Source of the DNA: Patescibacteria group bacterium
Lineage (GTDB): Bacteria; Patescibacteriota; Microgenomatia; Levybacterales; UBA12049
NCBI GenBank assembly: GCA_023484045.1
Contig: JAMDAA010000018.1
Coordinates: 4 to 64,003 of the forward strand
Reading direction: 5' to 3'
Length of the DNA: 64,000 nucleotides
The stretch's first letter is position 1, and the number at the start of each line of letters is the position of its first letter. The position numbers were made by a program, and so were the translations under genes. Shown here piece by piece: positions 1 to 64,000 of this stretch. Below the pieces are notes generated by a model. That model did not search any database and was not told where the DNA came from. It saw only the letters and a list, made by a program, of their open reading frames with translations.

Positions 1-269
1 GGGACATGAGGAGACACGGGGAATTTTAGCATTTGCAAAAAATGTATATCTGTCCTTGATTTGTTATGCTCTCAAGCTCTTTGACATTGCTATATCAATC
101 TAATGGGAGTATTGCACCAGACTCGTAATTGTCAATATATATGTAAATATATATGTCAACCTTGCAATATCCCAAAATACAGAATAAACTTAATGATAAG
201 GGGAAATGTGTTCCCCGAAGTTTAAAAAAAGAGGGGGGGGCCTGCCCCCCGAAGCTTTAGCGAAGGGGG

Positions 270-470
270 GTGAGAAAAATGTATAAACAAATTTATAATT
301 ACTTTAAAAAACACCCGATGTATAATTCTCTCGTACATGTTACGATCGGCGTTGGGATCGGAATTTTAATAACCTATCCTTTTATCGGAGCGCATCCGTT
401 AAGATGGGGAGGAATAATACTTTTAATCGGAATTATTGGACATATCTATCCGGTTTTCCTGAAAAAATAG
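270..470 (+). CDS. hypothetical small membrane protein (66 aa, 2 predicted TM helices)
   Basis: ORF track; hydrophobic stretches; no recognisable domain. Confidence 0.3.
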   Translation: MRKMYKQIYNYFKKHPMYNSLVHVTIGVGIGILITYPFIGAHPLRWGGIILLIGIIGHIYPVFLKK

Positions 471-480
471 AAATTAAAAG

Positions 481-936
481 TTAAGAAAACATTTGAGAAA
501 TTCTTAATCCTTCTAATTCTGGATTTTTTAATATAGAAACTATATCGGAGGGTTTTAATGTCGTTTTAATAGTATACCTAAACGGATGTTCCGGTGAACA
601 TTTTCCCGATACCCATCCTACATATGTACCACCTTTTATATCAACATAAGTAACATTACCTTTTCCAATATTTACACGGATAAACTCTCCGTCTGATACA
701 ACCAGACATGGTTCCGTATCTGCTGATCCCGTTATTTTATCAAGTCTTTCTGTAGACAAATAAGCAGCAACAGTAATTTTTCTACCTTTTTCACCGATTC
801 CACTTAAAAATTCACCGATCGAAACGTGACCGATAGCCCTGATTGCCCGATCGCTAAATCTATAAGTCTCAATCTCCGGAATTCCCGTTAATGTTTCCAT
901 TCGGGATAATTTAACACAAAAGATCAAATAAGTCAA
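481..936 (-). CDS. hypothetical protein, possibly MOSC-like beta-barrel domain
   Basis: 151 aa ORF; weak resemblance to MOSC/YiiM-type beta-barrel; not secure. Confidence 0.3.
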   Translation of the reverse strand: MTYLIFCVKLSRMETLTGIPEIETYRFSDRAIRAIGHVSIGEFLSGIGEKGRKITVAAYLSTERLDKITGSADTEPCLVVSDGEFIRVNIGKGNVTYVDIKGGTYVGWVSGKCSPEHPFRYTIKTTLKPSDIVSILKNPELEGLRISQMFS

Positions 937-1000
937 TGCTATAGGTTATTTTAATATGATGTTGACTTGTCCGATATAAACCAATAATATAATATTAGGC

Positions 1001-1882
1001 ATGCAAAATAAAAAAGGCCAGCATTATAAGAGTTTAAAAGACAAGTGGGTCGGAAAACACAGAGAGATTCAGAAAAAATTGTGGTCCAAGCATTCTGAAT
1101 CTTTGAATTGGCTCGCGAATAATTCAAAACAACTTGCAGTCGGATCAGCGGCCGCGCTCGCGCTTATGAAACCGATTTCATCGCCCGCCATCCCGCCGAC
1201 AAACCTTTTAGCGTCGGCCGATCAATACAAAAAAGAAATCGATAAAAATGTTTTCTTTATATCCGATCTCCAAAAAGTTTTACCGCAGAATGTAACTCCG
1301 TTAACGCCCGACCAGGAAAAAAATATTTCCGATATTTTTTCGAGATATTTCGGAATAAAAGCGGTCGGAGAGTTACAGGGCATAAGATTGAATCGAAGTT
1401 ATGGCCTTATCGGCGCTGAACAGCATCTTGCGAGATACCCTGGAGACAATATGAGTGTGCATTTTGACACTGAAGATGAAGCCCGAAGGTACGGGCCGGA
1501 GGGAATGGCACCGGGTTTAGGCGGTTGGGGTTATTTTGCAAATTCTAAATCCGAATTTACCGATGTCGAAAAGGAACGGGAAAAATGGTATATCGCGGTG
1601 CAGACATTCTTCGCACCCGGTTACGAAAGTGATGTAAAAAAATATGTCGATTTTTTCGGGATGCGGAAAATGTTAGTTGTTAATCCTGAAAACGGAAAAG
1701 CGGTCGTCGTTGTGATCGGGGATGCGGGACCGGCTGAATGGACAGGAAAACACTTGGGTGGTTCGCCCGAAGTAATGCAGTATCTTGAGCGCGTTGACGG
1801 CCCGGCCAGAGGACCTGTTTTATACTTTTTTGTCGACGATCCGAACAACAAAATTCCGTTAGGACCTGTTAAAATAAAATAA
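1001..1882 (+). CDS. hypothetical protein with C-terminal double-psi beta-barrel (3D/RlpA-like) motif
   Basis: C-terminal 'AVVVVIGDAGPAEWTGKHLGGSPEVMQYL' resembles 3D/DPBB domains of cell-wall lytic proteins. Confidence 0.4.
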   Translation: MQNKKGQHYKSLKDKWVGKHREIQKKLWSKHSESLNWLANNSKQLAVGSAAALALMKPISSPAIPPTNLLASADQYKKEIDKNVFFISDLQKVLPQNVTPLTPDQEKNISDIFSRYFGIKAVGELQGIRLNRSYGLIGAEQHLARYPGDNMSVHFDTEDEARRYGPEGMAPGLGGWGYFANSKSEFTDVEKEREKWYIAVQTFFAPGYESDVKKYVDFFGMRKMLVVNPENGKAVVVVIGDAGPAEWTGKHLGGSPEVMQYLERVDGPARGPVLYFFVDDPNNKIPLGPVKIK

Positions 1883-1885
1883 AAT

Positions 1886-2221
1886 ATGAAAAAGAAAAAA
1901 CATTTTTACAGCGACCTTGTCGAAATCGAATCATTAATTATTGAATTGAACGATTTGGACCTGGAAGAAGGGGAGAAAAAACATCTGGTCGAACTCGCGG
2001 AAAGCAATTTGCACCACGCTATAATCGGTTGTGTTTTATCGGAATTAAACGAAGACGAAAAAAAAGTTTTTTTAGCCCACCTGGGCTCTGACGATCATGA
2101 TCGAATCTGGAAATTACTGAGCGAAAGGGTCGAAAACATCCAAGAGAAAATTAAAAAAACGGCCGAAGCCTTAAAAGACGAGCTCAAGAAAGACATCAAA
2201 GAAATTAAAAAATTAAAATAA
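1886..2221 (+). CDS. hypothetical acidic/Lys-rich small protein
   Basis: 111 aa ORF tightly following previous gene; no recognisable domain. Confidence 0.3.
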   Translation: MKKKKHFYSDLVEIESLIIELNDLDLEEGEKKHLVELAESNLHHAIIGCVLSELNEDEKKVFLAHLGSDDHDRIWKLLSERVENIQEKIKKTAEALKDELKKDIKEIKKLK

Positions 2222-2761
2222 GTGTTCGATCAAAATTTTAATTCCGATTCCGATTAAAATTATCCCGCCGATAATTTCTGTCTTATCTTCGGACACGGAT
2301 GAAAGTTTTTCACCCAGCCAAAAGCCGATAAAACAAAGCAAAAAAGTTACAAAACCGATCACGGAAACCGATATTAAAAGCGGAACTTTTAAAAATTCAA
2401 GGGTTATTCCGGTAATAAGCGCATCGATACTCGTTGCTAACGACATTAAAAATAACATTTTATAATCCAACAAATTTATTTTTTTCTTATTTTTATTTTT
2501 GACAGAATTATAGATCATCTTTAAACCGACAGAAGAAAGAAGAAAAAAAGCGACCCAATGATCATAAGGTCCGATAAATTTATTTAAGCTCTCACCGATA
2601 AACCAACCGATAAGAGGCATAATAGCCTGAAAAAAACCGAAGAAAAAAGCGATTCTGATAACGTGGTGTATTTTGGGTGACTTTACGGCTGCGCCGCCCG
2701 CGATGCTTAAACTAAACGAATCCATCGAAAGACCGATGGCGATAAAAAATAATGACAACAT
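2213..2761 (-). CDS. mntP: manganese efflux pump MntP family membrane protein
   Basis: N-terminal 'GLSMDSFSLSIAGG' and C-terminal 'IIGGIILIGIGIKIL' match the MntP/YebN duplicated motifs; 6 TM helices. Confidence 0.8.
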   Translation of the reverse strand: MLSLFFIAIGLSMDSFSLSIAGGAAVKSPKIHHVIRIAFFFGFFQAIMPLIGWFIGESLNKFIGPYDHWVAFFLLSSVGLKMIYNSVKNKNKKKINLLDYKMLFLMSLATSIDALITGITLEFLKVPLLISVSVIGFVTFLLCFIGFWLGEKLSSVSEDKTEIIGGIILIGIGIKILIEHLF

Positions 2762-2763
2762 TT

Positions 2764-4071
2764 TTAATCTTTTTTATTTCCCCACACGGACTCGATTTTC
2801 TTAAGCGCTAAAATGTAGGACGCCTCACGGAGTGTAACCTTGAACTTTTTACTGGTTTCAAAAACGTTATCGACCGCTTTTTCCATTTTTTGCTTTAACT
2901 TTTTGAATACCTCATCTTTACTCCATTTTTCGTTATGAAGATTTTGATACCATTCAAAGTAGCTTACCGCGACTCCGCCCGAATTAGCCAGAATATCGGG
3001 AATTACTGTAATTCCTTTTTTAGACAAAATTTCATCGGCTTCTAAAGTTGTCGGACCGTTTGCCATCTCAAAAACTATTTTTGCCTGAATTTTGTCCGCG
3101 TTTTCTTTTGTTATAACGTTCTCAAGTGCCGCGGGAATAAGAATGTCTACCGGAAGCTCGAGTAATTCTTTCGGAGAAATATCTTTTCCCCCTCGTTTCT
3201 CGCGGTTATTTATATCGCATACCGAACCTACACAATAACAGCCTGCCAAGAATCCTTTCGATTCTTTATATTTCTCCAGATTTTCTATGTCTGATATTCC
3301 GTCCGGAATATAAATTCCGCCCTTTGAATCGGAAACCGCGACTATTTTAAAACCGTTGCTTTGGAGAAAAGAGGCGATATAACGCCCGACGTTGCCAAAG
3401 CCAGAAACAGCAACCGTCGGATTTTTTTTGTCAAATTCCAGTTTTTTAAGTGCTGCGGCAAGCGCGTACATTCCGCCCATTCCGGTCGCTTCTTTGCGGC
3501 CCTCTGATCCGCCTTTTTCAACCGGTTTCCCCGTAACGACTGCTAAGGCATCTTTACCGTTTAATTTCGAGTATTCGTCCGCGATCCACGCCATAATTTT
3601 GGAATTTGTGTTAACGTCGGGCGCCGGAACGTCTTTATGGGGCCCGATCACGTCTTTTATTCTCTTTGTAAAAAGCCTTGTTAATTTTTCGAGTTCTCCT
3701 TCTGACAAAGTTTTTGGATCGACCTTGATTCCGCCTTTCCCGCCGCCGAACGGAACATCGATCAGGGCGTTTTTCATCGTCATCCAAAAAGCCAAAGCTT
3801 TTATTTCATCCAAGTTTACATTTTTATGATACCTGATTCCGCCTTTATACGGACCCAAAATATTATTGTGCTGAACTCTAAAACCTTTAAAAATTTTTAT
3901 TTCGCCGTTGTCCATTTTTAAGGGAAGCGAAACCTCGACGATTCTGTCCGGCGCTTTTAGCACCGAAAAAAGCATCACGTTAAGCGATATTTTTTCGCCG
4001 ATCGTTTTTAATTCATTTAGCGATCTTTTCCAGGGATTATTATTATTTTCCATAGCAAAATATTTTACCAC
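2764..4071 (-). CDS. gdhA: glutamate dehydrogenase (Glu/Leu/Phe/Val dehydrogenase family)
   Basis: 'KGGIRYH', 'PFGGGKGG' and 'GFGNVG' Rossmann motifs, 435 aa. Confidence 0.9.
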   Translation of the reverse strand: MVKYFAMENNNNPWKRSLNELKTIGEKISLNVMLFSVLKAPDRIVEVSLPLKMDNGEIKIFKGFRVQHNNILGPYKGGIRYHKNVNLDEIKALAFWMTMKNALIDVPFGGGKGGIKVDPKTLSEGELEKLTRLFTKRIKDVIGPHKDVPAPDVNTNSKIMAWIADEYSKLNGKDALAVVTGKPVEKGGSEGRKEATGMGGMYALAAALKKLEFDKKNPTVAVSGFGNVGRYIASFLQSNGFKIVAVSDSKGGIYIPDGISDIENLEKYKESKGFLAGCYCVGSVCDINNREKRGGKDISPKELLELPVDILIPAALENVITKENADKIQAKIVFEMANGPTTLEADEILSKKGITVIPDILANSGGVAVSYFEWYQNLHNEKWSKDEVFKKLKQKMEKAVDNVFETSKKFKVTLREASYILALKKIESVWGNKKD

Positions 4072-4091
4072 AAAAAAACCTTAAATCCTAT

Positions 4092-5756
4092 TTAATTCGA
4101 AGGAGTACAGCGAAGCGTCGGGTCTTGACCCGTAGCTATACATTGACTCGTTTCAACACAACAGTCGCTTCCGAGCACGCATATGCCGGCATCCGGGATG
4201 CAAACCGGTGTAGGCGTAGGAGTTTGCGTCGGCGTTGAGGTGGGTGTCGGGATCGGAGTATTTGTAGGAGTCGGTGTATTGGTCAGAACAGGTGTGTTCG
4301 TAGGGATCGGGGTAAGCGTTGGTGTATTCGTTGGAGGAGGGGTGTTGCAATAAAACTGCAGACTCGGAGAGAACGGGGAAAATGTGTTGCACGATGTACA
4401 GGTCGAATACGCCCATTGTGCGTAATAACTTTGTCCTTCGCTGAATATAAACCCACTCGTATAGGATTGGGTTCCGGGATTATTCGGATTGGAAGGAGTT
4501 ACTGTGTTATTAACCATCTGGTTTCCGCCGCCCGACGTTCCAACCGTAAACGCAAATTGTTGAGCACTTTTAATAACGGAATTATTATTATATAAAAACT
4601 GCACTTGCCATAAGCCGTTGCTTTTACCGACGCACGTGTTTGTCATGCTGTTTGCGGGCGGGACCGGCGGAACGTTCTGCGCGTTAATCGTTAAAATTTC
4701 GTTAACCGCAGGCGCCGCGACGGTTATTATTTGAGACGAGGTCGTGGTGTTTCCGTTTGTTATTAAATAAGCTTGTATATCGTATGTAACTCCGTTTGTC
4801 GCCTGATTCCAATTCCAGGAAACGTCATCTGCGACCGGAATCCCGCTTAATACCGTATTGAACTGAGATGTTCCACTCTGGCGCGTCGCGATCGAATAAG
4901 TGCTATTTTGCGGGATAATTCCGTTATGGTCTATCGTCCCTGAAATCGAAACTAATGTCGGTCCTCCGGGCGGAACGGCGGTTGAATTTATTCTTAATGT
5001 TTCATTGTATGCCGGCGCCGCTGTTGTTAAAATTTTGGATTGGGAGATCGTCGCATTGTTTAAAATAAGATAAGCCTGAACATCATAGGTTGCACCACTA
5101 TCTGCTTCGTTCCAGCTCCAGGTAATACCGTCTTTTGCGGAAAGACTGCTTACAATCGGGTTAAACTGGGACACGCCGCTTTTTCTCGCCGATATATTAA
5201 TCGTTGCTCCAACCGGCACATATCCGTTTAAATCGATCGATCCGGAAAGTGTCGACTTTTGCGGCTTCTGGGGAGTCGCCTTAGAATTAATTCTTATAAC
5301 CTCACTGTCTGCCGGAGCGACGATTATTTGAGAGTCTGACTGTCCGATTTTATTCCCATTTTGCATTAAAAAACCTTGAATTTCGTACGCGACGCCCGAC
5401 TGAGATCCATCCCAACTCCAAACCGCGCCGTCGATCGGGGAAATATTTGTGATAACCGTGTTGAAATTTGACTCGCCGACTTTTCGCGCGAGAACCGAAA
5501 TCGTGGAATCACTCGGCGCGACCCCGTTAAAATCGATCGTACCCGAAATCGAAGATAAACCGATCGATTCCGATCCGCCCGAAGAACTATTTTTGTTATT
5601 TCTGTTTTGAAAATAAAAAATTCCGAAGACAAGCTGTATCAGTATAAGCACGAAAACCGCGATACCGATCACAGTTATATATTTTTGGTTCACACCAGCA
5701 CTACCAGAATTTTCGTCCATTAATAAAAGTATTAATCCAAAAACATGTTTTGTCAA
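4092..5756 (-). CDS. cell-surface protein with four ~90-aa tandem Ig-like repeats, Pro/Thr linker and Cys-rich C-terminal knot
   Basis: N-terminal TM/signal; repeat unit 'SISGTIDxNG..P..ST.S..ARK.G.SQFN.V.S......WSW...' x4; '[24 protein letters not shown]' linker; C-terminal '[21 protein letters not shown]'. Confidence 0.6.
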
Positions 5757-5774
5757 TAAAGACTATTTCATGCT

Positions 5775-6546
5775 ACACCCTCCAGGTGTTATGACTTTAC
5801 ACCTATTCTTACCCAATTCCTACTCTAGAGTTAAATGTTTAACGTGCTCTAATTCTTTTGCGTAGCTAATTTGATCCATAACAAACCTCTTATAATCTAT
5901 GTTTGACTTAAACATTCTCAATACCAATTCTTTTTCTGCTATATTTTCGTTTAATAAAGAAATATATTCCGGATATGAGGACCAGAGATAACTATCAAGT
6001 TGCTCTATTTTTATAATACTAGAAACTACTGGATTTAAATGAATATAACGAGATAAATGAATCAGTTGCTCATCGCTTTCCACATAGACTGCTTTAAAAG
6101 TTCCTTCAAATAATGGTCCAGCCCTTTGAATCTTAGTATTGAAATACCTCGTGTACGCATTTGTAAAATTTGCCACGAAAGTGGTTATTCCTTTATCTAC
6201 GTTTTGTTTTAATATAAAATGAAAATGGTTAGGCATTAAACAATAGCTTAATATATCAACCAATTTTTCGCTTTTATATAGTTTTTCCAACATATTCTTT
6301 TTTGCCTCTTCTGGTTGTTGGATTAATTGAGAAAATCTTATTGGAATATCTTTATGCCTATAAAATTTAATAAGTTTTTGAGCTCTGTCAAATTCTCTTT
6401 TATTACTAAAGATAGATTTTCTTTCTATGCCTCGATTAAATATGTGGTAAATTTCTGCATTTCTAAATACTAACTTTCTGTTTGTTGCCATAAAATAATA
6501 ATAAAGGGGAAAAGAAGACGTGTCAAGCTAAAACACCCTAAGGGTG
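5775..6546 (-). mobile_element. REP-like palindrome / RAYT-like transposase / REP-like palindrome unit
   Basis: ACACC-CTCCA-GGTGT at 5775..5789 and ACACCC-TAA-GGGTG at 6533..6546 bracket the transposase gene. Confidence 0.55.
5820..6491 (-). CDS. IS200-like Y1 (HUH) transposase, RAYT-like
   Basis: HUH motif 'MPNHFHFIL' and catalytic-Tyr region 'SRYIHLNPV'; paralog at 32579..33244. Confidence 0.75.
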   Translation of the reverse strand: MATNRKLVFRNAEIYHIFNRGIERKSIFSNKREFDRAQKLIKFYRHKDIPIRFSQLIQQPEEAKKNMLEKLYKSEKLVDILSYCLMPNHFHFILKQNVDKGITTFVANFTNAYTRYFNTKIQRAGPLFEGTFKAVYVESDEQLIHLSRYIHLNPVVSSIIKIEQLDSYLWSSYPEYISLLNENIAEKELVLRMFKSNIDYKRFVMDQISYAKELEHVKHLTLE

Positions 6547-6632
6547 ATAAAAGTATTTTTGCTTATAAATCATTGTCTTATTTTTGGTATAATTGGGTAT
6601 AATTGTGTTACCGCTTGAGGCGGTTTTTTATT

Positions 6633-8477
6633 ATGACAGATATACGAAACGTTGCGATTATAGCGCACGTCGACCACGGAAAAACAACGCTCGTCGACGC
6701 GCTTTTAAAGCAATCTAAAACAAAATTACATAAGGACACGACCGAAACGCTCATTATGGATAGTAATGAGCTCGAACAGGAGCGGGGAATTACAATTTTT
6801 TCCAAAAACGCCTCTGTTGTCTGGAATCCTTCGTCCGGCTCAGCCGGATCAGGACAAGTTATAAAGATAAATATTATCGACACTCCGGGTCACGCCGATT
6901 TCGGCGGGGAAGTCGAAAGGGTCTTAAAAATGGCCGACGGATGTCTTTTGTTAATCGACGCTAAAGAAGGACCGATGCCAAGAACCCGGTTTGTTTTGAA
7001 AAAGGCGCTCGAGATGAAACTTAAAATCATCGTCGTTATAAATAAAATTGACCGGCCCGATGCGAGAATTCCTTATGTGTTGGATAAAACCCTCGATTTA
7101 TTTTTTGAACTCGGTGCAGACGACACGACTGCTGATTTTCCGATCGTTTACGCAAGCGCAAAAATGGGAGTCGCCGGTCTTGATGAGAATATAAATGAAA
7201 TGGAAGATATTTCTCCTGTTTTTAACGCTATTATAGAACACATTCCCAGACCCTCCGGAGATATTAATAAACCTTTACAAATGATGGTCGCGTCGATCGG
7301 AAGCGATCTACATAAAGGAAGGATCGCGATCGGACGAATCTACAACGGTAGTATCAAAAACGGGCAGGAAATCATGTATATAAATAGAACCGGACACAGA
7401 GAAAAATACAAATTAACATCTCTAATGACGTATCAGGGACTCGATCGGGTCGAAACACAGGATGCGCCCGTCGGAGATATCGTGGCAGTAACCGGAATTC
7501 CCGATGCGACTATCGGAGAAACAATCGCAGACAGCATAAATCCTATTGCTTTACCCGTTATCGATATCGAGGAACCGACGATGCAGATAAAATTTATCGT
7601 TAATGATTCCCCGTTTGCCGGAAGGGAAGGGGAATTTAAAACCGGAAGAGAAATCAGGGCAAGATTGTATAAAGAACTTGAAACCGATGTCGCGCTAAGA
7701 GTCGAAGACGATACCGAAGGCGGCGGCTGGATCGTCTCGGGCAGGGGAGAATTACACTTGGCAATACTTATCGAAAGACTAAGACGGGAAGGCTATGAGT
7801 TCCAGGTCGGACGGCCAAAAGTTATCGATAAAGCCGTAGGCGGTGAAAAATTGACGCCTTATGAACGCGTGTTTATCGAGGTTCCCGAAGAATTTAGCGG
7901 AATCGTCATGCAGAAAATGGGCGCAAGGCACGCCGAGCTTCAGGATATGAAAGCCGACGGCAGTATTACATATATGGAATTTATCTCCGCGACAAAAACA
8001 TTGTTTGGATACAGAAGCGAATTTACAACCGACACACGGGGCTTGGGAATTATGAATATAAGTTTTTATAAATACGACGTTGATAAAGGTTTTACGAGTC
8101 AAAAAGAACAGGGATCGCTCGTTGCCCACGAATCAGGCGTTACAAATCTCTACGGATTAATAAATACCCAAGGTCGGGGAACTCTTTTTATCGGCCCGGC
8201 TGTTGAAGTTTATAAAGGTGAAGTAATCGGGCAAAACGCGAGAGAAGAAGACATAAAGGTAAACGTGTGTAAAACAAAACAGCTCACCAACAACCGCTCA
8301 AAAGGAGAAGGAGTTTCAGAACATTTTAACACCCCAAAGATCATGGATTTAGAAGACGCACTCGAATACATCGGAGACGATGAGCTGGTCGAAGTTACCC
8401 CAAAAAATATCCGTATCAGAAAAAAAATATTAGACGAGATCGAAGAAAGGAGAAAAAGATCCCAGGGAATCCGATAA
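6633..8477 (+). CDS. typA: translational GTPase TypA/BipA
   Basis: '[17 protein letters not shown]', '[17 protein letters not shown]' and EF-G-like C-terminal domains; start placed at MTDIRN (6633) rather than the ORF-track start. Confidence 0.9.
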
Positions 8478-8484
8478 ATAAATC

Positions 8485-9663
8485 TTATTCAACAAAAGTC
8501 AACGCGACGCCTTTTTTGTTTACCCGGCCTGTTCTTCCGATTCTATGAATGTAGTCCTCGTAAGTTGCGGGCATGTCGTAATTAATAACGTGGCTAACAT
8601 TTTCGATATCCAAACCGCGCGACGCTACGTCCGTCGCCAAAAGTATCTTAATTTCGTCTTTTTTAAATTTATCAAGCGTCTTTTGTCTCTGGTTCTGATT
8701 TTTATTTCCGTGAATCGCCCCCGCCTTAAAACCCCTCTTGACAAGCTCGTTTGTGAGCCGTTGAATTCCCCATTTTGTCCTGCCAAAAATAAGAACTTTA
8801 TTAAAACCTTCTTTTATTAATAAATCGTGCAGTTGATCCACTTTTTTATGCTTGTCCAAAACTTTAACCACGCCTTGATCGATATTTTCGGTTATATCCT
8901 GCTCCTTAACAGAAACCGTAACCGGATCGTTAACAAATCCTCGGATAATTTCTTTAACTTTTTGCGAAATAGTCGCAGAGAAAAAAAGCGATTGACGGTC
9001 ACTTGGAAGAAGAGAAATAAAATATTTAATATCATTAATAAAACCGATGTCGACCATGCGGTCTGCCTCGTCGAGAACAACGCTTTTAAATTGCGACAGA
9101 TACAAATTTCTTTTTTGAACAAGGTCTTTTATCCTTCCTGGAGTACCGATAACAAAATTAAAATTCTGTTTTAGTTCGTTTTGCTGTCTTGTCATACTCA
9201 TTCCGCCGATACAAAGAACCGTGCGGATTCCCAAACCCTTTGCGAAACCGCGTAATTCTTCGTATATCTGCAACGCCAATTCACGAGTTGGAGTAACGAT
9301 TAAGACTTTTTCGGTATTGTTGCTAAAAACCTTATTAACAAGAGGAATAAGAAAAGCCGCGGTTTTTCCCGTTCCGGTGTTTGCGATTCCGATTACGTCT
9401 CTTCCGGCAATAATACTTGGGATCGCCTTATCCTGAATCGGCATCGGGGATGTATACCCTTTATATAAAATATTATCCTGTAATTGCTTAACGAGCGGAA
9501 AATCGATAAATCCGTTACTCGGAATATATTGCTCTTCCGCATATACTTCTTTTCCTTTTTTTATGACCTCCACCGAACGGATCTGCCGGGCAAGCGCAAT
9601 ATTTGACTGCGCAGGGCGAAACGGCTTTCTTTTAAATTTTCTGTGAGTATTATATCTGTACAT
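8485..9663 (-). CDS. DEAD-box ATP-dependent RNA helicase
   Basis: Q-motif, 'GTGKTAAF', 'DEAD', 'SAT' and 'HRIGRTGR' motifs. Confidence 0.85.
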   Translation of the reverse strand: MYRYNTHRKFKRKPFRPAQSNIALARQIRSVEVIKKGKEVYAEEQYIPSNGFIDFPLVKQLQDNILYKGYTSPMPIQDKAIPSIIAGRDVIGIANTGTGKTAAFLIPLVNKVFSNNTEKVLIVTPTRELALQIYEELRGFAKGLGIRTVLCIGGMSMTRQQNELKQNFNFVIGTPGRIKDLVQKRNLYLSQFKSVVLDEADRMVDIGFINDIKYFISLLPSDRQSLFFSATISQKVKEIIRGFVNDPVTVSVKEQDITENIDQGVVKVLDKHKKVDQLHDLLIKEGFNKVLIFGRTKWGIQRLTNELVKRGFKAGAIHGNKNQNQRQKTLDKFKKDEIKILLATDVASRGLDIENVSHVINYDMPATYEDYIHRIGRTGRVNKKGVALTFVE

Positions 9664-9964
9664 GATATTTTGAAATGATTAAAGAAACAAAACTGCTTAA
9701 ATAAATGTGGATGTTGTAAGAGGGAAAAGATACCTTTTTAAAAATGAATTTCTGAAGTTATTTATCTTTTGTCTAAACAAAACTGTCCAAAATTAAGCAG
9801 ATTTATTACTTCAATCTGCAAACTAATGATGAGTATAACACAAACGGTAAGTGAAAGCAAATAACTATAGGTTAAATAAGTAAGTAATATTAATAGTCTC
9901 GTAAGGACTTGACAAATGGATAAAAAAAGGTTATAATACCGAACACTTTGATTGACTAACTATT

Positions 9965-10405
9965 ATGGAATCAAATATACACAATAAATTAATCGAAGTC
10001 GTGTTTAAAATATCACGCCTCGCAAGAGGATCCATGAATTTTAATTCGACGAGTTCACACTTAACATTCCTCCAATTACAAACTTTGAGTTTTTTGAAAA
10101 AAAAGGGCAGATCCCAAATGGGAGAAATCGCCGACGAATTTTCAATAACTATGCCTACAGCTACAACACTCTTAGACAAATTAGCCGATATGAAACTCGT
10201 TTCGCGGGAAGAAGATTTAAGAGACAGAAGAATGGTAATCATTTCATTAACTCCGTTTGGAATCAAACTTTTTCGGGAAGCGATGAAAACGCGCGACGAA
10301 AAAATCGAAAAAATGTTGACTTATATAAATTCGTCTGACAAAAAACAATTGCTCCGGATTATGAAACATTTAGTTAAAGTACTTGAAAAAAATTATGAAA
10401 AATAA
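9965..10405 (+). CDS. MarR family transcriptional regulator
   Basis: winged-HTH pattern 'LTFLQLQTLSFL...GEIADEF.ITMPTATTLLDKL...LV.R..D..DRR'. Confidence 0.8.
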   Translation: MESNIHNKLIEVVFKISRLARGSMNFNSTSSHLTFLQLQTLSFLKKKGRSQMGEIADEFSITMPTATTLLDKLADMKLVSREEDLRDRRMVIISLTPFGIKLFREAMKTRDEKIEKMLTYINSSDKKQLLRIMKHLVKVLEKNYEK

Positions 10406-11489
10406 AAAATTTTTGATTATACCGATGTTATTTGTTGCTTTAGTGATCGGAACTTTTGTGTTCACGAGAAAAACAGGGACAAATATTTCCGACGTTCAAA
10501 CAGTCGAAGTAAAAAAAGCAAACAGTCAAACTCTTATTGAAGGAGATGTCGAGTCACAAAACCAGGCGACTTTGCATTTTCAAACCGGCGGAAAACTTAC
10601 CTATCTTCCTTTTAAAGAAGGAGACGCCGTGTACCAGGGCCAAACGATTGCCCAGCTTGACACATATACTTTACAAAGACAGTTAACAAGCGCTTTGAAT
10701 AATTATAGGTCGACACGCGATACATTTGATCAAACAAAACAAAACAGCGACACCGGTGTTTTACAGGGCCAACAGCGTTATGGTCTTGAAATCACAAACA
10801 AAGTTGCAAAATCAGGTCAAGACGAAGTCGATGTTGTTAATGATATTGTAAAAAGAATTCTCGACCAAAATCAGGCAAACTTAGATAATTCTGTCATAAA
10901 TGTTGAACTCGCAAATTACGCGTTGCAATTCGCAACTTTAACTTCTCCGATAAACGGAGTCATAACACACGAAGACGTTACTGTACCAAACCAAAACATT
11001 ACAACCCAGACTTCGTTTGTTGTCTCTGATCCAAACTTGATCGTGTTTACAGGCTATATACCGGAAAGCGAAATTTCTCTTATAAGAATCGGCGCTAAAG
11101 CGGCTATAAGACTTTCGGGTCTTTCTGATAACCCGATATCGGGTGTCGTAGATAAAATCTACCCGCAAAAAATCCAAACTTCAAACGGAAAGACCGCATA
11201 CAAAGTTGATATTAAATCGGGCGATCTTACAGCTCTTGGAAAATTCGGGCAAACAGGATCCGTTCTTATCGAGAATAATGTCGATAGCGACTCGGTCTTG
11301 ATCCCAAACTGGACAGTTTTACAAAATAAATATGTCTGGGTACTAAATAATGACAAACCGGAACTCAGAACAATCGAAGCCGGTAAAACGATCGGGGAAT
11401 ACACCGAAGTTAAAAGCGGACTGACAAATGACGAAAAGATTATTTTAGACCCGAAATCTATTGTTTCAAAATATTACATATATGAATAA
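10383..11489 (+). CDS. efflux transporter periplasmic adaptor (membrane fusion protein, HlyD/RND-MFP family)
   Basis: N-terminal TM anchor, biotinyl-lipoyl-like and beta-barrel segments ('LTSPINGVITHEDVTVPNQ'); operon context with the MFS pump. Confidence 0.6.
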   Translation: MKKIMKNKKFLIIPMLFVALVIGTFVFTRKTGTNISDVQTVEVKKANSQTLIEGDVESQNQATLHFQTGGKLTYLPFKEGDAVYQGQTIAQLDTYTLQRQLTSALNNYRSTRDTFDQTKQNSDTGVLQGQQRYGLEITNKVAKSGQDEVDVVNDIVKRILDQNQANLDNSVINVELANYALQFATLTSPINGVITHEDVTVPNQNITTQTSFVVSDPNLIVFTGYIPESEISLIRIGAKAAIRLSGLSDNPISGVVDKIYPQKIQTSNGKTAYKVDIKSGDLTALGKFGQTGSVLIENNVDSDSVLIPNWTVLQNKYVWVLNNDKPELRTIEAGKTIGEYTEVKSGLTNDEKIILDPKSIVSKYYIYE

Positions 11490-12132
11490 AGTTAAAAAAC
11501 TATTTACCAAAATATTAAAGTCAAAAAGACTTTTAGCGATTATAATCTGTGTGATCGCAATCGCAGGTGGAACTTTTTATTATATAACGACCGTGAATCG
11601 TGTTTACACGGATTCTGCCCAAGTTTCTGCGCCGATAATAAATGTTTCGCCATCTGTTTCGGGAAAACTGTTGAGTGTTAACGTCTACGAAGAAGAAAAA
11701 GTAAAAAAGGGCGACGAACTCGCGGTTTTTGATTCCGATACGGTCAAAGCCTACACCGACGGAATAATAATCACTGTTAATAAAACAATCGGTACGATCA
11801 TGAATGCACAAACACCGGCAGTACAGATGATTGATCCGAATGAAATAAGAATCGTTGCGACTATCGACGAAAATAAAGGCTTAAACAACGTAAGAGTAGG
11901 ACAACCCGCATCGTTTACGATCGACGCTCTCCCCGGAAAAACATTTTGGGGATATGTCGACGAGGTCGCCCCGTCAGCAAAACAGACACAGATGTCGTTT
12001 TCGATATCGAGTGAAAGACCTGTTCAGCAATTTAACGTGTACATAAAATTTAATGTAAACGCAAATCCCGAAATCAAAAACGGGATGTCTGCAAAAGTTA
12101 CAATCTACACAAAAAATATTCCATCTAAATAA
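11461..12132 (+). CDS. HlyD/EmrA-family membrane fusion protein
   Basis: N-terminal anchor; 'VSAPIINVSPSVSGKLLSVNVYEEEKVKKGDELAVFDS' lipoyl-like motif; overlaps neighbours (operon). Confidence 0.6.
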   Translation: MFQNITYMNKVKKLFTKILKSKRLLAIIICVIAIAGGTFYYITTVNRVYTDSAQVSAPIINVSPSVSGKLLSVNVYEEEKVKKGDELAVFDSDTVKAYTDGIIITVNKTIGTIMNAQTPAVQMIDPNEIRIVATIDENKGLNNVRVGQPASFTIDALPGKTFWGYVDEVAPSAKQTQMSFSISSERPVQQFNVYIKFNVNANPEIKNGMSAKVTIYTKNIPSK

Positions 12133-13632
12133 ATGAAAAAAGGCAAATTCGAAACCCACCAATGGATCGTTTTGGCAACTGTCATGATCGCGAGTTTCTT
12201 AGGACGGCTCGACGGAACGATCGTAAATTTAGCACTCCCCGATATTATCAAAGATTTCGGAATAACGATTTCGCAGGCGAGCTGGATCTCGACCGCGTAT
12301 ATTATCGCAAACGCAATTTTTGTCCCGATTTTTGGAAAACTCGGGGATTTGATCGGACGAAAACCGTTGTATCTTTTTGGTATCGTCGGATTTACTTTAA
12401 CTTCGGCTTTGGCCGGACTTTCATTTAACCTTTCGTCGATGATTGTTTTTAGAATTCTCCAGGCGGTCACTGTTTCGATCGATTATCCTCTCGCTTTATC
12501 GATTCTTGCGTACACATTTAAAGATCAAAAACAGAGAACTCAGGCGATGGGTCTTTGGTCTGCGGTTTTTGCCGTCGCGGCGGTTTTCGGACCGTTAATC
12601 GGTGGGCCTTTGGTCGATAATTTTTCCTGGAGAGCAGTATTTTATATAAACATTCCGTTTGGAATTTTAGGGACTTTAATGGCGTGGAGATTTATAAAAG
12701 AACCCGTCGAAAAAATTAAAGGAATTAAAAACTTTGATGTGATCGGATCGCTCCTTTTGGGTGTGACGCTTGGAACACTCGTTTTGGTTTTGGATCAGGG
12801 ACAAGCTTGGGGCTGGACGAGTTTGACAAGCATTATTTATTACGCAATCTCGATTATTTCCTTAATTGTTTTTATCTTTGTCGAAAAAACCCAAAAAGAA
12901 CCGGTCGTCGATCTAAAATTTTTCAAATTGAGAACTTTCACTGCATCCATAATTTCTTCCTTTATCTCGTTTACCGGAATGATGGGTGGAATGTTTATTT
13001 TACCGATTTTTGTTCAAACGTATCTTGGATATTCAGTTACAAAAACAGGTTATCTATTTATTCCGATGGCAACGGGCATGATGATTTCGGCGCAAATCGG
13101 AGCGCGGCTTTCGACAAAAATACAGCCGCGATATGTAATTGCCCTTGGGATGTTTTGGGGTGCTTTTTCGATGTTTATGTTTTCGGGGATCGATATAAAA
13201 TGGACTTTTTGGGACATGGGTTATAGACTTTTCTTTTTTGCTTTCGGTTTAGGTCTTGGAATCGCACCTTTGACAAACGCCGCGACATCTTCTGTTCCGT
13301 TAAATGAGATCGGAATCGCGTCATCTGTTTTGGCCCTGGCAAGAAATATCGCAGGCGCTTTTGGTATCGCGATTTTTGCGACGATACTGTCTGACAGCAT
13401 AACGTCAAATATGCTTTCGATTAAAATTAATTCTATCGTGAACACCAGTAATCCGAATTTAATCCAGACGATATTTGGGCTCATGGCGATAAAAGCGAAT
13501 ATCGTCGCGTTTCAAACAGTGTTTAAAAGCGCCGTCTGGGTAATGATTATTGGTGGAATATCAGCATTTTTTATAAAAGACGGGAAACACGATACTGCGG
13601 CAAAAAAAGAATTCGCCGTTCCTGAACTATAG
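12133..13632 (+). CDS. MFS transporter, DHA2 (EmrB/QacA) family, 14 TM
   Basis: 'GRLDGTIVNLALPDI', 'GKLGDLIGRK' motifs; ~14 hydrophobic helices. Confidence 0.8.
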   Translation: MKKGKFETHQWIVLATVMIASFLGRLDGTIVNLALPDIIKDFGITISQASWISTAYIIANAIFVPIFGKLGDLIGRKPLYLFGIVGFTLTSALAGLSFNLSSMIVFRILQAVTVSIDYPLALSILAYTFKDQKQRTQAMGLWSAVFAVAAVFGPLIGGPLVDNFSWRAVFYINIPFGILGTLMAWRFIKEPVEKIKGIKNFDVIGSLLLGVTLGTLVLVLDQGQAWGWTSLTSIIYYAISIISLIVFIFVEKTQKEPVVDLKFFKLRTFTASIISSFISFTGMMGGMFILPIFVQTYLGYSVTKTGYLFIPMATGMMISAQIGARLSTKIQPRYVIALGMFWGAFSMFMFSGIDIKWTFWDMGYRLFFFAFGLGLGIAPLTNAATSSVPLNEIGIASSVLALARNIAGAFGIAIFATILSDSITSNMLSIKINSIVNTSNPNLIQTIFGLMAIKANIVAFQTVFKSAVWVMIIGGISAFFIKDGKHDTAAKKEFAVPEL

Positions 13633-13650
13633 TATAATTAATATTAAACT

Positions 13651-14586
13651 GTGAACGCTTATAAAATAAAAGTGAACGGGAAAATATTAGATTATCGTTT
13701 AGGAAATAATTTGAATCTCGACGATGTTAAATCGTATTTCGAGAAAGAATATAAAGTCGAAAAACTTTGGCAGGAGACACGACACGTTGTCGGTTATCTT
13801 AAGAAAGTTGATCGCGAACTGTTTTTAAAACTTTCAACAACCGAAGGGATTAGCGCGGTTACCAAAATTGAAGAGAGTTGGAACGAAGAATTTAATAAAC
13901 GAGTTTCGCGAACACAAAAATTTTGGGTTCCGAAAAACTTTGGCAGCGGATACTATAAGGATAATCTTTTTTATTTAATAACCGATCTATTTAACGGGAA
14001 CAAGCTTTGCGAAAGAGTCGATGATAAAACAATCACTGATGAACTAAAAACAAGCATCGAAGATATTATCGAATTTTCCGAAATTATACAAAATTTGAAT
14101 CTTAATATTTTAAATTATGACAAAAACTTAAATTACAAAGACCGATTTATAAATAAAACTAATTCCTGGTTTAACGCGATCCCAAAAGACGTAAAAGAAA
14201 AATATTTACTTTCCAAACTTTTAGATGCAGTAAAAAACGGTGCAAATAATCTTTCAGCGAAAGCCCGACACGGAGACTTTACCCCCTGGCATATGATAAG
14301 ACTAAAGACCGGACAACTCGGGCTAATCGACGGAGAACACGCCTTATCAAAAAGTGTTGAGTATTACGATATAGCGTATTTTATACAGAGAGTGTTTTCT
14401 GTTTTAAAAAATCCTGAATTTGCCCAAAAATCAATAAACTTACTCATTAAAAAAAATTACGATTTAAACAAACTGAAAGTTCTTCTCGCAGCGCGCGCCG
14501 TAGGTGGATTCTTGGACGAATCCCTAACATCTTCCCCGGATTATACTTTTAGTGAAAGGTTTAAGAATTGGGTTATTCATCTTTAA
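13651..14586 (+). CDS. aminoglycoside/choline-kinase-like phosphotransferase family protein
   Basis: catalytic loop 'HGDFTPWHM' and 'LIDGEHA' resemble the APH/ChoK HGDxxxxN and IDxE motifs. Confidence 0.45.
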   Translation: MNAYKIKVNGKILDYRLGNNLNLDDVKSYFEKEYKVEKLWQETRHVVGYLKKVDRELFLKLSTTEGISAVTKIEESWNEEFNKRVSRTQKFWVPKNFGSGYYKDNLFYLITDLFNGNKLCERVDDKTITDELKTSIEDIIEFSEIIQNLNLNILNYDKNLNYKDRFINKTNSWFNAIPKDVKEKYLLSKLLDAVKNGANNLSAKARHGDFTPWHMIRLKTGQLGLIDGEHALSKSVEYYDIAYFIQRVFSVLKNPEFAQKSINLLIKKNYDLNKLKVLLAARAVGGFLDESLTSSPDYTFSERFKNWVIHL

Positions 14587-14917
14587 TTTGATGATTAAAC
14601 TAAAAGTAAAAATACTCAGAAGTTTTAAAGAAAAAACGATCGGGCTTTTAAACGCCAAGAAAGCAATTCCTGTTTTTATCAAAACGCGGTTTGGGATTCA
14701 CACTTTTGGTCTTAAATTTTCGATCGACGTTTTGGTTTTAGACAAAAACGATAAAGTGGTCAAAATTTCGAAGAATTTAAGACCGGACAGAATTTTTCTT
14801 TGGAATCCGGTTTTTAACAAAATCGTTGAACTCCCATCCGGCGAAATTAATAAGAACAAGATAAAAATCGGGGATAAAATTAGAATTATTAGTTATAATA
14901 CAGTCCATGAAAAATAA
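14552..14917 (+). CDS. DUF192-family protein
   Basis: 'GLLNAKKAIPVFIKTRFGIHTFGLKFSIDVLVLDKNDKVV...VELPSGEI' matches the DUF192 (COG1430) pattern; true start probably the internal Met at ~14591. Confidence 0.55.
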   Translation: MKGLRIGLFIFNLMIKLKVKILRSFKEKTIGLLNAKKAIPVFIKTRFGIHTFGLKFSIDVLVLDKNDKVVKISKNLRPDRIFLWNPVFNKIVELPSGEINKNKIKIGDKIRIISYNTVHEK

Positions 14918-15374
14918 ACTAACAATAATAAAGCCCGATCCTTTGGGCATATTGAAATCGACAAAAAAAATATTAGATGGTGCGAGCTTTGTTTTTTTAA
15001 AAACCGATGAGATACCCAAAATCTCAGGCAAAATCAAAAAATTGATGACAAGAAAGTTCGACAAAACAGAACAATTTCACCTTACCGGAAATTACAAAAA
15101 CGACGTACAACTAATTTTTCTCGAGGATGTTGTCAATTTCTGTTATTGGCCGGACCCGGGAAATCCCAAATGGGGCGTTGAGTGGCCAAAAGGAAAAATT
15201 GTAAAAGGCGGGTGGTTCTCCCTTACTGCGTGTCTTGCACGAGCCTTAAAAGAAAATCCAGATATCCTCGACGCAGTTTATTTAAAAAATCTTTCCTTAA
15301 ATGACGCGAGAAAAATATTCGGCAACAGAAATCGACGAAGCATTATGGGTTTTAAGCCAAAACTCCCAAGATAG
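14907..15374 (+). CDS. hypothetical protein
   Basis: 155 aa ORF; no secure domain. Confidence 0.35.
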   Translation: MKNKLTIIKPDPLGILKSTKKILDGASFVFLKTDEIPKISGKIKKLMTRKFDKTEQFHLTGNYKNDVQLIFLEDVVNFCYWPDPGNPKWGVEWPKGKIVKGGWFSLTACLARALKENPDILDAVYLKNLSLNDARKIFGNRNRRSIMGFKPKLPR

Positions 15375-15428
15375 AACTAAACCTTACCATCGTACGCGCA
15401 CGATTTTTTATTAAAAATACTAGTAGTA

Positions 15429-15566
15429 TTATTTTCCAAGGTGTTTAAAAAATTCGACTTGTCTTAGTCTTTTTTTTGCCTCTTCTTCTGTTTTATACGG
15501 CCCGCCCAAATTTCGACGCGTTTTTTCGGATAAAACAAAATACCCGGCTTTTCGTTTTACGATCAT
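15429..15566 (-). CDS. possible unannotated small protein (45 aa, MIVKRKAGYFVLSEKTRRNLGGPYKTEEEAKKRLRQVEFFKHLGK)
   Basis: hand translation of the minus strand in an otherwise empty 320-nt gap; TATAAT-like box about 25 nt upstream; weak SD. Confidence 0.2.
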   Translation of the reverse strand: MIVKRKAGYFVLSEKTRRNLGGPYKTEEEAKKRLRQVEFFKHLGK

Positions 15567-15696
15567 ACGAAACCCTGTGAGTAAACTCGCGGTATTATTA
15601 TACCACTTCTTTTTTAAAAGAAAATCCAGAAAATTGAATTATGGACTTTTCTTGCGTTAATACTTAAAATGAGATGTTAACAGAGTTTCATTTAAA

Positions 15697-17424
15697 ATGA
15701 AGAAAATTTATTTGCACATTATTATTCTGGTAATACTTTCGAGCTTACTGAGGTTTATTTTTTTAGACAGAACCCCAATCGGCATAAGCGGGGACGAACT
15801 TGATTATGTTTTAAACGCAAAAGCGGTTGCGCTAACCGGAAAAGACATCAGCGGCCTATGGTCTCCTTTTTCTTTATCAACTCCTCCCCACGAAGTTCCC
15901 AAAGCAGAACTTCCGTATCTTTTTGTCACACCATTTATGAAATTTTTACCTCTTAATTTGCTTTCAGCGCGTCTGCCTTACGCTTTTTTTAGCGTACTTT
16001 TTGTTGTTTTAATTTATCTTATCGGGAGGCGTTTATTTTCTTCTTCTCAAGCTTTCATAATCGGTCTTATCGCCGCAATAAATCCGTGGTTTATATATTT
16101 TGGCCGAACGGCATTTGACGCGCCACTCGCTGTTTACTTATATTTTCTTGCTTTTTATATTCTTTTAAAACTTAAAAAAAATAAAATATTTATCGCATTT
16201 CCATTTTTTTTCTTTGCGTTTTTTTCTTATATCGGAACAAAAATTATCTATCTTCCGTTTTTATTTATATCCGTATTTTATGTTTGGAATCGAAATAAAA
16301 AAAGAGACACAAAAAAATACGTATTGTTTACTCTTTTATGTTTAATTCCGTTTTTATTTTTTGTCATCACGTTAAGTCAAAGGCCCGCGGTTTTTCGCAT
16401 ATCGGATCTTAGCTCCTTTAATAGACCGGAAATCGCGCGCGCAGTCGACGAGGAAAGAAAGCTATCAATACAAACCCCCCTCACCCTAATTTTCTCGAAT
16501 AAATTATTTGTATTTTTTAAACAACTTGTTAATAATTATTTAGGTTCTTTTTCGGAAAATTATCTTTTTTTATACGGAGAAAACAGTCCTTTTATTTCTC
16601 TTTGGTATCATGGAATATTTTATTATATAGACTCTATATTTCTGCTTATTGGACTGTGCGCGCTTTTTAAAAAAAATCCAAAAATATTTCTTTTGTTTCT
16701 AGCTATTATACTTATAGCTCCCATTCCGTCTATGGCAAGCGTTGTCGGGATTTCTTACTCAATCCGCGCTTCTCTTATGTTTCCCGTAATGGTTTTTATC
16801 ATCGGATACGGTATTTCTTATGTTCTTTCTTTTTATAAATCGTTCACATATAAAATTACAATCTCCTGTTTTATTTCCGGATTGTATTTACTGCTTTTGC
16901 TGAATTTTTTAAACATTCTTCTTTTTAGAAATCCTATATACGCTTCGGAAACATTTGGATTTAGCGGAAGAGAGGTGGTTAAATATATTCTTCTTGCGGA
17001 AAAAGAAAATAAAAACGTTATTTTTTTGAATAAACCGAGTGAATTTATTCCTTATTTTTTTAAACAATATCTATTTTATTCAGACGGATACAAAATAACT
17101 AATGCACGACAAATTTCTAAAATAATAAAGTCCGGTAATTATTCTATCAACAATTTTAGAATCAGCGACTGCCGGGAAAACATCGACAAAAACAGCATAA
17201 TTATCGCCGAACCCGATTCAAAATGCGCGACGCTTAGTAAATTTAATCATCCCCTAAGCATTTCGCGGCTTGCAGACGGAGGAACTATTTATAAGATTTA
17301 TAACGACGACATTTGCAGCAAATATAAACTGGAGAGATATCCGTCGTCGATTAGTCTTAACGATTTGCAGATCGAGAAGCTTTCCGAAAAACAATTTTGC
17401 GAAACATTTATTTCAGATTTGTAG
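15697..17424 (+). CDS. GT-C fold glycosyltransferase (PMT/ArnT-like, family 39/83-like), polytopic membrane protein
   Basis: N-terminal 'LRFIFLDRTPIGISGDELDY' DE-motif loop typical of PMT/ArnT mannosyl/arabinosyl transferases; >10 TM helices. Confidence 0.5.
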   Translation: MKKIYLHIIILVILSSLLRFIFLDRTPIGISGDELDYVLNAKAVALTGKDISGLWSPFSLSTPPHEVPKAELPYLFVTPFMKFLPLNLLSARLPYAFFSVLFVVLIYLIGRRLFSSSQAFIIGLIAAINPWFIYFGRTAFDAPLAVYLYFLAFYILLKLKKNKIFIAFPFFFFAFFSYIGTKIIYLPFLFISVFYVWNRNKKRDTKKYVLFTLLCLIPFLFFVITLSQRPAVFRISDLSSFNRPEIARAVDEERKLSIQTPLTLIFSNKLFVFFKQLVNNYLGSFSENYLFLYGENSPFISLWYHGIFYYIDSIFLLIGLCALFKKNPKIFLLFLAIILIAPIPSMASVVGISYSIRASLMFPVMVFIIGYGISYVLSFYKSFTYKITISCFISGLYLLLLLNFLNILLFRNPIYASETFGFSGREVVKYILLAEKENKNVIFLNKPSEFIPYFFKQYLFYSDGYKITNARQISKIIKSGNYSINNFRISDCRENIDKNSIIIAEPDSKCATLSKFNHPLSISRLADGGTIYKIYNDDICSKYKLERYPSSISLNDLQIEKLSEKQFCETFISDL

Positions 17425-17485
17425 ACGATTAAATTATTATAAATTCTTCATCCAATCGTGGGCAAACATTTCGGCTTTTTCGTTA

Positions 17486-17656
17486 TCAATTACCTTCAAT
17501 ATTTTCTTTGCGACGTATTCGGCTGTATCGGGCGAACGGAGCGGTTAAACTTATTCCGACCAACGCCCGTTTTAAAGAAGAATAGGCACTCATATTGGGT
17601 AGATGCATTAAGGCTGTTCCGGAATTAATATTAACGATTACGCCTTTTCCCTCGAG
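17486..17656 (-). pseudogene. remnant of a short-chain dehydrogenase/reductase (SDR) gene
   Basis: minus-strand translation 'LEGKGVIVNINSGTALMHLPNMSAYSSLKRALVGISLT' contains the SDR NNAG-region and YxxxK motif, but the fragment is ~57 aa with an in-frame stop upstream. Confidence 0.4.
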
Positions 17657-17735
17657 TGAATTTGGATGATTATATCACTAGACCACAAAAAAACGCCCTT
17701 CCTCTCGAGCGCTTTAAATTTTTGGCAGATATTAA

Positions 17736-18110
17736 TTAATGCATCGGAGCAGTCTGCATCTGTTTTATCCCGAGTAAGTGTTCTTTATTATTGTAATCTA
17801 CTGCCGCTACGTCATATGTATAAAGTGTGTTCGGCTTCAAATATTGAATCGTGTAGCTGTACGAGTTCGCAGATAAATCCTTACACCTAACCGCGTGCTG
17901 CCAAGTTTTCGAACTGCTCTCCTTGTAGTAAATTCTGTAACACCTTGTGCCCGCAGAATTTTGCCAATTTATAGTAGCTTTATTATAGTTATCGTTCGTC
18001 TGGGCAAACGCGCTTCCTGCAAACAAGAAACCGAGGATCGTTGCTGTTGCGGCCGAAACTAAAAACTTGTCCATGGAAATATTATTGCGATAATTATCAC
18101 AGGTTGTCAA
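17736..18110 (-). CDS. small secreted protein with fibronectin-III-like domain
   Basis: signal peptide 'MDKFLVSAATATILGFLFAGSAFA' (true start likely 18065), 'YRIYYKESSS..W....C.DLS...YSYTIQYLKPNTLYTYDVAAVD'. Confidence 0.45.
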   Translation of the reverse strand: MTTCDNYRNNISMDKFLVSAATATILGFLFAGSAFAQTNDNYNKATINWQNSAGTRCYRIYYKESSSKTWQHAVRCKDLSANSYSYTIQYLKPNTLYTYDVAAVDYNNKEHLLGIKQMQTAPMH

Positions 18111-18130
18111 GAGGGGAAATTATTATAGGG

Positions 18131-18666
18131 CTAATTTTTGCCTTTTAAGTATTTATTTACAGATGAAATCTGATTATAAGCTTGATAAACACGACTAATT
18201 AATAATGACGTTTCTTTTGTTCCGTAAAGCATATGAATTTGTTTTGCTTTTATTCGTTTTGCCAAGATAATACAATGCAAACTTGAAAAATCCTGCATCA
18301 TTACCGGCGAAATCCAACGATCTTTTAATTTTGACAAATCTTCTTTAAAATACGGAGACAAAGAGCAAAGTATTAGTCCGTTAACTTTTACTTTTGTCGA
18401 TGCGATAAACGCGATCATCGCGCCGAACGAAAAACCGAGTATATATTTCTCCTTTGTATTTATTTTTTTGTACTCTTTTAAAAAATACTCTGTATTTTCA
18501 GAATTTTAGCAATTTTCTTATACGCCTTATTCGTTGGCAAATGTTTATAGCCTGGAATGACGAAAATAGTTTTTTTCTGAAGCATGGGGGAGATTAGTAA
18601 AGGAGAGCCTAAAACTCCAAATCCGACGTTTCTGTATCCTTTTTTTTCTTTTTGACCAAATACCAA
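18131..18666 (-). pseudogene. alpha/beta-hydrolase (esterase) gene split by a frameshift
   Basis: N-terminal part (18478..18666, '...TIFVIPGY...') and C-terminal part (18131..18418) are in different frames; the nucleophile-elbow 'GFSFGA' lies in the gap frame contiguous with the downstream ORF. Confidence 0.45.
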
Positions 18667-19646
18667 ATTATTCCAAAAGTTCCGGATATGACGACTAGAA
18701 TCGCCGGGATTAAAACGACATAATTTATGTCGGAAGCTGATTCCTGATTTGCCGGCTGGTATTGTTCGGAAGTTATTTGCGGCTCGGGAGTTTGTGTCGG
18801 CGAAGGCGTATTCATATCCTGTTCTGTGTTATTTCTTATTGAATTATCAAACGGGTTCACAATTTCTGTCGGTGTCGGAGTTAGAGTCGCGCTCACAGTC
18901 GCAACTGTGGTCGCAGTCGGAACTACGATCGGATTTACTAAAGAGACGTTTGCCGATAATTCGTTTGAAAAATCTCCCGGCGTGCAACCATTAACCGCCC
19001 GAACAACAAAATAGTATTTTACGTTTTTTTGTAATCCGCCGACTGTATAAGATATCGTGTCTTTTCCGCCGACATTTGGATTACCGTATATATATTGGCT
19101 GGACACAACGCCATAAGCCACTAAATAGTGTGACACCGGATCTAAAGCCTTTGTCCATGTTAATGTAATTTGATTTGATCCGCTTACAACAGTCGATATT
19201 AATTTCGGCGCACCGACCGGTTTCGGATCGGGACAGGACGGCGCCGAGTGCGGAGAAGCTGTAAAAGTTATCTGTCCGAATTTTACAAGCGTAGTCGATG
19301 TCGAGTTATCAACAACATTAACATAATCTGTATTAGGACTCGGAGACGTTACACTAAACGTTGCTTTTCCCGAAGCGTCAAGAATTGCCGAACTCGGGCT
19401 AATTGCGACGTTATTTGGGATCGACAAACTCACAGTATCACCGTTCAATGCTGTTCCCGCGCTATCTTTTAAAGTCACCGTAATCGTAACAACAGTTGTT
19501 CCATCGGCCGGGACAGAAGAAGGACTCACGGAGATACTCGAATGGCTCGCATCCGGTTGACTCCCTGCGAGGGAAGGGTTGAAAAAAGAACTTACAAAAA
19601 AAGAAATAAAAAAGGCGACAAAAGTCAAAAACAACCTATGTCTCAC
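18609..19646 (-). CDS. cell-surface protein: signal peptide, Big/Ig-like and FN3-like domains, Thr/Pro linker, C-terminal TM anchor
   Basis: 'MRHRLFLTFVAFFISFFVSS' signal; 'PSCPDPKPVGAPKLISTVVSGSNQITLTWTKALDPVSHYLVAYG' FN3-like; C-terminal 'VVLIPAILVVISGTFGIIWYLVKKKKK'. Confidence 0.6.
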   Translation of the reverse strand: MRHRLFLTFVAFFISFFVSSFFNPSLAGSQPDASHSSISVSPSSVPADGTTVVTITVTLKDSAGTALNGDTVSLSIPNNVAISPSSAILDASGKATFSVTSPSPNTDYVNVVDNSTSTTLVKFGQITFTASPHSAPSCPDPKPVGAPKLISTVVSGSNQITLTWTKALDPVSHYLVAYGVVSSQYIYGNPNVGGKDTISYTVGGLQKNVKYYFVVRAVNGCTPGDFSNELSANVSLVNPIVVPTATTVATVSATLTPTPTEIVNPFDNSIRNNTEQDMNTPSPTQTPEPQITSEQYQPANQESASDINYVVLIPAILVVISGTFGIIWYLVKKKKKDTETSDLEF

Positions 19647-20011
19647 AATATAAGAATATCACTAATCCAAATATAAAATAAAAAATTGCTGTCATCAAAT
19701 GGCCGCAGAACGTGAGTAATGGTGAAAGTAATCGGAGCTTTTTATTTATTCAAAATATTTACTGATCTTTTAATCGCCACAAATCCGTAACCCCACAAGA
19801 AAGGCAACCATAAAGGCATTAAGCCGAATAAACTATTTCTGCTAAAAGTTTCTGCACCTGTAGATACAAATAAATATTCAAAAATTACCATTACGCAAAA
19901 ACCAAAAATAAAAAATAAAATATCTTTTGATTCAAATTTTATAATCAACGATATTATAAGACTATTCTTTTTTCCATTTTTTCCCTTCGATTCGCTTCGC
20001 TCACTCAGGGT

Positions 20012-20281
20012 TTACAACTTTTTTAATAGTGCTTTATCTCCTTTAATTAAAGCTTCTTTTTTAGATCGCGACCAACTCTTTAATTGATATTCTCTTTGCA
20101 TTGCTTCTTTTCTTGAATTATAAGTTTCTGAGTAAGCCAATTCAAAAGAGTAAAAATTCCTAATATATTTTGCGGATTTCGAATTTTTAGCTTTATGCTC
20201 TTTCAGTCTTTTCTTTAAATTATTAGTTTGTCCAATATATAAAGTGTTTGAAGAGGTTCGAAGAATATAGACGTAGAACAT
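20012..20281 (-). CDS. GIY-YIG nuclease family protein (small, homing-endonuclease-like), copy 1
   Basis: 'MFYVYILRTSSNTLYIGQTNNLKKRLKEH' GIY-(10)-YIG motif; 89 aa. Confidence 0.8.
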   Translation of the reverse strand: MFYVYILRTSSNTLYIGQTNNLKKRLKEHKAKNSKSAKYIRNFYSFELAYSETYNSRKEAMQREYQLKSWSRSKKEALIKGDKALLKKL

Positions 20282-20450
20282 GGTTCGACTACGCGCTCAC
20301 CACACTCGACTCAAGTGCTATAGCCATGAGCGAACGAAGTGAGTCGAATGGCTGCTGGGCTTGGATTCCCCGCCTGCGGTCGCCTGAGGCGACAGCCGAT
20401 GGCGGGCAGGGAACCAAAATAAACGGATCCCCGCCTTGCCAAAGCCTGAG

Positions 20451-20521
20451 CTGCGGGACATGGATTCGAACCATGATACTGGGATCCAAAGTCCCATGTC
20501 CTACCATTAGACGATCCCGCA
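20451..20521 (-). tRNA. tRNA-Gln (anticodon TTG)
   Basis: manual cloverleaf: acceptor TGCGGGA/TCCCGCA, 3-bp D stem, anticodon stem TGGGA/TCCCA with loop CTTTGGA, T arm CATGG-TTCGAAT-CCATG. Confidence 0.8.
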
Positions 20522-20676
20522 GCACAAACTTCAGCGATGGCGGGCAGGCAAAGTCCCGCCTGCGGCCTACCATTAGACGACCCAGCAATACTCCTTAATG
20601 ATACCAAATTAGGCTTCGCGCTTCAATCCGATCAACATATATTGACTTAGTTTGATAGCTGTGTTTTAATCTGAAC

Positions 20677-21450
20677 ATGGACCAGGAACAAAACAAAATA
20701 GAGGAAAAGGAAGGGAAACAGGAAAACAAAAATTATGTCAAAATTCCGACACAGCTTTTTATATTTATAGGACTGGCTGTATTATTAATTATAATTTTAA
20801 TCGTCGGATTTTATCTTGGTTCAAATTACGGAAAAAATAATCAAAAAAGCGCACAACCAACTCCTGTTACGAAAGTCTCTCCGACGATTCAAGTAACACT
20901 GACGTCGACTCAAATTACACCAACTGTGTCTTTGCCCGAAAGTTCAAATCCAAACGTAAAAAGATTTATATCAGACATTTTGGGGATTTCGTTTACATAC
21001 CTTGAGAATCAGGACAACGGGAAAATATTAGCAAAAGAAGTCGGAAACAAAGTTTATGTTTATCCTTCAAATCTCCCTGAAACAACCGGACAATACGTAG
21101 AGGTAATGAGTAAAGACAAAAATAATACGCTCGAGCAGGCGCTCAGAAAATCGATTTTAAAAGGTTATTCCCAAGCTAATTGTCTTTTAAAACCGGTTAA
21201 TTTAAATAATGGCAATCCAGATTATGTTACGATCGAAATCGTCGTCCCGATAACCGATAATGATGATTTGTCAACGATCGATGAAAAGGCAAAAAAATGT
21301 CCGCCAAAATACACAGCGACTAATGGACAAGCCTATTTTCTGGAAGATAAAAATCATCCCGATAGAATGCTTTTCTTTTCGATCGGTCAATACGCGATAA
21401 TGTCCGAAGGCGGCAAAACGTGGCAGGAAACTATAAAAATATTTAAATAA
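20677..21450 (+). CDS. hypothetical membrane-anchored protein (N-terminal TM, extracytoplasmic)
   Basis: 257 aa ORF, TM helix residues ~25-47, Cys pair near C-terminus. Confidence 0.45.
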   Translation: MDQEQNKIEEKEGKQENKNYVKIPTQLFIFIGLAVLLIIILIVGFYLGSNYGKNNQKSAQPTPVTKVSPTIQVTLTSTQITPTVSLPESSNPNVKRFISDILGISFTYLENQDNGKILAKEVGNKVYVYPSNLPETTGQYVEVMSKDKNNTLEQALRKSILKGYSQANCLLKPVNLNNGNPDYVTIEIVVPITDNDDLSTIDEKAKKCPPKYTATNGQAYFLEDKNHPDRMLFFSIGQYAIMSEGGKTWQETIKIFK

Positions 21451-21453
21451 AAA

Positions 21454-21702
21454 TTATTTTAAGTAAACTAGTGTTCCTTCTTTGGCTTTTTGATTAATTT
21501 TTATTCCGACTTCGTCGCCAGACTTTCCGGCTTCGATCTGTGCATGTTCGACTTGCATCGATTCGACAACCTGCTCGAAAGTGTTATCGCCTTTAACAAA
21601 TTTGATTTTATCTCCAACCTTTAAAGGTTTTGTGAGTTTTATGATCGCGACTCCGACTTTATCGTAATAATGCGTTACTTTACCCAATGCGTCTTTATCC
21701 AA
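21454..21702 (-). CDS. small beta-barrel protein (EF-Tu domain-2 / KOW-like)
   Basis: 82 aa; strong SD 'gaggaggtgaaac' 8 nt upstream; 'GDKIKFVKGDNTFEQVVESMQVEH..IEAGKSGDEVGIKI' resembles translation-factor beta-barrel domain. Confidence 0.4.
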   Translation of the reverse strand: MDKDALGKVTHYYDKVGVAIIKLTKPLKVGDKIKFVKGDNTFEQVVESMQVEHAQIEAGKSGDEVGIKINQKAKEGTLVYLK

Positions 21703-21847
21703 AAAGTTTCACCTCCTCTCGCTAGAAACTCTTAACGAGTTTCATCGAGTATTAGAGTTTCTTGCGTCCGCCTTAAAACGCTCCGTGAGCCGTGTACGAA
21801 TAGTACAAGAAGACGAACGGCAAGTTTAGGCGGGCATATCAATAATA

Positions 21848-22417
21848 TTATTTTCGCCAGTACAAACCTATTATCTGTGCCTGATCGATTATGTGTCCCG
21901 TCATCGCCTTTTCGATTTCCGACCTTCGGGGCGCGCTTTTTAGATTCAACATCGTGTCCAAAGCGAATAATTTGAATACATAGTGATGAGCACCACTTGG
22001 TGGACACGGGGCAACATAACCTGCGTTCCCGATCGACGTTTTTCCTTCATACGCGCCTTTTGACGTAGAATTTTCCTGAATTTCTCTGACCGAGGGATTG
22101 ATATCGTAAACAACCCAATGAGTAAATGTTCCGCTCGGTGCGTCCGGGTCTTCGACAAATAAAACAAAACTTTTAGTATTTTGCGGCACATCTGAAATTA
22201 CTAGCGGGGGATTAATACCGCGTCCGTCACAAGAATATTGAACGGGTAAATTTGAGTTATCCTGAAAAGCAGGACTAGTAATTTTCATATTTGTTTTCTG
22301 TAGATTTTGAGTTTCTGAACTTTCTTTATTAATTATAGAACCAAAATAAAATTTTACAATAAGAAGGATTACAAAAATTAAGAGAAGAAAAACACCAATT
22401 AAAATTACGCGTTTCAT
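21848..22417 (-). CDS. YbhB/YbcL family phosphatidylethanolamine-binding (PEBP) protein, membrane-anchored
   Basis: 'DPDAPSGTFTHWVVYDI', 'GYVAPCPPSGAHHYVFKLFALD' PEBP signature. Confidence 0.8.
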   Translation of the reverse strand: MKRVILIGVFLLLIFVILLIVKFYFGSIINKESSETQNLQKTNMKITSPAFQDNSNLPVQYSCDGRGINPPLVISDVPQNTKSFVLFVEDPDAPSGTFTHWVVYDINPSVREIQENSTSKGAYEGKTSIGNAGYVAPCPPSGAHHYVFKLFALDTMLNLKSAPRRSEIEKAMTGHIIDQAQIIGLYWRK

Positions 22418-22420
22418 TAC

Positions 22421-22487
22421 GAGGTGAGCGGGTGACCGTACTTCGCTCGAACCTATATAAGTATATCACGTCAGAATTAATATCACA
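22421..22487. repeat. dispersed repeat module B, copy 1 (ggtgaccgtacYtYgctcgaacc ... gtatatcacgYcagaattaat)
   Basis: near-identical to 25927..26019, partial copy at 25375..25415. Confidence 0.6.
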
Positions 22488-22543
22488 GCTAAATGCCTTA
22501 AAAAAGCATTTTGCAAGTAAAAAGCTTTAAGAAAATCAAATTG

Positions 22544-23560
22544 TCAAAGTTTCCTTACGGTAACATCTTTTAGGTACTGATTTTGGAAATTTGTTTTATC
22601 TCCAATTTTAGCTTTACCATCAGAAACAAATCTCACTGATAAAGACTTCTGATATTTATTTGATAATCCTTGTACAAGCCGTAAAATTTGAGCAACTCTT
22701 TGAGGATCCTCATTAATACCAATAGGATAAGTGTCAATTCCTAAACCGGAATGTAAAGATAAAAATACATTTCTTTCTACAAAAAAATTCCCTTGTTCAT
22801 ATTCTTCAGCTAATTCGAAATCCTCAAGACAGGGCAACATTAAACCGCACAAGCCAACTGGTTTAGGATTATGTTTTTTGAGAAATTCTGTTATTTGTAT
22901 GTATGTATCTGTAGTTACTGATTGATCGAAGGAGAAGCCAAGTCTTTTTATGAAATTTACTAAACTTCCTTTTCCATCAAATATAGGCGCAATCGAAGAA
23001 TCAATGCCTAGAAAATCAGGATGACTACCAAACATTTTATACAATTTATCCCAACTCGCTTTAACTTTTTGCAACCACTCATCCAGAGTTGTGCAGCCTT
23101 CTGAAAGATCGGTTGCCTGCAGGCCTATCGCAAATCCGTTTCTTTCATATGCCGACGAAGGAAAATAGGGACTTGATGGTTTATTGTTAAACACATACGC
23201 AAAATTAAATGTTAAACCGGGCTTATTTTTTAATAGTTCAAATAAAACTTGACTGTGAGAAGCGCCTATTGATTCGGTTGTAAGATCAATGTTAAAAGAT
23301 ACCGTCTCGGTTTCATAAAAATCTGGTAAATTATTTAAAGTTTGCTGAAGTAATAATGGACCTACACCCAAAAGAATAGTCATATCACCAATACGATCTT
23401 CTAATTCTCTTGGATTTTTAAACGGAGAACAAATTCTTCTTGTTTGCACTTCATATCCCTGTTCGGTTATTTTCGCAGCTAACTCATTAACCTTGCTAAC
23501 CGCTTGCTGATCGGGTGTACTTGTAAAATAACAGACCGATCTGACCACTTCATTGCTCAT
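22544..23560 (-). CDS. hypothetical protein (338 aa)
   Basis: long ORF, AT-rich codon usage consistent with host; no domain recognised. Confidence 0.45.
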   Translation of the reverse strand: MSNEVVRSVCYFTSTPDQQAVSKVNELAAKITEQGYEVQTRRICSPFKNPRELEDRIGDMTILLGVGPLLLQQTLNNLPDFYETETVSFNIDLTTESIGASHSQVLFELLKNKPGLTFNFAYVFNNKPSSPYFPSSAYERNGFAIGLQATDLSEGCTTLDEWLQKVKASWDKLYKMFGSHPDFLGIDSSIAPIFDGKGSLVNFIKRLGFSFDQSVTTDTYIQITEFLKKHNPKPVGLCGLMLPCLEDFELAEEYEQGNFFVERNVFLSLHSGLGIDTYPIGINEDPQRVAQILRLVQGLSNKYQKSLSVRFVSDGKAKIGDKTNFQNQYLKDVTVRKL

Positions 23561-23686
23561 GGTTTATTGTCCCAGATTTTAAATAATCTTTATTTTCCCA
23601 ATGTTTTTCGCCATAATAATTCGCCCAGGTTCCTTAGCCGATAATTTGAGCAGGTTTTTGGACAACCTAATAGATTTAAATGATTT

Positions 23687-24520
23687 CTATTTACTTTCAA
23701 TAAGTTTTAGCTCTTTTGCATTTTTCTTTGTTATTACCTTTTTACCACTTTTTGATTCAATTTGCCTTCTGGCATTTCCAGCAATAGTTCCGCCTTCTTT
23801 AGCAACTTTTCTATTCTCTGGAAAGGTTTTTGGTTTACGTTTTTGAGAAATTTCTGTAGTAGCGGTTTCTGCCAACATATTAAGAACCAGTTCTAAATTT
23901 GTCATGTTATCCCGCAGGTTTTCTTTCTTCATTCCTTTGAGATTTTTATACTGTTTCGTGGTCATGCCTGTCCAAGCAATAGTAATATCGTCTGTTAAAA
24001 TGGCAAATTCGCTGGTTTCTTTTACTCCTCGCATTTCCCATTCATCCGTTAGAGCTTTCCTTATCTCAATACTTTTTAGGCGTTGATTGATCCAATCTTT
24101 ACTATAACCTTTTCTTAGATATGTTTGTAAGGCACGGTTAATTGCTAATTCGGGATCATGGGCTTCTTCGATACGCTCATATCCAACTCGAGCTAGCCAT
24201 AATTTAAAAGGCTCTGCATTAGGGGATGGAATAGATTGGATTATACGAAGCATGACTTCGGTATCGGCCACGTCTGTTAGATAAAACTTTCCATCAGCTG
24301 CCTGCATTTTTAGTTGTCCGATTTTTTCGGACAACTCACTTCCTTCCATCTTAAGCTTCCTCTTCAAATCATCCCAATACTTCCTAGGCCTTGAGGTTTG
24401 TGCTAAAACCTCCACTACGTCTACAACTGAAAAATACCACTTCTCCTCTTTGTCATTCCAGTGGCGACGGATCCTTCTCCCCTCAAAAATGGCAATTTTG
24501 GAAACCTTAGTCACAGCCAT
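23687..24520 (-). CDS. Bro-N domain protein (phage antirepressor-like N-terminal domain)
   Basis: N-terminal 'IAIFEGRRIRRHWNDKEEKWYFSVVDVVEVL' fits the Bro-N consensus; Lys-rich C-terminus. Confidence 0.65.
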   Translation of the reverse strand: MAVTKVSKIAIFEGRRIRRHWNDKEEKWYFSVVDVVEVLAQTSRPRKYWDDLKRKLKMEGSELSEKIGQLKMQAADGKFYLTDVADTEVMLRIIQSIPSPNAEPFKLWLARVGYERIEEAHDPELAINRALQTYLRKGYSKDWINQRLKSIEIRKALTDEWEMRGVKETSEFAILTDDITIAWTGMTTKQYKNLKGMKKENLRDNMTNLELVLNMLAETATTEISQKRKPKTFPENRKVAKEGGTIAGNARRQIESKSGKKVITKKNAKELKLIESK

Positions 24521-24701
24521 ATTTTAGCAGATTCTTTGGTGGATAATTACACGGATTTTTGCTATAGTCAGGATACCGAATGATCCCTGTAGTGAAAGTA
24601 CCTTATTATTAGGGAGCGCATGTCGGCACTGGCAACAGATGACCGTCTTGGCTACAGGGATCTCCTTTTATTTTGTTCCATCCTTATAGTATCATTTATT
24701 T

Positions 24702-25220
24702 ATGAGCAAATATGTTTTCAAACCCTATGATCCTATTTTCCCTATTCTTTTTGAGAATGAAAAGAAACGATTATTATCTTATCTGACGGGTAATTATAGG
24801 ATTGAACATATTGGAAGTACTGCTATACCAAACTTAGGTGGCAAAGGAATTATTGATATTGCAATTGCTATACGTAAAGAACAAATGCAGAATTTTTGTC
24901 AGAATTTGCAAAAAGCAGGATATACTTATGAACCTGAAGACGGGACAAATGAGAGAATGTTCTTCTGGCAAGACTTATTAGATACGTTAGAAAGTAACAG
25001 AAGATACCATATACATTTAACTTTTCCAGAAAGTGACGAATGGAAGCGAGTATTATTGTTTAGAGACTACTTAAAAAAGCATCCGAGTGAAGCAAAAAAG
25101 TACGCTGATATTAAGAAGAAAGCTGTAAACGAAATTAATGTTAATAAAGAAAAATATATGGCTGCAAAATCACCTCTAATGGAAGAACTATTAAAAAAAG
25201 CATCTACCGAAAAATTCTAA
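24702..25220 (+). CDS. GrpB family protein (UPF0157, nucleotidyltransferase-like)
   Basis: 'RIEHIGSTAIPNLGGKGIIDIAIAI' GrpB signature. Confidence 0.75.
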   Translation: MSKYVFKPYDPIFPILFENEKKRLLSYLTGNYRIEHIGSTAIPNLGGKGIIDIAIAIRKEQMQNFCQNLQKAGYTYEPEDGTNERMFFWQDLLDTLESNRRYHIHLTFPESDEWKRVLLFRDYLKKHPSEAKKYADIKKKAVNEINVNKEKYMAAKSPLMEELLKKASTEKF

Positions 25221-25486
25221 AAGGTCCGATTCTTGCCTCACGGTATGTTTTTCTTGAGGCTAGCAAAATTCCTCTAAAAATTTAGGCTCGAACCCTTCGG
25301 CAAACTCAGGGCTGTAGCTAGAAAATGTTGCTTTGAAGGGTAAAATTGGAAGGTTTCAAAAACCATTTCGGTCTGGAGCCGGTGACCGTACTTTGCTCGA
25401 ACCTGCGAGGTTTAATTACTCCAGATCTAATTTTACAACTTAATGTTCTTAAAGCCCATATAAAAATTAAAAGCTTTACTGATTTT

Positions 25487-25894
25487 TTAAATGATTTCTA
25501 AAATTGCGTCTTTATAAAACTGTGGCATCCGCAGCTCTTTTAGCTCTTGTTTGCTAAAAGCTTTAAATTCTGAAATGCCTGCTTCACCATTGAGCTCAAA
25601 AGAGTCTGATTTATTTTCTAAAAGACAATTATAAATAAGCACCAAAACACCATTCACTTCGTCATGAGTTCTTTCTCCACCCAAAAGATATGCTTTTATC
25701 AAGCTTTGAGGCTTAACATCAAACCCTAATTCTTCAAGAAGTTCTCGGGTCACTGTTAGTTCTGGTTGTTCACCAGCATCTAACTTTCCTCCAGGTAATT
25801 CCCATTCATTTCTTTCATTTTTTCTCAGCCAAACTTTGTTATTTTCAATAACAATGCCTTTAACCGAGATGGGAATAAGGTAAGATTTATACAT
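25487..25894 (-). CDS. NUDIX hydrolase
   Basis: Nudix box 'GGKLDAGEQPELTVTRELLEELGFDV'. Confidence 0.75.
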   Translation of the reverse strand: MYKSYLIPISVKGIVIENNKVWLRKNERNEWELPGGKLDAGEQPELTVTRELLEELGFDVKPQSLIKAYLLGGERTHDEVNGVLVLIYNCLLENKSDSFELNGEAGISEFKAFSKQELKELRMPQFYKDAILEII

Positions 25895-25926
25895 TAATGT
25901 AATTTTCTATACATTTCTGTCACTTT

Positions 25927-26019
25927 TGGAGCTGGTAACCGTACCTCGCTCGAACTCGCCTCGCTTCGCGGTCGAAGCGGGCCTATCAAAGTATATCACG
26001 CCAGAATTAATCCTACAGT
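25927..26019. repeat. dispersed repeat module B, copy 3 (full)
   Basis: see 22421..22487. Confidence 0.6.
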
Positions 26020-26054
26020 TAGTTACCCTTAAAGAACATTTAAAGATTAAAGTT

Positions 26055-26399
26055 TTATTGGGTACCAAAAGCTGGTTGATTAACTATTATGGCTTTGAAT
26101 GTACCCTTCATTTCGTATTTAGTTCCTTTTTCTACATAACAAACATCACCGACATTTAGTGTAACTTCCTCATTATTGAATACCAAAATTAAATTTCCCT
26201 CAAGAACATAATAAATCCGATTGTAATAAGCTGTCTCTTTTTCGTAATAATCTGTGGCTTCTGTTGTGGCCAAGGAAACATCTTTGGAAATATCTTTAGT
26301 AATAAAGCTTATTGCGATTTTATTGTCGGCAATTTTTCTTATTGTTACCTCGGACTTTCTAACAACTTTAAACATGTTTATAATTTTCTCCTTCCCCAA
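26055..26399 (-). CDS. cupin domain protein
   Basis: 'YYVLEGNLILVFNNEEVTLNVGDVCYVEKGTKYEMKG' cupin motifs. Confidence 0.65.
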   Translation of the reverse strand: MGKEKIINMFKVVRKSEVTIRKIADNKIAISFITKDISKDVSLATTEATDYYEKETAYYNRIYYVLEGNLILVFNNEEVTLNVGDVCYVEKGTKYEMKGTFKAIIVNQPAFGTQ

Positions 26400-26667
26400 G
26401 GGTTCTTTTTAAAGCTTTCTTGAGATTGTCTCTTCCAAACCCGCTTTTTAGAAAAACTTCGCGAGCTTTTGCGTCTTTTTCGTTGATAAAATATTCATAA
26501 TGAACAAGCTTAAGCGGTCTTCTGTTGGCTGTGGAACTTACTTCGCCTCGAGCATGTCTCAAAAGTCGATCTTTTAAATCAGCAGTATAACCAGTGTAAA
26601 ACTTTTTGTCTTTAAGACTAATAAGATTGTACACGTAGTATTTATTATTAGAACGTCTAACGTTCAT
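26368..26667 (-). CDS. GIY-YIG nuclease family protein, copy 3
   Basis: 'YYVYNLISLKDKKFYTGYTADLKDRLLRH' GIY-YIG motif; 99 aa. Confidence 0.75.
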   Translation of the reverse strand: MNVRRSNNKYYVYNLISLKDKKFYTGYTADLKDRLLRHARGEVSSTANRRPLKLVHYEYFINEKDAKAREVFLKSGFGRDNLKKALKRTLGEGENYKHV

Positions 26668-26741
26668 TAACTTTATATAATGATTTGCCCAGTCTGACTG
26701 GGCTCCTCGTCATCCTCGGTGAAACCGAGTTTGACTCGGTG

Positions 26742-26813
26742 AGCGGTGGACCGGATTCGAACCGGCGACATCTTCCTTGGCAAGGAAGCATTCTACCACT
26801 GAATTACCACCGC
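26742..26813 (-). tRNA. tRNA-Gly (anticodon GCC)
   Basis: manual fold: acceptor GCGGTGG/CCACCGC, anticodon stem CTTCC/GGAAG with loop TTGCCAA, T arm GCCGG-TTCGAAT-CCGGT. Confidence 0.8.
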
Positions 26814-26902
26814 GATTCGATCAAATAATACCAATTTCGCATCTCATTGTCAAAAAGTATCTAGCTCAGCAAAATCTCAGTTTGCTATAATTAAATTAAT
26901 TT

Positions 26903-27703
26903 ATGGACAATAATATCATTCAGGTTAAAAACCTCACGAAAAAATTTAAAGAATTCATCGCTGTTAATAACGTTTCGTTCGAAGTAAAAAAGAATGAGAT
27001 TTTCGCATTTTTGGGCCCAAACGGTGCCGGAAAAACTACAACAATAAAAATGCTTACAACTCTTCTTGATCCGACGAGCGGCGAAATTTTTTTGAATGGA
27101 TTCGACGCGCTAAAAGAGAAGAACGAAGCGCGCAAGTCTTTTGGAATCGTTTTTCAGGATCCGAGTCTCGACGACGAATTAACAGCTTTTGAAAACATGC
27201 AGTTTCACGCGGTTTTATACAATGTTAAAACAAATTCGCTCAGACAAAAGATAATCGAACTTTTGGATTTCGTCGAACTTCAAGACCGAAAAGATGCGCT
27301 TGTTAAAACTTTTTCGGGCGGAATGAAAAGAAGGCTCGAAATCGCAAGGGGATTATTGCATCACCCTAAAATTTTGTTTTTGGATGAACCGACGCTGGGT
27401 CTTGATCCACAAACGAGGAACAAAATCTGGGACTACATTAAAAATCTGAATAAAACAGAAGGAATAACCGTTTTTTTTACGACCCATTACATGGAAGAGG
27501 CAGAAAACATCGCGCAAAGGGTTGCGATAATCGACCACGGAAAAATTGTCGCAAAGGAAACTCCAGAGCAGCTTAAAAAATTGACAAAAAGTACTTCGCT
27601 TGAGAAAGCGTTTTTGGCGCTAACCGGAAAAAAAATTCGAGACGAAGAAGTAACCGGACAGGATATAATGAGAAACCACCGGAGAATGTGGAGGCATCGT
27701 TAA
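26903..27703 (+). CDS. ABC transporter ATP-binding protein (ABC-2 type)
   Basis: Walker A 'GPNGAGKTT', signature 'FSGGMKRRLEIA', Walker B 'ILFLDEPT'. Confidence 0.85.
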   Translation: MDNNIIQVKNLTKKFKEFIAVNNVSFEVKKNEIFAFLGPNGAGKTTTIKMLTTLLDPTSGEIFLNGFDALKEKNEARKSFGIVFQDPSLDDELTAFENMQFHAVLYNVKTNSLRQKIIELLDFVELQDRKDALVKTFSGGMKRRLEIARGLLHHPKILFLDEPTLGLDPQTRNKIWDYIKNLNKTEGITVFFTTHYMEEAENIAQRVAIIDHGKIVAKETPEQLKKLTKSTSLEKAFLALTGKKIRDEEVTGQDIMRNHRRMWRHR

Positions 27704-27704
27704 T

Positions 27705-28451
27705 ATGAACGCGATTTATATTTTGTGGCTTCGTCAACTCAAAAGATATTTCAGGGCAAAAGCGCGAATTATCGGGTCGCTCGGTCAACCGCTACTTTTT
27801 TTGATCGCTTTGGGTTTTGGTTTCGGCCCGATTTACCAAAAAGCAGGGCAGGGGAATTATCTCGATTTTATCACGCCCGGAATTATCGCGATGAGTATCC
27901 TTTTTACATCGGTATTTTTCGGTATCGAAATTATTTGGGATAAACAATTCGGGTTTTTAAAAGAGACTTTAGTCGCGCCTGTATCGAGATTTAATATTAT
28001 GCTCGGAAGAACATTGGGTGGGGCGACTGTTTCAACGCTTCAAGGAGTGATCGTTTTAGTGCTTTCGACAATTTTTGGTTTTAGATTTCATAATCTTGCG
28101 ATGTTACCAGTCGCGCTTCTTTTTATGTTTTTAATCGCGCTCGTTTTTACGGGTCTTGGGACCGCGATCGGGTCAAAACTCGATGACATGCAGGGATTTC
28201 AGTTAATTATGAATTTTTTGATAATGCCACTTTTTTTCTTGTCGGGCGCGCTTTTCCCGCTGAGTGGATTGCCAAAAGCGTTAGTAATTGTCGCGTCGAT
28301 CGATCCATTGAGCTACGGGATCGACGGAATCCGCGGGGCCTTGGTCGGCGCTTCCCATTTTAATATGTTTGTCGATTTCGGGGTTTTAGGAATTTTGACT
28401 GTAATACTTTTGGCGCTTGGCGCTTATTTTTTCTCCAAGGTTCAGATATAG
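27705..28451 (+). CDS. ABC-2 family transporter permease
   Basis: 6 TM helices, adjacent to and overlapping the ATPase gene. Confidence 0.75.
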   Translation: MNAIYILWLRQLKRYFRAKARIIGSLGQPLLFLIALGFGFGPIYQKAGQGNYLDFITPGIIAMSILFTSVFFGIEIIWDKQFGFLKETLVAPVSRFNIMLGRTLGGATVSTLQGVIVLVLSTIFGFRFHNLAMLPVALLFMFLIALVFTGLGTAIGSKLDDMQGFQLIMNFLIMPLFFLSGALFPLSGLPKALVIVASIDPLSYGIDGIRGALVGASHFNMFVDFGVLGILTVILLALGAYFFSKVQI

Positions 28452-28885
28452 TCGTTTACTCTGAACGAACATTGTTCCGTTTCACGGGATGCCTTGAACA
28501 CTTAAACCCTCTGCATTGTGTCGAAGCGGTGAATCGAACACCGATAACGTGTTCTTCAGACACGCGCCTTGACCACGTTGGCAACTTCGACAGATTCGAC
28601 TCCGCTCACTGTCTAGCGGAATCAATCAGGCTCCATGCTAATTCGTATGGTCAACCCTGAGCCCGTCGAAGGGTGACCACGTTGGCAACTTCGACAATCA
28701 ACTAATTATACCAAATGAACTCAAAAATTCCTATACGAAGAGGGAAGAGAAATACATGTCTCATAAGGAGTATCCTTATATGCGTAAACATCTGATCGCA
28801 CAGGGATACTCCTTGTTGAATTTGTTGAATTATTTTATCCCTTCGTCCCAAAAATTTCCCAAATTTTTGGTATACTAACCCAAAT

Positions 28886-29920
28886 ATGAAAAAATCAAAC
28901 ATGTATGAAAAATTATTGTCCAGGGATTTTTCTCTTCCTTCAGTTGAAGCATGGGTTAATGGCGAAGTAGCAAGTGCCAAGAAGTGGATGAAAAACGAAC
29001 AGTCATTACTTCCATACATTATTGCTGAAAGATCTGATAATACTGTCCATTTTTATTATGATTTAGGAGGACCCATTTCGCTCCCAGGCTATTTGATTAA
29101 ACGAGCTCGAGAAGATAAGGCTTTCATTCCCCAAATTGCAAAAACTGTTGTAAGCAATATACCTTTTATTAGGTCTGTCTACGAAAAAGAACAAGCGGTT
29201 GACTTGGATCAATTAAAAAGATTTATGAGACAACTTAAAGAAGCATACTTCTATTGTAATGCAATGTGGCTATTTGCTGACATGGACGAAGATAAGGTTA
29301 AAGGATTAAATTTGGAAAGGTTAAATACAGTAAGAAAGATGACAGAAAGATTATGCGACAGTTCCGATATGGTTATTCGGAAATCCCTTCTCAAGATATA
29401 TCCGCAACTTGGAGAGCTATCTTCAGTTTTACTGACTGATGAAATCGACTCAAGAACTGTTCCAACAGTAAAAATACTTGAGGGCCGATATAACGGTTAT
29501 TTCTATACGAATAATCAATTATTTGCAAGTGTTGATAAGTCATTTGTTTCAAAAAAGTTTCGTCTTCATTTCAAGAATATAAAAGTTAAAAAAACAAAAG
29601 AACTTAAAGGGAACGTTGCTCAACGGGGAATAGCGAAAGGATTTGTCCGAATACTTATGGGACACCGACAAATTACTGAAGTTCAAAAAGGCGAGATAAT
29701 TATTTCACCAATGACAATACCCGACTTTTTACCGGCCATGAAAAAAGCCTCGGCATTTGTAACAGATGAGGGTGGAATCCTTTGTCACGCCGCAATTGTT
29801 GCCAGAGAACTTCGAAAACCATGCATAGTAGGAACACGAATTGCCACTGAAGTTTTCAAAAATGGCGATTATGTAGAAGTAGACGCTTATAGAGGAATTA
29901 TAAAACTAATCGAACATTAG
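28886..29920 (+). CDS. PEP-utilising enzyme mobile-domain protein (PEP synthase / PPDK-like C-terminal phospho-histidine domain)
   Basis: C-terminal 'GIAKGFVRIL.....TEVQKGEIIISPMTIPDFLPAMKKASAFVTDEGGILCHAAIVARELRKPCIVG' matches PF00391-type domain; N-terminal 240 aa unknown. Confidence 0.6.
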   Translation: MKKSNMYEKLLSRDFSLPSVEAWVNGEVASAKKWMKNEQSLLPYIIAERSDNTVHFYYDLGGPISLPGYLIKRAREDKAFIPQIAKTVVSNIPFIRSVYEKEQAVDLDQLKRFMRQLKEAYFYCNAMWLFADMDEDKVKGLNLERLNTVRKMTERLCDSSDMVIRKSLLKIYPQLGELSSVLLTDEIDSRTVPTVKILEGRYNGYFYTNNQLFASVDKSFVSKKFRLHFKNIKVKKTKELKGNVAQRGIAKGFVRILMGHRQITEVQKGEIIISPMTIPDFLPAMKKASAFVTDEGGILCHAAIVARELRKPCIVGTRIATEVFKNGDYVEVDAYRGIIKLIEH

Positions 29921-29926
29921 ACTGGT

Positions 29927-32130
<2,204 letters not shown>

Positions 32131-32166
32131 AAAAAAGTGTCGACATGTGCATTATTATATCAAATG

Positions 32167-32238
32167 TGGGTACTGAGGGATTTGAACCCCCGACATCTTC
32201 GATGTAAACGAAGCGCTCTACCACTGAGCTAAGTACCC
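32167..32238 (-). tRNA. tRNA-Val (anticodon TAC)
   Basis: manual fold: GGGTACT-TA-GCTC-AGTGGTA-GAGC-G-CTTCG-TTTACAT-CGAAG-ATGTC-GGGGG-TTCAAAT-CCCTC-AGTACCC-A. Confidence 0.8.
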
Positions 32239-32354
32239 CAAACAGAATGGGTGCGGACGAGAGGACTTTCTTCGACTTCGCTCAGAATAAACTTCTCGTC
32301 CTCTCTTATCCTTCCGTTCAACAAACTCAAGCAACCCTGAGCTCGCCGAATGGG

Positions 32355-32438
32355 TGCGGACGAGAGGACTCGAACCTCCACGCTTTTTAGGGCACAGCCA
32401 CCTCAAGGCTGCGTGTATACCAGTTTCACCACGTCCGC
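32355..32438 (-). tRNA. tRNA-Leu (anticodon GAG), long variable arm
   Basis: manual fold: acceptor GCGGACG/CGTCCGC, anticodon stem CAGCC/GGCTG loop TTGAGGT, 16-nt variable arm. Confidence 0.8.
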
Positions 32439-32523
32439 ATGTAAACATTATATCAAAAAAGAGACAAGAAAATAATTATTTAGCATTTAGCGTCAGTCAC
32501 ATTGCTTCACTTATTTCATATTT

Positions 32524-33301
32524 CACCCCTGGGGTGATCTAGCTTGGCACCCCAGCAAGGATTTTATATTTTAGATATTTATTCAATAATCATTTTTTTT
32601 ATTAAACCAAGATTTCTTTGATAATCGACTTGATCAGCAACAAACTCAAAATATTTTTCTTTAGATTTGAACATACCGAGTAAAAAATCGGAGAAAACAA
32701 ACCTGTTAATGTTTACGTCTACATACCAAGAAAGTGAACTCCAAGGATAAGAAGCTAAGTATTTAAATTCGATAAGAAAAGAGGTAACAGGGTTTAAATG
32801 GATATATCGGGAAAGATGCAAAAATTCTTCATCGGTTTCTACCCATCTTGCTTTAAAAGAGTTTTCGAACAAAGTACCATGACGACCGTTTATTAGATTA
32901 TGGTTTTTGGCAAAACTGTTTTGAAAATTTGAAACAAACCTTAAAATACCACTATCTTGAAGTTGTTTAAGAAGAAAGTGGTAATGGTTAGGCATCAAAA
33001 CAAAAGCATAAATTTCAACTAAAGGGGTTTTACCCTTAATATTTATTGCATATTCTTCCCTAAGATTTCTTGGGAGTGTTTTAAATTTTGAATATCTTAA
33101 TTCTTGAGAAAAACGATAGTAGTCAATAATATCAAGAGCTTTATTTAAGGCTTTTTTATTAGCAAAAATTTCTTCCTTGCCAACTGAACGATTAAACACA
33201 TGGTATATTTCATTTGATGCGAAAATGAGATTTCTTCGAGGCATAAAATAAATTTATTATGAATTTCCTGGAGTGTCAATAGTCAAACACCCCAGGGGTG
33301 T
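32524..33301 (-). mobile_element. REP-like palindrome / RAYT-like transposase / REP-like palindrome unit
   Basis: CACCCC-T-GGGGTG at 32524..32536 and ACACCCC-A-GGGGTGT at 33287..33301 bracket the gene. Confidence 0.55.
32579..33244 (-). CDS. IS200-like Y1 (HUH) transposase, RAYT-like, paralog 2
   Basis: 'MPNHYHFLL' HUH motif, 'SRYIHLNPV'; ~35-40% identical to 5820..6491 product. Confidence 0.75.
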   Translation of the reverse strand: MPRRNLIFASNEIYHVFNRSVGKEEIFANKKALNKALDIIDYYRFSQELRYSKFKTLPRNLREEYAINIKGKTPLVEIYAFVLMPNHYHFLLKQLQDSGILRFVSNFQNSFAKNHNLINGRHGTLFENSFKARWVETDEEFLHLSRYIHLNPVTSFLIEFKYLASYPWSSLSWYVDVNINRFVFSDFLLGMFKSKEKYFEFVADQVDYQRNLGLIKKMIIE

Positions 33302-33322
33302 CTTTGTCTTTATCTTATCTAG

Positions 33323-33406
33323 TGCCGAGAGAGGGATTCGAACCCTCAATCCGTTACCGGAACACGGCCCTGAACCGTGCGCGTCTACCAGTTTCGCCAT
33401 CTCGGC
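33323..33406 (-). tRNA. tRNA-Leu (anticodon CAG), long variable arm
   Basis: manual fold: acceptor GCCGAGA/TCTCGGC, anticodon stem CACGG/CCGTG loop TTCAGGG, T arm GAGGG-TTCGAAT-CCCTC. Confidence 0.8.
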
Positions 33407-33517
33407 AAGGCAAGGCGGGTCTGCCAATTCCAGCACCAAAGCATGTTATTCTTACTTGATTGTATCAAATGCGCACAAAACTTGACAACATTTTTAAAAT
33501 ATGCAACATTTAAAGCA

Positions 33518-34120
33518 ATGCGAAAGTTAATCCTAACTACGGTTTTTTTTGTGGGATGCTTTTTGTTTTTGGCATTTAATATCGTTTTATTGTCTTACCT
33601 CAAATATCATAAGCAAACGATTTCGATCCCGCTTTTCTCATCGACATCTGCACAAACGGTTGCTTACGCCGCGCTTCCGACGGCCCAAAACAATTTCAGT
33701 GATGAAATAACTCAAGAAGACGCGAGGGTCGAAAAAATCAGAGAATTTTTAGTAAAATATAAATCGCCGCTTGCTCCATACGCCGAAAAAATCGTTAATG
33801 AAGCCGACAAAAATAATATCGATCACAGACTGCTGCCCGCGATCGCGATGCAGGAATCTAATCTCTGTGTAAAAGCCCCGAAAGATTCATACAATTGCTG
33901 GGGGTTCGGAATATACGAAAAAAAAGTAACGAGGTTTTCCGGCTTTGAAGAGGCGATCGAAACAGTAACTAAAACGCTTGCCCGCGACTACATAAACCAA
34001 GGATTGCAAACACCCGAGGACATACAAAAAAAATACACTCCTTCGAACAATGGAGATTGGGCAAAATCGGTAAATCACTTCATGGCTAGCCTCGATTTAA
34101 CCCTACCTTCGACCTTATAG
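33518..34120 (+). CDS. membrane-anchored peptidoglycan-hydrolase-like protein (glucosaminidase/lysozyme-like fold), paralog A
   Basis: 'LLPAIAMQESNLC...YNCWGFG' resembles the FlgJ/glucosaminidase ESxxG...NNxFG motif; start moved to Met at 33518 because the upstream part of the ORF overlaps tRNA-Leu. Confidence 0.4.
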   Translation: MRKLILTTVFFVGCFLFLAFNIVLLSYLKYHKQTISIPLFSSTSAQTVAYAALPTAQNNFSDEITQEDARVEKIREFLVKYKSPLAPYAEKIVNEADKNNIDHRLLPAIAMQESNLCVKAPKDSYNCWGFGIYEKKVTRFSGFEEAIETVTKTLARDYINQGLQTPEDIQKKYTPSNNGDWAKSVNHFMASLDLTLPSTL

Positions 34121-34211
34121 CCTTTGACTTGACAAACCTATAGTTGCTTGATATAATACCCCACAGATCCTAAGGTATGTCGCTAAAACCGCCATACGTT
34201 AGGATTTTTTT

Positions 34212-34790
34212 ATGGCCCAGCAATTTGCTGGACAAAAATTTATGAAAAGAATATTACTTATAGTAATGTCCTTAATAATCCTTTCACTTCCCCAAAAAAT
34301 ATACGCTGATCAAATCCCCGCTAAATCCACATCTGCTAACCTTATAACAACTCAAGTAAAAATTGAGAAAGACAATCGTGTGGCGATTTTAAAAGAATTC
34401 TTGGAAACATACAATTCTCCGCTTGCCGAAAACTCTGAGGATTTTGTTAAGTCGGCGGATAAATACGATATCGACTGGAAATTGGTCGCGGCGATATCGG
34501 GTGTTGAATCGACGTTTGGTAAGCAAATTCCCAATAATTCCTATAACGGTTGGGGGTGGGGAGTTTATGGAGATAACGTAATTTACTTTAAGTCGTGGAG
34601 TGACGCGATCGAAACGATCTCAAAAGGACTTAGAGAAAACTATATAGACCGCGGCGCGACAAATATTTATGCGATCGGACGAATCTACGCCGCGTCACAA
34701 ACGTGGGCGCAAAGGGTCGAATATTTTATGAACCGGATCAAAGACTATGAGCTAAGAAATCCGGAAGATACTCTTTCGCTCTCGATCTGA
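34212..34790 (+). CDS. membrane-anchored peptidoglycan-hydrolase-like protein, paralog B
   Basis: 'LVAAISGVESTFG...YNGWGWG' same motif as 33518..34120; N-terminal TM. Confidence 0.4.
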   Translation: MAQQFAGQKFMKRILLIVMSLIILSLPQKIYADQIPAKSTSANLITTQVKIEKDNRVAILKEFLETYNSPLAENSEDFVKSADKYDIDWKLVAAISGVESTFGKQIPNNSYNGWGWGVYGDNVIYFKSWSDAIETISKGLRENYIDRGATNIYAIGRIYAASQTWAQRVEYFMNRIKDYELRNPEDTLSLSI

Positions 34791-34852
34791 ATAAGATATA
34801 ATAAGCTTTGGAGAGGCGGGTGTCTCGATGTAATATCGGGATGGGCGGTCTC

Positions 34853-34936
34853 GCCCAGGTGGCGAAATTGGTAGACGCGATAGGTTTAGGACCTATTGTC
34901 CATAAGGACTTGGGAGTTCGAGTCTCCCCTTGGGCA
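34853..34936 (+). tRNA. tRNA-Leu (anticodon TAG), long variable arm
   Basis: manual fold: acceptor GCCCAGG/CTTGGGC, anticodon stem ATAGG/CCTAT loop TTTAGGA, T arm GGGAG-TTCGAGT-CTCCC. Confidence 0.8.
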
Positions 34937-35023
34937 CAGTCCTCCCTGTCCTCCGAAGCCTCTCGCCACGCGAAGCCTTGGCGAAGTGCGGTGGCGAAGG
35001 AGGATCCCGGCTACTCGAAATTT

Positions 35024-35896
35024 ATGATATCAGCAATCGAAAAATTACAAGACGGAACAATAAAACTGACTCTTACGATCCCTTTTTCTGACGTTACCAA
35101 GACAAAAGAAGAAGTGATCGGTTTATTTGTTGCAGAATCCGAACTACCGGGGTTTAGAAAAGGAAAAGCTCCAAAAAAGCTCGTCGAGGAAAAAATCGAC
35201 CAAGAAAAAGTTCGGGAAGAAATTCTAAAACGATTATTACCAAAGGCTTATTCAGAAGCAGTCAAAGATCACAATTTGAGACCGATTATCAATCCGCAAA
35301 TACATATTCATCAGATTGAAGAGAGTAAAGACTGGATCTTTGTTGCGCTAACCTGCGAAGCTCCGGAAATAAATTTAGGCAATTATAAAGACGAAATTAA
35401 AAAATTAACTGCTAAAAGTAAAATTATTGTTCCGGACAGAGAACCCTTCGACAAGCTCAGGGCAAGACCCTTCGACAAAGCTCAGGGCAAGCAGGAAGTA
35501 AATTTCGACGAAATCGTAAAAGAACTTTTGACAAACGCAACCGTTAAAATCCCAAAAATTATTGTCGATCAGGAGACCGACAGACTACTTGCACAAACTC
35601 TGGATGAAGTAAAAAAACTCGGTTTAACTCTTGAACAATATCTCTCTTCAACCCAAAGAACTCCGCAGGACTTAAGAGCAGAATACGTGAAAAAAGCCGA
35701 AGACGATATAAAACTCGAGTTTGTTCTTCAAAAAGTAGCACAGGATGAAAAAATATCGGTTTCGGAAAAAGAAATCGATGAGGCGATCCAAAAGGCAAAA
35801 GACGAAAACGAGCGAAAAAATCTTGAAGCAAACAGATATTTACTCGCAAGTATTTTAAGACAGCAAAAAACACTTGATTTCCTAAGGAATTTGTGA
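35024..35896 (+). CDS. tig: trigger factor, short form lacking the PPIase domain
   Basis: ribosome-binding signature 'GFRKGKAP' in N-terminal domain plus C-terminal chaperone-arm-like region; only ~290 aa; start set at MISAIEKL (35024) because the upstream ORF extension runs through tRNA-Leu(TAG). Confidence 0.7.
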   Translation: MISAIEKLQDGTIKLTLTIPFSDVTKTKEEVIGLFVAESELPGFRKGKAPKKLVEEKIDQEKVREEILKRLLPKAYSEAVKDHNLRPIINPQIHIHQIEESKDWIFVALTCEAPEINLGNYKDEIKKLTAKSKIIVPDREPFDKLRARPFDKAQGKQEVNFDEIVKELLTNATVKIPKIIVDQETDRLLAQTLDEVKKLGLTLEQYLSSTQRTPQDLRAEYVKKAEDDIKLEFVLQKVAQDEKISVSEKEIDEAIQKAKDENERKNLEANRYLLASILRQQKTLDFLRNL

Positions 35897-35912
35897 TAGG
35901 TTTGAGGCTAAC

Positions 35913-36560
35913 ATGAAAGCCAGAAAAGATAAGGCACACTCAAAGCAACTTTTAAACCAGAACCTCATCGAAGCAGGAAGAGACCTCGGCGACGATGTCG
36001 CAAAAACGATGTTTAGTGATCTTGCCCTCGGATCGGCATCTGACGCCTGGGAACAGTTTTTCGGAAGCGGAAAATCCGAAAAGGACAACAAACAATTAAG
36101 CGGAGACCTCTCGGAAGGAGAAGAATTAAATCTTAAAAAGACAAAAGAGCCCAAAAAAACCGTTCGGCCCGATATTTTACCAAACATCGATTACCGGCGC
36201 GAAATTATCCACGCGGAAACACTCGGACAAAACGAAGTAAGCCGCGAGATTACTGTTAAAATTCAGGAAATCAGGGTAGAAATCCAAAAACTCACTCAGA
36301 CTTCTAAAGAACTTCAAGTGCAATTTAAAGATGTTGTAGTTGCCCAGCTTCCAAAAAAAGCCGGAAAATACCATTTATTCTTTTTCGAGTGGGTATTGTC
36401 TGCGATAAAAATCGCGCGACAAAAGGTTGAAGAATCACAATCTTGGCTCAATACTTTCCAAAATAAAAAATCCAAGAGAAATTACTGGGCGATGGAGAAA
36501 AAACACGGCACAAGCTTCAGTCTTTCAAACGAGCGTGTTGTCTCAACGCAGACAGGATAA
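35913..36560 (+). CDS. hypothetical protein
   Basis: 215 aa ORF 16 nt after tig; no recognisable domain. Confidence 0.4.
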   Translation: MKARKDKAHSKQLLNQNLIEAGRDLGDDVAKTMFSDLALGSASDAWEQFFGSGKSEKDNKQLSGDLSEGEELNLKKTKEPKKTVRPDILPNIDYRREIIHAETLGQNEVSREITVKIQEIRVEIQKLTQTSKELQVQFKDVVVAQLPKKAGKYHLFFFEWVLSAIKIARQKVEESQSWLNTFQNKKSKRNYWAMEKKHGTSFSLSNERVVSTQTG

Positions 36561-36562
36561 CT

Positions 36563-36850
36563 ATGTCTATTGCCGAACAACCAAATCTGAAAGGTTCATT
36601 CGAAGCCGCCCGACCCACAGCGATTCAGAAAGAACGAAGTCTCGAAGTGCTAAGTTTCTGCAGAGAATTGGAACAGAAAGGACTCTGTATTATCGTGGAA
36701 GGAGATCACGAGTACTGCCGACAAATGACTGGAAAGATAGGAACTAATGGAAAACAAGAAACTATTCTGACAGGAGGAATATTTTTACCAGGCGAGCTGA
36801 CAGACGAGACAACAAGAACCGTAATTTTTAGAAAGATCTTTGACTTTTAA
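36563..36850 (+). CDS. hypothetical protein
   Basis: 95 aa ORF 2 nt after the previous stop (operonic). Confidence 0.35.
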   Translation: MSIAEQPNLKGSFEAARPTAIQKERSLEVLSFCRELEQKGLCIIVEGDHEYCRQMTGKIGTNGKQETILTGGIFLPGELTDETTRTVIFRKIFDF

Positions 36851-36978
36851 CAAAATAGTTTTATAATTAAAAAAATGAACAAATCTTTACTTATCCTTAA
36901 CCTTATTGTCCTTATCCGGGACGGTATTGGTTTGGGAGAGCAAAGATGACCTGAACAAACTTAAATAGAAAAAAAATA

Positions 36979-37005
36979 ATCTCCCAAACCGAGGGAGATT
37001 TTTTT
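36979..37005 (+). terminator. rho-independent terminator
   Basis: ATCTCCC-AAACC-GAGGGAGAT stem-loop followed by TTTTTTT. Confidence 0.6.
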
Positions 37006-37048
37006 ATGGTTCGGCAGGCTCACCATAAATCGGAAAGGGGGTGAAAAT

Positions 37049-37255
37049 ATGAGCTGTGAGATGAGAAATTTGCAAAGAGGATTACAGCAAAATAAAGAAA
37101 CATTGACACGATTACAATCAAAAATAGTATTCTTAAAGATGACTAGACAAAAGGGTGATCAAGAATATGGAGAAACGTTGCGTGCTTTAAGAAAAGCGGC
37201 AAAAAGTCAAAAACATACCCGAAGAGAGTACCATTCTCGAGCCGGTAGGTATTAA
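37049..37255 (+). CDS. hypothetical basic coiled-coil protein
   Basis: 68 aa ORF with 'gggggtgaaaat' SD; lies in a GC-elevated island. Confidence 0.3.
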   Translation: MSCEMRNLQRGLQQNKETLTRLQSKIVFLKMTRQKGDQEYGETLRALRKAAKSQKHTRREYHSRAGRY

Positions 37256-37293
37256 ACACAAAAAGTTAATTTATGATAAAATACTGAATTTAT

Positions 37294-37854
37294 ATGGTTG
37301 AAGCAGATCTGATTGAGCTATCATGTCAACCCGAACGTAGGGTTTTAATAGGAAGAGACGACTATGCAGTAGTTCCTGTATTAAGTGACCAAGCAAATGC
37401 TTTTTTGCTTGAGTCACAAGAAAGAATTGCTTTGGTAAAAAAACATGCTCGCGCATTAGAATTTAAATTTAATAATAATTCTGCCGAAGACTTGCACAAC
37501 CAGTTTCGGGGAGGACGCCCGAAATCAGCCTATTTTACATTGCTTGACGGAAGACTTATTGTCGAGTGGGGAGAAATTAGCGCAGACGGCAATGCAAAAC
37601 TCCACGATTATTTAAATCGCAACCTTGATTACAATAGAAGGGTAAAATCGGGCGGAGTATTGCGATCAGGTCACATAGGAGCTATTCACTTCAGGAAATG
37701 TCCGGCAGAAATTAGACTTGCGCTTATCGATTCTCTTTGGAGCGGACAACAAATCGTAGAATCTTCTCCGGAATATAAAATTACCACAACGCTCTTACAT
37801 AATGGAATTTTACCTATAACTACGGATGCTATCCCCGCAATCCCGTCTGAATAA
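37294..37854 (+). CDS. hypothetical protein (compositionally atypical)
   Basis: 186 aa ORF; local GC ~43% vs ~25-35% in flanking genes; GC-rich codon choices. Confidence 0.4.
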   Translation: MVEADLIELSCQPERRVLIGRDDYAVVPVLSDQANAFLLESQERIALVKKHARALEFKFNNNSAEDLHNQFRGGRPKSAYFTLLDGRLIVEWGEISADGNAKLHDYLNRNLDYNRRVKSGGVLRSGHIGAIHFRKCPAEIRLALIDSLWSGQQIVESSPEYKITTTLLHNGILPITTDAIPAIPSE

Positions 37855-37932
37855 TTGTTTTATCAGCCTCGATCTGCTAAAATTTAACTCAGAGTGAGGA
37901 GGATCGAAGATCCTGAGTAACGAAGTTGTGAT

Positions 37933-37991
37933 GGACTCTTAGCTCAGTTGGTTAGAGCGGTCGCCTTAGGCGACAGGTCGCAGGTTCGAAT
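37933..37991 (+). pseudogene. tRNA-Val-like 5' fragment (acceptor-5', D arm, aberrant anticodon arm, T stem-5' and T loop; 3' part replaced)
   Basis: identical to tRNA-Val(GAC) at 38237 over positions 1-25 and 44-60 but with anticodon arm GTCGCC-TTA-GGCGAC and no 3' acceptor strand. Confidence 0.5.
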
Positions 37992-38000
37992 AGTACATAA

Positions 38001-38246
38001 ATGTGGTACGTATATGTTTTGAAAAGTATAGTAAATTCGAGATTTTATACAGGATCAACAAATAACTTGGAAAGAAGATTAAAAGAACATAATTCAGGGC
38101 ATAGTAAATATACAAGGTTAACTAAACCTTTTGAAATTATATACCAAGAAACTTACAAAAAGAGACTTGAGGCACGGAGGAGAGAATTATTTTTAAAAAC
38201 TGGTAAGGGAAGAGAGTTATTGAAAAGTTTAATCATGGACTCTTAG
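38001..38246 (+). CDS. GIY-YIG nuclease family protein, copy 2 (embedded between tRNA-Val fragment and intact tRNA-Val)
   Basis: 'MWYVYVLKSIVNSRFYTGSTNNLERRLKEH'; stop codon TAG lies at positions 8-10 of the downstream tRNA. Confidence 0.75.
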   Translation: MWYVYVLKSIVNSRFYTGSTNNLERRLKEHNSGHSKYTRLTKPFEIIYQETYKKRLEARRRELFLKTGKGRELLKSLIMDS

Positions 38247-38310
38247 CTCAGTTGGTTAGAGCGCGTCGTTGACATCGACGAGGTCGCAGGTTCGAATCCT
38301 ACAGAGTCCA
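38237..38310 (+). tRNA. tRNA-Val (anticodon GAC)
   Basis: manual fold: GGACTCT-TA-GCTC-AGTTGGTTA-GAGC-G-CGTCG-TTGACAT-CGACG-AGGTC-GCAGG-TTCGAAT-CCTAC-AGAGTCC-A (one C-A mismatch in T stem). Confidence 0.75.
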
Positions 38311-38377
38311 CTTAGCTAAGTTTGTTAGAGCGGTCGCCTTAGGCGACAGGTCACAAGTTCGACTCTTGTCGAGCCCA
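38311..38377 (+). pseudogene. tRNA-like 3' fragment with degenerate D arm, same aberrant anticodon hairpin, distinct T arm and CGAGCCC-A 3' end
   Basis: 'GTTAGAGCGGTCGCCTTAGGCGACAGGTC' shared with 37951..37979; no matching 5' acceptor strand. Confidence 0.4.
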
Positions 38378-38534
38378 CTTGTTTTATTGCTCTATCTTAA
38401 AGCACGATCGCAAGGACACCTCGGAGTGTAGTGTAAAGAGTGAATGCAAAAATCCACGACGAAGAATGGTAGCGTCCTAAAAATAATACTATAGTCCGAT
38501 TATTTTTAATCCATTATTATCCATTTTGTCATTC

Positions 38535-38565
38535 TTGACAGTTATTGAAGATCTTAATTTATAAT
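38535..38565 (+). promoter_or_regulatory. sigma70-like promoter (TTGACA ... TATAAT) for the tasA-like/sipW operon
   Basis: TTGACA at 38535..38540, TATAAT at 38560..38565 (19-nt spacer, slightly long). Confidence 0.35.
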
Positions 38566-38671
38566 CTTTGTGCATCTTCTGAAACTGCCCACTCAGAGGA
38601 ATCGTTTCCGAATTAAATTTTAATTATGAGTATACCTGCCCTTAAAATACGCTTGTATTGTAATAAAATCG

Positions 38672-38704
38672 AACCAGCCTCTAGAAAAATGGGCTGGTTT
38701 TTTT
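38672..38704 (+). promoter_or_regulatory. terminator-like hairpin + U-run inside the 5' leader, 25 nt before the tasA-like start (possible attenuator)
   Basis: AACCAGCC-(12 nt)-GGCTGGTT followed by TTTTTTT, then SD 'aggaggtg'. Confidence 0.4.
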
Positions 38705-38729
38705 GATAAAAATATTTAAAAGATAGGAG

Positions 38730-39293
38730 GTGAAAAATAAAATGAATAGAAAAATCGCGATGAGTATGATGTCTATTTTTTCAGTATTAACGCTTATGAG
38801 CGGAGCAGCATACGCAGCTTTTAGCTCGACTGCTTCTAATAATGGTAATACATTTGGAGCCGGAAGTATTTCGCTCACAATCAATGGCTCATCTGGTTCA
38901 GGTTCATCGCCGGTATTTAATGTTCCAGGTGCTGCACCGGGCCAAATATTTACTCAACCAATTATTTTGGCAAATGCTGGTTCTGATGCATCTAATAAGA
39001 CAAAGCTGGTAAATATTAATCATGGAACGGGAACAAGTCCTGATCTAGGAAACAAGCTAACATTACAGATATACGACGACGTGGATGGTAATGGAATACT
39101 TGATGGATCGGATCCGTTAAGAGGAAGTGCACATGTAACAGATGGTGCATGGAGCAATATCGATCTTGGATTTGGATTATCAGCTGGCGGAGCTCACAGA
39201 ATATTCGCAGTAATTACATTTGATAGTGATGCAGACAATACGTATCAAGGAGCGAATTCAAACTTTAATCTAAATTTCGAGACAAGCCAATAA
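38730..39293 (+). CDS. TasA/CalY/camelysin-family secreted protein (peptidase M73-like fibre subunit) with SipW-cognate signal peptide
   Basis: '...LMSGAAYAAFSSTASNNGNTFGAGSISLTINGS...FNVPGAAPGQIFTQPIILANAGS' aligns with B. subtilis TasA 'TWAAFNDIKSKDATFASGTLDLSA...LKPGDKLTKDFQFENNGS'. Confidence 0.7.
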   Translation: MKNKMNRKIAMSMMSIFSVLTLMSGAAYAAFSSTASNNGNTFGAGSISLTINGSSGSGSSPVFNVPGAAPGQIFTQPIILANAGSDASNKTKLVNINHGTGTSPDLGNKLTLQIYDDVDGNGILDGSDPLRGSAHVTDGAWSNIDLGFGLSAGGAHRIFAVITFDSDADNTYQGANSNFNLNFETSQ

Positions 39294-39363
39294 GCATTGA
39301 CAGGAATACCGGTAGCGGGAAATTGCATCCTCTCGTTACCGGTAGAAAAGGAGAATTTAAAAT

Positions 39364-39903
39364 ATGAAAATAATAAAAATAGTTCAAAATATATTAATAG
39401 TATTAGTTCTTGTAATCCTTCCTCTAATATTTTTTATTTTAATAACTTCTAAATGGCCAATTATTTTGGGGATTCGCTCTTACACTGTCTTAACCGGCAG
39501 TATGCAACCTTCTATTCCAATTGGAGCGATTGTGTTCACAAAACCTACTGACTACAAAATAGGCGATATAATCTCGTTTCAAAGAAATAGCATCGTTGTC
39601 ACTCATAGAGTAGTTAATGTTCTAGAAAAACAAAATAATAAAATATCTTATCGAACAAAAGGTGATGCGAATGACTCAAAAGATAGTGAATTAGTTTCAA
39701 ATTCTCTAGTCGTCGGAAAAGTCATGTTTACACTACCTTTTCTAGGCAGATTTATTTCTTATCTAAAAACTGTGCCTGGATTTATAATATTTATTGTTTT
39801 ACCAACTATCATATTTGTTGGATTCGAGTTGTATGAAATTAAAAAAGAATTCGAAAAACAGATCGAGAAAAAACTTCTTAAAAAATTGCAAGGGAATATA
39901 TGA
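39364..39903 (+). CDS. sipW: signal peptidase I, SipW/archaeal type (S26B)
   Basis: 'VLTGSMQPSIPIGAIV' (Ser box), 'HRV', 'TKGDANDSKD' boxes, N- and C-terminal TM helices. Confidence 0.8.
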   Translation: MKIIKIVQNILIVLVLVILPLIFFILITSKWPIILGIRSYTVLTGSMQPSIPIGAIVFTKPTDYKIGDIISFQRNSIVVTHRVVNVLEKQNNKISYRTKGDANDSKDSELVSNSLVVGKVMFTLPFLGRFISYLKTVPGFIIFIVLPTIIFVGFELYEIKKEFEKQIEKKLLKKLQGNI

Positions 39904-40205
39904 AAAAAAGACTTATCGTTTTATTAGGATTAATTATTGTGATCGAAGGACTACTTTCTTACAAAATCACTTATGCATTATTTAAATCATCGGCAAGCAA
40001 TAAAAATAACTCCATCTCTGCCGCAATTAGTTTTCAAACACCAACTCCAACACCAACAGGGACGACGGTTATAATTTCAGGTGATGGCCAAGGGTCGCAA
40101 AATTCGGTCGATGTAATAAATATAAATAATCAAACAACGACTCAGGAAAATAATACGACGACAATAACCGAAATTCAGTCAGTCACAAATACTGATAATA
40201 ATTAA
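39900..40205 (+). CDS. small secreted protein with SipW-cognate signal peptide (TapA-like accessory candidate)
   Basis: 'LLSYKITYALFKSSASN' matches the xTYAxFxD/S cognate signal; Thr/Asn-rich tail. Confidence 0.5.
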   Translation: MKKRLIVLLGLIIVIEGLLSYKITYALFKSSASNKNNSISAAISFQTPTPTPTGTTVIISGDGQGSQNSVDVININNQTTTQENNTTTITEIQSVTNTDNN

Positions 40206-40239
40206 AATGAATTTTACCATGAAAGGAGGTGAATAAAAA

Positions 40240-40839
40240 ATGAATTTAAAGAAAAGAATTGCGGCAGGAATCGTAACAGTTTCCATATTGGCAACCGTAT
40301 TGCCTGCGGCTGTATTCGCTGACACGACCATTAAAATCGATAAAAACGGTAAAAACTCAAAAAATACCGTGACTGTAACAAATAACACCACGTCCAAAAA
40401 AATACAAAAGAATTACTCTCTTGTATTTACCGGTGTGTTGTCTGCAGCCGGAACCGGTGGAAACACAATTGCGGATACAACTGGCGGAACAGGCGACCCT
40501 TCGATCAAAACTGGCAGTGCCACCTCTAAAGTAGATGTAACTGTCGGTGGAAGCTCAAACAAGGGATCTGAAGGCCAATGTCCGTGTGATTTAGGAAAAA
40601 CCGATGTAACCATTTCTGGAAACGGAGACAACTCGACAAATAAAGTTGACGTTAAAAATTCTAGTGGGTCTGTAGTCGTCCAGAAAAACATTTTTACGGT
40701 TGGGACATTAGTCGGTTCGTTCGCGGGAACCGGTGAAAACACGATAAGTGGAACAACAGGAGGCGATTCATCGATTACTTCTGGAAGCGCAAACTCTGAA
40801 GTAACAATAAAAGTTGATGGATCATCTAATAGCTTGTAG
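40240..40839 (+). CDS. secreted Gly/Thr/Asn repeat protein (shares repeat family with the minus-strand giant proteins)
   Basis: signal peptide ending 'AAVFADTTIKI'; repeats 'TGGNTIADTTGGTGDPSIKTGSATSKVDVTV' / 'TGENTISGTTGGDSSITSGSANSEVTIKV'. Confidence 0.6.
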   Translation: MNLKKRIAAGIVTVSILATVLPAAVFADTTIKIDKNGKNSKNTVTVTNNTTSKKIQKNYSLVFTGVLSAAGTGGNTIADTTGGTGDPSIKTGSATSKVDVTVGGSSNKGSEGQCPCDLGKTDVTISGNGDNSTNKVDVKNSSGSVVVQKNIFTVGTLVGSFAGTGENTISGTTGGDSSITSGSANSEVTIKVDGSSNSL

Positions 40840-40862
40840 AACAATCTACTTGCTAAATTTGA

Positions 40863-40907
40863 AAAGCCCTGTTTTCTGGTATACAAAACCCAGAAAGCGG
40901 GGCTTTA
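40863..40907. terminator. bidirectional terminator hairpin between the convergent surface operons
   Basis: long imperfect stem AAGCCCTGTTTTCTGG / CCAGAAAGCGGGGCTT. Confidence 0.45.
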
Positions 40908-40961
40908 GTTATAGAATTCAGAACCTAGAATATAATGTAAAGTAATGTAAAGGTGTAACCT

Positions 40962-41516
40962 TTACATTGGGCGGGCGAAAATGAGGAGACGTTGGAGGGC
41001 TGTGCCGATTGGTGTACAAGTTTGGAGGATTAATTCATTATTTTTGTTTTGGGTAAGATATTTTATATCACCCGGCCAAACGATTTTTTTGTCAAAAACC
41101 GTATACTTATATTCTTTTCCGTCTTTCCTAATAATTACTGAATCGCCGTTATTTAATTCTCCGATCCTTAAAAAAATTGTGTTGTAACGCGTTAGATTCC
41201 ATGGATAATCAGATGAGTGGCCGAAAATATAAATTAATCCTTTTTGTCCCGGATCGACCGTTCCTTTTGCCCTCGCGACACCTTTCTTTAAAACTTCGCG
41301 ATATTCTTTTTCGTTAAACGGATCGACATTTTTGATAATCGGGGAGATGAGTTTAATCTTTGGAATTTCTATGACATAAGATTTACTATCGATTTTAATC
41401 TGGGGCGGGGGCAAAAGATAGGCTGAAATAACCGGATAATAAATAAAAAGAATAATAGTTATCGAAAGGGTTATAAAAATTTCTCCGAGCCGTTTTTTAA
41501 TTTGGATTGATTTCAT
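40962..41516 (-). CDS. sortase family transpeptidase
   Basis: N-terminal TM, catalytic His 'IFGHSS', Cys in 'LILQTCTP' (TLxTC), Arg near C-terminus. Confidence 0.75.
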   Translation of the reverse strand: MKSIQIKKRLGEIFITLSITIILFIYYPVISAYLLPPPQIKIDSKSYVIEIPKIKLISPIIKNVDPFNEKEYREVLKKGVARAKGTVDPGQKGLIYIFGHSSDYPWNLTRYNTIFLRIGELNNGDSVIIRKDGKEYKYTVFDKKIVWPGDIKYLTQNKNNELILQTCTPIGTALQRLLIFARPM

Positions 41517-41587
41517 AATCCGATTTTAACAGAACAGTTAATTTTATTCAAAAAAAATCCTGGCAATGCCAGGACAACAACTTCTAT

Positions 41588-42733
41588 TTACGCTAAAACT
41601 GGAGGAGACACACCAGAGTTAAATCGCAGATACACCCCGGCAAAGAAGAACATTATCGCAAGTATTATTCCAAAAAGCGTCAGGAAATTTCCGGTTGTCG
41701 GAAGACTCGTAACAGATCCCGAAACCGATCCGTTTCCACTGCCGCCTCCACCGATACTTGGTCTTGGATTACCGTCACCGTCTCCCGGTTTTGGTCCCGG
41801 TGGAGGCGGAGGAGGTGGCAGAACAGGAGGTGGATTTTCACCGCCACCTGTGGGTGGAGGCGGAGTTACTTTTTCACAGCAAGTTTTGATTTCCGCTTTT
41901 GATCCATTAATATTCTCGTTTTTAATTGTTACTACGCCAAAAATATTTCCGGTCGCGATTAAAACACTTCCTAAATTTCCGTTTGCCGAGTTACCGCCCG
42001 TGTTTAAATTTTGATAAGCGTTATTTAATATATTCGCGAAATTCGTTTCATTAACTTTAATATTATTTTGGGATAGAAAATTTACATTATTTTGTGAATT
42101 ACTTCCGTTCCCGCCGACAAAAATCGAGAGCGATCCACCCGATCTCTGAGGATCCACATTAATATTAACATTTTTGTTTTCAATACTTGTGACTGCCGTT
42201 ACATTCCCGGTTGTTGTCGAAACGTTTCCGTTATTATCGTTTACAGAATTATTTCCGGTATTAGCGTTTGTAATCACATTGTTAATAATGTTTGCGTAAT
42301 TTGTTTGGTTAATATTTACATTACCTATCACATTTGTAATAACACTATTCGTTGTATCCGAACCGTTATTATTTATTTGAACATTTGTGTTTGTTAGACA
42401 ACACGGATTTTCGGCCGAATTTCGATTTATATTTTGATTATTTATATTCGTCGAAGAGTTTACATTGCCTGCTTGAATATTAGTTTCTGATCCGGTATTT
42501 CCCGACGCCTGATTATTTCCGGTATCGGCATTATTTTGAACATTGTTTTGAATATCTGCCTGATTTGATTGCTGAATGCTTGTATTTTGAGAAACATTAA
42601 CATTAAGCCGAGATTGAGAAGCATCTCCATTCCCCGTAATCGAAAGGTTAATTCCCTCAGCACTTGTCGCGCCAGTAAAACCAAGCACAAAAGGTAAAAT
42701 GATCGATATCGATGCCAATATTTTTCTTAACAT
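41588..42733 (-). CDS. LPXTG-anchored Asn-rich repeat surface protein
   Basis: signal peptide; Asn-rich repeats; Pro-rich stalk 'PPPPTGGGENPPPVLPPPPPPPGPKPG'; C-terminal 'LPTTG' + hydrophobic helix + 'LRFNS' tail. Confidence 0.65.
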   Translation of the reverse strand: MLRKILASISIILPFVLGFTGATSAEGINLSITGNGDASQSRLNVNVSQNTSIQQSNQADIQNNVQNNADTGNNQASGNTGSETNIQAGNVNSSTNINNQNINRNSAENPCCLTNTNVQINNNGSDTTNSVITNVIGNVNINQTNYANIINNVITNANTGNNSVNDNNGNVSTTTGNVTAVTSIENKNVNINVDPQRSGGSLSIFVGGNGSNSQNNVNFLSQNNIKVNETNFANILNNAYQNLNTGGNSANGNLGSVLIATGNIFGVVTIKNENINGSKAEIKTCCEKVTPPPPTGGGENPPPVLPPPPPPPGPKPGDGDGNPRPSIGGGGSGNGSVSGSVTSLPTTGNFLTLFGIILAIMFFFAGVYLRFNSGVSPPVLA

Positions 42734-42788
42734 ACTTTTTATTTATAAACTGCGGCAGAATTTTTCGAAGTGTCCCGCTAAGCGGGAC

Positions 42789-45023
42789 TCAACGGGGCAG
42801 GTTAACATCGCTTTTTAAACGATGTGAAATTTTGAGAAAAGACAATCTTTTTCTAAAAATTACGAATACGATTATCAATGGCAATAATATTAATAACCAT
42901 GCAAGATTTACAGACACTTTTCCGCTTTGTCCACCTACTGTTGTCGACATTCCGAATACACTACTCAAATTTGCGTGATTAGAAACTCCGGCAATTTTCA
43001 CGTCGGCAGTCGTGTATGAATCGCCCAAAGACGAATCGTTGCTGTTTGAACCCGCAACAACCGCTGCTGCTGTCGGAGTAGGCGAAGACGCAGTACCGGA
43101 ATTACCATTATTGTTATTATTATTGTTGTTTGTAGGACTTTGTCCGCCGACCGGATGATTTTCTGGCGCAGATGTTGGATTTTGGGCTAACTTTATGTCA
43201 TCTGCTTTCGGTTGTTTTTCTTGTCCCGGTGTCACAAAATCTCCGAGCCAACTTCCGAAAACATTAACAACCGTCACCATTAATTTTCCGCCTTTTATAT
43301 TGTTGTTAACAAAATTTACGAGGTTTGCGATTACTTTCGCGTCGCCGGTTTTGATCGTCGAATCTCCGCCTGTATTTTTAGACGCATCGTTTCCGCCGGT
43401 ATTTGCCGTTAGGTTAATATTATTGACGACTTTACCCGTGTTTGTCTGAACAGTCGTATTGTTTGTGTTTTGTGAAACATCGGTCGTATTCGTTGAATTA
43501 CTGCCGTTTCCAGAATTTACCGCGGTAATCGTGCCGTCTGCTCCTACTTTAAATTCTGTTCCGTCCGATCCGGCAAAATTACTGCCTGTTGGCGCACCCA
43601 ATAACTTTCCAACCCAGTTTCCTGCTTCATTAACAACCACTAACCACCAATTGACGCCGTCAACATTGCTGTTTGCGATGTTTAAAACATTCGCATCAAC
43701 CGATGTGTTTCCGGTTGTAACAGATGAATTACCATTCGTATTTCCACTGACACTGTTATCTCCCGATATCGCATTAAGAGTTAGGTTATTTTCTATGTTA
43801 GCGTCGTTCTTTTGGAAAGAGTTATTATTTGTTGTCTTGTCATAATTTACAGTATTATCCGAACCCGTTCCGTTTCCTGCATTAGCCAAAGTTGTACTTG
43901 CCCCCGAATTTGCAAATGCCTTGTCAACCTCGCTTTGCGGCAAAATTATGTCGCCGACCAAATTCCCAAAAACATTAACAACTCCGTAAACTACATTTCC
44001 GGCCATATTATTATTAACAAAGTTCAGTACGTTTGCTGCAACATTTGCGTCACCGGTTGTAATCGATGAATTCCCGTCGGTATTTTTAGACGCTGTGTTA
44101 TTTCCGGAGTCGGAAAGAAGCGTCATGTTGTTTCCGACAGTCCCGTCGTTATTTTGAAAAGTCGTGTTATTCGTGTTTTGTGAAAGATTGGCATTATTTG
44201 TGGTATCAGCACCGTTATTTGCGTTTGCGACCATCGCGTTTCCGGATGTTCCACACCCCGAAACACAACTTGCGCCAAAATCCAAAACTATATCGCCGAC
44301 ATGATCGTCTGCGACATTAAATTCAGAAACCGCAACACCCGCAACATTCGTATTTAATCCGGTTATAATCGTACCCGTTGTGTTGGCATTTCCGCTATTA
44401 ATAGTCGAGTCTCCACCTGTATTTTTGGAAGCAGAATTTTGTCCGGATATCGAATCCTGATTAAGATTATTAGAAACTACACCGCTGTTATTTTGAACTA
44501 CAGTACTACCGTCTGTAATATTTGCTGTTCCGTTATTTTCTGACCCAGTTCCATTACTGCTGTTTGCTACCAAAACTCCGCCCGAAACATTGGCCGGATC
44601 AATCGCAGATAAATTACTGTTTCCGAGACTGTTAATAACTCCACTATTTGTTATATCCCCGCTATTAATAGTATTGTCACCGACTTTACCATCTGATGTC
44701 GTCCCGGAAGTCGTAGGAACATTTGTTGCAGTAACTGTTGGGGTCGGAGTCGGATCATCTGAATGATGGCGACGTGGTTTTTCCGTCGGAGTAGGGGTTG
44801 GTGTCGAACTAAGTATTTCATTCAAAGTCGGTGTTGTGGGCGCGGCTGGAACGTCTGGCGCTGTTGGAGCCTGGGGCACATCTGGCGCTGTAGGGGCAGC
44901 AGACGGTACAATCGGCGCATCGGGAGGCGTAGGAATATCAAACGCTCTTACAGGCGGCGCCTGCATTAATAAAAGTACCGCTATCGAAAGTATCGCTAAA
45001 TATTTTTTAATTTTTTTAATCAT
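42789..45023 (-). CDS. giant (744 aa) Asn/Thr/Gly repeat surface protein with Pro/Ala/Thr N-terminal linker and C-terminal TM anchor
   Basis: signal peptide; 'APTAPDVPQAPTAPDVPAAPTTPT' linker; >8 repeats 'SG.N.ASKNTGG.S.I.TG.A.V.AN.LN..N.N..G'; C-terminal 'LLILLPLIIVFVIFRKR'. Confidence 0.65.
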   Translation of the reverse strand: MIKKIKKYLAILSIAVLLLMQAPPVRAFDIPTPPDAPIVPSAAPTAPDVPQAPTAPDVPAAPTTPTLNEILSSTPTPTPTEKPRRHHSDDPTPTPTVTATNVPTTSGTTSDGKVGDNTINSGDITNSGVINSLGNSNLSAIDPANVSGGVLVANSSNGTGSENNGTANITDGSTVVQNNSGVVSNNLNQDSISGQNSASKNTGGDSTINSGNANTTGTIITGLNTNVAGVAVSEFNVADDHVGDIVLDFGASCVSGCGTSGNAMVANANNGADTTNNANLSQNTNNTTFQNNDGTVGNNMTLLSDSGNNTASKNTDGNSSITTGDANVAANVLNFVNNNMAGNVVYGVVNVFGNLVGDIILPQSEVDKAFANSGASTTLANAGNGTGSDNTVNYDKTTNNNSFQKNDANIENNLTLNAISGDNSVSGNTNGNSSVTTGNTSVDANVLNIANSNVDGVNWWLVVVNEAGNWVGKLLGAPTGSNFAGSDGTEFKVGADGTITAVNSGNGSNSTNTTDVSQNTNNTTVQTNTGKVVNNINLTANTGGNDASKNTGGDSTIKTGDAKVIANLVNFVNNNIKGGKLMVTVVNVFGSWLGDFVTPGQEKQPKADDIKLAQNPTSAPENHPVGGQSPTNNNNNNNNGNSGTASSPTPTAAAVVAGSNSNDSSLGDSYTTADVKIAGVSNHANLSSVFGMSTTVGGQSGKVSVNLAWLLILLPLIIVFVIFRKRLSFLKISHRLKSDVNLPR

Positions 45024-45133
45024 GTCTATTTTCCTTTAATTCTTAATTCTGAACTCTAAATTCTAAATTTTTTTCCTGGTGTTTGTAGGGGTTTCGAGGA
45101 AGTGCTCTCGAAACGCCCTACAAACTTACCAAA

Positions 45134-46393
45134 CTAGACTGAAAGACCAAGGCTCAATAATAAATCGTGCAAATTAATAGTTAAATTAACTCCGCCCCAA
45201 TTTAATTCTGGCCAAGTTATTTCGTCTCCAACCTGGTTAACGTTTACAGAATTTTGGATGTCTGTCTTAACGTCTGCATTGCCGGATTCGACTTTTGGAT
45301 CTCCTTTTGGATTTCCAGTATTGTCATCTGCTTCGTTGTTTCCGGTTTTTGCGTCTAAATCGTAAAGATTGTTGTTAAGATAGGCACCATTTGCTTGGAA
45401 AACACCGTCGTCTTGAAGATCTCCAATTTTTCCATCGGATGATAGTGTCGCATCGATTGTGTTATCCGAATCTGTACCGTTTCCTTCGATTGTGGCATTA
45501 ACCTTACCTAGAAGGCATCCGCCGCAATCTATGTCAGCTGCGTTAAAGTTAACTTTATTGTCAACTTTTGCCGTAACATCTGCGTTGCCGCTTTTAATTT
45601 CGACAGCTCCGCCGGTGTTATCATCGGCTTCGTTGTTTCCGGTTTTTGCGTCAACGTTAACATTATTGTCTACGTATGCGCTATTATCCTGAGAAACAAC
45701 TACAGCGCTCGAGTGAGTAAGATCAATCGTATTGTCTGATTCCTCACCGTTACTTATAATGCCGAGGCTCAAATCTCCACCTTTTCCAAGACCATTGCCT
45801 ACTTTTGCAAAATTTGCATTAGCCATTGTCGAAAGCGAGGTATTTACCTTTGCATTTCCGGAGGTGATTTTAACATCTCCGCCTGTATTGTCTTCTGCGC
45901 TGTTATTACCGGTTTTTGCGTCAACATTGACGTCGTTATTAACGTCAGCATTGTTTGTCTGGAAAACAGTCGTTACGTTATTTTTATCAAGATTAACGGT
46001 ATTGTCTGATTCTGTCCCATTTTTCTTGATTTCAACTGTTGTATTTCCAGATGCGCAACAATCAATACTTGCTTGATTGCTGTTAACTTCATTCGTTACG
46101 TTTGCCGTAACATTCGAATTTCCGGATTTTATGGTAACGTTTCCGCCCGTGTTATCATCGGCTGTATTATTACCAGTTTTTGCGTCAACATTAACATTAT
46201 TTGTTATATTGGCGGTGTTGTTTTGTACAACAACTCTTGTCTGGTTCATGGTAACATTCGCGGTATTATTTGTGTCGCTACCGTTTCCGGAAATTTTTAT
46301 TGTCGTATCTGCAAACGCTAATGGCATAAAACCATTAAGCAATAAAGCTCCGGTCGCTATACCTGTTACTAATTTCTTTGTAAATTTTGTCAT
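45134..46393 (-). CDS. secreted Asn-rich repeat protein (419 aa), first gene of minus-strand surface operon
   Basis: signal peptide 'LLLNGFMPLAFADTTIKI'; repeats 'NVNVDAKTGNN.A.DNTGG.V.I.SGNA.V'; paired Cys 'IDCC'/'IDCGGC'. Confidence 0.65.
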   Translation of the reverse strand: MTKFTKKLVTGIATGALLLNGFMPLAFADTTIKISGNGSDTNNTANVTMNQTRVVVQNNTANITNNVNVDAKTGNNTADDNTGGNVTIKSGNSNVTANVTNEVNSNQASIDCCASGNTTVEIKKNGTESDNTVNLDKNNVTTVFQTNNADVNNDVNVDAKTGNNSAEDNTGGDVKITSGNAKVNTSLSTMANANFAKVGNGLGKGGDLSLGIISNGEESDNTIDLTHSSAVVVSQDNSAYVDNNVNVDAKTGNNEADDNTGGAVEIKSGNADVTAKVDNKVNFNAADIDCGGCLLGKVNATIEGNGTDSDNTIDATLSSDGKIGDLQDDGVFQANGAYLNNNLYDLDAKTGNNEADDNTGNPKGDPKVESGNADVKTDIQNSVNVNQVGDEITWPELNWGGVNLTINLHDLLLSLGLSV

Positions 46394-46518
46394 TTATATT
46401 TTCACCTCCCTTCCGATCTGAATTTCCTTCAAAAAATTTTGAAAGATGGCACTTCTTTGCCCCGCTTTAGCGGGACATCTGCCGCATTTTGTTTTTTCTG
46501 CCTAAGCTTGAAAAACAA

Positions 46519-46579
46519 AAAACGGAGGCTCCTTCATTCCATTCTGCAATGCAGAATCGAGTGAAAAAGCCTCCGTTTG
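46519..46579 (-). promoter_or_regulatory. leader terminator-like hairpin (AAACGGAGGCT ... AGCCTCCGTTT + U-run) within ~200-nt 5' UTR of the minus-strand surface operon
   Basis: perfect 11-bp outer stem, inner hairpin TTCTGCATTGCAGAA, followed by TTTTTTGTTTTT on the transcript strand. Confidence 0.4.
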
Positions 46580-46606
46580 CGGTCAGCCTTTTAACTTTGT
46601 AAATAA

Positions 46607-46635
46607 TTTATATAATGTTAAATTTTGTTTGTCAA
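46607..46635 (-). promoter_or_regulatory. sigma70-like promoter (TTGACA-17-TATAAA) for the minus-strand surface operon
   Basis: TTGACA = revcomp of 46630..46635; -10 TATAAA 17 nt downstream. Confidence 0.35.
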
Positions 46636-46691
46636 GGACCAATTTTTAAAAATTGGTCCGCAGACCCGACTTAAATCGCTCTTCGGGTAAG

Positions 46692-46946
46692 TCAAGATTT
46701 CGTTTTAATATTTATTCTATTTCTTATAGTACTTTGAACAATTTGTTGAGCACTCGTCGTCTGAGTTCCTTGTGTTAGGGATTGATCCGTTATCGTGATA
46801 TTTGTTTTTTGAATACTTCTTTTGGAGATCTGAACGACTTTTCCATCCTGGACGTAAATTTCGACACTCCCAAAAATTACACCGTCTAATGCCTTTTCGA
46901 TTTCACCCAAGAGTTTTGAGGAATCCTTCTTCAAAGGGTAACTCAT
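46692..46946 (-). CDS. YezD/DUF2292-family small protein
   Basis: 'GEIEKALDGVIFGSVEIYVQDGKVVQISKRSIQKT' matches the DUF2292 'GSVxIxIQDGKVVQI' core. Confidence 0.5.
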   Translation of the reverse strand: MSYPLKKDSSKLLGEIEKALDGVIFGSVEIYVQDGKVVQISKRSIQKTNITITDQSLTQGTQTTSAQQIVQSTIRNRINIKTKS

Positions 46947-46962
46947 AAATTATAGAATCTTT

Positions 46963-47676
46963 TTATATCTTTTTAAGACTGAGTTTTATCGTTTCTTTTT
47001 TACCGTTAATTTCTCCGACCTGCAATGTTAAAGTCTTGTAATTATCGTCGATCGGAAAACCGAGCCTCGTGAGTTTTGTCGAAATCGCCTGGATTTGAAC
47101 CGGGTCGTTATGAATATCAGCCGCGAGCATTTCAGAATTTCCATTAACCGAAAGCCTTACATAATCTTTACTGTTTATTTCGATCGCTTGTTTATAATCG
47201 TTTGTGATTTTTAGATTAACTATAAGAAAAGTTCTGCCTTTAACAGCGTTTGCTTTTTGACCTTTTATTATAATCGCGTCCTGAAGATCTACGCCTTCGA
47301 CAAGGTATTTAATTTTTGTAACCTCATCGCCTTTACTGTTTTTGATCGGGAATAATAATTCTTTATTAATTGTCTGCGATGCCTTAGTCTGAGGAGCTTG
47401 AACTCTTGTGTCGACGTATTTTGTTTTTCCGGCAAATTTTGTTCCCAAAAAGAACACGCCCACCAAAAGCACAATAACAACGATTGCTCCAATGATAATC
47501 GCAATTATTAAATTATCTTTTTTACTCGTTCGTGGATTAAATTCTGGTCTTTTAATATCTGCGACATGTTCGTTTATTGCAGTACTTATTTTATGAGATG
47601 TGTCGCTGACTGCGTCAAAAAATGTCGTAAGAAAAGTAGGTAACAGTGCTGGCATCGATAATATTCTGTCTCTCAT
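46963..47676 (-). CDS. membrane-anchored DUF4352-like (Ig-fold) protein
   Basis: single N-terminal TM; 'RTFLIVNLKITNDYKQAIEINSKDYVRLSVNGNSEMLAAD' pattern typical of DUF4352 lipoprotein domains. Confidence 0.4.
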   Translation of the reverse strand: MRDRILSMPALLPTFLTTFFDAVSDTSHKISTAINEHVADIKRPEFNPRTSKKDNLIIAIIIGAIVVIVLLVGVFFLGTKFAGKTKYVDTRVQAPQTKASQTINKELLFPIKNSKGDEVTKIKYLVEGVDLQDAIIIKGQKANAVKGRTFLIVNLKITNDYKQAIEINSKDYVRLSVNGNSEMLAADIHNDPVQIQAISTKLTRLGFPIDDNYKTLTLQVGEINGKKETIKLSLKKI

Positions 47677-47802
47677 AGTTAAAATTTTGAAGGCAGAAAA
47701 ATACTCGAGTGCGGACTATGTTAACATAGCGTTTTTTTCTAGTCAAGCCCCAAAAAGATAATTGATTAAATATGATATACTCTAGGATGTTTTCAGACAA
47801 AA

Positions 47803-49257
47803 ATGAACGTTTTCAAAAAAAATTTCATCAATTTATTGCCTTTTGTTATTGTATTTATAAGTTCTTTATACGTTCCGACCGACGCGGATTTAGGATGGCA
47901 TTTAAAATATGGGGAACACTTTTTTAAAACCGGAAAAATTCTGCGTGATAATATTTTTTCAACACAGATGGCCAATTATAAGTGGGTAAATCACTCTTGG
48001 GGAACAGATCTAATTTCGTATTCTATCTTTAATAATTTTGGCTTTCTTGGCTTAACGATTTTAGGAGCGTTAATTGTAACTTTAACTTTTTATTTCTTTT
48101 CGAAAGCGTATAAATTATCGCTTTGGAATAAAACTCTAATTTTCCCTTTGATGCTGTATTTCGTGAACCCGGTAAACTTAATATCGTTTAGATCACAACT
48201 TATCTCAATTCTTTTTACCGGTATTCTGTTTTTCGTTTTATCTAAGCAGGATGAAAACAAAAAATATCTATATTTCCTGCCGCTGATTTTTCTGACTTGG
48301 GCCAATTTGCATGGCGGATTCATTATCGGATTTGCGATATACGCTCTTTGGGTTTTTATCAAAGTAGCAATAGGAATAATTTTAAAAAATAAAGATTTTA
48401 AACGGGAAATATTTTTTTTATTGAGCATTCTTATATTAAGCATAATTGCGTGTTTAATAAATCCGTTCGGAATCGGCGTATTTAAAGAGTCATTTAATCA
48501 TTTTGGAAATCCGGCGTTAAAATATATTATGGAATGGACAAGTTTTGAAGATTTTTCCGATCTTTGGTGGAATCAAATAATAATTATAAATTTGATATTA
48601 ATCGGAACAATTTTTATGTTTTTCAGCGGGAAAATTAGGCAAAATTTACCGTTTATAATTATCGCAATCATCCTTTTTTTAATGTCTTTTACAGAAAGAA
48701 GATACGCGTGGACTGCCTATTATTCGATAATCGTTTTTATTAAGCCGGTCGCAGATTTTTTTAAACCCGACAGTAAAAAATACACAAATTTAGCATCTAC
48801 AATAATTTTAGGAATAACTTTAATCATTGTTATTTTCATAAAAAGTCCGTTTGATCAATATTCGACAATGTCATGGGACAGATATTGTAAGGATTATATT
48901 GGATGTTCTTCAAAATCAGCTGAATTTTTACAAAATTATAAATACGATAAAGAAAAATTATTAACGCTCTACAATTGGGGAGGATGGCTTATCTGGAATT
49001 ACCCAGAAATTAAACCAACGGTCGACGGAAGAATGACGTTGTGGAAAGGAGAAAACGGATATAGTGGATTTTTAGATTATTATTCTTACGAACAAAACTG
49101 GAAAGACATCAATAAGTCGAAATACAACATCGTTTATGTTTCACCTTATAAATCGATTTATAATCGGCTAATTCAATTAACTAAAGAAAAAAAATGGAAA
49201 TTAGTTTACAAAGATAAATATTCCGGAATTTTTGTGAGGAATTCTGTTACGGATTGA
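47803..49257 (+). CDS. polytopic membrane protein, possible GT-C glycosyltransferase/oligosaccharyl-transferase-like
   Basis: ~12 TM helices; N-terminal loop 'DADLGWHLKYGEHFFKTGKILRDNIFS'; no secure family. Confidence 0.4.
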   Translation: MNVFKKNFINLLPFVIVFISSLYVPTDADLGWHLKYGEHFFKTGKILRDNIFSTQMANYKWVNHSWGTDLISYSIFNNFGFLGLTILGALIVTLTFYFFSKAYKLSLWNKTLIFPLMLYFVNPVNLISFRSQLISILFTGILFFVLSKQDENKKYLYFLPLIFLTWANLHGGFIIGFAIYALWVFIKVAIGIILKNKDFKREIFFLLSILILSIIACLINPFGIGVFKESFNHFGNPALKYIMEWTSFEDFSDLWWNQIIIINLILIGTIFMFFSGKIRQNLPFIIIAIILFLMSFTERRYAWTAYYSIIVFIKPVADFFKPDSKKYTNLASTIILGITLIIVIFIKSPFDQYSTMSWDRYCKDYIGCSSKSAEFLQNYKYDKEKLLTLYNWGGWLIWNYPEIKPTVDGRMTLWKGENGYSGFLDYYSYEQNWKDINKSKYNIVYVSPYKSIYNRLIQLTKEKKWKLVYKDKYSGIFVRNSVTD

Positions 49258-49723
49258 TTACAATAACAAAAATTTTAACTGTCGACTGGTTGTTTTCTTT
49301 ACTGATTTCGACTCTGACTTCTTTTTTTCCGTTTGACCCGACAAGCTTATTTAAAACTTTATCGTTCGCTTTAGTCTGGACAAAAGATTTTGCATTCATT
49401 CCCATCCCTTTTATTTTTTCTTTATACCAATCTGTTATTTTTTGTGCATCGTCTAAACTTTCAAGCTCTAAATTGCCATTGTCATTTTTTATTTTTACCG
49501 AACCGGGGTAAATTAAATCTTCATTTTGTTTACTGTTTTGATTTTTATTGATTATCGGGGCCGGAGTATTTGATGGCTGGTTTTGCTCTTCTTTAAAAAC
49601 CGTCGGAGTAGGAGAGATCAGTGTTTTTTGTCTTTTTTCGATCGGATTCAAAAAATATTTTTGTCCCAAAATTACTATTATAAGAAGCGTAACTAGAATT
49701 CCTAAAACCCTAATGCTATTCAT
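49247..49723 (-). CDS. hypothetical secreted/membrane-anchored protein
   Basis: N-terminal TM 'VLGILVTLLIIVILG'; 158 aa. Confidence 0.4.
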   Translation of the reverse strand: MNSIRVLGILVTLLIIVILGQKYFLNPIEKRQKTLISPTPTVFKEEQNQPSNTPAPIINKNQNSKQNEDLIYPGSVKIKNDNGNLELESLDDAQKITDWYKEKIKGMGMNAKSFVQTKANDKVLNKLVGSNGKKEVRVEISKENNQSTVKIFVIVINP

Positions 49724-49783
49724 GCACCAATATTATACTCCCGTTGTCAACCCTTCGATTTTAAAAACTACTCTATATATGGT

Positions 49784-51130
49784 CTATTGACATGAAGAGT
49801 TATTGGGGATGTATTTACACCACCATGGTTTTGGTGTAGAAGTCGGTTCTGGTGTCAAATTTGCAGATTGCGTAGAAACTGGTGTCGGAGTTATCGTTGG
49901 GGCAGGAGTCGATGTGGGTGTAGGACTTGGTGTTGGCGTCGGAGTTAAAGTCGGCGTTGGACTAATTAAACTACAATCAACCGCTCTACATGCATTAATC
50001 CTTCCGTATGTCCAATACTTTCCGGTCCCTAAAACCTTATCTGTTGTAGACTCGATTTTATTTCTGACTTGGGAATTAGTCCAGTTAGTATGCAAACCAA
50101 AAACAAGACCTGCAAGACCCGAAACAAAAGGTGCTGCCATCGAGGTTCCCGAAAGATACGTGTAATCACCCTTATAAGTTGAAACTATCGAAACTCCGGG
50201 CGCTGCAACATCAACCCATAAACCATAATTCGAAAAACTCGCTTTGCTATCGTTTTGATCAGTCGCGGCTGTAGCAATTATGTTTGAATAATACGCCGGA
50301 TAAAATCTTTGTTTGCTGTTATTGTTGCCCGCTGCCGCAACAACCACAACTCCCTTATTCCATGCATAATTTACTGCATCTTGTAAAGTCCTTGAAGATG
50401 ATGTTCCCCCCAAACTCAGATTTATTACTTTTGCATTATTATCTGCCGCCCAAATAATCCCATTGGCAACCCATGAATAATATCCGCTACCCGTGTTGTC
50501 GAGTACTTTTACCGAAAGAAGTCGAGTATCGTATCCTACTCCCGCAACTCCCAAACTATTGTTCGTAATACTGGCCGTAATTCCGGCAACGTGAGTTCCG
50601 TGTCCGTCTCCATCGATATCAGGATCAGATGTAAAATTGGCGCGGCCGGCGATTTTTGTGGACAGATCAGGATGAACCGAATCTATTCCCGTATCAACAA
50701 TGGCGACGTTGATTGTTGAAAGCCCGTGCGTCGAATTCCAAGCATACTCTGCCTGGATTTTTTTTAAACCCCATTGATTTGGATAATAAGGATCGTTTGG
50801 GGTCTCGAGTTTTGTTGCGACAAAATCGGGTTCTGCATATTCGACAATATTGCTTTGGATGAATTTATTAGCAAATTCATAAGATCGTCCTTCTGGTATC
50901 TTTACTACAAGCGCATCAGTAAGTTTTAACCGTTCTTCTTTAAACGCGCCAAAACTTTTTATGAGAGTATTTTGTAGATTCTCAGGTGTAGCGGGACGAA
51001 ACTTTACAATGATCCTGTCTGGTTTTAATACTGCTTTAAAAGAGGATGAGGCAGAGAAAACCGGAGACTTTATAATAAACAACAAAATCGGTAATAAAAG
51101 TATTGCGAGAAGAAAGAAAAACCTTTTCAC
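49784..51130 (-). CDS. subtilisin-like serine protease (peptidase S8) with Pro/Thr linker and C-terminal Cys pair
   Basis: 'VAIVDTGID' (Asp), 'HGTHVAG' (His), 'GTSMAAPFVSG' (Ser); C-terminal 'TPTPTPSPTPTSTPAPTITPTP...CKYIPNNSSC'. Confidence 0.85.
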   Translation of the reverse strand: MKRFFFLLAILLLPILLFIIKSPVFSASSSFKAVLKPDRIIVKFRPATPENLQNTLIKSFGAFKEERLKLTDALVVKIPEGRSYEFANKFIQSNIVEYAEPDFVATKLETPNDPYYPNQWGLKKIQAEYAWNSTHGLSTINVAIVDTGIDSVHPDLSTKIAGRANFTSDPDIDGDGHGTHVAGITASITNNSLGVAGVGYDTRLLSVKVLDNTGSGYYSWVANGIIWAADNNAKVINLSLGGTSSSRTLQDAVNYAWNKGVVVVAAAGNNNSKQRFYPAYYSNIIATAATDQNDSKASFSNYGLWVDVAAPGVSIVSTYKGDYTYLSGTSMAAPFVSGLAGLVFGLHTNWTNSQVRNKIESTTDKVLGTGKYWTYGRINACRAVDCSLISPTPTLTPTPTPSPTPTSTPAPTITPTPVSTQSANLTPEPTSTPKPWWCKYIPNNSSCQ

Positions 51131-51214
51131 CTATTTTCTTTATAACACCGGCTTTTACTTTTTGTCAATAACTTATGTTTTTTATAAATCTTTGATACAA
51201 TAAAATAGACATTC

Positions 51215-51856
51215 ATGAATCGGGAAGAAGCGTATCAAATTTTATTTGAGCTTGTAAAAAATCCCAGTCTTATAAAACATCATTTAGCTTGTGAAGCCGT
51301 GATGAAGGCTTTGTATCGCAGATTAAATAATCAGATAAATCAACAGGACGAAGAAAAATGGGGACTAGTAGGATTATTGCATGATGCCGATTATGAATTA
51401 TCGCACGATCACCCGGAAAAACATTCTTTGATTTTAGAAGAAAAGTACGGAAACGTAATTCCGCAAGATGTTATGTACGCGATAAAATGCCACGATTTCG
51501 AAAACACAAAAGTCGAGCCAAAAAGTCTTATGGATTGGAGTATTTATTGTTGTGACGAATTAACCGGAATAATAATCGCTTCAACTCTTATTCACCCTGC
51601 CTCGCCAGACGGCTCGCCTCGACTCGCCTCGCGAAGCGGGTTCGGCGAAGCGGGCGGGCAAGGCGGGCTCGACAAAAAATTAGTATCTGTTACTCCCGAT
51701 TTTGTCTTAAACCGTTTTAACGAAAAATCTTTTGCCAGAAGCGCAAATCGCAATTCCGTAAAAAGGTGCGAAGACAAACTCGGCATTCCGCTTTTGGAAT
51801 TTATTGCTATTTGCTTAAACGCGATGAAGATGATAAGTAACGAGCTTGGATTGTAA
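51215..51856 (+). CDS. HD-domain phosphohydrolase with GC-rich in-frame insertion
   Basis: 'HLACEAVMKAL', 'LLHDADYE' HD motif; residues ~128-150 ('PASPDGSPRLASRSGFGEAGGQGG') encoded by an ~80-nt GC-rich segment. Confidence 0.6.
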   Translation: MNREEAYQILFELVKNPSLIKHHLACEAVMKALYRRLNNQINQQDEEKWGLVGLLHDADYELSHDHPEKHSLILEEKYGNVIPQDVMYAIKCHDFENTKVEPKSLMDWSIYCCDELTGIIIASTLIHPASPDGSPRLASRSGFGEAGGQGGLDKKLVSVTPDFVLNRFNEKSFARSANRNSVKRCEDKLGIPLLEFIAICLNAMKMISNELGL

Positions 51857-51945
51857 TCACAATCCGAATAGGGGTTAAACCCCTAAAACAGATTATTAGG
51901 ACAATAAATTTTACAAAATGGAAGTCATTTGATAGAATAGCTTTA

Positions 51946-53169
51946 ATGGATAAACCAAAAAGTCACCAACAAATCGGGCAGGAACAAGATTTATTTGTCT
52001 TATCAGACCTGGTCGGATCGGGCCTTCCGATGTTCACCCCGAAAGGCGCCACTGTTAGAAGAATCATCGAAGAATACATGTTCGATCTTTTATCTAAATA
52101 CGGATACGACCATGTATGGATTCCCCATCTAGCGAGAAAAGAACTTTACGAAATTTCGGGACATCTCGAAAAATTCGGCGAAGACATATTTCCGGAAATG
52201 AAAACAAAAGGAAGAAGCTATATTCTAAAGGCAATGAATTGTCCTCACCACATTCAGATATTTGGGCGGAAACCCATAAGCTACAAAGAAATGCCTCAGC
52301 GATACGCTGAAACAACAACCGTTTACAGATCAGAGCAATCTGGTGAACTTGGTGGTTTAACTCGAGTTCTGTCGATTACACAAGACGATGCACACGTCTT
52401 TTGTACAAAAGAGCAGCTTAAGGACGAATTTAAAAAAGCCATTGAAATCAACAAGCAAGTGTTAAAAGATTTTGGATTTCACGAGAACTGGATTAGACTT
52501 TCTTTATGGGACAAGGGCCAAAAGGAAAAGTATCTGGGAGATGAAAAAGTCTGGGAAGAAATGCAAAATTTAATGAGAGAAATTCTCACGGAAACAAAAA
52601 CTCGCTTTAAGGAAGCGGCTGGAGAGGCAGCTTTTTATGGGCCAAAGATGGATCTTATGGTGATTGACTCACATTGTAGAGAATGGCAGGTTTCCACAAT
52701 TCAGCTCGATTTTAATCTTCCGGAAAGATTTAATATTTCCTATATTGATGAAAAGGGAGAGAAGGAGAGACCATATATGATTCATAGGGCAACGCTCGGA
52801 TCTGTCGAAAGGTTTTTAGGAGTTTATATCGAACACGTTCAAGGGGCGTTTCCGCTTTGGCTTTCTCCGGTTCAGGCGGCAGTAATTCCGGTTTCTGATA
52901 AATTTATTGAGGCTGCAAAAAAAGTTTTTGAGGTACTTAAAAACGAAGGAATAAGAGTTGAGCTAAACGACAAAAACGACACGCTGTCGGCCAAAATCCG
53001 CGACTGCACTTTGCAAAAAATACCCTACATGTGTATAATAGGAGGTAAAGAAGCGGAAAACGAAAGGCTCGTTGTTTCCGTAAGAACCCGGGAAGGAAAA
53101 GATTTGGGACAACTCGATGTTCCAAATTTTTTAAAGGATTTAAAAGAACAAATTGATAAAAAGATTTAG
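51946..53169 (+). CDS. thrS: threonine--tRNA ligase, catalytic-core form lacking N-terminal TGS/editing domains
   Basis: 'HQQIGQEQDLF' (ThrRS 'HRKIGKELDLF'), class II motifs 'MNCPHHIQIF', 'FYGPKMDL', 'HRATLGSVERF', anticodon-binding C-terminus; 407 aa. Confidence 0.85.
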   Translation: MDKPKSHQQIGQEQDLFVLSDLVGSGLPMFTPKGATVRRIIEEYMFDLLSKYGYDHVWIPHLARKELYEISGHLEKFGEDIFPEMKTKGRSYILKAMNCPHHIQIFGRKPISYKEMPQRYAETTTVYRSEQSGELGGLTRVLSITQDDAHVFCTKEQLKDEFKKAIEINKQVLKDFGFHENWIRLSLWDKGQKEKYLGDEKVWEEMQNLMREILTETKTRFKEAAGEAAFYGPKMDLMVIDSHCREWQVSTIQLDFNLPERFNISYIDEKGEKERPYMIHRATLGSVERFLGVYIEHVQGAFPLWLSPVQAAVIPVSDKFIEAAKKVFEVLKNEGIRVELNDKNDTLSAKIRDCTLQKIPYMCIIGGKEAENERLVVSVRTREGKDLGQLDVPNFLKDLKEQIDKKI

Positions 53170-53746
53170 AGGAAATCAACAAAGAGTTTTTTACAGGATT
53201 AATGAGCGTATTTATGCGCCCAATCTTCGCGTTTTAGACTCTGAGGGAAAGCAAATCGGTTTATTGAGTCGCTTTGAAGCACTAAGTCGCGCAAAAGACG
53301 AAGGATTGGATTTAGTCGAAATCGCGCCGAAGGCAAACCCACCGGTAGCAAAAATAATCGACTATAATAAATTCCTTTACCAGATGGAGAAGAAAAAACG
53401 CGAGGAAAAGAAAAAAACTAAAAGTTCTGAGACAAAAGAAATAAGACTCGGACCTTTTATGGACGATCACGATTTGCAAGTCGCGATAAGACGGGGACGG
53501 GATTTTTTAGGAGACAATAACAAGGTCAGACTCGTCGTAAAATTTATCGGAAGACAAATCGTCCATCCCGAATTCGGAAAAGAAATATTAAATAAAGTTG
53601 TAACGGCGCTTTCGGACATATCAAAAACCGAAAGAGATCCGCATTTTGAGGGAAAGCAACTGATAACAATGCTTTCTCCGGAAAGGAAAAAGGTAAAACA
53701 AGATGAAGAAGAAAAAAATCAAGAAATCGGTGTCGAAAAGATTTAA
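53153..53746 (+). CDS. infC: translation initiation factor IF-3
   Basis: 'RINERIYAPNLRVLDSEGKQIG...LDLVEIAP.ANPPVAKIIDYNKF' matches IF-3 N/C domains; start uncertain (IF-3 genes often use AUU). Confidence 0.8.
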   Translation: MIKRFRGNQQRVFYRINERIYAPNLRVLDSEGKQIGLLSRFEALSRAKDEGLDLVEIAPKANPPVAKIIDYNKFLYQMEKKKREEKKKTKSSETKEIRLGPFMDDHDLQVAIRRGRDFLGDNNKVRLVVKFIGRQIVHPEFGKEILNKVVTALSDISKTERDPHFEGKQLITMLSPERKKVKQDEEEKNQEIGVEKI

Positions 53747-53900
53747 GATCACAAAAAAGGGGAAAGTACTTTTTGATCACCAATACACTGGTCATTTAAA
53801 AAGACATAAGTCTAAAAGAAGACAAAGAAGACAAAACGAACCCGGAATTTTAAAGGGAAGTTTTGCTAAAAAAATTAAAAAACTCATGGGAAATTTATGA
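53703..53900 (+). CDS. rpmI: 50S ribosomal protein L35
   Basis: 'KKIKKSVSKRFKITKKGKV...HLKRHKSKR' aligns with L35 '[20 protein letters not shown]'; overlaps infC 3' end. Confidence 0.75.
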   Translation: MKKKKIKKSVSKRFKITKKGKVLFDHQYTGHLKRHKSKRRQRRQNEPGILKGSFAKKIKKLMGNL

Positions 53901-54079
53901 AGCTTCTGAAAGAAGCGGAATCCTTCCGAAGCTTCAGCGAAGGTGGATAAATGGGAAAACAAAGAGCGCGAAAAAATTTTAATTTTAGGGAAACAAGGTC
54001 TGAAAGATCGGCGAACCGTTCTTACAGAGATTTCGGAAGATATTTTAAAAAATTATTCCAAATCAGACCTAAATAAAAT

Positions 54080-54424
54080 ATGACAAGAGTTAAAAGAGGG
54101 GTCGTGTCCCGGAGAAAACACAATAAATTAAAAGAGCTGACAAAAGGGTATAGGGGAACTAAGAGTAAGCTCATAAGAGACGCTAAACAAGCCGAACTTC
54201 ATGCCGGCGCTTACGCTTATCATGGAAGAAAAAGAAAAAAGAGAGAATTCCGAAGACTTTGGATTACAAGAATCGGCGAAGCGGTAAAAGTGGAAGGGAT
54301 TTCCTACAGTGTTTTTATCGATAAATTGAAAAAGGGGAATATAGAGCTTGACCGAAAAATTTTAAGCGAATTAGTTGTCGAAGATCCTGCTACTTTTAAA
54401 CAGATCGTAAATAGTGTAAAATGA
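54080..54424 (+). CDS. rplT: 50S ribosomal protein L20
   Basis: 'MTRVKRGVVSRRKHNKLKELTKGYRG...LWITRI' canonical L20. Confidence 0.9.
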   Translation: MTRVKRGVVSRRKHNKLKELTKGYRGTKSKLIRDAKQAELHAGAYAYHGRKRKKREFRRLWITRIGEAVKVEGISYSVFIDKLKKGNIELDRKILSELVVEDPATFKQIVNSVK

Positions 54425-54569
54425 TTATACCCTGAGCGAAGTCGAGGGGTAATACTGAGTGTAATCGAAGTATATGAAAAGAAGTTTGAATTTTTGGTTT
54501 TATTACTTTACTTCCCGGTAGGGGGGACGAAGTTAATGGATTAATATAATCCAAAACCAAAACTTACAG

Positions 54570-54592
54570 CCTCCCAAAAGGGAGGTTTTTTT
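54570..54592 (+). terminator. rho-independent terminator
   Basis: CCTCCC-AAAA-GGGAGG + TTTTTTT. Confidence 0.55.
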
Positions 54593-54606
54593 GTGATAAA
54601 AAGGAG

Positions 54607-54816
54607 GTGATTTTTATGGAAAATGAACAAAGAATAATACGTATTCCAAATCTTGGATCAGAAATATTAGAAAAATTAGGTGTTGGACCAAACAGGGGAG
54701 TTGTTTTAACCAACGAAAGTCCCCGTGAAATTATTAATATGCTGCCACCGATGGATAGACAAAAAATCGGAAAAAAACCAGTCCAGATCGACGGTCGCGG
54801 TCATATATGTTCATAA
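54607..54816 (+). CDS. hypothetical small protein
   Basis: 69 aa ORF with strong SD 'aaggaggtg'; no domain. Confidence 0.3.
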   Translation: MIFMENEQRIIRIPNLGSEILEKLGVGPNRGVVLTNESPREIINMLPPMDRQKIGKKPVQIDGRGHICS

Positions 54817-54843
54817 TGATTTCTTTATGGTATCCTTAAAAAT

Positions 54844-55881
54844 ATGGAAGAAGAATTAGTCGGGATTAAAAATGCGGCGATTTCATTTACTCTGGAATGT
54901 AATTCTTTGGAAGAGCTTGAAGAAGTGAAACTTCAATTTTTGGGTCGAAGCGGAAAATTGACACAGACGATTAAAAATATCGCGACCGTTCCTTTAGAAA
55001 AACGGCCGGAAATCGGGATGCTTGCAAACGAAATAAAAAATATAATCGAAGAAACGATCGAGCAAAAACACGAAACTTTAAAGTCTGAACATTATAAAAA
55101 AAGAAAAGAGGCAATCGATATTACAAAACCCGGAATTAAACCCAAAATCGGACATATTCATCCGATTACCCAAACGATTTTAGAAATGATCGATATTTTT
55201 AAAGGCATCGGATTCCAGGTAGCAGACGGCCCCGAAATCGAAACCGATTATTATAACTTTGAGGCGCTGAATATCCCGAAAGATCATCCATCGCGAGACA
55301 CACAACAAACATTATACCTTGACACAAGAAACAGCAAGGTCGAACCCGGAGAAGTAATTCTTAGAACCCAAACATCAAATATGCAGGGAAGAATAATGCA
55401 AAAAATAAAACCCCCGTTTCGGGTAATCGTTCCCGGAAAAGTTTACCGCTACGAACAGGTCGACGCGTCACACGGATTCGAATTCTGGCAACTCGAAGGA
55501 TTTACTATAGATAAAAATATTACCATGTCAGATCTTTTCGGAACACTCGATTACTTTATAAAGAAATTTTATGGCAATGATACAAAAGTAAAATTTGTTT
55601 GCCATAATTTTCCGTTTGTTGAACCGGGTGCCGAAGCATATATTACTTGCACGGTCTGCAAAGGAAAAGGCTGCACTTTTTGTAAAAGAAGCGGTTGGGT
55701 CGAAATGTTGGGTGCCGGAATGATTCATCCGAATGTTTTAAAAGCCGCAAAGATTGATCCCAATGAGTGGCAAGGTTTTGCTTTCGGAACAGGATTTTCC
55801 AGAATGGCAACATTAAAATATCAGATGGATGATTTAAGACTCTTAACAAACCCTGATCTTAGAATTTTAAATCAATTCTGA
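54844..55881 (+). CDS. pheS: phenylalanine--tRNA ligase alpha subunit
   Basis: class II motifs incl. 'FRVIVPGKVYRYEQVDASHGFEFWQLEG', 'GAGMIHPNVL', C-terminal 'GFAFGTGFSRMATLKY'. Confidence 0.9.
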   Translation: MEEELVGIKNAAISFTLECNSLEELEEVKLQFLGRSGKLTQTIKNIATVPLEKRPEIGMLANEIKNIIEETIEQKHETLKSEHYKKRKEAIDITKPGIKPKIGHIHPITQTILEMIDIFKGIGFQVADGPEIETDYYNFEALNIPKDHPSRDTQQTLYLDTRNSKVEPGEVILRTQTSNMQGRIMQKIKPPFRVIVPGKVYRYEQVDASHGFEFWQLEGFTIDKNITMSDLFGTLDYFIKKFYGNDTKVKFVCHNFPFVEPGAEAYITCTVCKGKGCTFCKRSGWVEMLGAGMIHPNVLKAAKIDPNEWQGFAFGTGFSRMATLKYQMDDLRLLTNPDLRILNQF

Positions 55882-55928
55882 ATTATGAATTCTAAATTTA
55901 AAATGGAAGAATAGGTGTAGCTATAAAA

Positions 55929-55943
55929 ACACCCTAAGGGTGT
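55929..55943. repeat. solo REP-like palindrome ACACCC-TAA-GGGTGT
   Basis: identical core to the palindrome at 6533..6546 flanking RAYT-like gene 1. Confidence 0.5.
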
Positions 55944-55967
55944 AAAGCTGCTCCTGAAAGGATACAG

Positions 55968-56414
55968 ATGTTAATAAAAAATAAGAAGAAACACCGACAT
56001 TTAGCAGTAGTTGCGATTATTTTTAATGACGAGGGAAAGATATTGTTAACTCAACGAGATGAACCAAAGACACATGCTCATAAAAAATGGCATTTCCCGG
56101 GTGGGGGAATCGAATTTGGCGAACACCCAAAACAAACTGCCCTTCGAGAAGTATTAGAAGAAGTGGGAATAAATATCGAATTATTATCGGATGATCCTTT
56201 CGTTCATTCATTCGTTTTTGAAGAAGTGAACGTTCATGCAGTAGTTCTTGCTTATCCCGCAAAATATGTATCGGGTAAAATTGATATAACCAAAGACCTT
56301 CACACGGGAGATGCAAAGTGGTTTAACAGTGAAGAAATTGATTTTTCTATCTGTCTACCAGAAGTAGAAAAACTGATCAATAAAGCCAAAAAATACTCAA
56401 TACTAGATACTTAA
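55968..56414 (+). CDS. NUDIX hydrolase
   Basis: Nudix box 'GGGIEFGEHPKQTALREVLEEVGINI'. Confidence 0.75.
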   Translation: MLIKNKKKHRHLAVVAIIFNDEGKILLTQRDEPKTHAHKKWHFPGGGIEFGEHPKQTALREVLEEVGINIELLSDDPFVHSFVFEEVNVHAVVLAYPAKYVSGKIDITKDLHTGDAKWFNSEEIDFSICLPEVEKLINKAKKYSILDT

Positions 56415-56421
56415 TACTATT

Positions 56422-58308
56422 ATGCTTGCGCCCTTATCTTGGTTAAAAGAATACGTAGATATAACATTAACTCCAAGCGTCCTCGGAGAACGCCTTACCG
56501 AGGTCGGGCTTGGTGTTGAAAAAATCGAAAAAGTCGACGGCGACGTTATTTTCGATTTAGAAATCACCCCTAACAGACCGGATTGCCTTTCAATTTTAGG
56601 AATCGCACGGGAGATCGCGGCGATCGAAGGTAAAAAAATAAAATACCCTAAATTAAAAAATGACTTGGAAAAAATTAAAGCTAAAAAAATATTACCACTT
56701 ACGATTGAAACAGACCACAAAATAAATCCGCGATTCACTGGAATTATAATCGACGGCGTAAAAGTTGAGGAATCTCCGGAATGGTTAAAAGAAAAATTAT
56801 TAAAAATAAATCAACGGCCGATAAACAATATCGTCGACATAACAAACTATGTAATGTTGGAACTCGGTAATCCGATCCATGCTTTTGACTACGACAAAAT
56901 TAAAGATCATATTATGCAGGTAAAACTTACCCGCGGCGGAGAACCGTTTAAATCTGTCGACGGATTAAATTACCGTCTGCCAAAGGATGCTGTTATTATC
57001 ACCGACTCTGAAAAAATTATCGACCTTTGCGGGATAAAAGGCGGTTACAATTCGGGAACTTTCGACAGCACAAAAACAATTTTTATAAGAGTTCCTGTTG
57101 AGGTTTCATTGTTAACAAGAAGATCATCCCAGGCGTTAGGTTTAAGGTCTGAGGCGAGCAGTATTTTCGAAAGGGGAGTAAACGCCGGTGGAACAATCGA
57201 CGCGCTAAAACGATGCGTCGATTTAATTTTGGAACTCGCGGGCGGAGAAGTCGCGAGTAAAATCTACGATTTAAAAAATCAGGAATTTAATCCTTGGAAA
57301 ATAAAATTAAGAATCGAAAAATTAAACAAAATCTTAGGAATCGAAATAAAAGAAACCGAAATCCTAAATATTTTAGAAAGATTAAATTTAAAACCAAAAA
57401 AATCCACTGAAATAATTACAGTAACTGTTCCTACTTACAGAAATGACTTAAAAATTGAAGAAGATATTATCGAAGAAGTCGCACGGCTTTACGGATACAA
57501 CAAATTTCCAAAAACTTTACCTTTTGGCGAAGTTCCAATAACAGAAATTCCGTATTTCAAAAATTACAAAATCGACGAAAAAGTAAAAAATATTTTAAAA
57601 TCTTGCGGATTTTCCGAAATTTATACGTACAGTTTAATTAGCGAAAAGGCTTTAGAAGAAACAGAAATAAGTCCCGAAAAAACACTCCGCATCGATAACC
57701 CCGTGAGCCTCGAGTATGAATACTTGAGGCCGACATTAAAATCAAACTTAATTAAAGCATTAATCCAAAATAAACCGAATTTCGACGAAATAAATCTTTT
57801 CGAACTCGGAAAAGTTTATTTGGGAAAAAATATCGACGACGCAAAAGAGGAGTATTATTTGTCCGGAATTTCAAACAAAAAAAATTATTACGAAATAAAG
57901 GGAATAATCGAAATAATTCTTTTTGAACTCGGAATTGACGAGGACGTGAATAAAAATATTGAGGTCGTAGATGAAGGAATTCTGTTCGAATTGAATTATT
58001 CAAAGCTTTTAGAAAAAATGACAAATAAAAAACTGTTTAAACAATTACCAAAGTATCCACCGGTTATCGAAGATATTGCGTTAATAGTTCCGAACGAAAT
58101 TAAAACGGGCGACATTATCGATGAGGTTAAAAAGCAAAGTGAAGTCATAAAACAAGTCGCACTTCTCGACGAGTTTGGAGAGACGCGAACTTTTCATATT
58201 GTCTATCAGGATATGCAGAAAAATCTGACAAGAGACGATGCTTTTAAAATCCGCGATAAATTCCTAAAAGTCCTCAAAGAAAAATTTGACGCCGAGATCA
58301 AAAAATAG
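56422..58308 (+). CDS. pheT: phenylalanine--tRNA ligase beta subunit (short, 628 aa)
   Basis: N-terminal 'MLAPLSWLKEYVDI', B3/4 and B5 domain patterns, C-terminal FDX-ACB-like region. Confidence 0.85.
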   Translation: MLAPLSWLKEYVDITLTPSVLGERLTEVGLGVEKIEKVDGDVIFDLEITPNRPDCLSILGIAREIAAIEGKKIKYPKLKNDLEKIKAKKILPLTIETDHKINPRFTGIIIDGVKVEESPEWLKEKLLKINQRPINNIVDITNYVMLELGNPIHAFDYDKIKDHIMQVKLTRGGEPFKSVDGLNYRLPKDAVIITDSEKIIDLCGIKGGYNSGTFDSTKTIFIRVPVEVSLLTRRSSQALGLRSEASSIFERGVNAGGTIDALKRCVDLILELAGGEVASKIYDLKNQEFNPWKIKLRIEKLNKILGIEIKETEILNILERLNLKPKKSTEIITVTVPTYRNDLKIEEDIIEEVARLYGYNKFPKTLPFGEVPITEIPYFKNYKIDEKVKNILKSCGFSEIYTYSLISEKALEETEISPEKTLRIDNPVSLEYEYLRPTLKSNLIKALIQNKPNFDEINLFELGKVYLGKNIDDAKEEYYLSGISNKKNYYEIKGIIEIILFELGIDEDVNKNIEVVDEGILFELNYSKLLEKMTNKKLFKQLPKYPPVIEDIALIVPNEIKTGDIIDEVKKQSEVIKQVALLDEFGETRTFHIVYQDMQKNLTRDDAFKIRDKFLKVLKEKFDAEIKK

Positions 58309-58777
58309 TATAAATTCTTGGATGAAAAATAAAAAAATAATCACAATCTGCTCGAGCGCTACTTTTTATAAACAAATACTCGAAATCGAAGAGAAATTAA
58401 AAAAACTCGGCTTTAAAGTAAAAATACCAAAAACTGCGAAAATTATGCAAAGAAATAATAATTTTGACGTTGGCTTTTATAAAACTTGGTTTAATAACAA
58501 AAATGATTATTCAAAAAAAACAAAATTAATGAAAGACCATTTTAAAAAGATTATCGACGCCGATATGATACTTGTTGCAAATTACGAAAAAAACGGCGTT
58601 GCCGGATACATCGGCGGAAGTGTTTTAACGGAAATGGCAATCGCTTTCCACTATAAAAAACCGATTTTTATTTACGATGAAATATCAGAAGATTTAAATA
58701 TTAAAGAAGAAATTTACGGCCTAAACCCTATTTTTATTAAGAAAAACCTCAGAATAATTGCTAGTAAATTTATATGA
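58286..58777 (+). CDS. nucleoside 2-deoxyribosyltransferase-like protein
   Basis: 'IITICSSATFY...ADMILVANYEKNGVAGYIGGSVLTEMAIAFHYKKPIFIY' resembles PF05014-type fold; weak. Confidence 0.4.
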   Translation: MTPRSKNSINSWMKNKKIITICSSATFYKQILEIEEKLKKLGFKVKIPKTAKIMQRNNNFDVGFYKTWFNNKNDYSKKTKLMKDHFKKIIDADMILVANYEKNGVAGYIGGSVLTEMAIAFHYKKPIFIYDEISEDLNIKEEIYGLNPIFIKKNLRIIASKFI

Positions 58778-58816
58778 TTATTGATGAAAAAGTAGATAAG
58801 TATTAGAATAAAGTCT

Positions 58817-59209
58817 ATGGAAAGTTTTAGGGATTTTATGCGACGGATTAAGTCCGAGCGAAAAGAAATCCCGGGCGAACAAATAAGAGCACGTAGGGAA
58901 AACCTGTATACCCCACATTTTCGAAAACTTCTCGAAATAACTTCGCGCGCGATGAAAGAAGAAAAGGTCGGTATTATTAATGTCACTAAAAGCTCAAATC
59001 AAGACTCAGTATCCAAAGATTTGATAAGACTTGTTCTTACCACTTCTGAAGATTTTACTTTATTCGATCAATTGGTTAACCAAAAAGCAGTGGTATTTTT
59101 TGAAAACCATAAAAGGATAGGAGAAAAAGACAAAGATATATATTCCGAACTATATCATCACATGAGGGCCGAGTGCGTTTATATTGCTACTGATGTTCAA
59201 AAAACTTAA
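58817..59209 (+). CDS. hypothetical protein
   Basis: 130 aa ORF; no domain. Confidence 0.35.
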   Translation: MESFRDFMRRIKSERKEIPGEQIRARRENLYTPHFRKLLEITSRAMKEEKVGIINVTKSSNQDSVSKDLIRLVLTTSEDFTLFDQLVNQKAVVFFENHKRIGEKDKDIYSELYHHMRAECVYIATDVQKT

Positions 59210-61542
59210 GGGGTCGGCGTCGGAGTCAGAGTTATAGTTGGGGTTGGAGTGTCGGTAACTTCCCGCGTCGATGTTTCGGTCGGTTTGTGATATAAAGGAT
59301 CGTCTTTATAATTTTCATTTACCCAATCATTGATCCCTTGCTGCCATCTGTTTTCTCCGTCGGTCGAAACAGGATCTTTTTCCAAAAAAACGATGAATTT
59401 ACGTATATCATATTCTCCTTTATCGATTTCTGACTGGCTCGCGAGTTTATTTGTGTCGGCTTTAGAAACTTTAACGTCTTGATAAATCGGACTCGGACCT
59501 TGTGGTTCTGTTCCTTTTATAAAGTATTCCGATCGTGTCGGTTTACCATCAACAGGCGCACCACCGCCGTAAGCATCGATTGTTAGCGAGACAACATTAT
59601 CTGGTTTTTCAAAATCAGTACTCGGAAAATTTTTTAAAGCTTCCATAATAATTCTTCTCCAAATCGGCGCCGCGCCTGTTACACCCGACGCGATATTTCC
59701 CATCGGAGAATTGTCGTTATTCCCAACCCAAGTTAGCACTAAAATATTCGGTGTCCACCCGACTGTCCAGTTATCCCTTTTATCGTCGGTCGTTCCTGTT
59801 TTTACAGCGATCGGTTTTCCGTTAATGTTTAAATAGCTGTTTTCGCCAAAAGTTAAAAGTCTTGCATTGTTATCTAGAAGCATTTGAGAAATTATAAACG
59901 CGACTTCCGAGCTCAAAACTCTCTTTTTCTGAACTTCTTTATTTTCGTATAATACTTTTCCCTTGTAATCCGTAACTTTAAGGATCGATGCTGGTTCTGC
60001 TTCATACCCGCCATTCGCAAAAGCCGTATACGCAGCTGCTAAATCCAACGGTTTTACTTCTCCTCCTCCGAGTGTTAATGATAATCCAAAACGTTTTATG
60101 TTTTCGTCGGTCGGCGCGAGCGTCGTTAATCCCATATTACTTGCTGTTGTCAACATATCTTTTAAACCAACCAGTGCCAAAAGTTTAACCGCAGGAATGT
60201 TTATCGAAGAGGCCAAAGCAGACCTAAGCTGTAACGGCCCGTGAAACTTTCCGTCGTAATTTTGAGGTATATAATCTTTTCCTCCCTGATTCGGAAAAAC
60301 AGTCTTAACATCCATCAAAAGAGTCGCTGCCGTGTATCCCTTAGAAAGCGCTGTCGCGTAAGTAACGGGTTTTATCGCAGATCCAGGCTGTCTTATACCT
60401 TGAGTTATTACATTAAATTGACCTTCAAAAGGGGCTGTTTCTGTTTTTGAAATTTCTGTCTCTTTTGCAAAAAAATCTTTGCTCCCGACCATCACTAAAA
60501 TTTGTCCTGTTTTTGGATCTAAAACAACACTCGCACCATTTTCAACATTTAGATATCTCGCATTCGCGACTTCTTCTTTTACGATCTTTTCTGCTTGTTC
60601 CTGCAATTTGTAATTCAGCGTTGTTGTAACTTGCAAACCTCCGTTTTCAACATAATCTTCGCCGAATTGCTTAACGAGTTGATCTTTAACATAAAAAGAA
60701 AAATGCGGCGCTTTTATCGAAGCCGTTTGTTCTAAAAATTTAACGTAAGGAAGTGCCTTAACCGCATCTTCTTCCTGTCTTTTTGTGATATACCCGTCTT
60801 CTTTCATGCGTCGAAGAACCTGTTTTGTGCGATCCATATAGGCCTTCGGATGAGAACCATATGGGGAATAATACGACGGTAACTGTGGCATTCCGGCCAA
60901 AACTGCCGATTCGACCAAATCTAAATCCTTTGCTTTTTTTCCAAAATAATTTTCCGATGCGACTTCCACACCAACCATCGATCCTCCGTACGGCGCGGCG
61001 TTTAAATAAAGCTCTAAAATTTGATCCTTGTTGTATTTTTGGTCGACCTGAATCGCGAGCATAAACTCTTTAATTTTTCTCGGAATTGTCCTTTCCGATG
61101 TCAAAAGAGTATTTTTAACAAGCTGTTGGGTAAGAGTTGATGCTCCGGTAACTCTTCTAAAAAGAAGAAAATCGCGCGCGGCCCTAAGATATCCACTGAT
61201 CGAAAACCCTTGATTTTTATAGAAATCTTTGTCTTCGACCGCAATCGTGGCCTGTTGCAAGGTTTTCGGAATATCATTGAGAGCAACATACGCCCTGTTC
61301 TGATTTTCGTATATATCATAAAGGACAATACCGTTCCGGTCAAAAATTCGGGTCGACTTGGAAAAATTACTCGCAGAAAGTTTTCCCGGCGTAGGAAGAT
61401 CTTTGCCATACCAGAAAAAAAGGACAACAGTTAAAATGATCAAACCGATAAGCCCGAAAAAAGCAAACTTTGAAATTCTACTGAGGAGAAATATGTTGGC
61501 CGATCCACCAAGTCTTCTACGCCGGCTGCGGTAATATTCCAT
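59206..61542 (-). CDS. class A penicillin-binding protein (PBP1A-type transglycosylase/transpeptidase) with C-terminal Pro/Thr tail
   Basis: GT51 'EDKDFYKNQGFS', 'RKIKE', transpeptidase 'SAIKP', 'SIN', 'KTGTT'; C-terminal 'TPTPTITLTPTPTP'. Confidence 0.85.
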   Translation of the reverse strand: MEYYRSRRRRLGGSANIFLLSRISKFAFFGLIGLIILTVVLFFWYGKDLPTPGKLSASNFSKSTRIFDRNGIVLYDIYENQNRAYVALNDIPKTLQQATIAVEDKDFYKNQGFSISGYLRAARDFLLFRRVTGASTLTQQLVKNTLLTSERTIPRKIKEFMLAIQVDQKYNKDQILELYLNAAPYGGSMVGVEVASENYFGKKAKDLDLVESAVLAGMPQLPSYYSPYGSHPKAYMDRTKQVLRRMKEDGYITKRQEEDAVKALPYVKFLEQTASIKAPHFSFYVKDQLVKQFGEDYVENGGLQVTTTLNYKLQEQAEKIVKEEVANARYLNVENGASVVLDPKTGQILVMVGSKDFFAKETEISKTETAPFEGQFNVITQGIRQPGSAIKPVTYATALSKGYTAATLLMDVKTVFPNQGGKDYIPQNYDGKFHGPLQLRSALASSINIPAVKLLALVGLKDMLTTASNMGLTTLAPTDENIKRFGLSLTLGGGEVKPLDLAAAYTAFANGGYEAEPASILKVTDYKGKVLYENKEVQKKRVLSSEVAFIISQMLLDNNARLLTFGENSYLNINGKPIAVKTGTTDDKRDNWTVGWTPNILVLTWVGNNDNSPMGNIASGVTGAAPIWRRIIMEALKNFPSTDFEKPDNVVSLTIDAYGGGAPVDGKPTRSEYFIKGTEPQGPSPIYQDVKVSKADTNKLASQSEIDKGEYDIRKFIVFLEKDPVSTDGENRWQQGINDWVNENYKDDPLYHKPTETSTREVTDTPTPTITLTPTPTP

Positions 61543-61584
61543 AAGATCAATTATACCAAAATTGAGAAAAAATATGCTATACTT

Positions 61585-62763
61585 GTGCTTATGGACAAGG
61601 TCGAAGAACTTTTAGCGCGCGGAGTCGCGAACATAATCCCAAATAAAAAGAGCTTGGAAGAACTTTTAAAATCCGGAAAGAAACTTAAAATTTATAACGG
61701 AGCTGATCCGACAGCAACCAGACTCCATTTGGGACATGCCGTTCCTTTAAGAAAGCTTCAAAAATTCACGGAATTAGGACACGAAGTCTTTTTTCTTATC
61801 GGAGATTTTACTGCATTAATCGGCGACAACTCGGATAAAGATACGGAAAGACCTGCTCTAACTCCCGATCAGGTTAAGGAAAATTTCCGAACATACAAAC
61901 AGCAGGCGAGCAAAATTTTGGATTTCGATAAAGTAAAAGTTGTTTTTAACAGCGAATGGCTCAATAAATTAAGTTTCGGTGATGTTATAAAACTCTCTCA
62001 ATATTTTTCTGTAAATGATTTTTTAGGAAGAGAGCTAATAAGGAAACGCCTTGATGAAAGAAAAAGAGTAGGACTCCATGAATTCCTCTATCCAATAGCA
62101 CAAGGGTATGATCATTATCATTTAAATGCAGACTTACAAATAGGCGGAACAGAACAAATATTTAATATGCAAGCGGGAAGAACACTTCTTAAAATCCTGA
62201 CAGAAAAAGAATCCTTTTTAATGACATTTGATACTCTGGAAGGAACCGATGGGCGGAAGATGAGTAAAAGCTGGGGGAATGCAATATGGCTAGAAGATTC
62301 TTCTGCCGATATGTTTGCGAAAGTGATGGCGATCAAAGACGAATTGATTGTTCCATATTTTATTCTTGCGACTGATGTTTCTTTTGATGAAGTAAAAAAC
62401 ATTAAATCGAAACTCGAAAATGGCGAAAACCCGATGGGTTTTAAAAAACAACTCGCGACTCAAATCGTGACCGAACTTTATGATAAGGATGAAGCCGAAA
62501 GCGCCGCGCAAAGTTTTAGAAAAACAGTTCAAGAAAAAGCGATTCCCGAAGATATCAAAACGCGAACTTTCACCTCGACCGCAACTATTACGGATATTTT
62601 GCTTGAATCTGAAATCTCGTCGAGTAAATCAGACGCAAAAAGATTGATCGAACAGGGTGGAGTAGCGATCGATGATAAAATAATTACCGATCCAAACGCA
62701 CCCGCGCAAGAAGGAATTATTCGGGCCGGAAAAAGAAGATTTGTAAACATAAAAATTGAATAA
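61585..62763 (+). CDS. tyrS: tyrosine--tRNA ligase
   Basis: HIGH 'RLHLGHAVP', 'KMSKS', S4-like C-terminal domain. Confidence 0.9.
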   Translation: MLMDKVEELLARGVANIIPNKKSLEELLKSGKKLKIYNGADPTATRLHLGHAVPLRKLQKFTELGHEVFFLIGDFTALIGDNSDKDTERPALTPDQVKENFRTYKQQASKILDFDKVKVVFNSEWLNKLSFGDVIKLSQYFSVNDFLGRELIRKRLDERKRVGLHEFLYPIAQGYDHYHLNADLQIGGTEQIFNMQAGRTLLKILTEKESFLMTFDTLEGTDGRKMSKSWGNAIWLEDSSADMFAKVMAIKDELIVPYFILATDVSFDEVKNIKSKLENGENPMGFKKQLATQIVTELYDKDEAESAAQSFRKTVQEKAIPEDIKTRTFTSTATITDILLESEISSSKSDAKRLIEQGGVAIDDKIITDPNAPAQEGIIRAGKRRFVNIKIE

Positions 62764-62775
62764 CTGCTCATAAAA

Positions 62776-64000
62776 ATGGGCATAATAAACGAAAAATACG
62801 CTCTGCTCAGCGTTTACGATAAAACAGGAATTATCGATTTTGCAAAAGTTTTATCCTCTTTAAATTATAAAATTATCTCAACCGGAGGGACTGCAAAAGT
62901 TTTGACCGAAAATGGAATCGGTGTTATCCCGATTCAACAAATAACCGGAAACCCCGAAAGCTTTGACGGAAGAATGAAAACGATTAGTTTCCAAATCGAA
63001 TCCGGAATTTTGTTTAACCGGAATAATCCTTCACACGTAAGACAAGCCAGAAAATTAAAAATAAAACCGATCGATATTGTTGTTTGCAATCTTTATCCAT
63101 TCGAAAAAACGGTTTCGAAAAAATCTGTTTTAATAAATGATGCGATTGAATCGATCGATGTCGGCGGTCCCACGATGATCAGGGCCGCGGCAAAAAATTT
63201 TAAAAATGTTTTAGTCATCGTCGATCCGAATGACTACAAATCTATTAGTCTGTTACTACATAGTGGTGGAGTAAGCGAAAAGGTTAAAAAAGAATTGGCA
63301 GCAAAAGCATTTTCGCATCTCTCTTTTTATGATTCTCAAATCGCGTACTTTTTAAAAGAGGAGTTATTTACAGAGGAGGTAACAATTCCCGGTCGAAAAA
63401 TGCTTGATCTAAGATACGGCGAGAACCCGCATCAAAAATCCGCTTTTTACGTTCAGCCAAACAGTAATTCGATCTTAGAAAATCTTAAGCATCTTTGGGG
63501 AAGAGACCTGTCGCTTGTTAATGTGATCGATATTAACGCCGGAATCGAAGCCGTTAGGCTTTTTAAAGAAAACGCCGCGGCCGTTATTAAACACGCAAAT
63601 CCTTGCGGAATCGCACTCGGAAAAAGTATTGCTGAGGCGCTAAAAAGAGCCATCGACGCCGATCCCGAATCTGCCTTTGGCGGAATTGTTGTTTTAAACA
63701 AAGAAATGGATTTAAATGCGGCAAAAATAATCGGAGAATTTAAGGACGAAAGAAAAAGCAACGTCGATATTGTTGCAATTCCGGAAATTACGAAAGATGC
63801 TTTGGAATATCTTAAAAAATTGCGAAAGTCGATGGGAATATACACGTTTGACTCGATTCATAAATTAGATAAAAAATCATTAAATATAAAATTTGTCGAC
63901 GGAGGATTTATTTTGCAGTCAATCGATAAGGATATTGATCGAAGTTTTTCGAAATGGAGGGTTGTGACAAAGGTAAAACCAGCAAAAAAACAACTCGAGC
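62776..64000 (+). CDS. purH: bifunctional AICAR transformylase/IMP cyclohydrolase (3'-truncated by window end)
   Basis: hand translation: MGS-like 'LSVYDKTGI...KIISTGGTAK', 'RYGENPHQ', 'DPESAFGGIVVLN'; not in ORF track because no stop within window. Confidence 0.8.
   Translation, partial: MGIINEKYALLSVYDKTGIIDFAKVLSSLNYKIISTGGTAKVLTENGIGVIPIQQITGNPESFDGRMKTISFQIESGILFNRNNPSHVRQARKLKIKPIDIVVCNLYPFEKTVSKKSVLINDAIESIDVGGPTMIRAAAKNFKNVLVIVDPNDYKSISLLLHSGGVSEKVKKELAAKAFSHLSFYDSQIAYFLKEELFTEEVTIPGRKMLDLRYGENPHQKSAFYVQPNSNSILENLKHLWGRDLSLVNVIDINAGIEAVRLFKENAAAVIKHANPCGIALGKSIAEALKRAIDADPESAFGGIVVLNKEMDLNAAKIIGEFKDERKSNVDIVAIPEITKDALEYLKKLRKSMGIYTFDSIHKLDKKSLNIKFVDGGFILQSIDKDIDRSFSKWRVVTKVKPAKKQLE

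Follow-up and report, generated by a model that had tools for sequence, protein, structure and literature searches.

An older tRNA-Gln gene split by GC-rich hairpin inserts upstream of a stand-alone GIY-YIG nuclease gene in a Patescibacteria genome

Introduction

The closest described counterparts of the locus analysed here are the free-standing GIY-YIG homing genes of phages (T4 SegB and the other Seg genes), in which an intron-free nuclease gene likewise lies among tRNA genes. T4 SegB reportedly cuts the tRNA region and drives both its own inheritance and the amplification of that region, and the Seg proteins carry DNA-binding modules and are more than twice as long as the 89-aa protein encoded at our locus. 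In contrast, the protein described here consists of a catalytic domain only and is encoded in a bacterial chromosome instead of a phage; moreover, its gene and related genes are accompanied by pseudo-tRNA arms and GC palindromes. By sequence, the 89-aa protein belongs to the same family as the prokaryotic Slx1-like, or UPF0213, proteins (BH0048, PDB 1zg2; EF2693, PDB 1ywl; E. coli YhbQ). To our knowledge, stand-alone GIY-YIG proteins of the UPF0213/YhbQ type are very widespread, with two solved structures and no established function. In the literature on CPR GIY-YIG, COG2827 and UPF0213/YhbQ proteins we came across no mention of a linkage to tRNA genes, of palindromes specific to a clade or of flanking pseudo-tRNAs. 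Stand-alone Slx1-like proteins have been described as a minimal domain without auxiliary domains (PMC1564403).

Structured-RNA genes are likewise interrupted in the rRNA genes of CPR bacteria, the same bacterial group as that of our locus, where some of the inserts code for GIY-YIG proteins without resembling group I or group II introns, and a large number are short and uncharacterised and have no ORF (PMC11270868). That work covers the 16S and 23S genes, the term "tRNA gene" occurring nowhere in its main text (PMC11270868), whereas the hosts here are tRNA genes or pseudogenes with an intact copy always alongside. Integrative elements that target tRNA genes are likewise surrounded by short direct repeats of tRNA sequence (here 22 nt at tRNA-Phe and tRNA-Leu(GAG) and 16-31 nt elsewhere) and have one intact tRNA regenerated. 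However, the elements described here are 80-400 nt long and without an integrase, their sole ORF, if any, being the GIY-YIG, and the 5' end of the tRNA is repeated about as often as its 3' end.

Short GC-rich palindromes present in several copies per genome with common termini are also known as REP/BIME, MITEs and Rickettsia palindromic elements (RPEs). RPEs are inserted in frame in protein genes, and one palindrome copy here is in the same situation. Unlike REP, MITE and RPE sequences, the palindromes here are clustered in the loops of tRNA genes or pseudogenes beside GIY-YIG genes, with few copies so far, and none of the ORFs inspected was noted as RAYT- or transposase-like in the window, by which we mean the whole analysed stretch of 64,000 nt (contig JAMDAA010000018.1). 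The archaeal multi-intron and split tRNAs share with our locus non-canonical insert positions, including the T-loop, and GC-rich helices at the junctions; here, however, the organism is a bacterium and the anticodon stem of the host tRNA is damaged. No bulge-helix-bulge (3-nt bulges, 4-bp helix) was visible at the junctions, either by inspection or in the MFE fold, and the helices directly abut the junctions.

Results

The GC-rich spacer that separates an intact tRNA-Gln gene from a GIY-YIG nuclease gene is an older tRNA-Gln gene split by GC-rich hairpin inserts, followed by a conserved GIY-YIG leader. The spacer (20282-20449) is 168 nt long with 60.1% GC against a window mean of 38.2%; this is the maximum of the window, only 0.06% of 168-nt windows being as high, and the longest GC island of the window extends over 20320-20598. 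The preliminary description of this segment had given a GC content of about 60%, complementary blocks and an adjoining GIY-YIG start, and all of these hold: the blocks GGCGGGG/CCCGCC, AGCCAT/ATGGCT and GTCGCC-TCA-GGCGAC are present, and the GIY-YIG ORF (20281-20012) begins directly after the spacer. The same description took the segment to be open in three frames without encoding a protein. The ORFs do exist; each of them overlaps a genuine tRNA and lacks a Pfam match, and the lengths of homologous spacers differ without favouring any frame, in agreement with that view.

The spacer folds better than its shuffles (z=-3.3; 0/200 shuffles as good), and so does its opposite strand (z=-3.27); for 20351-20587 the values are -4.98 on the minus strand and -5.29 on the plus strand. 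Because both strands fold equally well, with no strand asymmetry of the z-score in either segment, the fold signal is that of palindromic DNA and not of a strand-specific RNA. Rfam was searched over 19900-20750 with a limit of E<=10, over 19000-39500 with E<=1 and over the whole window at gathering score, and tRNA was the only family found, any other matches being at chance level; there is therefore no group I intron.

All features of the unit are on the minus strand, and their order in that direction is a promoter-like site, nucleotides 1-22 of the older tRNA-Gln(UUG) gene (hereafter A), a GC hairpin that replaces the anticodon stem, insert 1 with the intact tRNA-Gln (hereafter B), A nucleotides 37-56, insert 2 within the T-loop of A, the 3' end of A, the leader and the GIY-YIG gene. 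The four collinear pieces of A are identical at 67 of 72 positions to an intact tRNA-Gln of another Patescibacteria genome (L013), and they are separated by three GC-rich interruptions, namely the replaced 5' strand of the anticodon stem, the 119-nt insert 1 and the 42-nt insert 2. The first piece, TGCTGGGTCGTCTAATGGTAGG (20566..20587), comprises the 5' acceptor strand and the D-arm and matches the L013 tRNA-Gln(TTG) at 22/22 and B at 20/22 positions (tRNA-Gln profile with nhmmer, E=3.7e-4); it is also present in the Logan contig L090, and it belongs to the degenerate tRNA 5'-half copy that had already been recognised upstream of the tRNA. It is followed by the GC-rich segment CCGCAGGCG (20557..20565), which takes the place of the anticodon-stem 5' strand (ACAAC in L013) and, in the MFE fold, pairs with 20548-20539 to form an 8-bp GC hairpin enclosing the old anticodon loop. 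The 11-mer CCGCAGGCGGG at this replacement occurs a second time at 20379-20369. The anticodon-loop piece itself, GGACTTTG with anticodon TTG, lies at 20549..20556, and the string GGGACTTTG spans 20557-20549, downstream of the 5' piece.

The spacer itself contains the corresponding 3' parts of the broken tRNA (20429-20411 and 20368-20351), which had gone unnoticed earlier. The former, GATCCGTTTATTTTGGTTC (20411..20429; A nucleotides 37-56), contains the anticodon-stem 3' strand, the variable loop, the T-stem 5' strand and the T-loop TTC; its nhmmer match is weak, and it aligns with L013 at 19/19 positions. The latter, GAATCCAAGCCCAGCAGC (20351..20368), contains the remainder of the T-loop, the T-stem 3' strand, the acceptor 3' strand CCCAGCA and the discriminator; it matches L013 at 18/18 positions and has 83% identity with the 3' end of B. 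The acceptor strand CCCAGCA is complementary to TGCTGGG at 20587-20581, so that the acceptor strands of A are complementary to each other via two base-pair changes relative to B. With both inserts deleted in silico, A is called by ARAGORN as tRNA-Gln(ttg), and with introns allowed it is not called in place. By inspection, A without its inserts keeps 3/5 pairs of the anticodon stem and is one pair short in the D-stem, and with its three interruptions it does not form the contiguous foldable cloverleaf of Rfam RF00005. The 3' end of A adjoins the leader in exactly the way seen for intact tRNA-Gln genes of numerous other Microgenomates. We show that A was the original tRNA partner of the nuclease gene, and that it is now a pseudogene whose function is supplied by B.

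B (20450..20521) is an intact tRNA-Gln(UUG) gene, called as tRNA-Gln(ttg) by ARAGORN and scoring 63.2 bits with the Rfam tRNA model (threshold 29). It is carried within insert 1 (20430..20548; limits from the L013 alignment), which follows the anticodon of A, starts with CCTGCCCGCCATCGCTG and ends with GGCAAGGCGGG; within the insert, the flanks of B pair in the predicted fold and lengthen its acceptor stem. Insert 2 (20369..20410, by the same alignment) interrupts the T-loop as GGTTC^...^GAATCC. It has an outer helix, CCTGCCCGCC/GCAGGCGGG, and an inner palindrome, GTCGCC-TCA-GGCGAC (20393-20379), which is the hallmark hairpin of the GIY-YIG cassettes that resemble the second GIY-YIG gene of the window (copy 2, 38001-38246). 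The two inserts have common termini, and these termini, CCTGCC(T)CGCC ... GCA(A)GGCGGG, are dispersed in the window at 20548/20430, 20410/20369 and 51576/51667. A derivation of the termini from the ends of tRNA-Cys was rejected, there being no match to the tRNA-Cys genes of the loci. The insertion point and termini of insert 2 (CCTGCCCG...CAGGCGGG) are also found in two other loci (L141 and L170), with a similar insert in a third (L113); in L141 the T-loop insert lies within a displaced 3' duplicate of tRNA-Glu directly after a GIY ORF. None of these three inserts has an otherwise complete tRNA as its host, the hosts being fragments without a 5' half. The idea that GTCGCC-TNA-GGCGAC represents suppressor-like anticodons (TTA, TCA) was discarded because position 33 would be C and the loop triplet of GTCGCC-NNN-GGCGAC varies freely across loci (TTG, GCA, TAA, TGA, TCA, GAA, GGC and ACA).

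The leader (20282..20350) is 69 nt long. Its left arm is (C)ATTCGACTCACTTCGTTCGCTCATGGCTATAGC, and its right arm, GGTGAGCGCGTAGTCGAACC, continues into the ATG; an nhmmer arm match lies at 20303-20281. In about 20 other genomes the leader blocks come directly after tRNA-Gln, from its 3' end, and they are kept in about 45 of 75 loci. The first 24 nt of the leader make up the entire 24-nt tRNA-to-ATG spacer of L082, which, like L077, lacks most of the leader. The orientation of the arms differs between genomes, and in L042 and L052 arms are also located downstream of the ORF. At our locus, a right-arm-type module, CCCTGAGTGAGCGAAGCGAATCGAAGGG (19983..20010), lies just past the GIY-YIG stop codon and hardly differs from the arm that precedes the ATG in L021 and L055. 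The idea of one conserved RNA fold for the leader was dropped, since RNAalifold on 16 leaders returned a consensus of 7 pairs with zero compensatory pairs. The promoter-like site TTGAAG, 17 nt, TG-TATCAT (20598..20626; a consensus match at 9/12 hexamer positions, with an extended -10) ends 10 nt before nucleotide 1 of A, and no other such site precedes the unit as a whole. From A to the ORF there is one other minus-strand promoter-like match, which is weak and lies inside B, and the sole terminator-like match, also weak, is found inside the variable-loop region of A. No Shine-Dalgarno-like sequence is visible before the ATG of either GIY-YIG copy.

The nuclease gene (20012..20281) encodes a stand-alone GIY-YIG protein of 89 aa, UPF0213 or prokaryotic Slx1-like, in which the catalytic domain (Pfam PF01541, E=5.1e-19, residues 1-75 of 89) is the only domain. 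The conserved catalytic Tyr, Tyr, Arg and Glu are present; an alignment of 20 sequences has 17 invariant columns, including Y5, Y15, G17, R25, E28, H29 and E64. Its PDB matches include 1zg2 (UPF0213 BH0048; E=1.9e-11) and 1ywl, and a PDB sequence search with the HD protein gave no match. The E-value cut-off was passed by 1379 homologs. Among the matches listed (119 besides the query), identity to the GIY-YIG protein is 70-81% and the source, wherever it is named, is Patescibacteria; the genome loci show 58-80% identity.

The linkage of this gene to tRNA recurs. For the 80 genome loci of the clade, the nearest same-strand upstream tRNA is tRNA-Gln (TTG or CTG) in 33/33, lying within 260 nt of the GIY-YIG in 24 of the 33. 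In five loci (L004, L015, L034, L052 and L087) all that precedes the leader is a tRNA-Gln 3' fragment beginning in or just after the T-loop, and in L087 this fragment differs from the resident tRNA. The genes next to the loci are completely different between genomes, and several divergent GIY-YIG paralogs occur per genome, each beside a different tRNA. The array of L017 reads Glu-GIY-Lys-GIY-Gln-GIY and that of L070, from a different genus, reads Glu-Lys-8 nt-Gln-GIY. In about 30 of 80 metagenome loci, copy 2 and its relatives end 0-30 nt before an intact tRNA or overlap it. Almost every gene of the clade nearest copy 2 is preceded by a pseudo-tRNA with the anticodon arm GTCGCC-N(1-3)-GGCGAC, and copy-2-type genes have clade-specific GC palindromes at a fixed distance of 12-25 nt before the ATG, which look like functional parts instead of scars. 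GC palindromes are enriched around the GIY-YIG genes. Intact tRNAs are flanked by 17 partial copies with lengths of 16-31 nt; those of the 5' part end at nucleotides 17-22, and most of those of the 3' part begin 16-21 nt from the 3' end. Two ORF-less leader-like modules are also present in the window, each of 81-82 nt between 22-nt direct tRNA repeats, at tRNA-Phe and at tRNA-Leu(GAG). A search for the orthologous locus via the flanking 257-aa gene recovered only the same organism (a Logan contig) and relatives of <=50% identity with other neighbours, and therefore no pair of empty and filled sites from closely related strains within a species was found for the locus.

Discussion

We read the segment as the footprint of a little-studied selfish element, and neither as a new RNA gene nor as an intron remnant. 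The compound locus probably represents insertion or repair debris of mini GIY-YIG cassettes associated with tRNA genes, together with related GC-rich palindromic elements. The integration scar of the nuclease cassette, one of two origins suggested in the preliminary description, is thus the reading that fits best a tRNA-Gln disrupted by GC-rich palindromic inserts and followed by the leader of a tRNA-linked cassette. The mechanism is inferred, and is apparently undescribed so far. The GIY-YIG gene and its palindromic leader would constitute a selfish, homing-endonuclease-like cassette living in tRNA gene arrays. The nuclease, or the repair that it provokes, would break tRNA genes at the segments coding for the D-loop and T-loop, and insertion or repair would leave behind short stretches of tRNA sequence as direct repeats, along with palindromic inserts rich in GC. 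The events that survive would be only those that keep or regenerate one intact tRNA, and the locus would be a multi-hit example of such debris. It seems that the whole unit could be transcribed from the promoter in front of A, with RNase P and RNase Z cutting out B and so freeing the leader and the nuclease mRNA; since the nuclease gene has no promoter-like site of its own, it would be expressed by tRNA punctuation.

Several findings count against this explanation. Neither a tRNA nor leader arms are present upstream in 27 of 75 clade loci. A DNA-binding module for a long recognition site is absent from the 89-aa protein, unlike the characterised homing endonucleases. The search via the flanking gene gave no pair of empty and filled sites, the 3' junctions come from one MAG contig, the palindromes at a fixed distance before copy-2-type genes resemble functional parts more than scars, and the high conservation of the protein could have a housekeeping cause. 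Moreover, the explanation gives no origin for the whole tRNA within insert 1.

It is possible, though doubtful, that the GC hairpins and the palindromic leader are instead a cis-acting RNA that controls the processing, stability or translation of the GIY-YIG mRNA cut from the tRNA transcript. The retention of the leader blocks in about 45 loci with the right arm reaching the start codon, the fixed position of the clade-specific palindromes before copy-2-type genes, the significant folding and the absence of a visible Shine-Dalgarno-like sequence before both ATGs would all be expected of such an RNA. However, the arms occur in either orientation among genomes, the opposite strand folds equally well, the 7-pair consensus has zero compensatory change, no Rfam family matches and two loci (L082 and L077) manage without most of the leader; the broken tRNA pieces, moreover, would be left unaccounted for. 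For the leader alone a functional RNA may hold, and is compatible with the debris explanation.

If the protein were a conserved enzyme of the cell with a function connected to tRNA or RNA, and its gene simply co-transcribed with tRNAs, this would account for the tight same-strand tRNA linkage in two clades and for the strong conservation of the protein with its catalytic residues, the partial tRNA copies then being ordinary array duplication and decay. The conservation (58-81% identity among relatives) could reflect such a housekeeping role, and Dunin-Horkawicz et al. (2006, PMC1564403), who noted the fusion of a prokaryotic Slx1-like domain to a TrmH-like tRNA methyltransferase, suggested a function in RNA metabolism. 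We consider this unlikely, however, in view of the several divergent paralogs per genome, each at a different tRNA, the presence or absence of cassettes in otherwise similar tRNA arrays, the wholly different neighbouring genes, the 3' tRNA fragment of L087 that is unlike its resident tRNA, and the enrichment of GC palindromes around GIY-YIG genes.

More improbable still is that A is interrupted but functional, the GC-rich inserts being a new kind of bacterial tRNA intervening sequence and two tRNA-Gln being made, with B nested in an "intron" of A. The exon-like pieces of A are without substitutions relative to L013, the inserts lie in loops closed by helices beside the junctions, the predicted fold retains the acceptor stem and D-arm of A along with the cloverleaf of B, and three genomes have their T-loop insert at the very same point. 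CPR rRNA genes also carry many insertion sequences, some of them short, ORF-less and of unknown type (PMC11270868). However, the damage to the anticodon stem and D-stem persists after removal of the inserts, the junctions show no bulge-helix-bulge geometry and no group I match, the T-loop inserts of L141, L170 and L113 sit in tRNA fragments without a 5' half, and an intact tRNA-Gln with the same anticodon is present.

There is little reason to attribute the layout to the misjoining of two tRNA-Gln loci in the MAG. The tRNA-Gln sequences are repeated, the 3' junctions of A are known from a single MAG contig, and the contig of a separate Logan assembly (L090) breaks inside B; this contig nevertheless reproduces the 5' junction of A with an exact match, the junctions lie in unique GC-rich sequence and not in shared tRNA sequence, and the same T-loop insert and partial-copy architecture is found in unrelated assemblies. 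The remnant of a group I (or II) intron, which had also been suggested for this segment on its first description, can in practice be dismissed: the insert beside the anticodon is at the site of bacterial tRNA group I introns and a nuclease gene is nearby, but no intron model matches at E<=10 locally or E<=1 over 20 kb, including the group I catalytic core (P3-P9; Rfam RF00028), the inserts of 42 and 119 nt (72 nt of the longer being B) compare with about 200 nt or more for a core, the second is in the T-loop, and the nuclease gene is outside the interrupted tRNA.

Going beyond the debris explanation, it is conceivable, though of low probability, that the mini GIY-YIG, the clade-specific GC palindromes and the pseudo-tRNA arms are one system. 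A structure- or hairpin-directed nuclease, like stand-alone Slx1, might recognise tRNA genes via the segments coding for the D-loop and T-loop and insert the cassette, or ORF-less palindromic derivatives of it, with target duplications of ~16-22 bp, always regenerating an intact tRNA and being expressed by tRNA punctuation. If so, this would be a new class of tRNA-gene-specific bacterial mobile element and would provide the first function for the UPF0213 family. The tight, clade-specific linkage is threefold: genes of the Gln type follow tRNA-Gln, those of a second type directly adjoin the 5' end of one or another tRNA, and the flanking pseudo-tRNAs have conserved palindromes. It yields a concrete hypothesis for UPF0213/YhbQ-type proteins as tRNA-gene-directed selfish nucleases. 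If the nuclease recognises tRNA-gene structure, the range of homing and transposition strategies would be wider, with a possible use as a small nuclease. Even as mere debris, the locus is a clean worked example of a tRNA gene nested in a tRNA pseudogene.

Such elements would also explain odd features of CPR genomes that annotation pipelines now mis-call or ignore, that is, islands of high GC within AT-rich DNA, incomplete copies of tRNAs, spurious ORFs of high GC content and GC-rich inserts that lie in frame in proteins. Of the other GC-rich parts of the window, the island at 44816-44964 was rejected as a related element, being a Pro/Ala-rich coding stretch. Two segments had been proposed for comparison with the locus. 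The one at 34937-35020, in an island at 34938-35026, does not fold significantly (z=-0.71) and is not clearly related to it. The segment 51592-51680 does have the insert termini, as an in-frame insertion in a protein gene, and a partial copy is found at 33410-33419.

Results

In this study, we find that the intact tRNA-Gln(ttg) gene of the minus strand (20450-20521, called by ARAGORN and Rfam; here B) lies inside a second, broken tRNA-Gln(UUG) gene (A). Gene A was pieced together by aligning the tRNA-Gln genes of related loci, with the intact tRNA-Gln(TTG) of L013, a locus from another Patescibacteria MAG, as reference. Four collinear minus-strand pieces of the window (20587-20566, 20556-20549, 20429-20411, and 20368-20351) match this gene exactly at 67 of 72 positions; A differs solely in the anticodon-stem 5' strand, where L013 has ACAAC and A has CCGCAGGCG. 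The four pieces therefore identify a second tRNA-Gln gene carrying two further interruptions. The first piece confirms the partial tRNA copy that the preliminary description had seen upstream of B, since 20587-20566 is identical to tRNA nucleotides 1-22 at 20 of 22 positions and is matched by a tRNA-Gln profile (E=3.7e-4). The last piece emerged from a repeat search as resembling a tRNA 3' end, and its acceptor strand CCCAGCA is complementary to TGCTGGG of the upstream half, which amounts to two compensatory pair changes relative to B.

Insert 1 (20548-20430, minus strand, 119 nt) follows the anticodon of A and holds B, and insert 2 (20410-20369, minus strand, 42 nt) splits its T-loop at GGTTC^GAATCC. 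Both inserts start with CCTGCCCGCCATCG(G)CTG and end with GCA(A)GGCGGG, the start and end of each are mutually pairing, and insert 2 contains the palindrome GTCGCC-TCA-GGCGAC. When both inserts are removed in silico, ARAGORN calls A as tRNA-Gln(ttg). The predicted fold of 20587-20351 retains the acceptor stem and D-arm of A, the cloverleaf of B, and a long T-loop hairpin, with a z-score (-4.98) no better than that of the other strand (-5.29). The 5' junction is identical base for base in a Logan assembly of another run and the 3' junctions are those of a single MAG contig; we regard this anatomy as close to certain.

The 168-nt spacer between B and the downstream GIY-YIG open reading frame (copy 1) was rightly described as GC-rich, at 60.1% against 38.2% for the AT-rich window as a whole. 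It is the most GC-rich stretch of its length in the window (just 0.06% of 168-nt stretches are as high), and the longest GC island runs from 20320 to 20598. Every complementary block named for the spacer is found there, and it folds better than shuffled sequences (z=-3.3), the opposite strand equally so (z=-3.27). The earlier statement that the segment is not protein is correct, and the spacer lengths of homologous loci have no frame preference.

Copy 1 (20281-20012, minus strand) encodes an 89-aa protein with a GIY-YIG domain (Pfam PF01541, E=5e-19) nearest to the UPF0213 proteins BH0048 and EF2693 (PDB 1zg2, 1ywl), and judged from its sequence it belongs to the stand-alone Slx1-like/UPF0213 branch. 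There were 1379 homologs under the E-value cut-off; among the matches listed (119 besides the query), identity was 70-81% and the named sources were all Patescibacteria. We fetched 80 genome loci of the copy 1 clade (58-80% identity), mostly from Microgenomates (Woese-, Levy-, Davies-, Shapiro-, and Gottesmanbacteria, and WWE3). Across them, the nearest same-strand upstream tRNA is tRNA-Gln (TTG or CTG) in 33 of 33 cases. In two more, tRNA-Gln is divergent (L013:1028-1099 and L032:1040-1111), the GIY-YIG gene lying about 90-100 nt from its 5' end behind an AT-rich spacer without leader, so the linkage also exists in a second orientation; two further loci end at the contig edge. Of the 75 loci whose upstream flank was long enough, tRNA-Gln lies no more than 260 nt away in 24, another 24 show just the leader arms, and 27 lack both.

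The leader, which lies between tRNA-Gln and the nuclease gene, starts at the tRNA 3' end with (A)TTCGACTCACTGCGTTCGCTCAYGGCTATAGCC and usually ends just 5' of the ATG with CCTGAGCGA..GGTGAGCGAAGTCGAACCAGAGTCGAAGGA. Its arms are inverted copies of one another whose orientation varies among genomes, and its alignment has conserved blocks and no compensatory pairs. In L082 the entire spacer equals the first 24 nt of the window leader, with the ATG within CTCATG. The conserved 69-nt leader of the window (20350-20282, minus strand) adjoins the 3' end of A and not that of B, so the nuclease gene was originally partnered by A, and B is a newcomer.

Signs of mobility, and of breaks within tRNA loops, recur in these loci. 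Five of them (L004, L015, L034, L052, and L087) have before the leader only a 3' fragment of tRNA-Gln starting in or just after the T-loop, and the fragment of L087 is unlike the resident intact tRNA-Gln. Three (L012, L015, and L082) have an extra 17-19-nt copy of the tRNA-Gln 5' end upstream of the intact gene. L017 (100-1215) is arranged as Glu-GIY-Lys-GIY-Gln-GIY, with a GIY-YIG gene after each tRNA and the three paralogs about 40% identical, and L070 (700-1200) has all three tRNAs, a GIY-YIG gene only after tRNA-Gln, and a Lys-Gln gap of 8 nt. When all window and relative sequences were compared, intact tRNAs had beside them 17 exact partial copies, 16-31 nt in length; the 5' copies stop at nucleotides 17-22 and the 3' copies mostly begin 16-21 nt before the 3' end, which places the break points in the D-loop and T-loop segments.

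The window also contains two ORF-less, leader-like modules of about equal size, each with exact 22-nt tRNA repeats. At tRNA-Phe (28570-28695, minus strand), an exact second copy of the first 22 nt (GTCGAAGTTGCCAACGTGGTCA) lies 104 nt upstream of the gene, and the 82 nt between the repeats are palindromic (CCCTTCGACGGGCTCAGGG ... GTGAGCGGAGTCGAATC). At tRNA-Leu(GAG) (32245-32369, minus strand), the last 19 nt plus TTC are repeated exactly after an 81-nt module, directly before tRNA-Val(TAC). T-loop inserts with the position and termini of insert 2 are found in L141 and L170 (GGTTC^CCTGCCCG...CAGGCGGG^GAWTCC), where they keep its U-G pair and C-A mismatch, and L113 has a similar one; that of L141 sits in a tRNA-Glu 3' duplicate that is displaced and comes directly after a GIY-YIG ORF. 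In seven loci (L103, L107, L113, L122, L125, L135, and L151), GC palindromes are inserted in pseudo-tRNA D-loops.

The second GIY-YIG cassette of the window (37933-38377, plus strand; ORF 38001-38246, copy 2, 50% identical to copy 1) repeats the theme with a different geometry. Upstream of it lies a tRNA-Val-like 5' part (37933-37991) that is truncated in the T-loop and has its anticodon arm replaced by GGTCGCC-TTA-GGCGAC. The stop codon falls inside an intact tRNA-Val(GAC) (38237-38311), followed by a tRNA fragment (38312-38377; Rfam tRNA, 31 bits over 38313-38369) that shares this arm and has a different acceptor strand. Relatives have this layout beside Val, Ile, Gly, Lys, Arg, Tyr, and Ser tRNAs. 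Among 80 metagenome loci from the clade, about 30 ORFs end -7 to +30 nt from an intact tRNA on the same strand, and the identity of that tRNA varies widely.

In nearly all loci of copy 2's nearest protein cluster and closest sisters, GTCGCC-N(1-3)-GGCGAC lies 12-25 nt 5' of the ATG, within a pseudo-tRNA that has its acceptor strand and D-arm in common with the downstream tRNA. The motif occurs 31 times in 102 kb of copy-2-type loci and not once in 195 kb from loci of the Gln type, and it is the palindrome inside insert 2. Other protein clusters have CCTGCCTGCCGGCAGGCAGG and TCCGCC-NNN-GGCGGA at the same distance. That the palindrome differs between protein clusters of these loci (L098-L177) suggests a specific pairing between GIY-YIG protein and hairpin. 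Clade-specific palindromes at a fixed distance from the ATG point to working parts (for binding, processing, or the control of translation) more than to scars.

Two GC-rich segments had been proposed for comparison, and only one resembles the tRNA inserts. An in-frame 72-nt insert (51599-51670, plus strand; 24 aa, ASPDGSPRLASRSGFGEAGGQGGL) in the ORF of an HD phosphohydrolase (51215-51856) has similar termini (CCTGCCTCGCC ... GGGCAAGGCGGG); it is missing in six of seven aligned homologs, and in the seventh, P0141, this site holds an insert of 7 aa (ASPAGGP). The other (34938-35026, plus strand), which separates tRNA-Leu(TAG) from the following gene, folds no better than shuffled sequences (z=-0.71) and has no clear likeness to the other elements.

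Discussion

As an explanation of the observed gene order, the identity of the pieces, the tRNA-nuclease linkage, and the recurrence of inserts and partial copies, we moderately favor a selfish cassette, consisting of the nuclease gene and its palindromic leader, that inhabits tRNA arrays; this mechanism falls short of the near certainty of the anatomy. The nuclease, or the repair that it provokes, would break the D-loop and T-loop segments of tRNA genes, leaving behind short tRNA repeats and GC palindromes, and selection would retain only outcomes with one intact tRNA. The entire unit may be transcribed as one RNA, from which the normal tRNA-processing enzymes would excise B and free the leader and nuclease mRNA. 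A scan found one promoter-like site, 10 nt 5' of A; nothing convincing was found between A and the ORF, where there are a weak promoter-like match in B and, in the terminator scan, only a weak hairpin in the variable-loop region of A.

The previously suggested group I intron remnant is wrong, and the scar of a nuclease cassette, offered alongside it, was broadly right. By analogy, the locus is akin to a mobile element at tRNA genes, of the homing-endonuclease-like or the palindromic type. The islands that integrases bring to tRNA genes are comparable in their direct repeats, but there is no integrase here. REP, MITE, and RPE elements share the GC palindromes, including the in-frame HD insert with the same termini. 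The Seg proteins of phage T4 are larger and have DNA-binding modules, unlike the 89-aa copy 1 protein. In behavior, the free-standing GIY-YIG Seg genes of the T4 tRNA cluster are the closest analogues (PMC2988022, PMC13096335).

It is documented that CPR rRNA genes carry insertion sequences, many short and uncharacterized, and that some of these code for GIY-YIG proteins without being group I or II introns (PMC11270868); the phrase "tRNA gene" is absent from the main text of that paper. In the prokaryotic Slx1-like/UPF0213 branch, a domain fused to a TrmH-like tRNA methyltransferase has been recorded (PMC1564403). Our literature search found no published description of the tRNA linkage seen here. 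The locus is of interest on two counts: it gives a lead on what a large family of orphan nucleases does, and it draws attention to an undescribed architecture that is recurrent in CPR genomes.

Two minor observations concern other parts of the minus strand. The GC island at 44816-44964 was rejected as a related element; it encodes a repeat rich in Pro and Ala, close to the N-terminus of a secreted or repetitive protein of 744 aa. Directly upstream of tRNA-Leu(CAG), 33407-33440 appears to be a degenerate tRNA-Leu 5' half (TTTGGTGCTGGAATTGGCAGAC, from visual comparison with the 5' part of tRNA-Leu(TAG)), after which comes CCCGCCTTGCC, reverse-complementary to the GGCAAGGCGGG terminus of the inserts.

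Follow-up and report, generated by a model that had tools for sequence, protein, structure and literature searches.

SegB of the phages T4 and T6 is a multi-domain GIY-YIG enzyme with a DNA-binding region. It makes double-strand breaks, its gene is located among tRNA genes without preference for a tRNA type, and it is known for the tandem amplification of nuclease-plus-tRNA segments and for a selfish, patchy distribution (PMC13096335). The Ssn proteins are single-domain GIY-YIG enzymes of 94 aa. They recognize hairpin repeats on the flanks of the gene that encodes them, and their only substrate is single-stranded DNA, cut a few nt upstream of the hairpin (PMC11893778, Chenal et al. 2025). The UPF0213/Slx1-like proteins were taken in a 2006 survey for vertically inherited enzymes of the repair type; the fusions to tRNA-methyltransferase-like domains (TrmH-like, COG4123) noted there (Dunin-Horkawicz 2006, PMC1564403) hint at a link to tRNA. 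Interruption of tRNA genes by mobile DNA is known from the Patescibacteria in the form of group I introns, sometimes with a homing endonuclease, which are placed at the anticodon-loop position and contain a ribozyme core (PMC13011429). In the literature searched we found no description of GIY-YIG genes nested in bacterial tRNA genes.

Here we describe such a gene in a Patescibacteria group bacterium (GTDB lineage Bacteria; Patescibacteriota; Microgenomatia; Levybacterales; UBA12049; assembly GCA_023484045.1, contig JAMDAA010000018.1). The DNA analysed, a stretch of 64,000 nt comprising positions 4 to 64,003 of the forward strand, is referred to as the window, and coordinates are counted from its first letter. 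Judging by analogy, the Ssn family (SsnA with its NTS/SRM hairpin repeats) would be the closest functional counterpart of the locus.

Organization of the tRNA-Val(GAC) locus

The unit is composed, in this order, of a promoter-like box, a 5' tRNA-like piece with a hairpin (fragment 1), the nuclease ORF, the intact tRNA-Val, what is left of the 3' part of the resident tRNA-Val, again with this hairpin (fragment 3), and a T-run (Table 1). Neighboring genes encode an unknown protein of 186 aa, a camelysin-like protein and a signal-peptidase-like protein. Fragment 1 is identical to tRNA-Val(GAC) over 29 nt (ATGGACTCT...GAGCG), the identity starting 2 nt before tRNA +1 and continuing through position 27. 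At this point a 15-nt palindrome, GTCGCCTTAGGCGAC, takes the place of the 17-nt anticodon arm, and the 17 nt following the hairpin (AGGTCGCAGGTTCGAAT) are again identical to tRNA-Val(GAC). The 3' strands of both the T stem and the acceptor are missing from fragment 1. The ORF runs into the intact tRNA, its last 10 nt being the first 10 nt of the tRNA and its TAG stop codon (38244-38246) coinciding with tRNA positions 8-10. Fragment 3 has 25 nt in common with fragment 1 (GAGCG-hairpin-AGGTC) and then continues with an intact T arm (ACAAG-TTCGACT-CTTGT) and an acceptor-3' strand (CGAGCCC-A) of its own.

Table 1. Positions of the features of the tRNA-Val(GAC) locus in the window
Feature	Position	Strand	Basis or remark
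TG-extended -10-like box TGCTAAAAT, candidate promoter for the whole unit	37875..37883	+	49 nt upstream of fragment 1; proposed from sequence inspection
Fragment 1, 5' tRNA-like piece (T*5')	37933..37991	+	tRNA-Val 1-27, hairpin, variable region, T-stem 5' strand, T loop
Hairpin copy 1, GTCGCC-TTA-GGCGAC	37960..37974	.	stands where anticodon-arm positions 27-43 would be
GIY-YIG nuclease gene, 81 aa	38001..38246	+	Pfam PF01541 E=5.6e-18
Intact tRNA-Val(GAC), acceptor GGACTCT/AGAGTCC	38237..38310	+	ARAGORN; Rfam tRNA 67.3 bits
Fragment 3, 3' tRNA-like piece (T*3'), about positions 8-76 of resident tRNA-Val	38311..38377	+	Rfam partial match; comparison with L086
Hairpin copy 2, replacing the anticodon arm of fragment 3	38333-38347		
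T-rich run TTGTTTTATTG, terminator-like unit end, weak	38379..38389	+	directly 3' of fragment 3; terminator-like prediction 38357-38374 plus tail
Direct repeat, 52 nt, 92% identity	left 37938..37989, right 38311-38362	+	hairpin inside; brackets ORF and tRNA

ARAGORN called no tRNA in fragment 1 or fragment 3 when the window was scanned. Against the Rfam tRNA model fragment 1 scored 20.4 bits, under the threshold of 29 bits, and fragment 3 gave a partial match of 31.0 bits covering model positions 8-63. The parts had been described in an initial annotation made from the letters, and our placement of all of them agrees with it base for base; this includes the tRNA-Val copy with the GTCGCC-TTA-GGCGAC arm, the stop codon inside the intact tRNA, the second hairpin followed by a different T arm and acceptor-3' strand, and the statement that neither flanking piece is an intact tRNA. 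We also considered whether the pieces could be suppressor tRNAs with the anticodon TTA and rejected this, as the arm lacks 2 nt, a C would occupy position 33, the loop closes to 3 nt and ARAGORN is silent in the window.

As no space is left for a separate promoter in front of the intact tRNA-Val, ORF and tRNA presumably share a transcript. Nuclease and the sole working tRNA-Val of the locus appear to form one transcription unit with a tRNA-type promoter. A consensus promoter scan did not flag the -10-like box upstream of fragment 1, and its role as promoter is therefore putative; in most related loci TGnTAtAAT-like boxes precede the 5' tRNA-like piece by 10-25 nt.

The GIY-YIG protein

The 81-aa protein consists of one domain, with Pfam GIY-YIG (PF01541) extending over residues 1-69. 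A profile search of the PDB returned 1ywl (2.6e-12) and 1zg2 (7.8e-12), then SLX1 (2e-4 to 2e-3), and tblastn found B. subtilis yazA at 40% identity. Among 38 homologues Y5, G18, R26, H30 and E62 are invariant and Y16 is present in at least 90%. Fold and catalytic residues (Tyr, Tyr, Arg, His, Glu) are those of the GIY-YIG superfamily, and the minimal single domain in the range of ~80-110 aa, closest to EF2693, BH0048 and YazA and then to SLX1, is that of the UPF0213 or prokaryotic Slx1-like proteins. By family the protein is a UPF0213/Slx1-like single-domain nuclease with predicted activity. A separate DNA-binding domain, which would mark a Seg-like enzyme, is absent, the whole protein being one domain. 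An identical protein is annotated in one metagenome-assembled genome (MAG) of the Patescibacteria. The window contains three GIY-YIG ORFs in total (81, 89 and 99 aa), old paralogues whose mutual matches do not go beyond E about 1e-15 to 1e-4.

Recurrence of the arrangement

Each of the three small GIY-YIG genes in the window has a tRNA beside it on the same strand. The layout of the tRNA-Val locus was found twice more in the window and, beyond that, on more than 100 independent contigs. For comparison we used 77 related loci from Patescibacteria, Chloroflexota, Bacteroidota, Omnitrophota, Acidobacteriota and others, which differ in their flanks, tRNA identities and hosts. A same-strand tRNA is located ≤30 nt from the ORF in 61 of these 77 loci. 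The overlap of stop codon and tRNA is no peculiarity of the tRNA-Val locus and belongs to the family as a whole: in 26 of the 77 loci the ORF stop is made up of tRNA U8-A9-G10, with the tRNA starting exactly 10 nt before the ORF end. A second layout, in which the tRNA ends 2-3 nt before the ATG (7 of 77), would yield a leaderless mRNA after 3' processing. The tRNA-like pieces always share the strand of the ORF and are located inside the predicted transcript, and tandem arrays of tRNA-like units and ORF-plus-unit repeats occur as well (L074, L124, L154). The arrangement of a tiny GIY-YIG gene in a tRNA locus, between a working tRNA and hairpin-bearing partial copies, is widespread and apparently undescribed.

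The hairpin element

Folded as single-stranded DNA, the hairpin has 6 bp in its stem and 3 nt in its loop (-7.9 kcal/mol, z = -3.9). Allowing ≤3 mismatches it is present at three places in 64 kb, which correspond to 6 strand-wise matches because the hairpin is palindromic, versus 0.55 expected, a count that was reached by none of 100 shuffles. Within the window it is confined to two of the three GIY-YIG loci. The pattern GTCGCC-N2-5-GGCGAC substitutes the anticodon arm in partial tRNA copies, usually of the adjacent tRNA, regardless of tRNA identity, with at least eight identities represented (Val, Ile, Gly, Ala, Arg, Lys, Asp, Pro). Some hairpin-bearing copies are called suppressor, Ser or SeC tRNAs by tRNA finders. 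Other clades carry alternative GC stems (TCCGCC/GGCGGA, CCTGCC/GGCAGG, GTCCGAT/ATCGGAC). The stem is exact in 67 of 86 hairpin instances, across phyla, and non-Watson-Crick pairs, read on the sense strand, are mostly G.T (7 versus one C.A). Where two hairpins are placed around one ORF, the variable loop is usually common to both. The anticodon arm had earlier been described as aberrant; to take it for debris does not hold in view of its conservation in copies of so many tRNAs and its usual identity on both sides of the ORF; on sequence grounds the hairpin arm is a conserved element, and decay is ruled out as its origin.

Among the 77 related loci the hairpin is located upstream of the ORF in 42, at a median distance of 16 nt before the ATG, and downstream in 24. 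The repeat around the hairpin extends over a median of 9 nt to the left and 11 nt to the right, as determined from 10 loci with identical hairpins on both sides. A hairpin-centred scan of metagenomes yielded 98 instances, 88 of them with an ARAGORN tRNA at ≤700 nt, nearly always on the same strand. Of the 66 informative instances 49 have a GIY-YIG ORF at ≤500 nt; the other 17, tandem arrays among them, clearly lack the ORF. One tRNA-like copy can bear several different GC hairpins (L045, L058, L079; window 20355-20420). Protein clade and hairpin type agreed in 48 of 61 cases in a nearest-neighbour test, a figure dominated by the over-sampled GTCGCC group, and minority types mostly neighbour another type, so that no clear tracking of hairpin type by protein clade is seen in this sample.

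Breakpoints, empty site and tRNA alleles

The 5' copies start at tRNA +1, the identity reaching 0-5 nt further upstream in 25 of 29 loci, and stop at tRNA positions 24-27 in hairpin-type loci, and the 3' copies mostly finish at the tRNA 3' end. The best-defined breakpoints are landmarks of the cloverleaf, namely position +1, the base of the anticodon stem at 26/27 and the mature 3' end. The left junction of the ORF varies from about position 48 to 59, and this spread rules out a fixed insertion point in the T loop.

An empty site was found in the related locus L086, in which the homologue of the upstream gene precedes an ordinary tRNA-Val and both ORF and hairpin are absent; the insertion therefore took place at the tRNA-Val locus. 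Fragment 3 matches the 3' half of the tRNA-Val in L086 (T arm and acceptor-3' strand AGAAG-TTCGAGT-CTTCT CGAGCCCAC), the acceptor-3' strand being common to both and the T stem remaining paired through compensatory change, whereas the neighboring intact tRNA-Val does not match fragment 3. Going by this alignment, fragment 3 is the 3' remnant of the resident tRNA-Val and the intact tRNA-Val is a different allele, which the cassette probably introduced or regenerated. At the four positions at which fragments 1 and 3 differ, fragment 1 has the variant of the intact tRNA-Val in all four. Simple insertion with target duplication can be discarded for the window locus, as fragment 1 has its counterpart in the intact tRNA and not in the resident allele, so that an extra gene-conversion step is required. 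The initial annotation had explained the locus as a homing or duplication scar, left by a nuclease gene that inserted into its tRNA target and partially duplicated it. The insertion and the partial tRNA copies flanking the gene are borne out by the empty site and by the anatomy; a simple duplication of the intact tRNA is not supported, given the two alleles, and the recurrence in the window and on more than 100 contigs speaks against a single event.

Outer halves with mutually complementary acceptor strands unlike those of the inner intact tRNA were observed in six loci (L012, L015, L018, L032, L105, L173). At the Leu-Val(TAC) site the window has no ORF, whereas in L001 and L173 the site is filled. 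Filled and empty alleles of an otherwise conserved site, the patchy pattern described for Seg-like genes, are thus seen both for tRNA-Val (window versus L086) and for Leu-Val(TAC).

Discussion

The locus shares with the Ssn genes a single GIY-YIG domain of ~80-100 aa, equivalent catalytic positions (Y6, Y17 and E64 in SsnA, Y5, Y16 and E62 here) and short GC-rich hairpin repeats at one end or both ends of the gene, an IS-like arrangement of hairpin, gene and hairpin. Cutting of the Ssn type, a few nt upstream of the hairpin on each strand, would be compatible with repeat boundaries at ~9-11 nt from the hairpin. However, the published SRM consensus HGTCWY...RNCYNB is not matched by the hairpin; as a regular expression it gave 0 matches in the window, the 240 kb of related loci contained a single match, which is unrelated, and NTS-like matches in a plasmid collection adjoin unrelated genes. 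The nearest sequence relatives of the protein are UPF0213 and not demonstrably cd10448, the likeness to Ssn being judged from the published description. Furthermore, the hairpins here are embedded in sequence derived from tRNAs, and an end-to-end fusion connects the gene with a tRNA gene, whereas the Ssn paper makes no mention of tRNA (PMC11893778). SegB resembles our loci in the traits given above, namely its place among tRNA genes of any type, the tandem amplification and the selfish, patchy distribution, but it is found in phages and not on bacterial chromosomes, and neither fusion to a tRNA nor hairpin-substituted tRNA copies have been described for it (PMC13096335). The best sequence matches and the minimal GIY-YIG domain without accessory domains are those of the UPF0213 or prokaryotic Slx1-like proteins (YazA, YhbQ; 1ywl, 1zg2), for which, in contrast to the present loci, the survey reported no tRNA-gene linkage, hairpins or mobility (PMC1564403).

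Short end hairpins, events apparently taking place on folded single-stranded DNA, ORF-less derivatives and arrays are reminiscent of IS200/IS605 and REP/RAYT elements. Unlike IS200/IS605, the loci have no HUH (TnpA) transposase, the GIY-YIG gene being the only ORF between the hairpins, and they show long target duplications where IS200/IS605 makes none. To our knowledge, no GIY-YIG enzyme carries out strand transfer. Integrase islands and prophages that target tRNA genes likewise leave a partial tRNA copy at one border and preserve a working tRNA; in contrast to these, the element here measures only ~0.3-0.45 kb, either tRNA half can be duplicated, the duplications bear hairpins, and no tyrosine or serine recombinase gene was found among the neighbors of the locus. 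The group I introns of the Patescibacteria interrupt tRNA genes in the same phylum, but at the anticodon loop (PMC13011429), whereas the junctions here are at tRNA +1 and ~48-59. An intron can be dismissed at this locus, as searches with Rfam Intron_gpI were negative both for the region (E≤10) and for the window (E≤5), and as there is no room for a ribozyme, with 9 nt from fragment 1 to the ATG and an ORF that overlaps the tRNA.

We regard it as somewhat better than an even bet that the locus represents one copy of a selfish cassette of nuclease gene and tRNA, which has settled in a resident tRNA gene and uses a tRNA promoter for its transcription. Such a cassette would consist of a single-domain GIY-YIG gene and, directly attached to it, a working tRNA gene, and would be placed within or against the resident tRNA gene, with the remains of the resident or hairpin-bearing copies of the working tRNA as its flanks. 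If nuclease and working tRNA are indeed in one transcription unit, the host cannot silence one without losing the other. The hairpin, by which the partial copies would be deprived of their anticodon arm, is most likely, by analogy with the Ssn family, a binding site of the nuclease in single-stranded DNA, with a cut ~10 nt to its 5' side. The element may move by cuts on folded single-stranded tRNA-gene DNA, presumably followed by repair through copying or joining, which would explain both the breakpoints at cloverleaf landmarks and the hairpin-centred repeat of ~35-50 nt that brackets the cargo.

A one-off homing or duplication scar, with decaying pseudogenes as pieces and mutational debris in place of the anticodon arm, would agree with a relative that has the empty site and with pieces that are non-functional as tRNAs. 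We nevertheless consider it very improbable, because the same hairpin is found at the anticodon-arm position of many tRNA identities across phyla with a largely exact stem, both hairpins of a locus usually share a loop and the architecture is stereotyped, none of which random decay can yield, and because loci that differ in flanks, tRNA identities and hosts are not one recently transferred segment. Contigs that end or have N runs inside the repeats (L011, L037, L050, L072) might raise the suspicion that metagenome assemblers mis-joined repeated tRNA sequence, but with the same ordered architecture on more than 100 contigs from different projects and assemblers, some of them ≥1 Mb (L026), and with an in-frame overlap of ORF and tRNA, the chance of such an artefact is practically negligible. 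The hairpin could also be an independent miniature palindromic repeat which accumulates in dispensable tRNA pseudogenes and is unconnected to the nuclease; the 17 ORF-less instances, the different hairpins decorating one tRNA-like copy and the poor correlation of protein clade and hairpin type would fit this idea. We give it little credence, as the hairpin is restricted to GIY-YIG loci within the window, has an ORF nearby in most informative metagenome instances and keeps a fixed distance to the ATG, and as flanking hairpins are also a hallmark of the related Ssn genes (PMC11893778).

A domesticated host system, which restricts incoming hairpin-bearing single-stranded DNA in natural transformation or maintains or amplifies tRNA genes, has precedents in SsnA, a modulator of transformation in Neisseria for which such restriction has been proposed (PMC11893778), and in SegB, which drives tRNA-gene amplification in phage T6 (PMC13096335), and both the conserved catalytic residues and the tandem arrays would be in line with it. 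This seems unlikely, though, since the genes are patchy at orthologous sites, the resident tRNA genes are disabled and the amplified units are non-functional copies instead of working tRNAs. Rather unlikely, too, is a role of the tRNA-like pieces as RNA, be it as leader or trailer for processing, stability or translation of the nuclease mRNA or as a tRNA-shaped guide or handle. Their invariable position on the ORF strand inside the predicted transcript, copy boundaries that equal the mature tRNA ends and the base of the anticodon stem, the G.T excess on the sense strand and the leaderless mRNA expected from the second layout would all suit such a role. On the other hand, SsnA does not bind RNA (PMC11893778), the 5' piece, for want of an acceptor-3' strand, is no substrate for RNase P or RNase Z, the G.T excess is equally compatible with a DNA hairpin of the sense strand, and an RNA-binding domain is missing from the protein, which is only 81 aa long.

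Taking the selfish cassette one step further, the loci could represent a new type of mobile element in bacteria, acting on tRNA genes in the manner of a natural "cleave-and-rescue" drive. We think that this tentative idea has perhaps a modest chance of being correct. A minimal hairpin-recognising GIY-YIG nuclease would act on single-stranded tRNA genes folded as cloverleaves, the resident gene would be split and tagged with hairpins, and the element would install itself fused to a replacement tRNA. The host would then need the element transcript for that tRNA.

Standalone GIY-YIG proteins of the UPF0213/Slx1-like family are very common and have been without known function for two decades; they now have a concrete genomic context and a testable role. 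The newly found principle of hairpin plus nuclease, as in Ssn, would be extended to tRNA genes, and the family may yield small nucleases that are guided by DNA structure or hairpins. For annotation the loci are a hazard, as some hairpin-bearing copies are miscalled as tRNAs and the repeats break metagenome assemblies at tRNA loci. If the cassette truly replaces resident tRNA genes with its own copy, it would constitute an unrecognised parasitism of essential genes in reduced genomes such as those of the Patescibacteria.

Structure of the tRNA-Val locus and its relatives

At the tRNA-Val locus of the window we found a nuclease gene packed together with a working tRNA and with tRNA pieces that bear a hairpin, all on the same strand and in one compact block. 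The initial annotation had described fragment 1, the 5' tRNA-like piece, as an exact copy of the intact tRNA-Val(GAC) as far as the T loop, with its anticodon arm substituted, and this holds: the 15-nt palindrome GTCGCCTTAGGCGAC takes the place of the 17-nt arm. Its account of fragment 3, the 3' piece, is likewise borne out by the sequence, and the TAG of the ORF does lie inside the intact tRNA, at positions 8–10, so that the final 10 nt of the ORF double as tRNA sequence. ARAGORN calls the middle tRNA and neither fragment; Rfam tRNA model scores are 67.3 bits for the intact tRNA, 20.4 for fragment 1 and 31.0 (partial) for fragment 3. Allowing ≤3 mismatches, the hairpin occurs at three places in the 64 kb, counted as 6 strand-wise matches because it is palindromic, versus 0.55 matches expected.

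Positions of features at the three GIY-YIG loci of the window
Feature	Position	Strand	Remarks
Fragment 1	37933-37991		copy of tRNA-Val(GAC) 38237-38310; exact over 29 nt, again over 17 nt
GIY-YIG ORF, 81 aa	38001-38246		after fragment 1; Pfam E=5.6e-18
Fragment 3	38311-38377		identical hairpin and hairpin flanks, then differing T arm and acceptor-3' strand
Outer tRNA-Gln-like gene	5' part 20587-~20530; 3' part ~20419-20349	minus
Intact tRNA-Gln	20521-20451	minus	splits outer tRNA-Gln-like gene
Nested GC hairpin CCTGCCCGCCATCGGCT-GTCGCCTCAGGCGAC-CGCAGGCGGGG	20410-20367	minus	T loop of outer tRNA-Gln-like gene
Second GIY-YIG ORF, 89 aa	20281-20012	minus	downstream of tRNA-Gln
tRNA-Gly(GCC)	26813-26741	minus	two hairpins follow
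Hairpin ACCGAGTCAAACTCGGT	26740-26724	minus	after tRNA-Gly(GCC)
Hairpin GCCCAGTCAGACTGGGC	26703-26687	minus	between tRNA-Gly(GCC) and 99-aa ORF
Third GIY-YIG ORF, 99 aa	26667-26368	minus	downstream of tRNA-Gly(GCC)

The locus had been read as a single local scar, a view that no longer stands, as the theme occurs three times in the window and again among 77 usable related loci (524 relatives from a one-genome-per-species scan, 80 loci kept; sampling overall is skewed to relatives of the window protein and to one hairpin pattern). A same-strand tRNA overlaps the ORF or follows it within 30 nt in 49 of the 77 loci, and such a tRNA ends ≤30 nt before the ATG in 13, one locus having a tRNA on both sides. 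In 26 loci the end of the ORF overlaps the start of the tRNA by exactly 10 nt, the stop codon thus being U8-A9-G10 of the tRNA, and in 7 the tRNA ends 2–3 nt before the ATG. Hosts belong to several phyla, and the tRNA identities include Val, Ile, Gly, Ala, Arg, Lys, Asp, Asn, Pro, Ser, Gln, Cys and Glu. Among the homologues the C-terminal residues vary (..GT, ..GS, ..DS), being acceptor stems in translation, and a protein identical to the 81-aa product is annotated in a Patescibacteria MAG. The tRNA-nested layout is a trait of the protein family, not a local accident.

Regarding the flanks, we distinguish two layouts. [quoted passage not shown] Both flanks are present in about a dozen loci, including that of the window. 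Copies from Patescibacteria and Chloroflexota carry GTCGCC-N2-5-GGCGAC at the place of the anticodon arm, the exact stem being present in 67 of 86 instances, most frequently with the loops TGA, TAA, GC, TTA and TCA; other clades have different GC stems, some of which sit within the D, anticodon or T loop. Copy boundaries track tRNA structure: 5' copies start at tRNA +1 (upstream identity 0–5 nt in 25/29 loci) and extend, in hairpin-type loci, to position 24–27, the base of the anticodon stem, 3' copies mostly end with the tRNA, and the hairpin stands in for exactly positions 27–43 in unrelated tRNAs. The left junction of the ORF varies more, between about positions 48 and 59. Hairpins on both sides of an ORF usually have identical loops, within a repeat extending a median of 9 nt leftward and 11 nt rightward. 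At the related locus L058 a canonical Neisseria-type NTS/SRM repeat TGTCATTCCCGCGAAAGCGGGAATCCAG (238-265) lies ~230 nt upstream of an ORF of the window-protein family, which has its own TCCGCC-type hairpins within a tRNA-Ser copy, so that a single genome contains two classes of hairpin.

The picture was similar with the hairpin as starting point: metagenome contigs scanned for the exact pattern AGAGCG-hairpin-AGGT yielded 98 instances in 83 stretches. ARAGORN placed a tRNA within 700 nt of 88 of these, nearly always on the same strand, while a GIY-YIG ORF was found within 500 nt of 49, was clearly absent from 17 and lay too near the contig end to score in 32. ORF-less forms retain the geometry, with the 5' copy directly abutting the tRNA in L155 and tandem arrays in L124 and L154.

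Resident and incoming tRNA genes

Syntenic contigs were reached via homologues of the 186-aa gene upstream of the tRNA-Val locus. One of them, L086, has a plain tRNA-Val(GAC) 25 nt after the homologue (GGGCTCG ... AGAAG-TTCGAGT-CTTCT CGAGCCCAC), with neither ORF nor hairpin at the site. Fragment 3 shares the acceptor-3' strand of this tRNA-Val and differs from it in the T arm by a compensated pair (ACAAG/CTTGT), which identifies the fragment as the 3' remnant of the resident tRNA-Val gene. The intact tRNA-Val of the window is another allele (acceptor GGACTCT/AGAGTCC, T stem GCAGG/CCTAC), of which fragment 1 is the hairpin-bearing copy. The proposal that the nuclease gene entered its tRNA target and partly duplicated it is supported in that the resident gene is broken and an empty site exists, but the pieces are not simple duplicates of the intact tRNA, fragments 1 and 3 matching different alleles. 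At further loci, too, the intact tRNA lies within a different, outer tRNA that is split and bears a hairpin; the outer acceptor strands are mutually complementary in six (L012, L015, L018, L032, L105, L173), the cleanest being L173, where ORF and tRNA-Val(TAC) occupy the T loop of a tRNA-like gene of the form GGACTCT...AGAGTCC.

Other loci and repeats in the window

A profile search of the six-frame translation revealed the two further small GIY-YIG ORFs. At the tRNA-Gln locus (20012-20600) the outer tRNA-Gln-like gene has the acceptor strands TGCTGGG (20587-20581) and CCCAGCA-GCCA (20359-20349) and bears GC hairpins, GTCGCCTCAGGCGAC among them; metagenome locus L105 has its nested hairpin too, in the T loop of a remnant resembling tRNA-Val. 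The second ORF lies between inverted copies of a motif near TTCGACTCGCTTCGCTCGCTCAGGG (19982-20010, plus; 20324-20351, minus), the upstream copy starting immediately past the CCA of the outer gene. The motif, also seen after tRNA 3' ends in L001, L017, L046, L065 and L135, may be the terminal repeat of a second cassette sub-type. No obvious partial tRNA copy was found at the tRNA-Gly(GCC) locus (26368-26813); in L017 a near-identical hairpin, GCCCAGT-TAG-ACTGGGC, precedes the third ORF. At 32245-32370 (minus), an 80-nt insert between tRNA-Leu(GAG) and tRNA-Val(TAC) has on either side a perfect direct repeat of 23 nt, AGTCCTCTCGTCCGCACCCATTC, made up of the final 20 nt of tRNA-Leu(GAG) and 3 further nt. 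The insert, whose ends resemble the TTCGACTCGCTTCGCTCGCTCAGGG-like motif in inverted orientation, looks like a miniature element without an ORF whose insertion duplicated the tRNA end. At 54473-54595 (plus), the Rfam Phe leader peptide family matched below threshold (46.8 bits, gathering score 55, E=1.2e-4).

Relation to known systems and possible mechanism

A profile of 38 homologues, in which the catalytic residues are kept, matches structures of UPF0213 proteins (1ywl and 1zg2, about 1e-12), followed by eukaryotic SLX1; the top annotated plasmid match is B. subtilis yazA. SLX1 enzymes are structure-specific. A 2006 survey of the superfamily regarded the UPF0213-type group as vertically inherited and noted fusions to tRNA-methyltransferase-like domains, not linkage to tRNA genes (PMC1564403). 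The sister group Ssn, characterised in 2025, comprises single-domain enzymes of 94 aa that bind hairpin repeats beside their own gene and, acting on single-stranded DNA alone, cut it a few nt upstream of the hairpin; the authors compared the gene layout to an insertion sequence and nowhere mention tRNA, and their hairpin consensus does not fit the window-type hairpin (PMC11893778). Within the phylum, the closest published work deals with group I introns in anticodon loops (PMC13011429), and full-text literature searches gave no account of GIY-YIG genes nested within tRNA genes of bacteria, nor of tRNA copies with a hairpin substitution. The locus is akin to known hairpin-associated single-domain GIY-YIG nucleases and to tRNA-linked GIY-YIG selfish genes.

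What we say on activity, expression and movement of the cassette is inferred. By analogy with Ssn and given the structure-specificity of SLX1, the probable target of the enzyme is the hairpin in single-stranded DNA, with a cut close by. The best-defined breakpoints coincide with single-strand/duplex boundaries of the cloverleaf, and the hairpin is at the centre of the repeat; both would fit events on tRNA-gene DNA that is single-stranded and folded. Homology for copying the cassette into other tRNA genes would then come from the flanking tRNA halves. Transcription would run from the putative tRNA-type promoter TGCTAAAAT (37875-37883; similar boxes occur in relatives) to the T-run after fragment 3 and, as one unit, would co-express nuclease and tRNA. 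An RNase P cut at tRNA +1 would remove the stop codon of the ORF, which could hold nuclease levels low.

Simple decay is excluded by the conservation of both hairpin and layout, and assembly error is ruled out by recurrence across projects. Nor is the hairpin likely to be an unrelated miniature palindrome, given its tight spacing to the ORF. A domesticated role, in transformation control as in Neisseria or in amplification as with SegB (PMC13096335), is possible but fits poorly with broken resident tRNA genes and patchy sites. That the tRNA-like pieces act at the RNA level would agree with copy boundaries at mature tRNA ends and with G.T pairs outnumbering C.A pairs 7 to 1, but SsnA does not bind RNA (PMC11893778), and we consider such a role improbable.

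The elements also affect genome data. N runs or contig ends fall inside tandem hairpin-bearing tRNA-like arrays in L011, L037, L050 and L072, so that the repeats break or collapse short-read assemblies at tRNA loci. ARAGORN labels some hairpin-bearing copies tRNA-Stop(tta), tRNA-Ser(tga) or tRNA-SeC(tca) (L135, L138, L157, L089, L134, L147, L114); these calls, which read the hairpin loop as an anticodon, are false. They are likely to give Patescibacteria genomes spurious annotations of suppressor or otherwise odd tRNAs.

Follow-up and report, generated by a model that had tools for sequence, protein, structure and literature searches.

Does a locus that sets a TasA-like fibre operon against a sortase and its repeat-protein partners encode one surface filament, or do two separate machineries adjoin here? 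The locus lies in a 64,000-nucleotide window (the whole stretch of DNA analysed) from a Patescibacteria (CPR, Microgenomates) MAG with locus tags M1268_023xx, which bears out the CPR host considered in the original prediction. On the plus strand, genes A, B and C (38730-40205) are followed by D (40240-40839), and they converge on a minus-strand unit that ends in the sortase gene E. All eight open reading frames of the original prediction lie where it placed them and on the strand it assigned, but its minus-strand operon was incomplete: two more genes extend it to 47676, so that the unit consists of six genes, J-I-H-G-F-E, spanning 47676-40962. The convergent intergenic region (40863..40969, no strand) folds strongly (MFE -45.2 kcal/mol, z=-6.3 against shuffles), and its two strong hairpins, 40863-40906 and 40943-40969, are likely terminators serving both transcription units. 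Our best explanation, which as a whole has about an even chance of being right, is that two modules for the cell surface of this Microgenomates (CPR) bacterium adjoin in the region: module 1, formed by J-I-H-G-F-E (minus strand, 47676-40962) and the convergent gene D, and module 2, an accessory TasA-type fibre module of A, B and C.

The NG-repeat proteins and their sortase

H, G, F and D are built of one ~88-aa Asn/Gly/Thr repeat (NG repeat), present in two to four copies each. Thirteen units align at 35-59% identity, with per-unit E-values of 1e-18 to 1e-30 against the unit HMM, and the repeat has 3,473 representatives at 50% identity (E<=1e-3). A sequence match was sought in Pfam, NCBIfam, PHROG and PDB and none was found. 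The repeat family predicted as new is thus genuine and has no curated model, although the label "giant" does not fit proteins of which the largest has 744 aa. We propose that the Asn/Gly/Thr-rich repeat is all-beta and solenoid-like; the 22-residue sub-period expected of a curli-like solenoid is weak in it. The structure model of H has a moderate pLDDT of 72.7 and gave no significant global match in Foldseek, and the other four models reach 48-61.

The four proteins differ in how they are held. H (45134..46393, minus strand, 419 aa) is a free secreted protein with the signal ...LAFA|DTTIKI, four NG repeats with conserved Cys pairs lying between them, and a C-terminal tail, acidic/aromatic and amphipathic, that carries no TM or anchor and is kept in orthologs. 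G (42789..45023, minus strand, 744 aa) is membrane-anchored, with a signal peptide, a Pro-rich (APTAP-like) region, four NG repeats that each run on into a hydrophobic segment (VVNVFG.W.GD), and a low-complexity spacer leading to a conserved (I/V)NLAW, a TM and a basic tail without LPXTG; its orthologs keep both this C-terminus and the Pro-rich N-terminus. F (41588..42733, minus strand, 381 aa) is wall-anchored, its signal peptide being followed by three NG repeats, a Pro-rich stalk, and LPTTG, a TM and a short tail. Each of these three anchoring states (LPxTG in F, INLAW plus TM in G, unanchored in H) is kept in orthologs. D (40240..40839, plus strand, 199 aa) is a small secreted protein with the signal ...AVFA|DTTIKI and two NG units (E~8e-25 each); it had been recognized as a secreted repeat protein, to which we add that it belongs to the same family as the minus-strand proteins. 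Architectures differ by lineage and include short ~190-aa forms of F, a 1,046-aa G and a 637-aa LPATG form.

E (40962..41516, minus strand, 184 aa) is a sortase, scoring 83.4 bits in an HMM search against PF04203 (cutoff 26.6). It has an N-terminal TM, the His in IFGHSS, the Cys in LILQTCTP and an Arg nine residues past the Cys, and the motif LILQTC.P.GT...RLL is kept in 60 of 61 orthologs. Its scores fall under the curated cutoffs of sortase classes C, D, E and F (for class C, 60.8 against 160), and in the PDB it comes closest to class C sortases (E=1e-5). The C-terminus of F reads LPTTG, a ~20-residue hydrophobic stretch and YLRF..., and F alone among the window's ORFs has a clear LPXTG-type C-terminus. 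Despite a Gram_pos_anchor score of 13.9 bits, under the cutoff of 20, the predicted sorting signal is real: LPxTG, a TM and YLR(L/F)RSGRSP are kept in about 40 of 57 F orthologs. This arrangement resembles Sortase A/housekeeping-type anchoring in the composition of the sorting signal (LPxTG, hydrophobic, basic) and in the adjoining sortase with His/Cys/Arg motifs, and differs from it in that E fits no curated class C-F and some F orthologs use GLSxT(S/A)G-like variants. Between F and E, pattern matching alone points to a terminator-like hairpin with U7 (41557..41575, minus strand) that precedes a promoter-like site (41551-41523); overall counts of such sites are not above those in shuffles.

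The two added genes may have roles in the same module. I (46692..46946, minus strand) encodes a YezD/DUF2292 small protein of 84 aa without signal peptide (PF10055, 41.8 against a cutoff of 22; NCBI name YezD family) and is the immediate upstream neighbour of H in about 70 loci. J (46963..47676, minus strand), the first gene of the conserved cluster, encodes a single-pass membrane protein of 237 aa that matches phrog_806 (E=3.9e-8) and, weakly and under cutoff, the extracellular domain DUF4352 (16.9 bits); its position is kept in about 80 loci.

The TasA-type module

A (38730..39293, plus strand), whose NCBI name is CalY family protein, is a TasA/CalY-like fibre subunit. It has 187 aa as an ORF and 183 aa from the ATG at 38742, which comparison with orthologs makes the likely true start. 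The protein scores 41.2 bits against PF12389 Peptidase_M73 (HMM, cutoff 22.5) in a match limited to residues 5-93, and the occurrence of PF12389 in Patescibacteria was already known (PMC9245690). The best PDB match of the family profile is Bacillus subtilis TasA (5of1/8aur, E=0.0045), a match that takes in the N-terminal region as well as the C-terminal strand. An AF2 model of A (pLDDT 80) has the TasA fibre 8aur as its top Foldseek match (E=1.2e-5, prob 1.0), and the fold is predicted to be a jelly-roll nearest to the TasA fibre.

B (39364..39903, plus strand) is an archaeal/ER-type, SipW-like signal peptidase I, scoring 86.5 bits against TIGR02228 (HMM, cutoff 51.85) and 103.8 over residues 5-171 against the Bacillus SipW equivalog NF046067, under the cutoff of 190. 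It has TM segments at both termini, and its Ser46 in GSMQP, His81 in THRV and GDAND motifs are kept in all orthologs. The TasA-like, SipW-type and sortase identities predicted for A, B and E all hold, each being over cutoff in its own model.

C (39900..40205, plus strand, 101 aa), whose start codon overlaps B's stop codon (ATGA), is a short member of a TapA-like family. A TasA-type signal/donor-strand motif and a Pro/Thr linker are followed by about half an NG repeat; residues 55-101 match positions 2-48 of the repeat profile (E=2.9e-4), a weak match with high composition bias. Its orthologs, 211-282 aa long, share the N-terminal motif and end in an LTD domain or a different one, and an RTX gene usually lies on their 3' side. 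Both the LTD domain and the RTX gene are missing in the window, and a short form of 107 aa also occurs in locus L087.

The TasA-type signal is common to A (SGAAYA|AFSSTASNNGNTFGAG, with SipW cleavage predicted at ...AAYA|AFSS) and C (YKITYA|LFKSSASNKNNSISAA), is kept in both ortholog families and aligns with that of B. subtilis TasA (A|AF...). The signal that had been predicted for both proteins as SipW-cognate is a real, conserved motif; the proposed TIGR04088 search returned nothing at E<=0.1. A P2' Phe confers SipW dependence on TasA (PMC10269814), and TasA assembles through donor-strand exchange (PMC9674648, PMC10151520). By analogy, A and C, with an aromatic residue at P2', would both be cleaved by the dedicated peptidase B; A would then polymerise through donor-strand exchange, and C may serve to initiate or to anchor the polymer.

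The nearest known systems are tapA-sipW-tasA of B. subtilis, sipW-tasA-calY of B. cereus and the archaeal AbpA/AbpB bundling pili. Like them, module 2 has a PF12389 subunit with an A|AF-type signal and a predicted jelly-roll nearest the TasA fibre, an archaeal-type signal peptidase dedicated within the operon, and a second, TapA-like protein bearing the same signal. Unlike them, it has the gene order A-B-C and a CPR host, and the accessory protein, which in relatives carries an LTD domain and precedes an RTX protein, is a 101-aa stub in the window. A, at 183 aa, is also a shorter subunit and not an ortholog of TasA (NF046066, 17.5 against 450).

The leader of H

Upstream of H lies a conserved, previously undescribed mRNA leader (46394..46640, minus strand). 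A promoter (TTGACA at 46635-46630, a 17-nt spacer, TATAAA at 46612-46607) is followed by a box, CTGACCGCAAACGGAGG (46586-46570), that matches exactly the consensus of H leaders, CUGACCGCAAACGGAGG; then come a 20-bp terminator-type hairpin with a U-run, a GAAGTGC box (46455-46449) and the RBS GGGAGGTGA. The 3' part of the box is the 5' strand of the intrinsic terminator. With covariance model R1 the copy here (match at 46591-46513) reaches 74.1 bits; in some 60 loci the region ahead of H reaches 40-77 bits, and 14 of the 20 hairpin pairs show double compensatory changes. Of 78 regions upstream of H, 65 contain the box and 46 contain GAAGTG (background 0.04); Rfam families gave no match to the leader.

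Short leader elements govern other surface and biofilm operons, such as RAT/PRD antiterminators, EAR of the eps operon and ops/JUMPStart. The H leader is like these in having a short invariant 5' sequence, which in this case extends into the 5' strand of an intrinsic terminator, and unlike them in that its sequence is unrelated and its cognate factor only postulated. It is probably an attenuator: transcription into H would run through the box and terminator, and a sequence-specific factor would read them. The box could instead be a DNA operator. In six relatives (L006, L062, L075, L091, L092, L096) the box also stands ahead of D-like and TasA-like genes, which points to co-regulation. This holds for relatives only, since the intact box, searched for in the A leader of the window, is absent. 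That leader, as read from the sequence, has a hairpin and U-run (AACCAGCC...GGCTGGTTTTTTT; 38672..38704, plus strand) followed by the RBS GGAGGTG, and looks like the second hairpin of the box-bearing TasA leaders of L091.

Separability of the modules and models of assembly

The cluster J-I-H-G-F-E is conserved across the Microgenomates lineage and is collinear in some 80 genomes that bear the names Levy-, Davies-, Gottesman-, Woese-, Roizman-, Chisholm-, Ames- and Curtissbacteria; the taxonomy of many loci comes from gene content only, their record titles being placeholders ("uncultured Gammaproteobacteria"). The gene set is thus syntenic in relatives, as originally expected. F-E is less constant than J-I-H-G, because about 14 loci with enough flank have no sortase after G (single-sequence phmmer). 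Among the 42 informative H-anchored loci, those with enough flank, 23 have a convergent D-like gene after the sortase, mostly without a TasA module, and 8 have the TasA-SipW module. The combination of both machineries, earlier taken as special to this locus, is therefore not so: the sortase side is lineage-wide and the TasA side sporadic. In the TasA-anchored view, repeat genes are nearby in 4 of 6 loci, and two TasA operons (L005, L086) have no repeat gene within 10 kb. Because TasA-SipW occurs in few H loci and also alone, we conclude that these are two separable modules and not one machine; the TasA module is accessory, yet usually beside the repeat cluster when present. This tiny-genome CPR bacterium carries a sortase-linked cluster of new surface proteins with putative beta-strand repeats, the TasA fibre being optional.

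These data bear on the idea of the original prediction that one integrated apparatus is at work, a filament or attachment organelle in which neither the TasA-like fibres nor the sortase/repeat proteins could be dispensed with, the fibre being tethered to the wall, for example, via C, D and the repeat proteins. The convergent layout does recur in nine loci (L001, L003, L011, L042, L062, L077, L087, L091, L096), adjacency survives in divergent upstream (L078) and co-directional upstream (L083) arrangements, the box leader is common to H, D-like and TasA-like genes, and C of the window ends in half an NG repeat. Given the sparse and sometimes solitary TasA operons, C orthologs that normally bear LTD or other domains instead of NG repeats, and the composition bias of the C match, we consider such an apparatus unlikely. 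It is also doubtful, if possible, that H, G, F and D are independent adhesins or wall proteins without ordered co-assembly, serving host or substrate attachment or forming a two-dimensional S-layer-like sheet, and clustered through duplication and a common sortase. Repeat number and architecture do vary across lineages, but strict gene order and three anchoring modes in very divergent lineages argue for complementary roles, and H and D, which have neither an anchor nor a known wall-binding domain, require a partner in order to remain attached to the cell. A classical Gram-positive pilus, with repeat proteins joined head to tail by a sortase, is highly improbable. Class C pilus sortases are among the best PDB and NCBIfam relatives of E, and relatives such as L002 also encode a separate giant protein of SpaA type, paired with a sortase of its own; yet E is far under the class C cutoff, it is the single sortase present, a SpaA/pilin domain search of the repeat proteins found none, and the sorting signal is confined to F, with no LPXTG in H, G or D.

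We favour, at roughly even probability, a surface coat or fibril of repeat proteins anchored in wall and membrane, the TasA fibre being an optional addition. E would cut F at LPTTG and F would be joined to the cell wall via its Pro-rich stalk, while G would be held in the membrane by its conserved C-terminal helix, the two serving as fixed bases. The anchorless H and D would build on them by repeat-to-repeat contacts into a coat or short fibrils, and H would have the strongest promoter and a regulated leader. Among Streptomyces chaplins, the long ChpA-C are sortase-anchored and the short ChpD-H are secreted. The logic proposed here is analogous, with paralogs of a beta-rich domain, some sortase-fixed (LPXTG/LAXTG) and others secreted to co-assemble. 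The NG-repeat proteins have no sequence or fold kinship with chaplins; they are large folded proteins made up of ~88-aa repeats that bear Cys pairs, they include an extra membrane-anchored member (G), and we infer their co-assembly. The logic of curli, an anchored nucleator with a secreted major subunit (CsgA/CsgB), may be a further parallel. The NG repeat is four times the length of a curli repeat and has no significant sequence or global fold match to curli, Fap or the beta-solenoid adhesins Ag43 and UpaB, and, unlike curli and Fap, the system has no outer-membrane secretion machinery, its host being monoderm-like.

The repeat-protein cluster and its neighborhood

The window belongs to a public MAG recorded as 'Patescibacteria group bacterium' (locus tags M1268_023xx). 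All eight ORFs listed in the original prediction are found where it had placed them when the sequence is checked: on the plus strand a TasA-like subunit (A, 38730), a SipW-type peptidase (B, 39364), a 101-aa protein (C, 39900) and a repeat protein (D, 40240), and on the minus strand the repeat proteins H (45134), G (42789) and F (41588), followed by a sortase (E, 40962). The NCBI names are 'CalY family protein' for A, 'signal peptidase I' for B, 'sortase' for E and 'YezD family protein' for the minus-strand gene I at 46692, while the repeat proteins and J (46963-47676, minus strand) are called 'hypothetical'. Protein I matches PF10055 (YezD/DUF2292) with 41.8 bits against a cutoff of 22, and J is a 237-aa single-pass membrane protein with a weak DUF4352 match; PDB searches with I and J gave no match.

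Using a 12-sequence alignment of H as the query, we scanned one genome per GTDB species and found 148 stretches encoding H relatives; 80 loci were fetched. The informative record titles name Levy-, Davies-, Gottesman-, Woese-, Roizman-, Chisholm-, Ames- and Curtissbacteria, and many others are placeholders. In phmmer comparisons with the window proteins, J-I-H-G-F-E is collinear in nearly every locus with enough flank, so the cluster begins two genes (J and I) upstream of the boundary drawn in the original prediction. By the same comparison, no sortase follows G in about 14 loci with enough flank, which leaves J-I-H-G as the most constant core. A convergent D-like gene is present in 23 of the 42 loci in which the sortase is followed by 4 kb or more of sequence. 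The wider neighborhood consists of housekeeping genes, with trigger factor and DUF5660 on one side and thrS on the other, and is partly common to a Gottesmanbacteria locus (L002), which fits vertical inheritance.

Many cluster-bearing GTDB records (L007, L009, L014, L017, L022 and others) are TPA MAGs titled 'uncultured Gammaproteobacteria bacterium'; these titles look like placeholder taxonomy and give no evidence for the cluster in Proteobacteria. The gene divergent from J (47803-49257, plus strand) codes for a polytopic membrane protein of 484 aa that matches no family. It adjoins the cluster in about 14 loci of Levybacteria-like type, with E-values as low as 1e-174, and its product could serve the Ser/Thr/Asn-rich proteins as an envelope or glycosylation factor. 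Two genes past the cluster, a subtilisin/mycosin-like S8 protease is encoded at 49784-51130 on the minus strand (TIGR03921, 219 bits, below cutoff).

TasA and SipW genes are found in only 8 of the same 42 loci, which counts against the single combined apparatus of the original prediction; the frequent adjacency of the two modules, and a leader box that spans both in relatives, count in its favor, and on balance this reading has support only in part. In loci collected by way of TasA, NG-repeat genes (coding for the Asn/Gly/Thr repeat of D, F, G and H) are nearby in four of six (L003, L004, L087 and L088) and absent from L005 and L086. The convergent layout of the window recurs in L001, L003, L011, L042, L062, L077, L087, L091 and L096, whereas the TasA module lies divergently upstream in L078 and co-directionally upstream in L083. 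Overall, the repeat cluster occurs almost throughout the lineage, and the TasA module is an accessory that is found preferentially beside it.

The NG repeat family and its anchoring

D, F, G and H contain two, three, four and four copies, respectively, of a unit of about 88 aa with the consensus I.I.GNG..S.N.v.v.....v.Q.N.A.v.N.v...A.TGNN.A..NTGG.v.I.SGNA.v...v.N.vN.N. The 13 units are 35-59% identical when aligned, and an HMM of the unit detects each copy with E=1e-18 to 1e-30 and elsewhere in the window gives only a weak match to C. A profile search of 1.84 billion proteins returned 3,473 representatives at 50% identity, 2,326 of them at E<=1e-10. In Pfam, NCBIfam, PHROGs and PDB sequences, neither the repeat proteins nor the profile has a meaningful match; a weak Fe-S_biosyn match on H was dismissed as chance. 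Column autocorrelation of the repeat shows periods of 88-90 and of 2, the latter being that of beta-strand alternation. We do not claim a curli-like 22-residue sub-repeat within the unit, where the autocorrelation bump is 0.066 versus 0.33 at 90. A model of H has no significant global match in the PDB by Foldseek, with FapC and CsgA at the top ranks. With moderate confidence, we read the NG units as predicted solenoid-like modules.

The four repeat proteins all have ordinary AxA-type signal peptides, with DTTIKI as the mature N-terminus of both H and D, and they differ in how they end. F carries a Pro-rich stalk followed by SLPTTG, NFLTLFGIILAIMFFFAGVY and LRFNSGVSPPVLA, with a single Arg in the window protein. 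Both inspection and orthologs identify this as a tripartite sorting signal (LPXTG, hydrophobic segment, positive tail): about 40 of 57 orthologs end in LP(A/V/I/T)TG, a TM segment and YLR(L/F)RSGRSP, and a subgroup of short orthologs has GLSxT(S/A)G-like variants. Thus, the sorting signal originally proposed for F is plain in the sequence and kept in orthologs, despite a Pfam match below threshold (PF00746, 13.9 bits versus a gathering score of 20). F is the sole clear sortase substrate within the 64-kb window. G has a Pro-rich N-terminal extension, a hydrophobic VVNVFG.W.GD extension behind each repeat and a low-complexity spacer, and terminates in a conserved (I/V)NLAW, a TM segment and a basic end, without LPXTG. 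H has conserved Cys pairs between its repeats and an acidic/aromatic amphipathic tail with no anchor, and D is a free protein.

The sortase E scores 83.4 against PF04203 (cutoff 26.6). Its active-site motif LILQTC.P.GT...RLL is kept in 60 of 61 orthologs, and the catalytic His can be read from the sequence within IFGHSS. The NCBIfam models for sortase classes C, D, E and F give 60.8, 60.4, 38.1 and 24.5, below their cutoffs of 160, 165, 160 and 166; the closest solved relatives are class C enzymes (E=1e-5). A classical sortase-assembled pilus, which these relatives might bring to mind, is unlikely to account for the cluster: H, G and D lack LPXTG, SpaA and pilin domains are absent, and E is not a class C enzyme. 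A two-tier anchored assembly would be the most economical reading. F would be fixed to the wall through the sortase and G to the membrane, and both would display the repeat modules that the free proteins H and D also contain; H and D would attach to F and G and build up a coat or fibrils. The logic of such a proposed assembly, with anchored and free members, is like that of chaplins and curli, with no homology to either.

In the Gottesmanbacteria locus L002, a second sortase beside a 1,840-aa SpaA-domain protein lies just upstream of J-I-H-G-F-E (1266-8296), indicating that this relative has a classical pilus-type locus in addition to, and distinct from, the repeat cluster.

The TasA-like module

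The original prediction had assigned A, B and E to the TasA, SipW and sortase families. The family models agree, with PF12389, TIGR02228 and PF04203 all above cutoff, but the Bacillus equivalogs of TasA and SipW are not matched at their cutoffs. A matches PF12389 with 41.2 bits (gathering score 22.5) over residues 5-93, confined to its N-terminal half, and the domain is present in 31 of 31 homologs; the B. subtilis TasA equivalog NF046066 gives 17.5 bits against a cutoff of 450. B scores 86.5 against TIGR02228 (cutoff 51.85) and keeps the catalytic motifs GSMQP, THRV and GDAN in all orthologs, whereas NF046067, the Bacillus SipW equivalog, matches it over nearly the full length with 103.8 bits, below the cutoff of 190. 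Since none of these equivalogs or sortase class models reaches its cutoff, A, B and E are divergent family members, not orthologs. A, as judged from its sequence, is a member of the TasA/CalY family and not a TasA ortholog.

The AF2 monomer model of A (pLDDT 80.4, pTM 0.74) retrieves the TasA fiber 8aur first in Foldseek (E=1.2e-5, probability 1.0, TM 0.56), followed by a Sulfolobus donor-strand filament. With a profile built from 24 homologs of A, the best PDB match is B. subtilis TasA and the next is archaeal AbpX; the alignment to TasA spans the N-terminal region and the C-terminal strand NxYQGxSxxFxFxFxAxQ. Model, Foldseek and profile together thus predict for A a jelly roll like that of the TasA fiber subunit, C-terminal strand included. 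The N-terminal 60 residues of the model have low pLDDT (51-69), compatible with a strand that would need a partner, as in donor-strand exchange.

An NCBIfam scan of the N-termini of A and C gave no TIGR04088 match at E<=0.1, short-motif models being easily filtered. By inspection, the A and C families have a common signal, (T/A)(Y/F)A|x F (S) x x x S x x N x (F/I) x A, with which the signal of TasA, GTWA|AFNDIKSKDATFASG, can be aligned. The predicted cleavage context of A, ...GAAYA|AFSSTASNNGNTFGAG, mirrors that of TasA, including the aromatic P2' residue to which the dependence of TasA on SipW is reported to be due (PMC10269814).

The reading frames of B and C overlap (ATGA). C and its orthologs begin with ...SYK.TYA|LFSS.A.S..N.F.A and a Pro/Thr linker, and their C-terminal part varies: most relatives have an LTD domain, the ortholog in L086 has a different domain and that in L087 has none. 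In the window, the 47 C-terminal residues of C resemble the first half of an NG repeat, a composition-biased match (E=2.9e-4). C looks like a TapA-type accessory protein that is present here in reduced form, and by analogy it may act as a donor-strand initiator or anchor (PMC10151520). An RTX (HemolysinCabind) gene follows C in L001, L003, L004 and L088 and is absent from the window; with this gene missing and C ending in a half repeat, the stretch 39900-40205 (plus strand) looks like a deletion or fusion remnant. PF12389 proteins have already been reported from Patescibacteria (PMC9245690). The TasA module adds a new member to a known family, and the public record already carries its annotation.

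A conserved leader and a candidate regulon

The I-H intergenic region contains, on the minus strand, a near-consensus promoter (TTGACA-17-TATAAA, 46635-46607), the box CTGACCGCAAACGGAGG (as an RNA element, CUGACCGCAAACGGAGG; 46586-46570) and a hairpin with a terminal GCCTCCGTTTTTT. This order recurs upstream of H in most loci, with a leader about 100-250 nt upstream (L001-L088). Across 52 aligned leaders, the stem has 20 bp, of which 14 pairs in the upper part show double compensatory changes; at the base of the stem, 8 bp (ACGGAGGC/GCCUCCGU) do not vary, partly by construction, as the collecting regex demanded ACCG...CGGA and CCGTTT. The single-stranded tail GCUGACCGCAA is also conserved, and the strict 14-mer GACCGYAAACGGAG is independently present in 47 of 88 loci. 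With a covariance model of the leader (R1), the regions ahead of H in about 60 loci score 40-77 bits, the window among them with 74.1 bits, and further copies come up before D-like genes in L002, L056 and L009; cmscan of the H leader against Rfam returned no family, just chance microRNA hairpins at E~0.9. H is therefore preceded by a leader of intrinsic-terminator type, with a covarying hairpin and U-run between promoter and start codon.

The H leader of the window (46394-46640, minus strand) also holds a GAAGUGC box and a strong RBS behind the box and the terminator hairpin. In six I-H regions (L036, L044, L059, L060, L074 and L081), the leader element seems to be duplicated: two hairpin-terminators lie in tandem, of which the first retains the box and the second the stem AACGGA...UCCGUUUU.

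The box is present in 65 of 78 H upstream regions, and a second box, GAAGTG, lies about 50-65 nt before the H start in 46 of the 78 (background 0.04). A recognizable promoter in 21 of these regions ends 4-58 nt ahead of the box. In the RNA, the 3' part of the box forms the 5' strand of the H terminator, and its CGG is also available for pairing with a CCG upstream; read in this way, the H leader would fit a factor-dependent attenuator, and the box may alternatively be a DNA operator. A leader peptide was rejected, as the peptides encoded by small ORFs downstream of the box in variant leaders show no conservation. These variants consist of the box, then AAAUAUGA, an AU-rich stretch and a different terminator, and precede a TasA-like gene in L006, a D-like gene in L067 and a GIY-YIG insert in L085. 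A metagenome scan for this variant added nine CPR-type matches, ahead of TasA-like genes (L091, L092, L096 and L097), D-like genes (L090 and L098), GIY-YIG inserts (L093 and L095) and another secreted protein (L094). When up to two mismatches are allowed, TasA-like genes in L062 and L075 are preceded by the box as well. Its copies before H, D-like and TasA-like genes indicate that the box marks a surface-protein gene set spanning both modules in relatives. In the window it is found at H alone: the tasA-like gene has a leader of its own, with a hairpin and U-run at 38672-38704 (plus strand), and no box copy within three mismatches, only a degenerate look-alike near 38587.

Microgenomates make up a very large share of the CPR that is still uncultivated, and their cell surface presumably serves to attach them to hosts or substrates. 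A broader reading, which we hold tentatively and consider rather improbable as a whole, is that J-I-H-G-F-E, with D, forms their main proteinaceous coat or fibrils, composed of solenoid-like repeats in wall-anchored, membrane-anchored and free members and co-switched with TasA-type fibers by a lineage-specific leader RNA (box CUGACCGCAAACGGAGG and terminator) read by some factor, possibly I or J. The searchable literature holds no description of the cluster, the NG repeat family or the leader. What appears to be new here is a proposed sortase-dependent surface assembly from an undescribed protein family, together with an undescribed leader element. In a published survey of protein families, sortase is nearly universal in Microgenomates, and most families enriched in the group are hypothetical membrane or surface proteins (PMC6744442). 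This near-universal sortase now gains a conserved substrate and a set of partners, and a large repeat family without a curated model is defined. The assembly model is testable, with H and F as concrete targets. In the conserved leader we see a candidate for a new cis-regulatory RNA; it also gives a first hint at a surface-protein regulon in Microgenomates.

Promoter and terminator scans across the locus gave counts no higher than those in shuffles, so individual sites are suggestions unless conservation supports them. Two strong hairpins occupy the convergent D/E gap (z=-6.3). In the gap between F and the sortase, a pattern scan finds a terminator-like hairpin and a promoter-like site, which might, as a suggestion only, lower sortase expression relative to the structural genes.

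Small GIY-YIG ORFs at 38001-38246 (plus strand), 20012-20281 (minus strand) and 26368-26667 (minus strand) abut tRNA genes for Val, Gln and Gly, respectively, and in L085 (19008-19265), L093 and L095 a GIY-YIG gene separates the box leader from the gene behind it. This pattern suggests a mobile element, similar to a homing endonuclease, with such sites as its targets. Directly 3' of the intact tRNA-Val(GAC) (38237-38311) and upstream of the TasA-like gene, a partial tRNA-like remnant (38313-38369, plus strand; Rfam tRNA 31 bits, model positions 8-63 of 71, no ARAGORN call) may be a relic of rearrangement or integration.
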